Assembly (NCBI RefSeq): GCF_001735745.1 | Contig: NZ_CP017260.1 | Coordinates: forward strand, 150,001-182,000 | Direction of reading: 5' to 3' | Origin: Formosa sp. Hel1_33_131 | GTDB lineage: Bacteria > Bacteroidota > Bacteroidia > Flavobacteriales > Flavobacteriaceae | DNA length: 32,000 nucleotides | Shown: in pieces, positions 1 to 32,000 of the stretch | Layout of the letters: each line of letters opens with the position of its first letter | How positions within the stretch are numbered: the first letter of the stretch is position 1 | Program-made: the position numbers and the translations under genes | The notes under the pieces: generated by a model | What the model was told of the DNA's origin: nothing | Databases searched by the model: none | The model's input: only the letters and a program-made list of their open reading frames with translations

Positions 1-2
1 AT

Positions 3-161
3 AATGGTGAGATTGAAAAAGATCAAAAAGAAATCAATACCCTAAACTCAACTGATGGCATTGAAAAATATGCACGGGAGCATTATAAAATGAAAAAAGA
101 AAATGAAGTCGTTTATATTATAGAAGACACCGATAGTTTAAAGGTTAAAACAAATGAGTAA
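3..161 (+). CDS. C-terminal fragment of a septum-formation-initiator (FtsB/DivIC-like) protein, 5'-truncated by the window edge
   Basis: Frame 3 is open from the window edge: [52 protein letters not shown]. The EKYARE-Y-MKK-NE tail resembles flavobacterial FtsB-type proteins from memory. The TAA stop at 159-161 overlaps the mutA start (ATGAGTAA). Confidence 0.4.
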   Translation, partial: NGEIEKDQKEINTLNSTDGIEKYAREHYKMKKENEVVYIIEDTDSLKVKTNE

Positions 162-1524
162 ATCAAATCTTTTTGAGAATTTTGAATCTGGTTCTGCTAA
201 AGCGTGGAAACAAAAGATTCAATTTGAACTTCAAGGAAAAGATTTTAATGACCATTTAGTTTGGAATTCTATTGAAGGAATTGACGTGAAACCCTTCTAT
301 CATTCCGAAGCTTATTCCAAAGCACCGGACATTCAACACAATGCTTCTGACTGGAACATCGGACATTCAATTTATGTAAATTCCGTAGAAAAAAGCAATA
401 CCCACGCTCTTAAATTGATTGAAAGTGGAGTTGAAAGTTTACATTTCACACTCCCAACAGTTAGCATTTCAGTAGAGGAACTTCTTAAAAATATTGACAC
501 TTCTTCTGTTCCAATTTATTTTGAACCTTTATGTCTTTCAGAAAAACTAATCAAATCACTTCAGGATTTTTCATTAAAAAATAAGACGTCATTTTACATC
601 TTACAAGACCCTATTGGTCACTTGGCACGCTCTGGAAATTGGCATGAAAATCTCAAAACAGATTTACATACACTAAAACAAACGATTGCTTTAGGAGATA
701 CTTTAAAAAGTGTTATTTCTGTCGATTTAGGACTTTTTCAAAATGCAGGCGGTAGCATGATTCAACAACTTGCCTATACCCTAGCCCATGCCAATGAATA
801 CCTTAATTTATTTGATGATGAATCCATAAAATCTGTGGTTTTTAAAGTCTCTGTTGGAGGAAATTACTTTTTTGAAATTGCTAAACTTCAAGCATTGCGA
901 GTCTTATGGTACAGTCTTACAAAGGATTATGGACTTTCAATTGACTGTCATATTCTTACACAGCCCAGCCGTCGTAATAAAACAATTTACGACTACAACA
1001 TTAATATGTTGAGAACGACCACTGAATGCATGAGCGCCATTTTGGGAAGTAGCGATACCATTATCAATATGCCCTACGATCATTTGTACCATAAGGATAA
1101 TGATTTTGGAAATCGATTGTCAAGAAATCAATTGTTGATTCTCAAAAAGGAAAGTTATTTTGATGCCGTTTCCAACCCCACAGAAGGTGCTTATTATATT
1201 GAGACACTGACGCATCAATTGGCTCAAAAGTCATTGGATTTATTTAAAGACATCGAAAAACAAGGCGGCTTTTTAAAACTTCTCAAAGAAGGCATGGTTC
1301 AACGGAAACTGAAAGAGCATGCACAAAAAGAACAGCGTTTATACGACGAAGGAACTGAAGGCCTTTTGGGAACTCATTTTCAACAAAACGCATTGGATAC
1401 AATGAAATCGGATTTAGAAATTTATCCGTTCATCAAACAACTGGCTCGAAAAACATTGTTAGAACCCATCATCCCTCGCAGAATCTCTGAGGAACTAGAA
1501 CAAAAACGGTTGAAAGATGAGTAG
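154..1524 (+). CDS. mutA: methylmalonyl-CoA mutase small (beta) subunit
   Basis: 456-aa ORF that is colinear with the mutase fold but lacks a B12-binding domain. It overlaps the large-subunit gene by 8 nt, the typical mutA-mutB coupling. Confidence 0.8.
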
Positions 1525-3634
1525 AAAAAAAGTTCAACATATTATTTTAGAAGGAGTCAAAACCAAACCCTCAACAAAAAAATCGTTTGATACTGCCGAG
1601 ACCATCGCCGTACAATCAAATTATTCAAAAGAAGACACAGACGCTTTAGAACACCTAAATTTTGCCGCAGGAACTGCACCCTTTTTGAGAGGTCCTTACA
1701 GCACAATGTATGTGCAGCGCCCATGGACTATCAGACAATACGCTGGATTTTCGACCGCCGAAGACAGCAACGCATTCTATAAACGGAATTTAAAAGCCGG
1801 ACAAAAAGGACTGTCCGTCGCCTTTGACTTGCCCACACATCGGGGTTATGACAGTGATCATGAACGCGTTGTTGGAGATGTAGGAAAAGCCGGCGTTGCT
1901 ATAGATTCTGTCGAAGATATGAAGTTGTTATTTGATGAAATTCCTTTGGATCAAATGAGTGTATCCATGACAATGAACGGTGCCGTATTGCCAATTATGG
2001 CGTTTTATATTGTCGCGGCTCAAGAACAAGGCATAAAAATGGAGCAATTAAATGGAACGGTTCAAAATGATATTTTGAAAGAATTTATGGTGAGAAACAC
2101 CTATATCTATCCGCCTGAAGCTTCGATGAAAATTGTTTCTGACATCTTTGAGTACACCAGTAAACACATGCCAAAGTTTAACAGTATTAGTATTTCTGGA
2201 TACCATATGCAAGAAGCTGGGGCTACAGCAGACATAGAGCTAGCTTATACCTTAGCCAATGGGCTTGAATACATCCGAAAGGGATTAGATGCAGGTTTAG
2301 AAATAGACACCTTTGCCCCTCGATTGTCATTTTTTTGGGGCATTGGAATGAATCATTTTATGGAAGTTGCCAAACTTCGAGCAGCCCGTATGTTGTGGGC
2401 TAAAATTGTTCAAAAATTTAATCCTAAAAATCCAAAATCTTTAGCACTGAGAACCCATTGTCAAACCAGTGGATGGAGTTTAACAGAACAAGATCCTTTT
2501 AATAATGTTGCTCGCACCTGTATTGAAGCCACGGCCGCTATTTTTGGCGGCACTCAAAGTTTACATACAAATGCCTTGGATGAAGCGATTGCGTTGCCTA
2601 CCGATTTTTCGGCAAGAATAGCAAGAAACACCCAACTATACCTTCAAAAAGAAACTAAAATAACCAAAACGGTAGATCCTTGGGCAGGAAGTTATTATGT
2701 AGAAAAACTGACCCATGAAATTGCCGAAAAATCTTGGAGTCATATTGAAGAGGTGGAAGCCTTAGGGGGCATGACCAAAGCCATTAAATCTGGAGTTCCA
2801 AAACTTAGAATTGAAGAAGCAGCAGCACGCAAACAAGCCCGTATAGATTCTGGTCAAGATACCATCGTAGGAGTGAATAAATTCAAGCTTGAGAATGAAG
2901 ATGCGTTACATATTTTGGAAGTAGATAACGAATTGGTTCGGGCTCAACAATTAGAGCGGTTAAATCACACGAAAATTCAACGCAATTCAGAAAAAGTAAA
3001 GGTGGTTTTAGAAAAATTAACAAAAGCTGCAGCAAATGGAAGTGAAAATTTACTAGCTTTAGCGGTAGAAGCTGCCAGACATCGTGCAACACTAGGAGAA
3101 ATAAGCGACGCATTAGAGCAAGAGTTTGGGAGGTATAAAGCAGAAATTAAAACATTTTCAGGTGTGTACAGTAAAGAAATAAAAAATGATGTGTCTTTTG
3201 AAAAAGCCAAGCAATTGGCCAATCAGTTTGCAAAATCAGAAGGACGACGTCCAAGAATTATGATTGCTAAAATGGGACAAGATGGTCACGATCGCGGCGC
3301 AAAAGTGGTGGCTACTGGCTATGCCGATTTAGGTTTCGATGTTGATATTGGCCCCCTCTTTCAAACGGCAGAAGAAGCCGCGAAGCAAGCGATTGAAAAC
3401 GACGTGCATATTTTGGGTGTATCATCTTTAGCTGGCGGTCATAAAACACTCGTGCCTAAAGTTATTGAAGCCCTAAAAGCATACGGACGTGAAGATATTA
3501 TGGTGATTGTGGGTGGCGTAATTCCTAAGCAAGATTATCAATATTTGTTCGATGCTGGGACGGTTGCTGTGTTTGGACCGGGCACAAAAATTAGCGAAAC
3601 TGCCATTATAGTGTTGGATATATTAATAAATTAA
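1517..3634 (+). CDS. mutB: methylmalonyl-CoA mutase large (alpha) subunit, B12-dependent
   Basis: 705 aa. N-terminal mutase barrel motifs are present ([31 protein letters not shown]). The C-terminal cobalamin-binding domain has the DxHxxG motif ([13 protein letters not shown]) and a GG(V/I)IP segment. Confidence 0.93.
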
Positions 3635-3701
3635 TTATATTTATACGATTCTTAACCAAATCAACCGATAAGTAAGTAGCAAATGAAATCCCAAATCTCA
3701 T

Positions 3702-4793
3702 ATGTCACTATCAAAAGTCATAGCAATTGCGAACCAAAAAGGAGGTGTTGGTAAAACAACAACTGCTATTAATCTATCCTGTGCACTCGGTATCTTGGAG
3801 CAAAACGTGTTGCTTATTGATGCAGACCCGCAAGCAAATGCAACTTCTGGCTTAGGGATCATTACAAAAAATATTGAATTTTCTACAGTAAATATATTTC
3901 AAGACGATGCAAATTTGGATCGCTGCATCTTAGACACACACAGTCCAAATTTAAAGATCATCCCAGGGTCTATCAAACTTGCCGAAATTGAAATCAATGT
4001 TAAAAACCCAAATTTAAATCGATTAAAAACAGCCTTAGATGTGTTGAAAAATAAATTTGATTTCATCATTATTGATTGTTCGCCGTCATTGGGCTATCTG
4101 ACTTTAAATTCATTTGTGGCTGCGGACTCCATCATCATACCCGTACAATGTGAGTTTTATGCATTAGACGGACTGAGAAAGCTACTCTCTACAATTAAAA
4201 GTGTTAGAAAATCGTTCAATATAAACTTAACTATTGAAGGCATTTTAATGACGATGTATGACAACCGCCTAAATCATAATAGCCATATTATTAATGAATT
4301 AAAAACACATTTTGAGGATTTAATATTTAAGACAATTATTAAAAGAAACGTAAGTTTAAGCGAAGCACCTAGTTTTGGAACGAGCGTTTTTGATTATAAA
4401 ATGAATAGCGAAGGCTCTACTAACTACCTCAATCTATCCCGTGAAATTATGAAAAATCAAACTTCGAGTAAACAAAAATCTTTAGGCAAAAAGATTCCTC
4501 AAATTCTGAAAGATACTGAAGAAACTATTTTGCTTGATCCTTCCGTTAAAGAAAGAAACCTAGAAAATTATAAAACGTTTTCATTGAAAGATAAAAATTT
4601 CGATAAACTTATCGGCTGTACAAAGAAGGAAGTCATTGTCCAATTAGGACTGGTATATAATGATTTACATTCTGATATATGGATGTATCACATAACAGAT
4701 AAAGTAAGTTTGATTAAGAAAAACTATCTTTATATTTATTTTGATAAAAACAAAGTCAACCTCATTAAATTAAGACGCTTCAAATACAGTTAA
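3702..4793 (+). CDS. ParA/Soj-family ATPase paralog with a ~110-aa C-terminal extension of unknown function
   Basis: Residues 1-~250 are colinear with the adjacent canonical ParA; by eye about half the positions are identical. The deviant Walker A (NQKGGVGKTT), the LLIDADPQ segment and Walker B (IIIDCSPS) are intact. The protein then continues ~110 aa past the point where ParA ends (EIMKNQ). Confidence 0.85.
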   Translation: MSLSKVIAIANQKGGVGKTTTAINLSCALGILEQNVLLIDADPQANATSGLGIITKNIEFSTVNIFQDDANLDRCILDTHSPNLKIIPGSIKLAEIEINVKNPNLNRLKTALDVLKNKFDFIIIDCSPSLGYLTLNSFVAADSIIIPVQCEFYALDGLRKLLSTIKSVRKSFNINLTIEGILMTMYDNRLNHNSHIINELKTHFEDLIFKTIIKRNVSLSEAPSFGTSVFDYKMNSEGSTNYLNLSREIMKNQTSSKQKSLGKKIPQILKDTEETILLDPSVKERNLENYKTFSLKDKNFDKLIGCTKKEVIVQLGLVYNDLHSDIWMYHITDKVSLIKKNYLYIYFDKNKVNLIKLRRFKYS

Positions 4794-4874
4794 AAACTTG
4801 ATCAAATTCTTGAACAATTTGGTTTTTATTCCTCGTAAATAATTGTATTTTTACATAAATAAAAGAAAAAATTA

Positions 4875-5636
4875 ATGGGAAAACTCATTGCGATAGCAAA
4901 TCAAAAAGGAGGCGTTGGAAAAACCACCACTACGGTTAATCTAGCCGCTTGCTTAGGAGTTTTAGATAAAAAAGTATTATTGATCGATGCAGACCCTCAA
5001 GCGAATGCTTCTTCTGGTCTTGGAATTGATGTAGATAATGTCGCCATAGGAACGTATCAATTATTAGAACATAATTGTACGGCTGAAGAAGCCATCCAAA
5101 AGACGACTGCTACAAATGTTGATATTATTCCTGCACATATTGATTTGGTTGCCATCGAAATTGAATTGGTTAATATGGAACAACGAGAATATATGCTCAA
5201 GCAAGCCATTGAATCTGTTAAATCTAAATACGATTATATACTTATTGATTGCGCACCATCTTTAGGGCTGTTGACGCTTAATGCATTAACTGCTTCGGAC
5301 TCCGTTATCATTCCCATTCAATGCGAATATTTTGCATTAGAAGGCTTAGGTAAATTATTGAACACCATCAAAAGTGTGCAAAAAATTCATAACGAACATT
5401 TAGATATTGAAGGGTTATTACTCACAATGTATGATTCTCGATTGCGACTTTCCAACCAAGTCGTGGAAGAAGTTCAAAACCACTTTACAAACATGGTTTT
5501 TAAGACCATTATTCAGCGCAACGTACGACTCAGTGAAGCCCCAAGCCATGGTGAGAGTATAATTTATTATGATGTAAATAGTAAAGGTGCTACAAATTAC
5601 TTAAGTTTGGCTAAAGAAATCATAAGTAAACAGTAA
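4875..5636 (+). CDS. parA: chromosome partitioning ATPase ParA (Soj)
   Basis: 253 aa with KGGVGKTT, LLIDADPQANASSGLG and ILIDCAPSLG. It lies immediately upstream of parB. Confidence 0.93.
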   Translation: MGKLIAIANQKGGVGKTTTTVNLAACLGVLDKKVLLIDADPQANASSGLGIDVDNVAIGTYQLLEHNCTAEEAIQKTTATNVDIIPAHIDLVAIEIELVNMEQREYMLKQAIESVKSKYDYILIDCAPSLGLLTLNALTASDSVIIPIQCEYFALEGLGKLLNTIKSVQKIHNEHLDIEGLLLTMYDSRLRLSNQVVEEVQNHFTNMVFKTIIQRNVRLSEAPSHGESIIYYDVNSKGATNYLSLAKEIISKQ

Positions 5637-5640
5637 CATA

Positions 5641-6540
5641 ATGGCCAAAGCTTTTAAAAAACAAGCCTTAGGACGCGGACTCTCTGCTCTCTTACAAGAC
5701 CCAAAAAAGGAACCACAGACTGCTGTAAGTACAAGCAGCAGCCCTCAAGTAGGAACTATTGTTGCATTGGAATTAAACCAAATAGAAGTCAACCCGTTCC
5801 AACCCCGAACGCAATTTAAAGAAGAAGCCATCCGTGAGTTAGCTTCTTCTATTCAAGAATTAGGAGTGATTCAACCCATAACCGTTCGTAAAACCGACGC
5901 CAATACATTTCAATTGGTTTCTGGTGAACGTCGTTTTAGAGCTTCTAAATTATTAGACTTCAAAACAATTCCAGCGTATATTCGAATTGCAAATGACCAA
6001 GAAGCCTTAGAAATGGCATTGGTTGAAAACATTCAACGTCAAGATTTAGACCCTATCGAAATTGCTTTAAGCTACCAAAGATTGATCGATGACATCCAAT
6101 TGACTCAAGAACAAATGAGCCAACGTGTTGGAAAAAAACGATCTACTATTGCTAATTATTTACGATTATTAAAACTAGACCCCTTAATCCAAACAGGAAT
6201 GCGCGATGGATTTATCAGTATGGGACATGGAAGGGCCATTGTAAATATAAGTTCTCATGCAGATCAAATTGCTATTTATAAAGAAATTATTTCGAACAAA
6301 TTATCCGTTCGAGCTACCGAAACACTGGTTAAAAATTACAATACTCCCAAATCAGTAAAAACCACTAAACAGAACGAATTACCTGATTTTGTTAAAAATG
6401 GTGTTCAAAAAATAGCGTCTTATTTTGGTCATAAAATTGATGTTAAGATGGAAAAAAAAGAGAGTGGAAAAATACTGATTCCCTTTCATTCTAAAGAAGA
6501 CTATGACCGCATCTTAAAATTATTTAAAAGTGATAAATAA
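5641..6540 (+). CDS. parB: chromosome partitioning protein ParB (Spo0J)
   Basis: 299 aa with an N-terminal GRGLSALL, GERRFRAS, LVENIQRQDLDPIE and an HTH region (QEQMSQRVGKKRSTIANYLRLL). Confidence 0.93.
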   Translation: MAKAFKKQALGRGLSALLQDPKKEPQTAVSTSSSPQVGTIVALELNQIEVNPFQPRTQFKEEAIRELASSIQELGVIQPITVRKTDANTFQLVSGERRFRASKLLDFKTIPAYIRIANDQEALEMALVENIQRQDLDPIEIALSYQRLIDDIQLTQEQMSQRVGKKRSTIANYLRLLKLDPLIQTGMRDGFISMGHGRAIVNISSHADQIAIYKEIISNKLSVRATETLVKNYNTPKSVKTTKQNELPDFVKNGVQKIASYFGHKIDVKMEKKESGKILIPFHSKEDYDRILKLFKSDK

Positions 6541-7108
6541 GCATTGGCTCCTTATATTTTTTTGTGCATTTTCGTTCGTTAATTTTGCTCAAAATACAGA
6601 TGACACTCCAAAGAAGTTAGAAACGGATGCGTATGAGCCTGTAGTTATGGATCCTTTGGCACCCTCAAAAGCAGCTTTTTATTCTGCCATTTTACCAGGA
6701 CTCGGACAGGCAGTTAATAAAAAATATTGGAAAATTCCCATTGTATATGCAGCACTCGGAACAAGTATTTATTTTTATTTAGACAATGACAAGTCCTACA
6801 AGCGCTACAGAAATGCCTACAAAAGACGTTTGGCTGGATTTGTGGATGATGAGTTTTATGGTGAAGGAGACATCCCGCTCCTCTCTGACGATGCACTCAT
6901 TCGCGCCCAACAAACGTTGAGACGGAATAAAGAATTATCCTTATTAATTACCATTGGGCTTTATGCCTTAAATATTATCGATGCAAACGTAGATGCCCAT
7001 TTATTGCAATATAATGTGGACAAAAATTTAGCGGTCAACCCATTCGTTGACTTCGACACTCCAGATACATCTGCTCAACTTGGGGTGTCAATCAACTTTA
7101 ATTTTTAA
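6530..7108 (+). CDS. DUF5683-like secreted/membrane protein conserved downstream of parB in Flavobacteriia
   Basis: GTG start overlaps the parB stop by 11 nt. There is a signal peptide (LLIFFCAFSFVNFAQ) and an ILPGLGQ motif. The position after parB is typical for this family (from memory). Confidence 0.7.
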   Translation: MINKHWLLIFFCAFSFVNFAQNTDDTPKKLETDAYEPVVMDPLAPSKAAFYSAILPGLGQAVNKKYWKIPIVYAALGTSIYFYLDNDKSYKRYRNAYKRRLAGFVDDEFYGEGDIPLLSDDALIRAQQTLRRNKELSLLITIGLYALNIIDANVDAHLLQYNVDKNLAVNPFVDFDTPDTSAQLGVSINFNF

Positions 7109-7109
7109 A

Positions 7110-7814
7110 ATGAAAATAGCACTTTTAGGATACGGAAAAATGGGGAAAGTAATTGAGAAAATTGCTGTAAGTCGCGGACATGAAGTGACATTGAAAATTG
7201 ATAAAGACACCCCTCCTTATGACATCACTACCGTTGATGTCGCAATTAATTTTAGCACACCAGATTCTGCGGTCGAAAACATTCGAATAGCCCTTGAAAA
7301 TGGCATTCCTGTGATTTCGGGAACAACGGGCTGGTTATCTGAAATGGAAGCTATAAAAGAAGTGTGCAGTGCTCGAAACGGCGCATTTATCTATGCATCA
7401 AATTTTAGTTTAGGGGTCAACATATTCTTTGAACTCAATAAACATTTAGCAAAAATGATGAAAAATCTAACGGACTATTCTGTAGATCTTGAAGAAATTC
7501 ATCACACTCAAAAACAAGATGCACCTTCTGGGACCGCCATCACACTCGCTGAAGGAATCTTAGAAAATACCGCTTACGATTCTTGGGAGCTAGCACCTGT
7601 GAAGGATGCTAGCAAATTAGCCATCACTGCCAAACGCATCGATGCTGTTCCGGGCACTCATACAGTAAATTACGATTCTGAAGTGGACAATATTTCGTTA
7701 ACACACACCGCACACAACAGAGAAGGATTTGGACTGGGAGCTGTGGTTGCAGCCGAATGGATTCTTGGAAAAACAGGAGTGTTCACAATGAATGACGTGT
7801 TAAACATTGGTTAA
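7110..7814 (+). CDS. dapB: 4-hydroxy-tetrahydrodipicolinate reductase
   Basis: From the internal ATG at 7110 the protein starts MKIALLGYGKMGK (Rossmann GxGxxG) and contains EIHHTQKQDAPSGTA. The ORF-track start at 7047 would overlap the upstream gene by 62 nt and adds non-homologous residues. Confidence 0.9.
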   Translation: MKIALLGYGKMGKVIEKIAVSRGHEVTLKIDKDTPPYDITTVDVAINFSTPDSAVENIRIALENGIPVISGTTGWLSEMEAIKEVCSARNGAFIYASNFSLGVNIFFELNKHLAKMMKNLTDYSVDLEEIHHTQKQDAPSGTAITLAEGILENTAYDSWELAPVKDASKLAITAKRIDAVPGTHTVNYDSEVDNISLTHTAHNREGFGLGAVVAAEWILGKTGVFTMNDVLNIG

Positions 7815-7874
7815 ACTCTTGTGAAAAACTCGCACTAACCTATAAATTAGACATTTAAACAACTCAAAAATATT

Positions 7875-9476
7875 ATGACTTTATCACAATGGTTTATTTT
7901 TTTCTTAGCAATTCAATTGATTCACGGATTGGGTACTTGGAAACTATACGTTAAAGCAGGTCGAAAGGCATGGGAAGCATTCGTGCCAATTTACAACGGT
8001 ATCATATTCATGAAAATACTGAACCGACCAACTTGGTGGGTTGCGTTGTTATTTTTACCTGTGATTAGTTTAATCATGTTGATTGTCATCTGGGTGGAAA
8101 CCGCACGAAGCTTTGGGAAAAACACGACAACAGACACTATTTTATCCATCGTTACTTTAGGGTTTTATAGTTATTATTTAAACTATTTCACAGATATAAA
8201 ACATATAAATGAAAGAAGTTTGACTCCTAAATCCGGTTTGGGAGAATGGACGAGCTCCATACTGTTTGCAGTGGTGGCTGCGACTATTGTGCATACGTAT
8301 TTTTTACAACCGTATGTCATTCCATCTTCATCATTAGAGAAATCATTATTGGTGGGTGATTTTTTAATTGTGAGTAAAATGCACTATGGTCCTCGAGTAC
8401 CGATGACCACTATTGGACTTCCGATGGTACATGATACGATTCCTGTGTTGAATAAAAAGTCCTATTTATTTAGTGATAAAATTGACGAGCAAAACACTTC
8501 TTTAAAAAGTAGATTTCAACTCCCCTATTTACGAATTCCAGGGTGGGAAAAAATTGAGCGAAATGAAATTGTTGTTTTCAATCAACCGGCAGATACATTG
8601 CTGGATATGAATGACTTTAGACCAGATAGAAATTACTACAAACCCATTGATAAAAAGACCAATTTGGTAAAACGCTGTGTGGCGATTGCTGGGGATACCC
8701 TCGAAATCAGAGATGGATATGTATATATCAACGGTATTCAAAACGAACTTCCTGACCGCGCAAAATTGCAGTTTAGTTATGAAGTGACATTAAAACCTGG
8801 GAAAACGTTTGCAAACAGCATCATAGAACAGTTAAAAACACGCTATGACATTACCGATGGTATCTATGCGATGGGGAATAAAATCATCATTCCAGCAGCA
8901 TCAGATGACGCCGTTAAAGTGTTCAAAAACCACCCGAGTGTCGCATCAATCACACGCTTTATAGAACCAAAAGGAAAAGCAGACACTGGCTTGTTCCCTC
9001 AAGATCCAAGTTATGAATGGAACCGTGATTTTTATGGTCCACTCTATATTCCCGAAGAAGGAAAAACAATGGAGCTTACTTTAAAAAATCTACCTGTTTA
9101 CAAACGTCTCCTCACAGAATACGAAGGAAATACAGTCTCTACAAAAGGCAATCAGATTTTTATAAACGGACAACTTTCTAATTCATATACCTTCAAACAA
9201 AACTACTATTGGATGATGGGTGACAATCGTCACAATTCCATTGACGCCCGTGCTTGGGGGTTTGTACCTTTTAACCACGTTGTAGGAAAACCTGTGTTTA
9301 TTTGGATGAGTTGGAATACCAATGGAAAAGGCTTCAATAAGATACGTTGGGATCGGCTGTTCTCAACCGTTCATGCTGATGGAGAACGCACTTCTTACTT
9401 TATTCCCTTCTTATTCTTATTAGCAGGATGGATTGGATACAGTAAATGGCGTAAAAGAAAAAATACAACGGTCTAA
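7875..9476 (+). CDS. lepB: signal peptidase I (long flavobacterial form with an N-terminal multi-TM extension)
   Basis: S26 boxes are present: the catalytic Ser region IPSSSLEKSLLVGDF, the Lys box LVKRCVAIAGD, and GDNRHNSIDARAWGFVP. About 140 N-terminal residues form extra TM helices. Confidence 0.88.
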   Translation: MTLSQWFIFFLAIQLIHGLGTWKLYVKAGRKAWEAFVPIYNGIIFMKILNRPTWWVALLFLPVISLIMLIVIWVETARSFGKNTTTDTILSIVTLGFYSYYLNYFTDIKHINERSLTPKSGLGEWTSSILFAVVAATIVHTYFLQPYVIPSSSLEKSLLVGDFLIVSKMHYGPRVPMTTIGLPMVHDTIPVLNKKSYLFSDKIDEQNTSLKSRFQLPYLRIPGWEKIERNEIVVFNQPADTLLDMNDFRPDRNYYKPIDKKTNLVKRCVAIAGDTLEIRDGYVYINGIQNELPDRAKLQFSYEVTLKPGKTFANSIIEQLKTRYDITDGIYAMGNKIIIPAASDDAVKVFKNHPSVASITRFIEPKGKADTGLFPQDPSYEWNRDFYGPLYIPEEGKTMELTLKNLPVYKRLLTEYEGNTVSTKGNQIFINGQLSNSYTFKQNYYWMMGDNRHNSIDARAWGFVPFNHVVGKPVFIWMSWNTNGKGFNKIRWDRLFSTVHADGERTSYFIPFLFLLAGWIGYSKWRKRKNTTV

Positions 9477-9485
9477 TACATTTGA

Positions 9486-10100
9486 ATGGTGCTTCTTTAT
9501 CCAGCGTATTTCCCAAACATTGCTTCTTATATAGTGATGGCACAATCAGACGAACTCGTATTTGAAATATGCGATTCTTATCAGAAACAAACCTATAGAA
9601 ACCGATGTTATATTTATGGTGCAAATGGAAAACTGAGTCTTAATATCCCTGTTCAATATTCTCAGAAAAACAGACAGAACACGGAAGAAATAGAGATTGA
9701 CAACACTTCTAAATGGCAATCCATACATTGGAAATCTATTGAGAGTGCGTATAAAACCTCTCCTTTTTTTGAATTTTATGAGGATGAATTTAAAGAGCTA
9801 TTTAACACACCAAAGGAGTTTCTTTTAGATTTCAATTTAGAATGCATTGCTGTCATTAATAGCTGTTTGGGTTTGGACCCTGTTGTATCCAATTCTGATC
9901 AGTTTTTAAAAACCAATACAGAATCAGACTATCGGTTTTTAGTGAACGCGCGAAAAGAATCTAAAATTGACACGACCACTTATATTCAAGTCTTTCAAGA
10001 GAAACATGGATTTATAAACAATTTGAGCATCTTAGATTTGTTATTCAACGAAGGCCCCAACGCTTTGAGTTATTTAAAAAATCATCCGATCACTTTTTAG
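9486..10100 (+). CDS. WbqC-family protein
   Basis: 204 aa. The N-terminus (LYPAYFPNIASY...DSYQKQTYRNRCYIYGANGKLSLNIPV) matches the WbqC-like signature as I remember it. Confidence 0.75.
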   Translation: MVLLYPAYFPNIASYIVMAQSDELVFEICDSYQKQTYRNRCYIYGANGKLSLNIPVQYSQKNRQNTEEIEIDNTSKWQSIHWKSIESAYKTSPFFEFYEDEFKELFNTPKEFLLDFNLECIAVINSCLGLDPVVSNSDQFLKTNTESDYRFLVNARKESKIDTTTYIQVFQEKHGFINNLSILDLLFNEGPNALSYLKNHPITF

Positions 10101-10103
10101 GAT

Positions 10104-10412
10104 ATGATTCAAGGGCTCATCCATTATGGCATTCATTTGATCGCTCCCTTAGGGGTCGCAGTATTATTTTATAGAAAAGATTGGATAAAATCCTATGTCA
10201 TTTTTTTGAGTGCTTTTGTCATTGACCTCGATCATTTACTAGCCACACGCCTCTTTGACCCTCATAGATGTAGCATCGATTTTCACCCGCTTCACTCCTA
10301 CGTCGCAATTGGAGTGTATCTCTGTTTATTAGTCCCCTCAAAAACGCGTTTGATTGGAATAGGACTTTGTATTCATATTCTCGCCGATTACTGCGATTGT
10401 TTATTTATGTAA
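10104..10412 (+). CDS. small His-rich integral membrane protein (DUF6122-like)
   Basis: 102 aa with 3 predicted TM helices and conserved His/Asp residues (IDLDHLL, HPLHS, HILADY). The family assignment is from memory only. Confidence 0.55.
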   Translation: MIQGLIHYGIHLIAPLGVAVLFYRKDWIKSYVIFLSAFVIDLDHLLATRLFDPHRCSIDFHPLHSYVAIGVYLCLLVPSKTRLIGIGLCIHILADYCDCLFM

Positions 10413-11432
10413 CGTCAGTTCCGTGAAAATTGGAAAATGATCGGAATAAGGAACCGAATAATTTTTGAATGTTCCGACCTTGAAGCTTTGATCTGCTAAG
10501 ATAAAATCAATTCGAACAGGAAAATATTTGAAATCAAAAGTACTGCCAAATCCAGTTCCCGAAGTCTCAAAAGCATCTAATAAATCCCCTTTTAAAATTC
10601 GATACACATACGAAAAGACAGTATTGTTAAAATCCCCACACATCAGCACTTTGTAGGGCGACTTGGCTACATGATTTGCAACCCGTTCAGCTTGGAATTG
10701 TTGTGCTTTAAAAGTGATCTCTAAGCGATTGAGGAGCTTGTTTGATTGCTCTTTATCAAGAGACTCTACATCTACATTGGCATCGATTCCAGACGACTGA
10801 AGATGGACATTATATACGCGTAGCGTATCTGATTTAATCAGTATATCTGCATAAATTGCACTGTTTGCAGAATTCGGGAAATTAATAAAACCAGAATCTA
10901 TAATTTTATAGGTTGACAAAATAGCGAGTTCTGATTTGTTATTTTTTGCCGGATTGGTTTGGTGCTTATAGCGGTAGGCTTTAAAATCTAAATCTGTACT
11001 TGAATCATACTCTTGAAAACACAAGATATTAGGAGATTCCTCTGAAATAAACTTCTGAATTTTAGTGGAAATGGTTTTATCATCAATCCAGTCATACAAG
11101 TTGAACAACCGTACATTATAGCTCATCAGAGTAAACGTGTCTTCTGATTTTGGAGTTGACTCCGATGAAAACTTGTAAAAAGACAAAATGTGATTATACC
11201 CAACAGCAAGTACTAACAACGATAGAAGGACTTGTTTTTTTAGTTTGATAAGCCAATAGACCGTAAAAAGTATATTCAAAACAATCAATAAAGGAACGGA
11301 CAAACTAAGGGTGGATATCAGCGCGTACGATTTTGGGGGTACATAAGACAAGCCATAAGATAAGAGCAACAAGAGCGCAAGCACTGAATTTATCAGAAAT
11401 ATAAACTTATTAAGAAGGTTTAAGTTTTTCAA
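10401..11432 (-). CDS. membrane-anchored endonuclease/exonuclease/phosphatase (EEP) family protein
   Basis: N-terminal TM helices are followed by EEP motifs (SYNVRLFN, LCFQE, CGDFN, SDHFPI). The 3' end overlaps the convergent upstream gene by 12 nt. Confidence 0.85.
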   Translation of the reverse strand: MKNLNLLNKFIFLINSVLALLLLLSYGLSYVPPKSYALISTLSLSVPLLIVLNILFTVYWLIKLKKQVLLSLLVLAVGYNHILSFYKFSSESTPKSEDTFTLMSYNVRLFNLYDWIDDKTISTKIQKFISEESPNILCFQEYDSSTDLDFKAYRYKHQTNPAKNNKSELAILSTYKIIDSGFINFPNSANSAIYADILIKSDTLRVYNVHLQSSGIDANVDVESLDKEQSNKLLNRLEITFKAQQFQAERVANHVAKSPYKVLMCGDFNNTVFSYVYRILKGDLLDAFETSGTGFGSTFDFKYFPVRIDFILADQSFKVGTFKNYSVPYSDHFPIFTELTLHK

Positions 11433-11438
11433 ATCTCT

Positions 11439-12308
11439 CTATTTTCCAGCTCGGAATAAAAAATCCTTTTCTGCTTGGGTTAAACTTTCGTAGCCACTTT
11501 TACCGATTTTATCTAAAATAAGATCAATTTGTTTTTGATGCGTAAAACGTTCAAACTCTTCTTTTTTCTTACCAGCATAAGAATCTTTTTTCTTCTTTTT
11601 GTGAACCGTTTTTAGCGGTGCCGTTGACCTAGAGAAATAGGCGATCATACGATCAATAAACTCCCCAATATCAGTACCCTTTTGAAATTGCGTTGCATAA
11701 AAATAGCCTAACACATACCCTCCAAAATGTGCGACCGAACCACCTGAGTTTTGAGATAATAAACCCGGAATGTCAAACAAAACCATCGCGATACCTATGT
11801 ATTTTAATGGAAATTGAAAGGTGAAAAACCGTACTTCTTTGTTAGGTAAATAGGCACATAAAAAAATAATTACTGCGCGTACCCCCGCAGAAGCACCAAC
11901 TAAAGGCCCTACCGTATTTAAAATGCCGGTCGGAAATAGATTATACAACAATACAAAAGCAAAACCTCCTGACAGGATGCCCAGTACATATACTTTAAGT
12001 GAAATATCTTGTTTAAATAAATTTGAAAACGAGCGTCCAAAGAAATACAAGACAATCATATTGAAGAATAAATGGACAAAACTATAATGAGTAAAGCCAT
12101 ACGTTAATAAAGTCCACGGTTTTGAAAGGACTTCCGAAAATGATTTTGAAAGCGAGAGCCATTCTAAATTTGCGCCACTCCCTTGAAGTCTTAAAGCAAT
12201 AAAACTAACTAGAAACACAAGCACATTTGCGACAATGATTTTTTCAAATACATTGAGTCTTGATAATTTTTCTCTGATATCTTGATTTAGGTTTGTCATT
12301 AATTCCAA
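11439..12308 (-). CDS. rhomboid-family intramembrane protease with a Lys-rich C-terminal cytoplasmic tail
   Basis: HxxxN region (HYSFVHLFFNM), Ser region (VGASAGV) and His region (AHFGGYVLG) are present. The C-terminal tail reads HKKKKKDSYAGKKKEE...LTQAEKDFLFRAGK. Confidence 0.8.
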   Translation of the reverse strand: MELMTNLNQDIREKLSRLNVFEKIIVANVLVFLVSFIALRLQGSGANLEWLSLSKSFSEVLSKPWTLLTYGFTHYSFVHLFFNMIVLYFFGRSFSNLFKQDISLKVYVLGILSGGFAFVLLYNLFPTGILNTVGPLVGASAGVRAVIIFLCAYLPNKEVRFFTFQFPLKYIGIAMVLFDIPGLLSQNSGGSVAHFGGYVLGYFYATQFQKGTDIGEFIDRMIAYFSRSTAPLKTVHKKKKKDSYAGKKKEEFERFTHQKQIDLILDKIGKSGYESLTQAEKDFLFRAGK

Positions 12309-13120
12309 CGGTATTTATCGAATTGATTTTTTTTCCAGAAATACATCAGCAAAAAGCCAGTGACCGCCCCTCCGATGTGGGCAATATAAGCGGTATTGCT
12401 AGGACTAAAAATAGACACGCCTGTAAAAGCTGAAAACAAGTCTAGAGCGATAATTCCAGGGATGAAATATTTTGCTTTGATTGGGATTGGTAAAAAGAGC
12501 ATCATCAACTCCGCATTCGGGTTAAGCATTCCAAACGCGACCAAAACGCCCATAATAGCACCTGACGCTCCAACCATGGATCCATTACTTTTAACGTTTA
12601 AATCAAACAACATTCGAAATGAATCTCCATTGAGTTGATTCAAACTATAACCATAACTAGACATGACGGGTTCTAACTTAGACGCTAAAATTTCGCCTTT
12701 AAACATTTGATCGCTTATAATATTTAAACTGGATGCTTCTCTGATAAAATCAAAAGAAAAACCCAATGCTTTTAAGTCGCTTAACATCGGATATACTTGA
12801 ATGTAATACACCAAAAAAGTCAAGGCCACAGCACCCAAACCTGATGAGAGGTAGAAAATTAAAAATTTTCGCTGACCAAAGATGCGTTCTACTGCGGTTC
12901 CAAACATCCATAATGCAAGCATGTTAAATAATAAATGCTGAAAACCACCATGCATAAACATGTGGGTAAATACTTGCCATGGCATAAAATAGTCACTCAA
13001 CGGATAGTAAAGCGCTAATAACCCATAGAACAACTCTTTATTTCCCAATAAGTAAGTTCCTAAAAACACGATGATGTTGACAATAAGAAGATGCTTAACA
13101 GTTGGGGTTATTTGACGCAT
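12299..13120 (-). CDS. rhomboid-family intramembrane serine protease
   Basis: HGGFQHLLFNM, the catalytic GASGAIMG and AHIGGAVTG are present. The 3' end overlaps the next rhomboid gene by 10 nt. Confidence 0.85.
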   Translation of the reverse strand: MRQITPTVKHLLIVNIIVFLGTYLLGNKELFYGLLALYYPLSDYFMPWQVFTHMFMHGGFQHLLFNMLALWMFGTAVERIFGQRKFLIFYLSSGLGAVALTFLVYYIQVYPMLSDLKALGFSFDFIREASSLNIISDQMFKGEILASKLEPVMSSYGYSLNQLNGDSFRMLFDLNVKSNGSMVGASGAIMGVLVAFGMLNPNAELMMLFLPIPIKAKYFIPGIIALDLFSAFTGVSIFSPSNTAYIAHIGGAVTGFLLMYFWKKNQFDKYRWN

Positions 13121-13121
13121 A

Positions 13122-14957
13122 TTAATTGAATTTTTTATCGAGTTCTTCGACCTTTAAGGTTGTGAAAACTGTTTTGTTAGCGGGTGAAATTGAGGGCTCT
13201 TTACAAGAAAACAACGTGTTTACGATGTGTTCTTGTTCTTCTCGTTCTAATTTTTTTCCATTTTTAATCGCCAGACTTTTAGCGAGGGACTTGGACAATA
13301 AGTCGCTGACACTAAAATTCACATCGGGGACTTCATGTTCTATATCATGAATGAGTTGTTCGAATACAATATGCACTTCGGATTCTTTGACGCCGACGGG
13401 CACTCCTGTGAGTTCAATATTTTCATCTGTAAAAGAAGAAAAAACAAAACCAGTCGTTTCTAAAGCCTGTTGAAGGTCTTTTAAAATGGTGTTATCTGAG
13501 TTTGAAAATTTGAGTTCTAAGGGGAATAATAATTGTTGACTGACCGCTTCATTCACCGTGGTTTTACGAAGAAATTCTTCATATAAAATACGTTCATGGG
13601 CTCTGTTTTGATCGATGACAAGCATCCCAGACTTGATCGTATTGATGATGTACTTATTGTGTAATTGAAATGTTTTCTGTGCCTTTCGCTCTGTGGACTC
13701 ATCAAAAATAGACGAGGTCATTTCATCGGATTCATAGTTGACTTGACTAAAACTATCTGTATTCGATTTGGATTCCAGCCCAACATACAACCCTTCCCAA
13801 GCGTTCCCTGCCGGTTTGGAATACGATGGTGCTGCGGATTGATTGGAGTTTGAAAATGGATTGAAAGCGCGATCGACTTCAACTTTTGGAAGTGCCGTTT
13901 GTCCACCCGCAAAGCCGTAAGGGGTATCTAAATTTTTATCACGATCAAAATCAAGTACAGGCGCAATACTGAATTGCCCCAAACTGTGTTTGACCGCGGC
14001 TCTTAAAATCGCATAGATGGTTTGTTCGTCATCAAATTTAATTTCCGTTTTTGTGGGGTGAATATTGATGTCAATACTTTTGGGGTCCACTTCTAAATTT
14101 AAAAAATAACAGGGATGTTTCCCAGGCTGAAGCACCCCTTCAAAAGCTGCTGAGATAGCATGGTTCAGATACGGACTCTTTATAAATCGGTTGTTCACAA
14201 AAAAGAATTGCTCCCCTCTAGATTTCTTTGAATACTCTGGTTTTCCGACAAACCCAGAGATTGTTAGAACCTCTGTTGTTTCTTCAACAGGGACTAGTTT
14301 CTCATTCATTTTCCCCCCAAAGGTACTGACAATACGTTGTCTGAAATTCCCTTTTAATAGATTAAAGAGATCGCTTCCATTGTGGTACATGGAAAAACTG
14401 ATGGTTGGATGTGCCAAAACCACTCTGTGAAATTCATCAATGATATGGCGTAGCTCGACAGTATCGGATTTTAAAAAATTACGTCTTGCAGGAATGTTAA
14501 AAAACAAATTCTTAACTGCAATAGACGAGCCATTGGGCGTTGCAACCACTTCTTGGGACGTGAAAACACTGCCTTCCACCGACAAAAGCGTTCCTAATTC
14601 GTCAGAAGCTTGTTTGGTTTTCATCTCCACATGTGCAATCGCAGCAATACTCGCAAGAGCTTCACCTCTAAATCCTTTTGTATGGAGGTTAAATAAATCG
14701 TCGGCGACTTTAATTTTAGAGGTCGCATGCCGTTCAAAACTCAACCGTGCATCGGTCACACTCATTCCTTTTCCGTCGTCAATGACTTGAATCAATATTT
14801 TACCTGCGTTTTTTACGAGTAACTTGACGGTGGTGGCGCCTGCATCAATCGCATTTTCAAGGAGTTCTTTCACCACAGAGGCGGGGCGTTGTACAACTTC
14901 TCCTGCTGCAATTTGATTTGCCACGTGATCGGGTAACAATTGAATTATATCTGCCAT
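13122..14957 (-). CDS. mutL: DNA mismatch repair protein MutL
   Basis: 611 aa. N-terminal GHKL ATPase motifs are present (IAAGEVVQRPASVVKELLENAIDAG, DDGKGM, GFRGEAL). The C-terminal dimerisation domain contains DQNRAHERILYE. Confidence 0.93.
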   Translation of the reverse strand: MADIIQLLPDHVANQIAAGEVVQRPASVVKELLENAIDAGATTVKLLVKNAGKILIQVIDDGKGMSVTDARLSFERHATSKIKVADDLFNLHTKGFRGEALASIAAIAHVEMKTKQASDELGTLLSVEGSVFTSQEVVATPNGSSIAVKNLFFNIPARRNFLKSDTVELRHIIDEFHRVVLAHPTISFSMYHNGSDLFNLLKGNFRQRIVSTFGGKMNEKLVPVEETTEVLTISGFVGKPEYSKKSRGEQFFFVNNRFIKSPYLNHAISAAFEGVLQPGKHPCYFLNLEVDPKSIDINIHPTKTEIKFDDEQTIYAILRAAVKHSLGQFSIAPVLDFDRDKNLDTPYGFAGGQTALPKVEVDRAFNPFSNSNQSAAPSYSKPAGNAWEGLYVGLESKSNTDSFSQVNYESDEMTSSIFDESTERKAQKTFQLHNKYIINTIKSGMLVIDQNRAHERILYEEFLRKTTVNEAVSQQLLFPLELKFSNSDNTILKDLQQALETTGFVFSSFTDENIELTGVPVGVKESEVHIVFEQLIHDIEHEVPDVNFSVSDLLSKSLAKSLAIKNGKKLEREEQEHIVNTLFSCKEPSISPANKTVFTTLKVEELDKKFN

Positions 14958-14960
14958 CTA

Positions 14961-15233
14961 CTAGAAAAATATACTTAAATCAAAATCTATAATCCAAAGG
15001 AACACAAATATCAAAATTAAAATTATAATGGAAACTCTTCTGTTCGCTACGGTATTGGGGTTTGTTTTTAAATCGTCTATTGCATTGACAAACTTGCCCT
15101 TGAGGTTTGTTTTTTCAATGGTGACACGTTGATCGTCAAATTTATGTTTAATCTCAAAAGGGCTTTGCTCACTTTTATAAAAGCGAGGTGTGTAATTATA
15201 TCTCTTATTTTTTTTGGTGTTAAATATACCCAT
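14961..15233 (-). CDS. hypothetical small tail-anchored membrane protein
   Basis: 90-aa ORF with an ATG start and a basic N-terminal part. A single C-terminal TM helix (VSIIILILIFVFLWII) is present. It is packed tightly between mutL and the next ORF on the same strand. Confidence 0.5.
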   Translation of the reverse strand: MGIFNTKKNKRYNYTPRFYKSEQSPFEIKHKFDDQRVTIEKTNLKGKFVNAIDDLKTNPNTVANRRVSIIILILIFVFLWIIDFDLSIFF

Positions 15234-15242
15234 GACGTAACA

Positions 15243-15497
15243 TTATAAAGTGTCTAAAATGTAGATTCCAATCAACAAAAGGACGCATGCAATTAAAAGC
15301 CAAGTTAATGAAAAACCACGTGATTTTCTAGTAGATTTCAGACGAAAATGTTCCTTATTTAAAGTCGAGTTATCTCTAGAGGAAGTCGATGTAGATGTTC
15401 TTAACTTAAATTTTCTGGGTTTTCTAGGAATCAATTGCTTTGTATTTTGAGACTCTTCAAAAATACTCAAATCTGTAGAATCAAAAACAAATTGCAC
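15243..15497 (-). CDS. hypothetical small tail-anchored membrane protein (Ser/Lys/Arg-rich)
   Basis: 84-aa ORF with a GTG start and a C-terminal TM helix (WLLIACVLLLIGIYIL). It is on the same strand as ribH and just downstream of it. I recognise no homology. Confidence 0.4.
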   Translation of the reverse strand: MQFVFDSTDLSIFEESQNTKQLIPRKPRKFKLRTSTSTSSRDNSTLNKEHFRLKSTRKSRGFSLTWLLIACVLLLIGIYILDTL

Positions 15498-15522
15498 TAA
15501 AAATTATCAACAGTTGTTGATT

Positions 15523-16008
15523 TTATAAGGTATGACTCAAATGTGCCATCTTAATTGCAGTGATGGCAGCTTCTACACCTTTATTGCCATGTGCTCCCCC
15601 AGAGCGATCTATGGATTGTTGGAGGTTATTATCTGTTAAAACGCAAAAAACAACGGGCACTTCATGAAGCACATTTAAATCTTTGATGCCCTGCGTTACA
15701 CCATCACACACAAAATCGAAGTGTTGCGTTTCTCCTTTGATGACACTTCCAATAGCAATCACAGCATCTACAAGTTGTTGCTGCATTTTTTTAGCTCCAA
15801 AAATAAGCTCAAAGCTCCCTGGCACGTGAATAGTTTTGATATTTGATTCTTCTGCACCACAATCTAATAAAGCATCTATAGCGCCTTTAAGCAAGCCTTC
15901 CGTAATGGTTGAGTTCCACTCAGAAACAACAATCCCAAACCGCAAAAGTGTCGCGTCTGGGAGTGCTGTTGCATCGTAATTAGATAAGTTAGTGTTTTCT
16001 GTAGCCAT
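15523..16008 (-). CDS. ribH: 6,7-dimethyl-8-ribityllumazine synthase
   Basis: 161 aa with RFGIVVSEWN, VPGSFE and G(E)TQHFDFV motifs typical of RibH. Confidence 0.92.
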   Translation of the reverse strand: MATENTNLSNYDATALPDATLLRFGIVVSEWNSTITEGLLKGAIDALLDCGAEESNIKTIHVPGSFELIFGAKKMQQQLVDAVIAIGSVIKGETQHFDFVCDGVTQGIKDLNVLHEVPVVFCVLTDNNLQQSIDRSGGAHGNKGVEAAITAIKMAHLSHTL

Positions 16009-16010
16009 GA

Positions 16011-16778
16011 TTAGTTTATCGCTGCTTCCGCTTTTCCGATAAAAACCTCAATGTCTTTAGCTTCGGTGCTTTCTGGAAAGTCCGATTTAATTTGATTAAA
16101 GAATCCTAATGCTTTCGCATTATTTCCCAACTTCAAACCAATCATCCCCGCTTTGTAAAGATACATAGGCGTGGTATAGTCGTTTGATTTAAGTTGTGCT
16201 GCTTGTACATAATAGTCGTAGGCATCATCCAATTGCTCTAATTGAACAAATGCATCACCAATACCTCCTTTTGCTATCGGTCCAAGAACATCATCTTCAG
16301 ATGAAAATGCATTCAAATAGGTCACAGCGTTCGTGTAATCTTTCATGTTTAAGTATGCCATTCCAGCGTAATAATTAGATAGATTTCCAGCTTTCGTTCC
16401 GCTGTATACATCTGCGATATCTAAAAAACCGTATTTACCATCTGCACCATTCAGTGCTAATGTAAATAAAGAATCTTTAGAAGTCCCATTGACCGCTTGG
16501 TCAAAATATTGTTGTGATTGAAACATATCGTTTGTGGCAACACTTTCTTTTGGTTCTTGAATAAATTTATCAAACCCTAAAAAGCCCAACACCAATACGG
16601 CTGCTAAACCTACGATGATAAAAATGTATTTTTGATTTTTTATAACCCATTCTTCAGTACGTGATGCCGATTCGTCGAGGGTGTTAAAAACCTCAGCGGT
16701 TGTTGATCCATCTTCAATTGAAGTCTCTTTTTCTGTCTTCGTTGACGGTTTTCCGCCTCGTTTCTTATATGTTGCCAT
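16011..16778 (-). CDS. TPR-repeat membrane protein (YfgM-like), co-transcribed with ribH
   Basis: A single TM helix (IFIIVGLAAVLVLGFLGF) is followed by TPR-like helices. I chose the ATG at 16778 (MATYKKRGG...). The track's TTG start at 16802 lies inside a TAnnTTTG promoter box. Confidence 0.7.
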   Translation of the reverse strand: MATYKKRGGKPSTKTEKETSIEDGSTTAEVFNTLDESASRTEEWVIKNQKYIFIIVGLAAVLVLGFLGFDKFIQEPKESVATNDMFQSQQYFDQAVNGTSKDSLFTLALNGADGKYGFLDIADVYSGTKAGNLSNYYAGMAYLNMKDYTNAVTYLNAFSSEDDVLGPIAKGGIGDAFVQLEQLDDAYDYYVQAAQLKSNDYTTPMYLYKAGMIGLKLGNNAKALGFFNQIKSDFPESTEAKDIEVFIGKAEAAIN

Positions 16779-16799
16779 GGTCGTATTATTATTGAGGTT

Positions 16800-16807
16800 C
16801 AAAAATA
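16800..16807 (-). promoter_or_regulatory. Bacteroidota sigma-A '-7' box (TATTTTTG) for the TPR-ribH operon
   Basis: Exact match to TAnnTTTG on the minus strand, 21 nt upstream of the ATG at 16778. The ndk and pepD boxes have similar spacing. Confidence 0.4.
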
Positions 16808-16917
16808 TAATTTTTATTCGTAAAAAAAAGGCAAATTATTTGTTATTTTTCAATAATTTGCAGCATCTTTTTAAAAGCCTCATAAGAAGATAATTAAAAA
16901 ATATAGACCAATTTCAC

Positions 16918-17997
16918 ATGATTTTAAAATCATTAAACTTATTAAACTACAAAAATTTCGATGCCTTTTCGGTAGAATTTGATGCGAAAATCAATTGTTT
17001 CGTTGGCGCTAATGGTGTCGGAAAAACGAATATTTTAGACGCAATTTACCACCTCTCTTTTGGGAAAAGTTATTTCAACCCGATTGCCTCGCAAAACATC
17101 CGCCATGAAGAAGATTTTTTTGTGGTCGATGGTTTGTATGAAAAGAAGGATCGCGAAGAAAAAATAATCGTTTCTCTTAAAAGAGGTCAGAAGAAAATCA
17201 TCAAACGAAACGGAAAAGCATACGATCGTTTTAGCGATCATATTGGTTTTTTACCCTTAGTGATTATATCGCCTACCGATCGCGATTTGATTACTGAAGG
17301 CAGTGATACCCGCCGGAAATTTATGGATGGTGTCATCTCTCAAAGTGACAAAAGCTATCTAGAAGCCTTATTAAATTACTCTAAAATACTGGCGCAAAGA
17401 AATGCGTTGTTAAAATATTTTGCCTTAAATAATAACTTTAATAAAGACTCGTTAGATGTTTATAATGAACAACTTAACGAGTATGGATGTGAGATTTACG
17501 ACAAGCGAAAAACGTTTTTAGAAGTCTTTACGCCCATCTTTAAAAACCGCTATAAAGCAATTAGTAACAACAGCGAAGACGTTGACTTACAATACAACAG
17601 TCAGCTAAATGATTCCTCTTTAATGGAGTTGTTTGCAACTAGCATCAACAAGGATCGGATGCTACAATATACAAGTGTTGGAATTCATAAAGACGATTTA
17701 GATTTTTCTATTAAAGGGTATCCTATTAAAAAATTCGGAAGTCAAGGACAGCAAAAATCATTTTTAATTGCTTTGAAACTGGCACAATTTGATTTTATCA
17801 AAGCGCAAAGTGGTGAGACTCCCCTACTCCTACTGGATGATGTTTTTGACAAACTTGACGAACAACGGGTGGCTCAAATTATTCAATTGGTAAATGACGA
17901 GAATTTTGGACAATTATTTATTTCGGACACCCATGCCGACCGAACCGAGAAAGCCATTAAAAGCGTGCATCAATCGTATCAAATATTTCAACTGTGA
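16918..17997 (+). CDS. recF: DNA replication and repair protein RecF
   Basis: 359 aa with Walker A ([14 protein letters not shown]), an ABC-like signature (GSQGQQKSF) and Walker B ([12 protein letters not shown]). Confidence 0.93.
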
Positions 17998-18413
17998 AAC
18001 AACTTATAGCCCTTTCGTTTTTTATTTTACTGAGTAGCTGCCAATCAGATGTGTCAACTTACATTCCTTTTGTAGAAGGCTATTGGGAAATTGTGAGCGT
18101 TACCAAGGATCAAAAAAAAGTCAAAGAATTTAAAATGAGTGGTTCTGTGGATTACTTTAAAGTGAATGCTGACTTATCGGGCTATCGAAAAAAAGTGACT
18201 CCACGATTTGATGGTGCTTTTGAGATCTCTCAGCATCAATCTGAATTTACCCTTTCTGTAACAGACGGTCGTTTATGGATTCATTACGATAACAATGACG
18301 TTGCTTACACTGAAGAAATCATGCGTGCCAACTCGGCAAGTTTAGTGACCTCCAATTCCGACGGATTTATATATACTTACAAACCTTATGAACCTTTAAT
18401 TTTTGATGAATGA
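17994..18413 (+). CDS. hypothetical lipoprotein
   Basis: GTG start overlaps the recF stop (GTGA). A signal peptide with lipobox (LLSSC) is present. 139 aa, family not recognised. Confidence 0.6.
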
Positions 18414-18706
18414 GTAAACGCCAAAACGATCCTTTCAAAATTGATGATTTAATGAAGTCCTTTGTGAAAGAAAATAAACTCGAAAAAGGGTTGGACAAAG
18501 TGAACGTGGAAGCTGCCTGGGCAGATATGATGGGCAACGGCGTCAATAACTACACCAACAGCGTGAAACTTCATAAAGACACGCTCTATGTAGAGCTAAG
18601 CTCTTCTGTTTTAAGAGAGGAATTGAGCTATGGAAAAGACAAAATCATTAGTATGCTGAACGAATCTCTTGGGAAAAACCTCATCACAAAATTAATTTTA
18701 AGGTAG
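18410..18706 (+). CDS. DUF721-family protein (recF-associated)
   Basis: 98 aa, with an ATGA overlap with the upstream gene. A small protein after recF is the usual DUF721 context. The LYVELSSSVLREEL segment fits the family as I remember it. Confidence 0.7.
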   Translation: MSKRQNDPFKIDDLMKSFVKENKLEKGLDKVNVEAAWADMMGNGVNNYTNSVKLHKDTLYVELSSSVLREELSYGKDKIISMLNESLGKNLITKLILR

Positions 18707-18767
18707 TATTGGGTATAAAAAAAGCCACAATAGAATTGCAGCTTTTAAAATATTTTATTGAACGTAT

Positions 18768-19187
18768 TTAAAACATCTCTCTTCCTGAAAAATGGAAAGC
18801 ACCTTCAATTGCAGCGTTTTCATCACTGTCACTTCCATGCACTGCATTTTCGCTAATAGAATCTGCAAACATATTACGGATGGTTCCTTCTACAGCTTCT
18901 GCTGGATTTGTTGCACCAATTAAAGTTCTGAAATCTTCTACTGCATTTTCCTTTTCAAGAATTGCCGCCACAATAGGGCCACGCGTCATGTAAGTTACCA
19001 GTTCGCCATAAAATGGACGCTCACTATGAACGGCATAAAAAGCTTCGGCATCTGCCTTTGTAAGTTGTGTTAATTTCATCGCTACGATTCTGAAACCTGA
19101 AGCTGTGATTTTTTCTACGATTCCACCTATATTCCCTTTTTCAACAGAATCGGGCTTAAGCATTGTAAACGTTTTGTTAGTTACCAT
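18768..19187 (-). CDS. ndk: nucleoside-diphosphate kinase
   Basis: From the ATG at 19187 the protein starts [13 protein letters not shown] and contains NAVHGSDS (catalytic His). The track's longer start at 19211 falls inside the predicted promoter box. Confidence 0.92.
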
Positions 19188-19208
19188 GGTCTTTGTATAA
19201 ATTTTGTG

Positions 19209-19216
19209 CAAAAATA
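19209..19216 (-). promoter_or_regulatory. '-7' box TATTTTTG for ndk
   Basis: Exact TAnnTTTG match on the minus strand, 21 nt upstream of the ndk ATG at 19187. Confidence 0.4.
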
Positions 19217-19262
19217 AGGTTTTTCTACAAATAATTGAGCTTCCAACTATTTTAAAAAATTG

Positions 19263-19270
19263 TATCTTTG
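19263..19270 (+). promoter_or_regulatory. '-7' box TATCTTTG immediately upstream of the DHH gene
   Basis: Exact TAnnTTTG match that ends 6 nt before the ATG at 19277. Confidence 0.35.
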
Positions 19271-19276
19271 CACGCT

Positions 19277-20293
19277 ATGAATACAGCAGAAATTTTAGAC
19301 CTTAAAAAAATATTATCCACACCTAAAAAAGTGGTCATTGTCCCTCATAAAAATCCAGATGGAGACGCTATGGGCTCCACTTTAGGATTGTTACATTACC
19401 TTAAAAAATTAGGACATTCGGCAACCGTGATTGCGCCCAATGACTACCCAGAGTTTTTGAAATGGATTTCAGGAACCAAAGAGGTTCTTATATATGAAGA
19501 AGACACTATTGCTTCTGAGGCACTCATTTCCGAAGCTGATCTTATTTTTACTTTAGACTTCAATGCACTACACCGATGTGGTGCGATGGGTACGCCTATT
19601 GAAAATTCAAGTGCCATTAAAATTATGATTGATCATCACCAACAACCGGATGATTATGCGACCTATGTCTATTCTGACGTGAGTATGTGTTCGACTTGCG
19701 AAATGGTGTATCATTTTATCGAAATGATGGGTGATTTAGAGCTGATAGATGTCGCTATTGGAGAAGCATTATATACAGGTATTATGACCGATACTGCTTC
19801 GTTCCGATTTCCGCTAACCACGAGTACTACCCACCGAGTGATTGCACATTTAATTGACGTTGGGGTTGAGAAATCAAACATTCACAACGCGGTGTATGAT
19901 ACCAATAGTTTAGGTCGTCTCCAACTTATGGGCTGTGCCTTAAATAATTTAAGATTTTTAGAAGAATTCCACACTTCTTATATCAGTTTAACCAATAAGG
20001 AATTGGATGCGCATGATTTTCAAAAAGGAGATACGGAAGGCTTGGTGAATTATGGCTTGTCGCTGAAAGGTGCTAAATTTGCCGTCATATTTATTGAACA
20101 CCGTGAAGAAAGTATCATTAAAATCTCATTTCGATCTAAGGGTCCTTTTGATGTAAATGCTTTCGCAAGAACACATTTTAACGGAGGTGGACACAAGAAT
20201 GCGTCTGGCGGACGTAGCAACCTCAATCTTGAAGATACCATTGCAAAATTTATTAGTATATTGTCTGACTATAAATCGGAACTAAATTCATGA
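19277..20293 (+). CDS. nrnA: DHH/DHHA1-family phosphoesterase (NrnA-like oligoribonuclease / pAp phosphatase)
   Basis: NPDGDAMGS, DHH (MIDHHQQP) and GGGHKNASGG motifs are present. I prefer the ATG at 19277 over the track's TTG at 19268. Confidence 0.8.
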   Translation: MNTAEILDLKKILSTPKKVVIVPHKNPDGDAMGSTLGLLHYLKKLGHSATVIAPNDYPEFLKWISGTKEVLIYEEDTIASEALISEADLIFTLDFNALHRCGAMGTPIENSSAIKIMIDHHQQPDDYATYVYSDVSMCSTCEMVYHFIEMMGDLELIDVAIGEALYTGIMTDTASFRFPLTTSTTHRVIAHLIDVGVEKSNIHNAVYDTNSLGRLQLMGCALNNLRFLEEFHTSYISLTNKELDAHDFQKGDTEGLVNYGLSLKGAKFAVIFIEHREESIIKISFRSKGPFDVNAFARTHFNGGGHKNASGGRSNLNLEDTIAKFISILSDYKSELNS

Positions 20294-20823
20294 AGCACCT
20301 TTTGATATTCATATTCACTATTTCAATCTTTACTAGCTGTAAACCTTCGGAAGCGAGACGTCCCATCTCAAACAATTCAGGCTCGTTTATTGACGCCTCG
20401 ATTGAACGTAACAAGCAATTGAACAATAGAGAATATGCGCAGATTGAGGCTTTCATTACAGACTCTGACAAACCTTTTCAATCTTCAGAATATGGGTTTT
20501 GGTATGCCTACAACACTAAAATAGAAACGAATACGCAAACCCCTAAGTTTGGCGATTTAGTACAGTACACCTATGCACTTAAAACTTTAGAGAGACAAGT
20601 CATTTATCCCGTAAAAGAACTAGAAACACAAAGCTATTATATCGACCAACAAGAATTATTTTCTGGATTGAGAGAAGGTTTAAAACTCATGAAAGAAGGC
20701 GAATCGATTACTTTTCTATTTCCATCTCAAAAAGCATATGGCTACTATGGAGATGAGGAGAAAATCGGTAGCAATGTACCGCTCGTTTGCGACGTTTCTT
20801 TATTAAAACTCACCAATAACTAA
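20290..20823 (+). CDS. gldI: FKBP-type peptidyl-prolyl isomerase lipoprotein, GldI-like (gliding motility associated)
   Basis: Lipobox (FTSC) is followed by KPSEARRPISNNSGSF..ERNKQL, which matches my recollection of the Flavobacterium johnsoniae GldI N-terminus. An FKBP C-terminal region is present (LFPSQKAYGYYGD). The start forms an ATGA overlap with the upstream gene. Confidence 0.6.
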   Translation: MKHLLIFIFTISIFTSCKPSEARRPISNNSGSFIDASIERNKQLNNREYAQIEAFITDSDKPFQSSEYGFWYAYNTKIETNTQTPKFGDLVQYTYALKTLERQVIYPVKELETQSYYIDQQELFSGLREGLKLMKEGESITFLFPSQKAYGYYGDEEKIGSNVPLVCDVSLLKLTNN

Positions 20824-20864
20824 CACACTATAATCTATTTAAAACCCAATAAAAATTCAAAAAA

Positions 20865-22040
20865 ATGAAATTCACAAAAGTATTTATCCAATTATTTGCA
20901 GCAGGATTGCTGATTAGTTCCACCAGTTGCCAAGAACAATATCCAGATTTAGGCGATGGTATGTTTGCCGAATTTGTAACGTCTAAAGACACGATCATTA
21001 TACAGTTGTTTTATGACAAAGTGCCATTAACAGTTGCTAATTTTGTAGGTCTTGCTGATGGGACTCACCCTATGTTGCCCGATTCTTTAAAAGGGAAGCC
21101 CTATTATGATGGGACTGTTTTTCACAGAGTGATTGACAACTTTATGATTCAAGGTGGCGACCCCACTGCGACTGGTTCTGGAAGCCCAGGATTCAAATTT
21201 GGAGATGAATTTGACGAAAGTCTAAAACATGACAAACCAGGGATTCTGTCCATGGCCAATTCTGGACCTGCCACCAACGGTAGCCAGTTTTTTATTACCG
21301 AAAAACCAACTCCACACCTTGATAATAGACATTCTGTTTTTGGAGAAGTGGTTAAAGGCTTCTCAGTTGTTGATACCATCTCTAACGTTAAAGTCACTCC
21401 GGGATCTAACAAGCCTTTGGAAGACGTTAAAATATTAAAATTGAACATCATTCGTCAAGGAATGAGCGCCAAAGGATTTGATGCTGTGGACACATGGAAC
21501 ACAGAGCTTCCTTTGTTAGAAGAAAAACGTTTACAAAAACTTGAAGACGCAAAGCAAAAAGCGGAAGAAGCTAAAAAAATTGCGGAAGAAAAAATGGAGA
21601 TGGCTGCCAAAGAAATGGTTCCTGTATTAAATATTTATAAGAGCAAAGCAACACAGCAAACTTCTGGATTACTCGTTTACAACATCACAAAAGGCAACGG
21701 AGTTAAACCAAAAACTGGCAACACAGTTAAGCTTAATTATGAAGGCTATTTTACGGATGGTAAATTATTTGGAACTAACATTAAAACAGTGGATGAAAAA
21801 TGTGGCACATATGACATCCGAAAAGAACAACAAGGTGCTTATAGCGCGATGCCCATGAAAATTGATCCAGAAGCGCAAATGATACCCGGTTTCAAAGAAG
21901 GTGTGTTTGATATGTCTGTAGGAGACAAAACATTCTTATACCTTCCTTCTTATCTTGCTTACGGAGAAAAAGGGCGTGGACCGATCCAACCAAATACAGA
22001 TTTAATGTTTATTATTGAAATGCTAGAAATTGCTGAATAA
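20865..22040 (+). CDS. dual-domain peptidyl-prolyl isomerase lipoprotein (N-terminal cyclophilin + C-terminal FKBP)
   Basis: Lipobox (SSTSC) is present. The cyclophilin core has FHRVIDNFMIQGGDP and SMANSGPATNGSQFFIT. A Lys/Glu-rich linker follows. The FKBP domain has VKLNYEGYFTDGKLF and IPGFKEGV..GDK..LYLPSYLAYGEKG. Confidence 0.88.
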   Translation: MKFTKVFIQLFAAGLLISSTSCQEQYPDLGDGMFAEFVTSKDTIIIQLFYDKVPLTVANFVGLADGTHPMLPDSLKGKPYYDGTVFHRVIDNFMIQGGDPTATGSGSPGFKFGDEFDESLKHDKPGILSMANSGPATNGSQFFITEKPTPHLDNRHSVFGEVVKGFSVVDTISNVKVTPGSNKPLEDVKILKLNIIRQGMSAKGFDAVDTWNTELPLLEEKRLQKLEDAKQKAEEAKKIAEEKMEMAAKEMVPVLNIYKSKATQQTSGLLVYNITKGNGVKPKTGNTVKLNYEGYFTDGKLFGTNIKTVDEKCGTYDIRKEQQGAYSAMPMKIDPEAQMIPGFKEGVFDMSVGDKTFLYLPSYLAYGEKGRGPIQPNTDLMFIIEMLEIAE

Positions 22041-22059
22041 TTTTCAATTACAATAAAAC

Positions 22060-22204
22060 AAAAGAGGCTGTTTAAAAAGACTCTGCTTTGTCAATCTGAA
22101 CCTGCCTACCGTCAGAAAATTCTGCCTGACGGTAGGCAGGTTCATTTCAGATTCTGAAACAAGTTCAGAATGACAGAAATTCTACTTTTTAGACGACCTC
22201 TTTT
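22060..22204. repeat. 145-bp nested palindromic element between convergent genes
   Basis: Outer 20-nt inverted repeat AAAAGAGGCTGTTTAAAAAG (22060-22079) versus the reverse complement of 22185-22204 (17/20 match). Inside it is a perfect 18-bp GC-rich stem (22098-22115 / 22126-22143, 10-nt loop). An 8-bp stem ATTCTGAA/TTCAGAAT (22151-22158 / 22164-22171) is also inside. Confidence 0.8.
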
Positions 22205-22221
22205 ATGGGGTAAAATGAGTG

Positions 22222-23682
22222 TTATACTTTTGGAATCTCTTTTAAAATCTCTAAAACAAAGACCCAAAATTTCTGAACAGAAGAAATCTGAGCGCGTTCA
22301 TCAGGAGAATGCGCCCCTCTGATATTCGGTCCAAAACTGATCATTTCCATATCGGGATAATTCGTTCCTAAAAGACCGCATTCTAAACCGGCATGACAGG
22401 CCGCTACATGTGGTTTTTCGTTGTATAGTTTTTCGTATAAAGATCTCAATACTTTCAAAATAGATGAATCCATATCGGGTTCCCAACCTGGGTAATCCCC
22501 TGAAAGCTCTACCTCGCAGCCAATAAGCTCAAAGGTTGCACGCAACATCATTGCTAAATCCATTTTAGAGGATTCCACAGAAGAACGTGTGAGGCAGCCT
22601 ATTTTGACATTTCCTCCTTTGATAATGACACGGGCAATATTATTAGATGTTTCTACCAATTCAGGAATGTCGGGACTCATGCGGTACACGCCATTCCACG
22701 CAGCATAAATAGCCCTTGTTAACCCTTCTTGAACACCCAAGTCCATCATCACTTTTGGCGTGTCAATTTTAGTAAACTCAACCGTTAAATCTGGTTCCAT
22801 TGTTTTGAGTTCTGTCTGAATCGCTTCAACTTGTAGGCCCATTTCGTACTTAAAAGCATCTTCTTGTACTAGGTCTATCGACACAATTGCTTTGCTCTCC
22901 CTAGGAATCGCGTTGCGTAAACTTCCACCATCAATTTCAGATATTCGCAATCCGAAATTTTCAAAGGCATCAAATAACAAACGGTTCATTATTTTATTGG
23001 CATTCCCAAACCCTTTATGAATATCCATCCCTGAATGTCCCCCTTGCAATCCTTTAACTTCTATGGAATAGCCTATTTTGGTTTCAGGAGTTGGTTCTTC
23101 GTTATACGTCCCTACGGCGGTGACATCAATGCCTCCGGCACAGCCCACGCCAATTTCGTCATCATCTTCGGTATCTAGGTTTAAAAGAATTTCTCCTTTT
23201 AACAAGCCTCCTTTTAGACCCATCGCACCTGTCATGCCAGTTTCTTCATCAATCGTAAACAAGGCTTCAATAGCAGGGTGTGGAATGTCGGTACTTTCTA
23301 AAATTGCCATAATGGTTGCGACGCCTAAGCCGTTATCGGCTCCTAGAGTCGTTCCATTTGCTTTGACCCAATCCCCATCAACAATCATCTCAATACCTTG
23401 GGTTAAAAAATCAAAATCAGTATCACTGTTTTTCTGATGTACCATATCTAAATGTGATTGCATGACAATGGCTTTTCGGTCTTCCATGCCTGCTGTGGCT
23501 GGTTTTTTGATGATCACATTCCCTACCGTATCTTCTACGGTTTCAAGGTTTAGATTTTTCCCAAAATCTTTCATAAATGCAATGACGCGTTCTTCTTTTT
23601 TAGAAGGACGGGGCACGGCATTCAAATCTGCAAATTTGTTCCAAACTGCTTTGGGTTCCAGTTTACGAATGTCTTGGCTCAT
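22222..23682 (-). CDS. pepD: aminoacyl-histidine dipeptidase (M20C, PepD)
   Basis: From the ATG at 23682 the protein is 486 aa, the usual PepD length, and starts MSQDIRKLEPKAVWNKFADLNAVPRPSKKEE. M20 metal-binding motifs are present (HLDMV, GADNG, DEETGM). The longer track ORF would run into the divergent gene and through the promoter box. Confidence 0.9.
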   Translation of the reverse strand: MSQDIRKLEPKAVWNKFADLNAVPRPSKKEERVIAFMKDFGKNLNLETVEDTVGNVIIKKPATAGMEDRKAIVMQSHLDMVHQKNSDTDFDFLTQGIEMIVDGDWVKANGTTLGADNGLGVATIMAILESTDIPHPAIEALFTIDEETGMTGAMGLKGGLLKGEILLNLDTEDDDEIGVGCAGGIDVTAVGTYNEEPTPETKIGYSIEVKGLQGGHSGMDIHKGFGNANKIMNRLLFDAFENFGLRISEIDGGSLRNAIPRESKAIVSIDLVQEDAFKYEMGLQVEAIQTELKTMEPDLTVEFTKIDTPKVMMDLGVQEGLTRAIYAAWNGVYRMSPDIPELVETSNNIARVIIKGGNVKIGCLTRSSVESSKMDLAMMLRATFELIGCEVELSGDYPGWEPDMDSSILKVLRSLYEKLYNEKPHVAACHAGLECGLLGTNYPDMEMISFGPNIRGAHSPDERAQISSVQKFWVFVLEILKEIPKV

Positions 23683-23705
23683 AATAGATATATTTTTTTG
23701 TTGCA

Positions 23706-23713
23706 CAAAGGTA
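23706..23713 (-). promoter_or_regulatory. '-7' box TACCTTTG for pepD
   Basis: Exact TAnnTTTG match on the minus strand, 23 nt upstream of the ATG at 23682. Confidence 0.4.
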
Positions 23714-23745
23714 CGGATTCCTTCCCGATCATAAATTAAAATTAT

Positions 23746-23753
23746 TACTTTTG
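23746..23753 (+). promoter_or_regulatory. '-7' box TACTTTTG for the DUF3810 gene
   Basis: Exact TAnnTTTG match that ends 4 nt before the ATG at 23758 (1 nt before the GTG at 23755). Confidence 0.35.
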
Positions 23754-23757
23754 AGTG

Positions 23758-24816
23758 ATGTCTAAAAAAGGGAAAATCATTCTTGCGTTGAGTTTGCTGC
23801 CTCAATACTTTCTTCTAAAAGTAGCGAAGCAGTATCCTGAATTTATCGAGGCCTATTATAGTATGGGTATTTTTCCTGCACTCTCAAAACTACTAAACAC
23901 AGCTTTTAAATGGATTCCCTTTTCTGTGGGCGATCTGTTGTACATCGCCTTGATTGTTTATGTGATTCGTTGGGCGATTGTCAATTGGAAACGTCTCAGA
24001 ACAGATCCCAAAGCGTGGGGTTTGGATGTGTTATCTTTTGTGTCCCTTCTCTATTTCATGTTTCATTTGTGTTGGGGGTTTAATTATTACCGAGTGCCTT
24101 TACATACGACACTCAATTTAAATCCAAAATATACCACGGCTCAATTAAAATCGGTTACCAACCAACTGGTTTTAAAAACGAATGCACTGCACTTTGCGAT
24201 CACACAAGATTCTTTATTAAAAACGACCCTCCCCTATGCATTTTCTGAACTGACTGAAATCAGTCAAACGGGTTATTCTCAATTAGAAAAGGTGTATCCA
24301 AATTTTAAACACGACGGCAAAAACAGTAAGAAATCACTATTTAGTACGCCCTTGACGTATATGGGGTTTAGTGGCTATGTGAACCCATTGACGCTAGAAG
24401 CGCACATCAATGCTGTAATGCCTGCCAATTCTATGCCGACTACGATTGCGCACGAACAAGCGCATCAGTTGGGCTATGCGGCAGAGAACGAAGCTAATTT
24501 TATTGGATTTTTGGCGAGCATCCATAATGAAGACCCCTATTTCAACTATGCAGGTTATAAATTTGCGTTGCGCTATTGTTTAATAGAATTATCTAAAAGG
24601 GATCCGGATGCCTACGACTCTGTTTTATGCACGATCAACCCTGGTATCTTAGAAGATTATCAGGAAGCGTTTGACTTCTGGAGTGCTTATAACAACCCTC
24701 TGGAACCTATTTTCAAAAAGTTTTACAGCCATTTCTTAAAGGCAAACAACCAAGTCAAAGGCATTGAGAGTTATAGCTATGTGGTGGCGCTTTTGGTGGA
24801 TTATTTGGAGGATTAA
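23758..24816 (+). CDS. DUF3810-family membrane protein with an HExxH zinc-metalloprotease motif
   Basis: About 352 aa with N-terminal TM helices and TIAHEQAHQLGYAAENEANF (HExxH plus a downstream E). The start is either the ATG at 23758 or the GTG at 23755 used by the track. Confidence 0.75.
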   Translation: MSKKGKIILALSLLPQYFLLKVAKQYPEFIEAYYSMGIFPALSKLLNTAFKWIPFSVGDLLYIALIVYVIRWAIVNWKRLRTDPKAWGLDVLSFVSLLYFMFHLCWGFNYYRVPLHTTLNLNPKYTTAQLKSVTNQLVLKTNALHFAITQDSLLKTTLPYAFSELTEISQTGYSQLEKVYPNFKHDGKNSKKSLFSTPLTYMGFSGYVNPLTLEAHINAVMPANSMPTTIAHEQAHQLGYAAENEANFIGFLASIHNEDPYFNYAGYKFALRYCLIELSKRDPDAYDSVLCTINPGILEDYQEAFDFWSAYNNPLEPIFKKFYSHFLKANNQVKGIESYSYVVALLVDYLED

Positions 24817-24856
24817 AAATTAAGCTAATAAAACCACTACACTACCACACCCCTCC

Positions 24857-24890
24857 AAAAAAAATAGCTTGAATCAAAAGACCCAAGCTA
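24857..24890 (-). terminator. rho-independent terminator of acidic lipoprotein gene 1
   Basis: Minus-strand RNA reads UAGCUUGGGUC-UUUU-GAUUCAAGCUA. This is an 11-bp stem including two G-U pairs, followed by U8 (A8 on the plus strand at 24857-24864). On the plus strand the two wobble positions become A-C mismatches. Confidence 0.7.
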
Positions 24891-24918
24891 CTTTGTTTAA
24901 ACTGTAAAATATTATTAC

Positions 24919-25800
24919 TTACTCACAACTTTCATAGAGAGCGTCAAGCTCTTCGTCACTGTTAGCAGTTTGTTGAGAACCATCTTCAAACTCTACTGTA
25001 ATTGGGTAAGAAATTATGAAAGAATCTTGTTCTGTAAGCTGACTTAAAAACTCCATAAGTCCATCGTAACCATTAAAGGTTTCTACAGTTCCGTTGCCTG
25101 AAACCAAAGAGAATGGAAATACAATTTCAAAACATTGCTCTTCACAGTCATCACAATCTTCAATGTCATAACAATCGTTATAAAGTGTATCAAATTCTTG
25201 AGGACTGTTTACAGTTGCCTGAGTTCCATCCGTTAAAGTCACTGAGATTGGATATACAAATCCTACAAATTCAAAATTATACAAATCTTGTTCAGAATTT
25301 ACAACGACTTCATTTCCGTCATAATCAAGAGCGGTTAGAGGGTAATTCAGTTCAAAACATTCATCGTTATAATCATCATCGTCGTCATGATCAAAATCAT
25401 AACAATCATCTAATAACATTTCTAACTCTTCGTACGAAGAAATGGTTTGCTGAGTTCCGTCCGACATGGTAACATCAAAAGGCACTTCAATATAAACTTC
25501 TGATTCATTTGTTAAGTTTTCTAAGAAAGCTTCTACATCTTCATCACTATTGAAGGTCGTACTGGTTTCTCCATCGGAAACAGTGTAAGGATAGTTGATG
25601 ATAAAACACTCTCCTTCTTCAACATAATCAGATTCTTGGTTTGAAGTTGTAGCTGTTCTGGCGCTATTAAATAAGTTTGTCATTAATTCAGTAGAAACAC
25701 CTTCTTCAATCTCTTCAGCTATAACCTCTTCATTATTGTCTTTGCTACAAGCACTAAATAGAAGCAAAAAAACAAGTGATAATTTTAATAAATATTTCAT
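24919..25800 (-). CDS. hyper-acidic cysteine-framed repeat lipoprotein, paralog 1 (unknown family)
   Basis: 293 aa with a signal peptide and lipobox (LFSAC), then SKDNNEE. By my count the mature part has 32 D and 40 E versus 1 K and 1 R. Three modules are bounded by Cys residues: C65-C133, C148-C210 and C223-C292. Confidence 0.8.
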   Translation of the reverse strand: MKYLLKLSLVFLLLFSACSKDNNEEVIAEEIEEGVSTELMTNLFNSARTATTSNQESDYVEEGECFIINYPYTVSDGETSTTFNSDEDVEAFLENLTNESEVYIEVPFDVTMSDGTQQTISSYEELEMLLDDCYDFDHDDDDDYNDECFELNYPLTALDYDGNEVVVNSEQDLYNFEFVGFVYPISVTLTDGTQATVNSPQEFDTLYNDCYDIEDCDDCEEQCFEIVFPFSLVSGNGTVETFNGYDGLMEFLSQLTEQDSFIISYPITVEFEDGSQQTANSDEELDALYESCE

Positions 25801-25905
25801 TCTTAAAAGTTTATGGTTAATTAATTTTTAATAATCAGCAATTTAATAAATATTTAATTGTAAGACACACATAATAAAAAAAATGATTTTTATGTTTCAC
25901 TTAAC

Positions 25906-25936
25906 AAAAATAGCTTGGATCAAATGATCCAAGCTA
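25906..25936 (-). terminator. rho-independent terminator of acidic lipoprotein gene 2
   Basis: Perfect 11-bp stem TAGCTTGGATC / GATCCAAGCTA (25911-25921 / 25926-25936) with a 4-nt loop. It is flanked by A5 (U5 on the minus strand) and T4. It is homologous to the terminator at 24857-24890. Confidence 0.75.
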
Positions 25937-25968
25937 TTTTATGAAATTAAATATACTTGCCAATATTT

Positions 25969-26835
25969 TTACTCACAATCCTCATATAAAGCAACAAGTT
26001 CTTCATCACTATTAACTGATTGCTGAGATCCATCTTCAAACTCCACTGTAATAGGATAAGAAATCACAAACGTATCATCCTCAGTAAGACCGCTTAAAAA
26101 GTCCCAAAGATCATCGTAATCATTTATGGTTTCTAAATTACCATCATTTACAACAAAAGAGAATGGGAATACGATTTCAAAACATACATAATCACAGTCA
26201 TCACAATCTTCGATGCCATAACAGTCATTATAAAGAGCGTCAAAGTCTTGGGAGTTGTTTACAGTCACTTGAGTTCCATCTGTTAAAGTTACAGAAATAG
26301 GATATACAAATCCTGTAAACTCAAAAGAAAATAATTCTTGTTCAGAATTAACAGTCACTTCATTTCCATCAGAATCATGAGCTGTTAGGGGAAAATCCAG
26401 TTCAAAACATGAATCAGAAGGACCTTGGTCACCACCATAACATGAATCTATTAACATAAAAAACTCATCGAAAGTCGTAATGGTTTGTTGAGTGCCATCA
26501 GCTAAAGTAACATCAAAAGGGACCTCAATAGAGATTGCTGAATTTCCTGTTAAACTTGATAAATAAGCTTCTAATTCTTCATCACTATTAACCGTTGTAC
26601 TCGTTTGTCCATCCGAAATAGAGTAAGGATAGTTGATGACAAAACACTCTCCGTCTTCCAGATAATCAGATTCTTGATTCGAAGTTCTAGCACTGAACGC
26701 ACTATTTGTTAAGTTTGTAATTAATTCCGTAGAAACACCTTCCTCTTTAACTTCTGGTGTGATCTCGTCGTTGTCTTTGCTACATGAACTTAATATCAAC
26801 AAAAAAACAAGTGATAATTTTAATAAATTTTTCAT
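25969..26835 (-). CDS. hyper-acidic cysteine-framed repeat lipoprotein, paralog 2 (unknown family)
   Basis: 288 aa with lipobox LSSC, then SKDNDE. It is about 70% identical to paralog 1 by eye, and all 8 mature Cys align. It has the same three-module layout. Confidence 0.8.
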   Translation of the reverse strand: MKNLLKLSLVFLLILSSCSKDNDEITPEVKEEGVSTELITNLTNSAFSARTSNQESDYLEDGECFVINYPYSISDGQTSTTVNSDEELEAYLSSLTGNSAISIEVPFDVTLADGTQQTITTFDEFFMLIDSCYGGDQGPSDSCFELDFPLTAHDSDGNEVTVNSEQELFSFEFTGFVYPISVTLTDGTQVTVNNSQDFDALYNDCYGIEDCDDCDYVCFEIVFPFSFVVNDGNLETINDYDDLWDFLSGLTEDDTFVISYPITVEFEDGSQQSVNSDEELVALYEDCE

Positions 26836-26985
26836 ATTTAATAATTTAGGTTTAAATAGTTTGTGTGCAACTTAATACACCGTTATGAATTATAAACAAC
26901 CAAATTAGGAACAACCCTACTTTATTTTAAAATTATTTTATAAAATACTATTAAACAGTATTTTACTTGCTAAATATTTTTTGTT

Positions 26986-26993
26986 TAATTTTG
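26986..26993 (+). promoter_or_regulatory. '-7' box TAATTTTG upstream of the ECF sigma gene
   Basis: Exact TAnnTTTG match, 28 nt upstream of the ATG at 27022. Confidence 0.35.
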
Positions 26994-27021
26994 GTTTTTA
27001 ATTTAGTACCGCCAAATTGAA

Positions 27022-27534
27022 ATGACAAAAAACAACAAATCGGTCTGTGAATCGAAACATTTTGAGATGCTCTTCAATACGCATTCAACGCTTTTAAGAA
27101 ACTATATTTATTACAAATGTGGCGATTTTAATTTAGCGGAAGATATGGTACAGGAAGCCTTTATAAGTTTATGGAATCACTGTGAAAAAGTTAATTATGA
27201 CGAAGCCTTATTTTATCTAAAAAGGATTGCTAATAATAATTTTTTGAATACTGTAAAACATCAAAAAGTAGTGTTAAACTATAGTAAGTTTAAAGGATCT
27301 GAAGTGAATAATGAAAGTCCCGAATTTATATATGAAGAAAAAGAATTTATGAAAAAACTTCAAGATGCGATTGCTATTTTACCAGAAAAACAAAGAGAAG
27401 TGTTTTTGTTAAATAGGATTGATAAAATGACCTATAAAGAAATCGCAGCATTGCTGAATTTATCTGTAAAAGCGGTTGAGAAAAGGATGCATAATGCATT
27501 AGTTGTCTTGAGAGAAAAAATAGGAAATATTTAA
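27022..27534 (+). CDS. ECF-type RNA polymerase sigma-70 factor
   Basis: 170 aa with region 2 (AEDMVQEAFISLWN) and a region 4 HTH (LPEKQREVFLLNRIDKMTYKEIAALLNLSVKAVEKRMHNAL). Confidence 0.88.
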   Translation: MTKNNKSVCESKHFEMLFNTHSTLLRNYIYYKCGDFNLAEDMVQEAFISLWNHCEKVNYDEALFYLKRIANNNFLNTVKHQKVVLNYSKFKGSEVNNESPEFIYEEKEFMKKLQDAIAILPEKQREVFLLNRIDKMTYKEIAALLNLSVKAVEKRMHNALVVLREKIGNI

Positions 27535-27584
27535 AAAGTAGGGTGTTCAGCTAAACAGTTGTTTATAATACAGTAACGACATTT

Positions 27585-28490
27585 ATGGAAACTAGAAATA
27601 AAGATACATTGTTAGCCAGATGGTTAACTGATGATTTAACATCTAAAGAAGCTCAGGACTTTAAAGCCTCTGAAGCCTATCATTCTTATGAAAAGATATC
27701 AACCTATGCGAATCATCTAGAAACGCCTCCCTATGATAAAGCGAAAGCTTGGAAGGCTGTTTCAAATCAAACAGTCGATAAAGCTAAAGTAAGACCCTTG
27801 TATTACAATTGGGCGACAGGAATCGCAGCGTCTATCGTATTGCTTTTTGGTATGTTTTATGGTTTAAATACAGGTACTACCACACATCAGTCTGATTATG
27901 GTACGCAATTATCAGTGGTGCTTCCAGATGGGTCTGAAGCCATTTTAAATGCCAATTCAAAAATTGAATTCAATACAACAGATTGGAAGAATGAAAACAG
28001 AACTTTAGAATTGGATGGTGAAGCTTATTTTAAAGTTAAAAAAGGCTCCCTATTTACTGTAAAAACTTCAAAAGGAAACGTAGCCGTTTTAGGAACTCAA
28101 TTTAACGTAAATAGTGATGCTAATTCCCTTGAAGTTAAATGTTATACAGGAAAAGTAAGGGTTTCTGATGCTACAAACACCGCTGTTTTAACCTCCGGAA
28201 ACGCCTATAGAATTATTGATGCTTCTGAAGAGAAGTGGACTTTTAAAACTACAGACCGTTCTTGGCTAAACCACGAAAGCACTTTTTACAATGCGCCTCT
28301 ATCTAGCGTATTTACAAGCTTAGAAAATCAATTTGAGATTACGATAAAAAACAAAAACAACTATTTAAACCAACGGTTTACAGGAAGTTTTATTAATGAT
28401 GATAAAAACTTAGCGTTAAAAACAGTCCTTGAAGCAATGAATATTGGTTACGTTTTTAATAAAAACAACGTTATTCTTGCCGTGTATTAA
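27585..28490 (+). CDS. FecR-family anti-sigma factor / transmembrane sensor
   Basis: 301 aa. A short cytoplasmic N-terminus is followed by one TM helix (GIAASIVLLFGMFYGL). The periplasmic FecR-type domain has LPDGSEAILNANSKIEF, LDGEAYFKV and VLGTQFNV. It follows the ECF sigma gene. Confidence 0.88.
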   Translation: METRNKDTLLARWLTDDLTSKEAQDFKASEAYHSYEKISTYANHLETPPYDKAKAWKAVSNQTVDKAKVRPLYYNWATGIAASIVLLFGMFYGLNTGTTTHQSDYGTQLSVVLPDGSEAILNANSKIEFNTTDWKNENRTLELDGEAYFKVKKGSLFTVKTSKGNVAVLGTQFNVNSDANSLEVKCYTGKVRVSDATNTAVLTSGNAYRIIDASEEKWTFKTTDRSWLNHESTFYNAPLSSVFTSLENQFEITIKNKNNYLNQRFTGSFINDDKNLALKTVLEAMNIGYVFNKNNVILAVY

Positions 28491-31067
28491 ATGAAACAAT
28501 ATCTATTTTTTTTAGTATTTATTTTTGTTTTCAACAACTTACCCGCACAGGAAAATTTAAATCAAAAGTACACAAATCAACCATTAGAAATGGTTCTAAA
28601 CAGGCTTCAAAAACAGTTTGAAGCGCGGTTTTCATATCCATCAAAATTAATTGAAAACGAAAAAGTTACAATCACGATTGACTCCACATCACTCGTTCGT
28701 AATTTAAATAGTATTGAATCACAAACGGCTCTTATATTTCAGGAGATTGGTGTTAATAATTTTATCTTAAAAACAACACAAACCCAACAACAATTCAGTA
28801 TTTGCGGATATATTTTTGATGCTAAAAACAGATTGCCAATAACAGATGTTACAATAGCTCCCCTCAAAAGAACTAAAAATTATACTTCTCAAACGAATGG
28901 CTATTTTGAGTTATTTAATTTAAAAAATACAACTCGAATTAAATTCCAACGATTGGGCTACAAAACACTTGTCCTAAGTGTTTCAGAATTTAAAAAGAAC
29001 TGTAAAGAAATCTTCCTAACAGAAAAAGCCATCACACTGAATGAAGTGACTATTCAAAATTATCTAACCACAGGATTTACAAAAAACAAGGATGGGTCTA
29101 TAAATGTGAAGCCAAGGAAAACCCAAATTCTACCAGGGTTGATTGAGGCCGATGTTTTACAAAGTGCGCAACTTATTCCCGGGATCCAAAGTCCCGACGA
29201 AACCGCAACAGGATTGAATATTAGAGGTAGTACTCCAGATCAAAACCTCATTGTTTTTGATGGCATTAAAATATACCATTACGATCATTTTTTTGGAATG
29301 CTTTCAGCTTTTAACACCAACATCATAGACGATGTGGTAATCTTTAAAAACGCAAGTCCTTCAAAATATAGAAGTCATCTTTCAGGTGTGATTGACATAA
29401 GAACAGACACCACGATTCCAAAAAAAATAAAAGGAGGTGTCGGAATAAATATGATTTACACCAATGCTTTTTTAAAAATACCTGTGAGTAAAAAACTTGG
29501 AATTCAAATGTCGGCAAGACGCTCTTTTTCAGATGCTTTAAAAACTATTACTTTTGACAGCTATTCAGATTATGTCTTTCAAAATACAAAAATAACAGAT
29601 CAAAATGCAGTATTTGACACGGAACAATCTAAAAAAAACAACACCTATTATTTTGAAGATTATACCTTATCAGGCCTATTTAAACTTTCTCCAAAAAGTG
29701 AACTAAAATTTAGCTCCATCTACTCCAATAATAATTTGAATTTTAAATCTCAATTTAAAGAAATCAATCAATTTACCATAGACCAATTAACTATTGAAAA
29801 TTTAGGCCTCAATATAAATTACACGACAAATTGGACTGAAAAATTCAAATCAAAACTATCTGCAAGTTTTTCAAGTTATGATTTTAGTTATAGTGGCGAA
29901 GAACTCTTGGATGCATTTTTTAGTTATGAAACGGTTAAGAAAAATAAAACAAATGACACAAACCTATCATTAGATGTAGATTATAAATTTAATAAGAACC
30001 ATTCGATCATGACCGGTTACGATCTTATCATCAATGATATTAGCTACACAATTGGCCGTCTCTCAGATGTTATTTTTGATGATGATTATACCTTAGAATC
30101 TCTGAATAGCAAAAACTACACACATTCCTTGTTTAATGAATATCGTTTTAAAAACAAGCAATTTTCAATACATACAGGGTTACGGACTACGTATTTCTCC
30201 ACTTTGAAAACCATTTATTTTCAACCAAATTTAAATGCAAACCTAAGCATCAATAACAATCTTAGTGTACAGTTGTCTTTAGAGAAAACAAATCAATTTG
30301 TAAGTCAGATCGTTGAATTTGAAACACAAAATTTTGGTTTAGAAAATCAAGTTTGGGCATTGTCCAATAGCTCCGAAATTCCTGTTTTAGAAAACAAACA
30401 AGCCTCGGTTTCTGCCATCTTTAAAAAACATGATTGGTACATAGATGTTGCTGCATATATCAAACAAAGTAACGGAATCACCTCTTTAACAAAAGGATTT
30501 AACAGAGAAGTTGCTGATTTTTCTACAGGGAAAAGCGAAACAAAAGGATTCGAGTTAATGGTTAAAAAAGAGTTGAATAATTTTTCTACACTCGTAAGCT
30601 ACGCACTCACAGATAATACGTTTCAATTTAAAGATTTAAATAGCGGTGCTGATTTTCAAGGGAATTTTGACATCAGACAGTATTTAACAATTGTACAAAC
30701 CTTCAAATTAAATGATTTAGAATTTTCAGCTGGTTGGCGATTTAAAACTCCAAGACCCTATACGCCCGCACTGGGCTTGATTGGTGACAATGCTGATAAT
30801 ATTCAGATTAATTATGGCGATATTAACAGTGCGCGACTGGACAACTACAACCGATTTGATGTATCCTCATCCTATAAGTTTAAAATTTCTAAAACACTCG
30901 AGAGTACTATCGGAGTTTCTTTGCTAAATGTGTTTAATAAAAGCAATAATATTTCTAGGTATCACAGAATTATACTGGATATAGACAGTGCTTCTTTTAA
31001 ATTAAGAGAACTTAATAAATTTTCAATCGCAAGAACTCTAAACATGAGTTTTCAGCTAAAATTTTAA
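28491..31067 (+). CDS. TonB-dependent receptor/transducer with N-terminal STN signalling domain and carboxypeptidase-regulatory-like domain
   Basis: 858 aa. A signal peptide is followed by an STN-like segment (PLEMVLNRLQKQFEARFSYPSKL...ALIFQEIGVNNFILK). A CarboxypepD_reg-like segment comes next (ICGYIFDAKNRLPITDVTI...NGYFEL). Plug motifs are present (NIRGSTPDQNLIVFDGIKIY). The barrel ends with an aromatic residue (QLKF). The start abuts the FecR stop (TAAATG). Confidence 0.88.
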   Translation: MKQYLFFLVFIFVFNNLPAQENLNQKYTNQPLEMVLNRLQKQFEARFSYPSKLIENEKVTITIDSTSLVRNLNSIESQTALIFQEIGVNNFILKTTQTQQQFSICGYIFDAKNRLPITDVTIAPLKRTKNYTSQTNGYFELFNLKNTTRIKFQRLGYKTLVLSVSEFKKNCKEIFLTEKAITLNEVTIQNYLTTGFTKNKDGSINVKPRKTQILPGLIEADVLQSAQLIPGIQSPDETATGLNIRGSTPDQNLIVFDGIKIYHYDHFFGMLSAFNTNIIDDVVIFKNASPSKYRSHLSGVIDIRTDTTIPKKIKGGVGINMIYTNAFLKIPVSKKLGIQMSARRSFSDALKTITFDSYSDYVFQNTKITDQNAVFDTEQSKKNNTYYFEDYTLSGLFKLSPKSELKFSSIYSNNNLNFKSQFKEINQFTIDQLTIENLGLNINYTTNWTEKFKSKLSASFSSYDFSYSGEELLDAFFSYETVKKNKTNDTNLSLDVDYKFNKNHSIMTGYDLIINDISYTIGRLSDVIFDDDYTLESLNSKNYTHSLFNEYRFKNKQFSIHTGLRTTYFSTLKTIYFQPNLNANLSINNNLSVQLSLEKTNQFVSQIVEFETQNFGLENQVWALSNSSEIPVLENKQASVSAIFKKHDWYIDVAAYIKQSNGITSLTKGFNREVADFSTGKSETKGFELMVKKELNNFSTLVSYALTDNTFQFKDLNSGADFQGNFDIRQYLTIVQTFKLNDLEFSAGWRFKTPRPYTPALGLIGDNADNIQINYGDINSARLDNYNRFDVSSSYKFKISKTLESTIGVSLLNVFNKSNNISRYHRIILDIDSASFKLRELNKFSIARTLNMSFQLKF

Positions 31068-31305
31068 GACACCCCTTGCAGCTTGATGTTGTTAAAAACA
31101 CTCATTTATTTGGCTATCCCTATTTTTTTTTATAATTTTATCACTGATTCAGACCCAAGTCTAAATCTTCAGAAGCGATCTAACCAGTCGTAAGATATTA
31201 TTTTTACTATTAGTAACATTGAATGCATCCCTGTGCGCGTCCATTATTGGAGACTATCAGAGTTGGGTGTCAATGTGTAGTTATAAATAATTTAAAACAA
31301 GAACA

Positions 31306-31815
31306 ATGATTAAAAAAATGATTTTAGTATGTGTAATCACATTAACGTTTAACGGGCTCTCAGCTCAAGAAAATATTGTAAAAGCCTCAGGAATTGTTGG
31401 AAATGCTGGTGTTCAATTTGAACGCTCCCTTTCTAACCATTTTTCAATAATTGGACAAGTGGGGATTTCATCAATTACAACAACAGTAAATTCTAACAAC
31501 TCAAAATCTAATGGATTTGGATTTTATGTTGAAGGCAGGTATTACTTTTCTTCTAATAAAGATTTAATGGAAGGATGGCATATAGGACCGTATTACAATA
31601 GCTTCATGACAAAAGATGATAAGGATTTAAAAACTAACATATCCTCTTTTGGATTGGGTACAGGGTATCAATGGGTTTTTGATTCTAAAGTTACTCTGGG
31701 AATTGTATTCGGTGGAGGAAGTTTAAATATTGATAGTGATATACCCGAAATTGAATTTTTAGAAATTTTTGGATTTCTACCACATTTGGGATTGTCGTTG
31801 GGGTATAATTTTTAA
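31306..31815 (+). CDS. small outer-membrane beta-barrel protein (possibly DUF3575-like)
   Basis: 169 aa with a signal peptide (FNGLSAQ). It has an alternating hydrophobic beta-strand pattern with Gly/aromatic girdles and a C-terminal LGYNF-type OMP terminus. Confidence 0.65.
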   Translation: MIKKMILVCVITLTFNGLSAQENIVKASGIVGNAGVQFERSLSNHFSIIGQVGISSITTTVNSNNSKSNGFGFYVEGRYYFSSNKDLMEGWHIGPYYNSFMTKDDKDLKTNISSFGLGTGYQWVFDSKVTLGIVFGGGSLNIDSDIPEIEFLEIFGFLPHLGLSLGYNF

Positions 31816-31875
31816 GGTGAATTTAAACCCAAAACGTCATTGCATTTAGTGTGCATTTGTGATAAATTATTCTAT

Positions 31876-32000
31876 ATGAAAAGAGTACTATTAATAATTG
31901 TATTTTTAATAAGTCCAATTAGTAATGCACAAAAAATTAAAACAATTTTATTTTATAAAAGTGGAGATTCTATTGAAGGATTTTCAAGGGGCGTTAAATA
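31876..32000 (+). CDS. hypothetical secreted protein, 3'-truncated by the window edge
   Basis: An ATG at 31876 opens MKRVLLIIVFLISPISNAQKIKTILFYKSGDSIEGFSRGVK..., which is open to the window end and has a clear signal peptide. Confidence 0.45.
   Translation, partial: MKRVLLIIVFLISPISNAQKIKTILFYKSGDSIEGFSRGVK

Follow-up and report, generated by a model that had tools for sequence, protein, structure and literature searches.

The window analysed here is a 32,000-nucleotide stretch of Formosa sp. Hel1_33_131. Two adjacent genes on its minus strand encode hyper-acidic lipoproteins, paralog 1 (p1; 24919..25800, 293 aa) and paralog 2 (p2; 25969..26835, 288 aa). On the plus strand, divergent from p2, lie three genes encoding an ECF sigma factor of 170 aa (27022..27534; Pfam Sigma70_r2 and Sigma70_r4_2, TIGR02985-like and TIGR02937), a FecR-type transmembrane anti-sigma factor of 301 aa (27585..28490; Pfam FecR and FecR_C) and a TonB-dependent receptor/transducer (TBDR) of 858 aa (28491..31067; CarbopepD_reg_2 and Plug). 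Sigma factor, FecR-domain anti-sigma factor and receptor, all assigned by Pfam, are thus encoded side by side, which is the composition of a FecIRA-type system. An earlier note on this DNA described the lipoproteins and did not mention this trio, yet the linkage to the genes at 27022-31067, seen in both synteny and a promoter motif, is the most informative feature of the locus.

The earlier note had proposed two minus-strand ORFs of 293 and 288 aa that are paralogs of about 70% identity, and we reproduced both the ORFs and their relationship (global identity 202/293, 69%). Recomputed, mature p1 has the same composition as had been counted by eye (32 Asp, 40 Glu, 1 Lys, 1 Arg), with a net charge of -70; p2, said to be similar, has 33 Asp, 28 Glu, 2 Lys and 1 Arg, with a net charge of -58. 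The charge per residue is -0.23 for p1 and -0.19 for p2, and that of the 27 other ORFs in the window ranges from -0.056 to +0.042; p1 and p2 are therefore four- to five-fold more negative than any other ORF there, exported ones included. Each protein is built of three modules of about 65-72 aa. On the minus strand, the HMM places those of p1 at C65-C133 (25402-25608), C148-C210 (25171-25359) and C223-C292 (24925-25134), in accord with the module coordinates given before, and those of p2 at C64-C132 (26440-26646), C143-C205 (26221-26409) and C218-C287 (25975-26184). Conservation of the Cys positions between the paralogs, also claimed before, extends to all nine Cys of each protein (p1, 18/65/133/148/210/216/219/223/292; p2, 18/64/132/143/205/211/214/218/287), and the extra C-D-D-C between modules 2 and 3 is found at C216/C219 of p1. 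The indel in the linker between modules 1 and 2 is present but is not the sole one, as had been stated, because an additional single-residue gap lies in the N-terminal linker. The dN/dS of the two genes is 0.18-0.25, which indicates purifying selection and real genes.

Both proteins begin with the lipoprotein signal peptide and lipobox that had been recognised previously. By regular expression, p2 carries L-S-S-C and p1 carries F-S-A-C, each after an n-region rich in Lys and a hydrophobic core, and a lipobox-like pattern was found by the same means in 186 of 229 family members. The Phe at -3 of p1 is a mild deviation from the pattern [LVI][ASTVI][GAS]-C. The optimal lipoprotein export signal (LES) is C-X-K-(D/E)2-X directly after the lipid Cys, and the Flavobacterium johnsoniae consensus SDDFE tolerates a non-acidic residue at +5 (PMC5080379). 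The N-termini read LFSAC-SKDNNEE in p1 and ILSSC-SKDNDE in p2, so that the positions in question are C-S-K-D-N-N-E and C-S-K-D-N-D-E. The suggested resemblance to the LES thus covers the Lys at +3 and the Asp at +4 but not +5, which is Asn instead of D/E. Among the 186 family members with a lipobox-like pattern, Lys occupies +3 in 106 (57%), D/E occupies +4 in 163 (88%), and D/E occupies +5 in 30%. The sole Lys of mature p1 is the one at +3, and the median K+R content of the family proteins is 1.4%. That the +3 Lys and +4 D/E are kept in proteins that avoid Lys argues for selection for a surface-export signal, and p2 is probably surface-exposed.

A 72-position HMM built from the six modules in the window finds 813 modules in 232 proteins; across the family, a protein has between 1 and 8 of them. 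With clusters counted at 50% identity, an exhaustive search gave 1009 cluster representatives at E<=1e-3, a number that falls to 376 at E<=1e-10, and a word-indexed search gave 85 clusters. For the genome scan, a 39-sequence alignment (A1) was too divergent to serve as the seed and a tighter one (A2) was used. These Bacteroidota lipoproteins make up a large, uncharacterised family defined by the module, and they come overwhelmingly from marine samples and metagenome-assembled genomes (MAGs). Module positions C2, P8, P45 and C71 are conserved at about 100%. The framing Cys, whose conservation in orthologs the earlier note had made decisive for its disulfide idea, are invariant in 39 diverse homologs; family-wide, 774 of 779 modules have the two, two modules have neither, and three lack one. 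This pair may form a disulfide in each module. The conserved residues (F, Y-P, D-G and N-S-x-E-E-L) belong to the core or to turns, and the acidic residues lie scattered over surface positions that vary between modules. D/E make up at least 30% of 22 of the 72 columns, and the mean net charge of the family is -0.20 per residue, so acidity is a family trait, although it is much weaker in a few members, one extreme being a net charge of -0.008 per residue. The AlphaFold2 model of a single module (pLDDT 91.5) is a beta-beta-beta-alpha unit in duplicate, and these two half-units correspond to the two half-repeats described for each module.

The claim that the family is not a recognised one also stood. 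Pfam and NCBIfam profile searches of p1, p2 and the modules gave only matches below the cut-offs, and no credible PDB sequence match was found for the proteins or the module. No match to a SusD-like helical/TPR domain (SusD_RagB and SusD-like Pfam families) was obtained even at E<=10. The matches to DUF6561 (E 2e-3) and Phage Collar (2e-4) are below the cut-off and cover only short acidic stretches or the signal peptide, as do the sub-threshold matches to PepSY_MTB, lipo_LytA and the BT0360 arabinanase N-terminus. The Ca2+-binding RibLong repeats score 15-17 bits against a cut-off of 27 over about 17 residues. PDB profile matches to a 30-residue stretch of Methanocaldococcus jannaschii TyrRS (E~1e-3) and to designed repeat proteins were judged compositional. 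PB1 (PF00564) was rejected too: it reaches 13.4 bits against a cut-off of 23.6, and the predicted topology of the module differs from its ubiquitin-like beta-grasp. PF00564 tags are precomputed on a few homologs, and 7 of 64 modules give weak PB1 matches (best E 1e-4). Both are explained by the half-repeat Y-P-x-x-V-x-x-E-D-G-x(5)-N-S-D-E-E-L, which resembles the acidic beta-beta-alpha OPCA motif of PB1; this likeness is one of convergence or composition. Foldseek gave no credible match against PDB, either for the whole chain (best E 0.059) or for a single module (best E 0.16, TM<=0.43), nor against BFVD (best E 0.21). In the literature searched, we found nothing on acidic lipoproteins with TonB-dependent systems in Flavobacteria, and nothing relevant on ECF sigma/FecR systems in Flavobacteriia.

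The trio adjoins a lipoprotein gene of this family in 25 of 34 independent loci, namely 20 of 26 genome loci and five of eight loci of distant members. Among these eight, one further locus has the sigma gene only and two members are unlinked, one of them adjoining an RHS-like protein. Kordia, Aquimarina, Lacinutrix, Maribacter and distant MAGs are represented among the linked loci, and the cultured carriers include Kordia algicida OT-1, Kordia aestuariivivens YSTF-M3, Maribacter litoralis, Maribacter orientalis DSM 16471 and Aquimarina sp. Identity to the window proteins in linked loci is 49-68% for sigma, 37-50% for FecR and 29-50% for the TBDR. The adjacency holds in three gene orders: the lipoprotein gene is divergent in the window, Kordia and Maribacter, upstream and co-directional in Aquimarina (loci L012 and L013), and directly 3' of the TBDR gene in locus L031. 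Only these four genes are common to loci of different genera; the downstream DUF3575 gene and the remaining neighbours in the window are not conserved with the unit. The receptor has an N-terminal extension of about 100 residues, in which Pfam detected no STN domain. A weak FecR_C-like match at 28-86 (E 4e-4) lies below the cut-off, and the receptor of locus L033 has the same weak match. With no NCBIfam match and no PDB sequence match, the window receptor belongs to a divergent, unclassified subfamily.

A bipartite motif, GTAGGGT-N13-GTTGTyT, also connects the lipoprotein gene with the trio. The window has two copies of it where 0.12 are expected, and none of 100 shuffles reached two. One copy is the predicted ECF-type promoter of p2 (26889..26921, minus strand; GTAGGGT-N13-GTTGTTTATAAT), whose end lies 53 nt before the p2 ATG, and the other is the predicted promoter of fecR-TBDR (27538..27569, plus strand; GTAGGGT-N13-GTTGTTTATAAT), which lies within the 50-nt gap between the sigma stop and the fecR start. 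The motif recurs at the same two sites, before the lipoprotein gene and before fecR, in nearly all linked loci, and its spacer is not conserved. Moreover, within a genome the -10 element varies in step at both sites, reading GTTGTCT in Kordia, GTTGTT in Maribacter and GTGTTAT in locus L036, and locus L037 retains both sites though four genes part sigma from fecR. These observations suggest that both sites are recognised by the cognate ECF sigma factor. The housekeeping promoter of Bacteroidota has a -7 box with the consensus TAnnTTTG, and the sequence TAATTTTG (26986..26993, plus strand), 29 nt before the sigma ATG, matches it; its position is conserved in the other divergent loci. Between the divergent genes, TGATAATCA-like strings can be picked out by eye as a Fur box or iron operator, but an unbiased k-mer search returned A/T-rich words only. 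Without a Fur-box-like element, a link to iron is unsupported.

Downstream of p2, a hairpin resembling an intrinsic terminator (25905..25940, minus strand; stem AAAATAGCTTGGAT / ATCCAAGCTATTTT, 14 bp and a T-run) was read from the sequence, and a similar one is present in loci L005 and L006. This putative terminator splits p2 and p1 into two transcription units. Upstream of p1, there is no ECF-type promoter: the GTAGGGT -35 is lacking and a -10-like remnant, GTGTCTTACAAT (25857..25868, minus strand), is all that is seen, so that we read it as a decayed copy of the duplicated promoter. The p1 ortholog of locus L005 likewise retains GTTGTCTGTAAT, its -35 having decayed. In other genera, the sigma-linked homologs are consistently nearer to p2 than to p1. 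By this comparison, p2 is the ancestral, sigma-linked copy and p1 a derived tandem duplicate. Intact p1 orthologs in six Formosa-like genomes adjoin a DUF3810 gene and have no sigma trio within 10 kb, indicating that the protein can persist without an adjacent receptor.

The synteny and the promoter motif common to the lipoprotein gene and fecR suggest that p2 is probably a sigma-dependent, surface-exposed partner of the receptor. A fuller reading, to which we give about an even chance, is that the p2 family is a dedicated accessory of the ECF sigma/FecR/TonB-dependent transducer signalling unit and captures a cationic ligand for the receptor. According to this model, the sigma gene would be read from the housekeeping promoter and its product kept inactive by FecR until ligand binding by the receptor releases it. 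The freed sigma factor would then transcribe the two GTAGGGT-N13-GTTGTyT promoters, those of fecR-TBDR and of the lipoprotein gene. The lipoprotein would be lipidated and then probably flipped to the surface via its C-S-K-D LES-like signal, where a disordered tether of about 45 residues would display the disulfide-stabilised polyanionic modules beside the receptor. The modules may capture or concentrate a cationic ligand, most likely a metal cation, a species that contains a metal or a polycation, and pass it to the receptor. On this view, p1 is a tandem duplicate with its own transcription unit, the -35 element having been lost.

The family, its module, the conserved Cys, the synteny and the common promoter motif are observed, and the presumed parts of this model are sigma dependence, surface exposure, the disulfides, a physical partnership with the receptor, cation capture and the nature of the ligand. 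No discrete metal site is visible, because the acidity is diffuse and the conserved residues are core or turn residues. In addition, a polyanion in seawater would be largely saturated with Mg2+/Ca2+, which argues against simple capture of trace metals. A bolder version, in which surface "cation sponges" of marine Bacteroidota gather Fe(III) or trace metals, possibly colloidal or mineral-bound, and feed a TonB-dependent transducer that induces more sponge via the ECF sigma factor, would make uptake self-amplifying, unlike siderophore, hemophore and SusD-type strategies; we think it speculative and, on balance, unlikely.

The same extreme, diffuse charge and lack of a conserved pocket would also suit a general surface polyanion that is an output of the sigma regulon and not a transport partner, for instance a Ca2+/Mg2+ layer, a mineral or particle adhesin, or a shield or decoy against cationic antimicrobials. 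Arrays of one to eight modules are adhesin-like, p1 orthologs are kept without an adjacent receptor, and two distant members are unlinked, one of them beside the RHS-like protein. However, adjacency to the receptor operon persists through three gene orders across genera, and a promoter motif shared with fecR-TBDR is typical of a functional partner and not of a generic envelope protein. We regard this explanation as rather improbable. Co-regulation with fecR, if real, could also be read as placing the lipoprotein at the periplasmic face of the outer membrane, where it would bind the FecR C-terminal domain or the receptor N-terminal extension in an anti-anti-sigma or feedback role. The imperfect LES match would allow this, and basic FecR_C or STN-like surfaces could be partners of a polyanion. 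Against such a location, the +3 Lys and +4 D/E are conserved in otherwise Lys-avoiding proteins, and an extracellular protein would be expected from framing Cys pairs and from arrays of several modules at the end of a long disordered tether. We consider this placement less probable still.

Secreted proteins of marine and halophilic organisms tend to be acidic, and the acidity could be mainly an effect of habitat, the modules being a structural spacer or binding a non-cationic ligand. The overwhelmingly marine origin of the family and its few much less acidic members are in line with this. Against it stand the comparison with the window's 27 other ORFs and a near-total exclusion of K/R that exceeds compositional drift, and of all the explanations we consider it the least probable.

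The preferred reading, a receptor partner that captures cations, can be compared with known systems. SusD/RagB-SusC/RagA, BtuG-BtuB, HmuY-HmuR and XusB-XusA resemble it in that a lipoprotein, LES-like in the present case, has its gene beside that of a TonB-dependent receptor, apparently under common regulation, and in locus L031 the lipoprotein gene directly follows the receptor gene, as susD follows susC. Nevertheless, p1 and p2 have no sequence or fold similarity to SusD, BtuG, HmuY or XusB. Compared with SusD-type partners, they are small, repeat-built, Cys-framed and hyper-acidic with a varying number of modules; their gene is usually divergent from sigma and not 3' of the receptor gene, and a complex with the receptor is presumed here. 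The FecI/FecR/FecA systems (ferric citrate in E. coli, siderophores in Pseudomonas, and ECF-sigma/anti-sigma/SusC-like systems in Bacteroides) share the sigma factor, the FecR-domain anti-sigma factor, the N-terminally extended receptor and a sigma-type bipartite promoter before the receptor operon, which is predicted in our case. The window regulon differs in adding an acidic lipoprotein whose gene has a promoter copy to itself, in having its predicted sigma-dependent promoter before fecR-TBDR with no Fur-like operator detected, and in the unclassified receptor subfamily. Calsequestrin is a high-capacity polyanionic cation-binding protein. With a net charge of -58 to -70 in about 270 residues, diffuse acidity and no defined site, p1 and p2 resemble it in composition only; its fold, origin and location are unrelated, and cation binding by p1 and p2 is presumptive.

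Bacteroidota take up nutrients mainly through a machinery of TonB-dependent receptors paired with surface lipoproteins, and marine Flavobacteriia are among the ocean's key degraders. The present family adds to this machinery a widespread candidate partner of at least 1000 clusters (50% identity), which is absent from Pfam, NCBIfam and PDB and on which the literature searched is silent. For this family, we provide a definition of the domain, a fold predicted with confidence, a rule for its genomic setting and a candidate promoter that would depend on the sigma factor. If it is true that the polyanion captures a metal or cationic nutrient for a TonB-dependent transporter, this would be a new uptake strategy. 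If it does not, the lipoprotein would still be a new member of the regulon in a class of Bacteroidota sigma/anti-sigma/receptor systems that is very common yet poorly understood.

The two hyper-acidic lipoproteins proposed in the earlier note are encoded by adjacent minus-strand ORFs of 293 aa (paralog 1, p1; 24919..25800(-)) and 288 aa (paralog 2, p2; 25969..26835(-)), and they are 69% identical, close to the 70% estimated by eye. Mature p1 has 32 Asp and 40 Glu against 1 Lys and 1 Arg, exactly as counted before, giving a net charge of -70, and that of mature p2 is -58. Charge per residue (p1, -0.23; p2, -0.19) is far beyond the range of the window's other 27 ORFs (-0.056 to +0.042). The dN/dS ratio was 0.25 between p1 and p2 and 0.18-0.21 against orthologs, indicating that both are real genes under purifying selection. 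A His/Asn/Gln-rich 119-aa ORF antisense to p1 (25113..25472(+)) was rejected as an artefact of the GAT/GAA-rich (D/E-rich) coding strand; its 'homologs' were found only where p1 orthologs occur.

p1 and p2 belong to a large, so far uncharacterised family. No Pfam or NCBIfam model scored above cut-off for p1, p2 or 64 isolated modules, consistent with the earlier failure to recognise a family, and PDB sequence-profile matches were dismissed as compositional only. All 85 clusters from a word-indexed search were unnamed or 'hypothetical'. An exhaustive phmmer search, in which a single protein matched over as many as seven stretches, gave 1009 representatives at E<=1e-3, of which 376 reached E<=1e-10. 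With the six window modules as seed, a 72-position HMM converged on a set of 232 proteins containing 813 modules; each protein carries one to eight modules, most commonly three. In 779 full modules, the nearly invariant columns were Cys2, Pro8, Pro45 and Cys71. The framing Cys, whose conservation among homologs had been in question, are both retained in 774 of these; neither is present in 2 and one is missing in just 3. Such near-complete joint retention or loss of Cys2 and Cys71 is the pattern that would be expected of a disulfide pair. Both module halves share the pattern [FY]-P-h-x-V-x(2-3)-D-G-x(3)-T-h-N-S-x-E-E-L, and AlphaFold2 predicts for a single module (pLDDT 91.5, pTM 0.67) a beta-beta-beta-alpha unit that occurs twice, so the proposed half-repeats are recovered in both. 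In the full protein, modules were modelled with pLDDT 80-93, and residues 1-63 and the linkers were disordered. Foldseek, recommended previously for a module model, found no credible match in PDB for the module or the whole chain, nor any in BFVD. Conserved module positions are core residues, the D-G turn and the helix N-cap, and look structural. Acidity is a property of the family (mean net charge -0.20 per residue, median K+R 1.4%).

Nine Cys residues are present in each paralog and all align, as had been claimed for their positions. The module 1/2 linker does contain an indel but is not the only such site, because an extra single-residue gap lies in the N-terminal linker. A 14-residue stretch, C-Y-D-I-E-D-C-D-D-C-E-E-Q-C, contains four Cys (p1 C210-C223, window 25135-25173; p2 C205-C218). 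Within the three-module clade C216 never varies and C219 is conserved to at least 90%, and neither is present in distant members. This CxxC, besides the two framing Cys, might form a small disulfide loop or bind metal through its thiolates.

A lipobox was found in 186 of 229 family members. Relative to the lipid Cys, Lys occupies position +3 in 57% and Asp/Glu position +4 in 88%. The optimal export signal in Capnocytophaga is C-X-K-(D/E)2-X, and for F. johnsoniae the consensus reads SDDFE (PMC5080379). The reported resemblance of p1 and p2 to such a signal is partial, C-S-K-D-N against C-X-K-(D/E)2-X. The sole Lys of mature p1 is the +3 Lys, and its sole Arg, R48, lies within the conserved N-terminal helix 'NSARTA'. 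That a protein otherwise excluding basic residues has retained the +3 Lys speaks for selection on its export signal. The family is probably surface-exposed.

Divergent from p2 lie genes for an ECF sigma factor (27022-27534), a FecR-type anti-sigma factor (27585-28490) and an 858-aa TonB-dependent receptor (TBDR; 28491-31067(+)) with an N-terminal extension, CarbopepD_reg_2 and Plug. The N-terminal stretch has a weak FecR_C-like Pfam match. The receptor had no NCBIfam match, PDB sequence match or Pfam beta-barrel domain and appears to represent an uncharacterised subfamily. A genome scan for the lipoprotein family returned 26 loci, and in 20 of them (Kordia, Aquimarina, Lacinutrix, Maribacter and Bacteroidota MAGs) orthologs of all three genes are directly beside the lipoprotein gene. 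In Maribacter this linkage persists with a two-module lipoprotein that is just 29-31% identical. Eight more remote members, with two to five modules and E values from 1e-7 to 1e-36, were also looked up: the trio was found in five and the sigma gene alone in one, and the remaining two, one of which lies at a contig end, showed no linkage. Lipoprotein and trio stay neighbours in three different arrangements: divergent (window, Kordia, Maribacter, and loci L033, L034 and L036 of other genomes), co-directional lipoprotein-sigma-FecR-TBDR (Aquimarina L012/L013), and sigma-FecR-TBDR-lipoprotein (L031). No neighbour besides the trio was conserved in the comparison across loci. In the distant L033/L036/L037 clade, ffh (SRP54) and folD are always downstream of the lipoprotein unit, a conserved chromosomal position that bears no relation to the window's context.

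Aligned intergenic regions revealed a motif, AAGGTAGGGT-N13-GTTGT(C/T)TATAAT, with no conservation in the N13 spacer, roughly 50-70 nt 5' of the lipoprotein start codon. The 32-kb window contains precisely two copies of the core motif (0.12 expected; two reached in 0/100 shuffles): upstream of p2 (26896-26919(-)) and in the 50-nt sigma-fecR gap (27539-27562(+)). Nearly all linked loci carry it at these same two positions, and the -10 variant co-varies between both sites of one genome (Kordia, GTTGTCT; Maribacter, GTTGTT; L036, GTGTTAT). In L037, an insertion of four unrelated genes, formate-tetrahydrofolate ligase among them, separates sigma from fecR (2363-6258), yet the lipoprotein and fecR genes each keep their site. 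Paired sites, co-variation and persistence in L037 are what a single dedicated ECF sigma factor acting at two predicted promoters would be expected to leave, and the adjacent sigma is the simplest candidate. TAnnTTTG is the Bacteroidota housekeeping -7 element. TAATTTTG at 26986-26993(+), 29 nt upstream of the sigma ATG, matches this box, and an equivalent precedes the sigma gene in all divergent loci. Such a box suggests that sigma is transcribed constitutively and that FecR controls it post-translationally. In Aquimarina L012 (9948) and L013 (9881), the motif was found solely upstream of the lipoprotein gene; since the genes are co-directional, the predicted promoter may drive sigma too, giving autoregulation.

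Sigma-linked homologs of other genera are consistently more similar to p2 than to p1, and p2 carries the intact motif. Upstream of p1 there is only a -10-like remnant (25857-25868), the GTAGGGT element being absent, and the L005 ortholog of p1 has kept GTTGTCTGTAAT with a decayed -35. This indicates that p2, the regulated copy, is ancestral and that p1 is a tandem duplicate. A hairpin 3' of p2 (25905-25940; 14-bp stem, then a T-run) is predicted to terminate p2. In close Formosa-like relatives, the p1 ortholog adjoins the same DUF3810 and M20 genes and the trio is absent. A 3' remnant of p2, its C-terminal module, lies upstream of the p1 ortholog in L001-L003 (89-90% identical to p2; 89% in L001, 7655-7876) and L006 (68%; 9464-9757). 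This remnant is a deletion scar, which shows that these genomes lost p2 together with the trio and kept p1. G+C is 0.30-0.33 over the p1/p2/sigma/FecR/TBDR/DUF3575 block (25001-32000) versus 0.33-0.40 (mostly 0.36-0.40) in 1-25000; together with the absence of p2 and the trio from close relatives, this suggests that the block may be variable or acquired. L001 has a YoeB/YefM toxin-antitoxin pair (9062-9570) between the p1 ortholog and DUF3810, which the window lacks. As called mechanically, the M20 dipeptidase ORF (22222-23805(-)) starts at a TTG and overlaps the DUF3810 gene (23755-24816(+)); the true start is probably the ATG giving 486 aa (22222-23682), as in L001.

The best supported reading places the lipoprotein in the regulon of a cell-surface-signalling TonB-dependent transducer, of which it is probably also a physical accessory. 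A tether of approximately 45 residues would display an array of disulfide-stabilised polyanionic modules, and the working model has the lipoprotein capturing or concentrating a cationic ligand for the receptor. Capture is suggested by composition only, and several observations count against it. Acidity is distributed over 22 of 72 module columns, not focused at one site, and no discrete conserved ligand site was found across these columns. Seawater Mg2+ and Ca2+ would compete for the polyanion, and an unbiased k-mer search of divergent intergenic regions found no Fur-like operator that would link the system to iron. The same acidity could instead make the lipoprotein a general surface polyanion, or be driven by habitat with a non-cationic role; as another alternative, the protein could be a periplasmic modulator of FecR.

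That a Bacteroidota TonB-dependent receptor and a lipoprotein partner are under ECF sigma/anti-sigma control is already known. Neither Pfam, NCBIfam, PDB profiles nor the literature searched describes this partner family, or its module, promoter and extreme composition. Cultured strains of Kordia, Maribacter and Aquimarina make the system readily testable.
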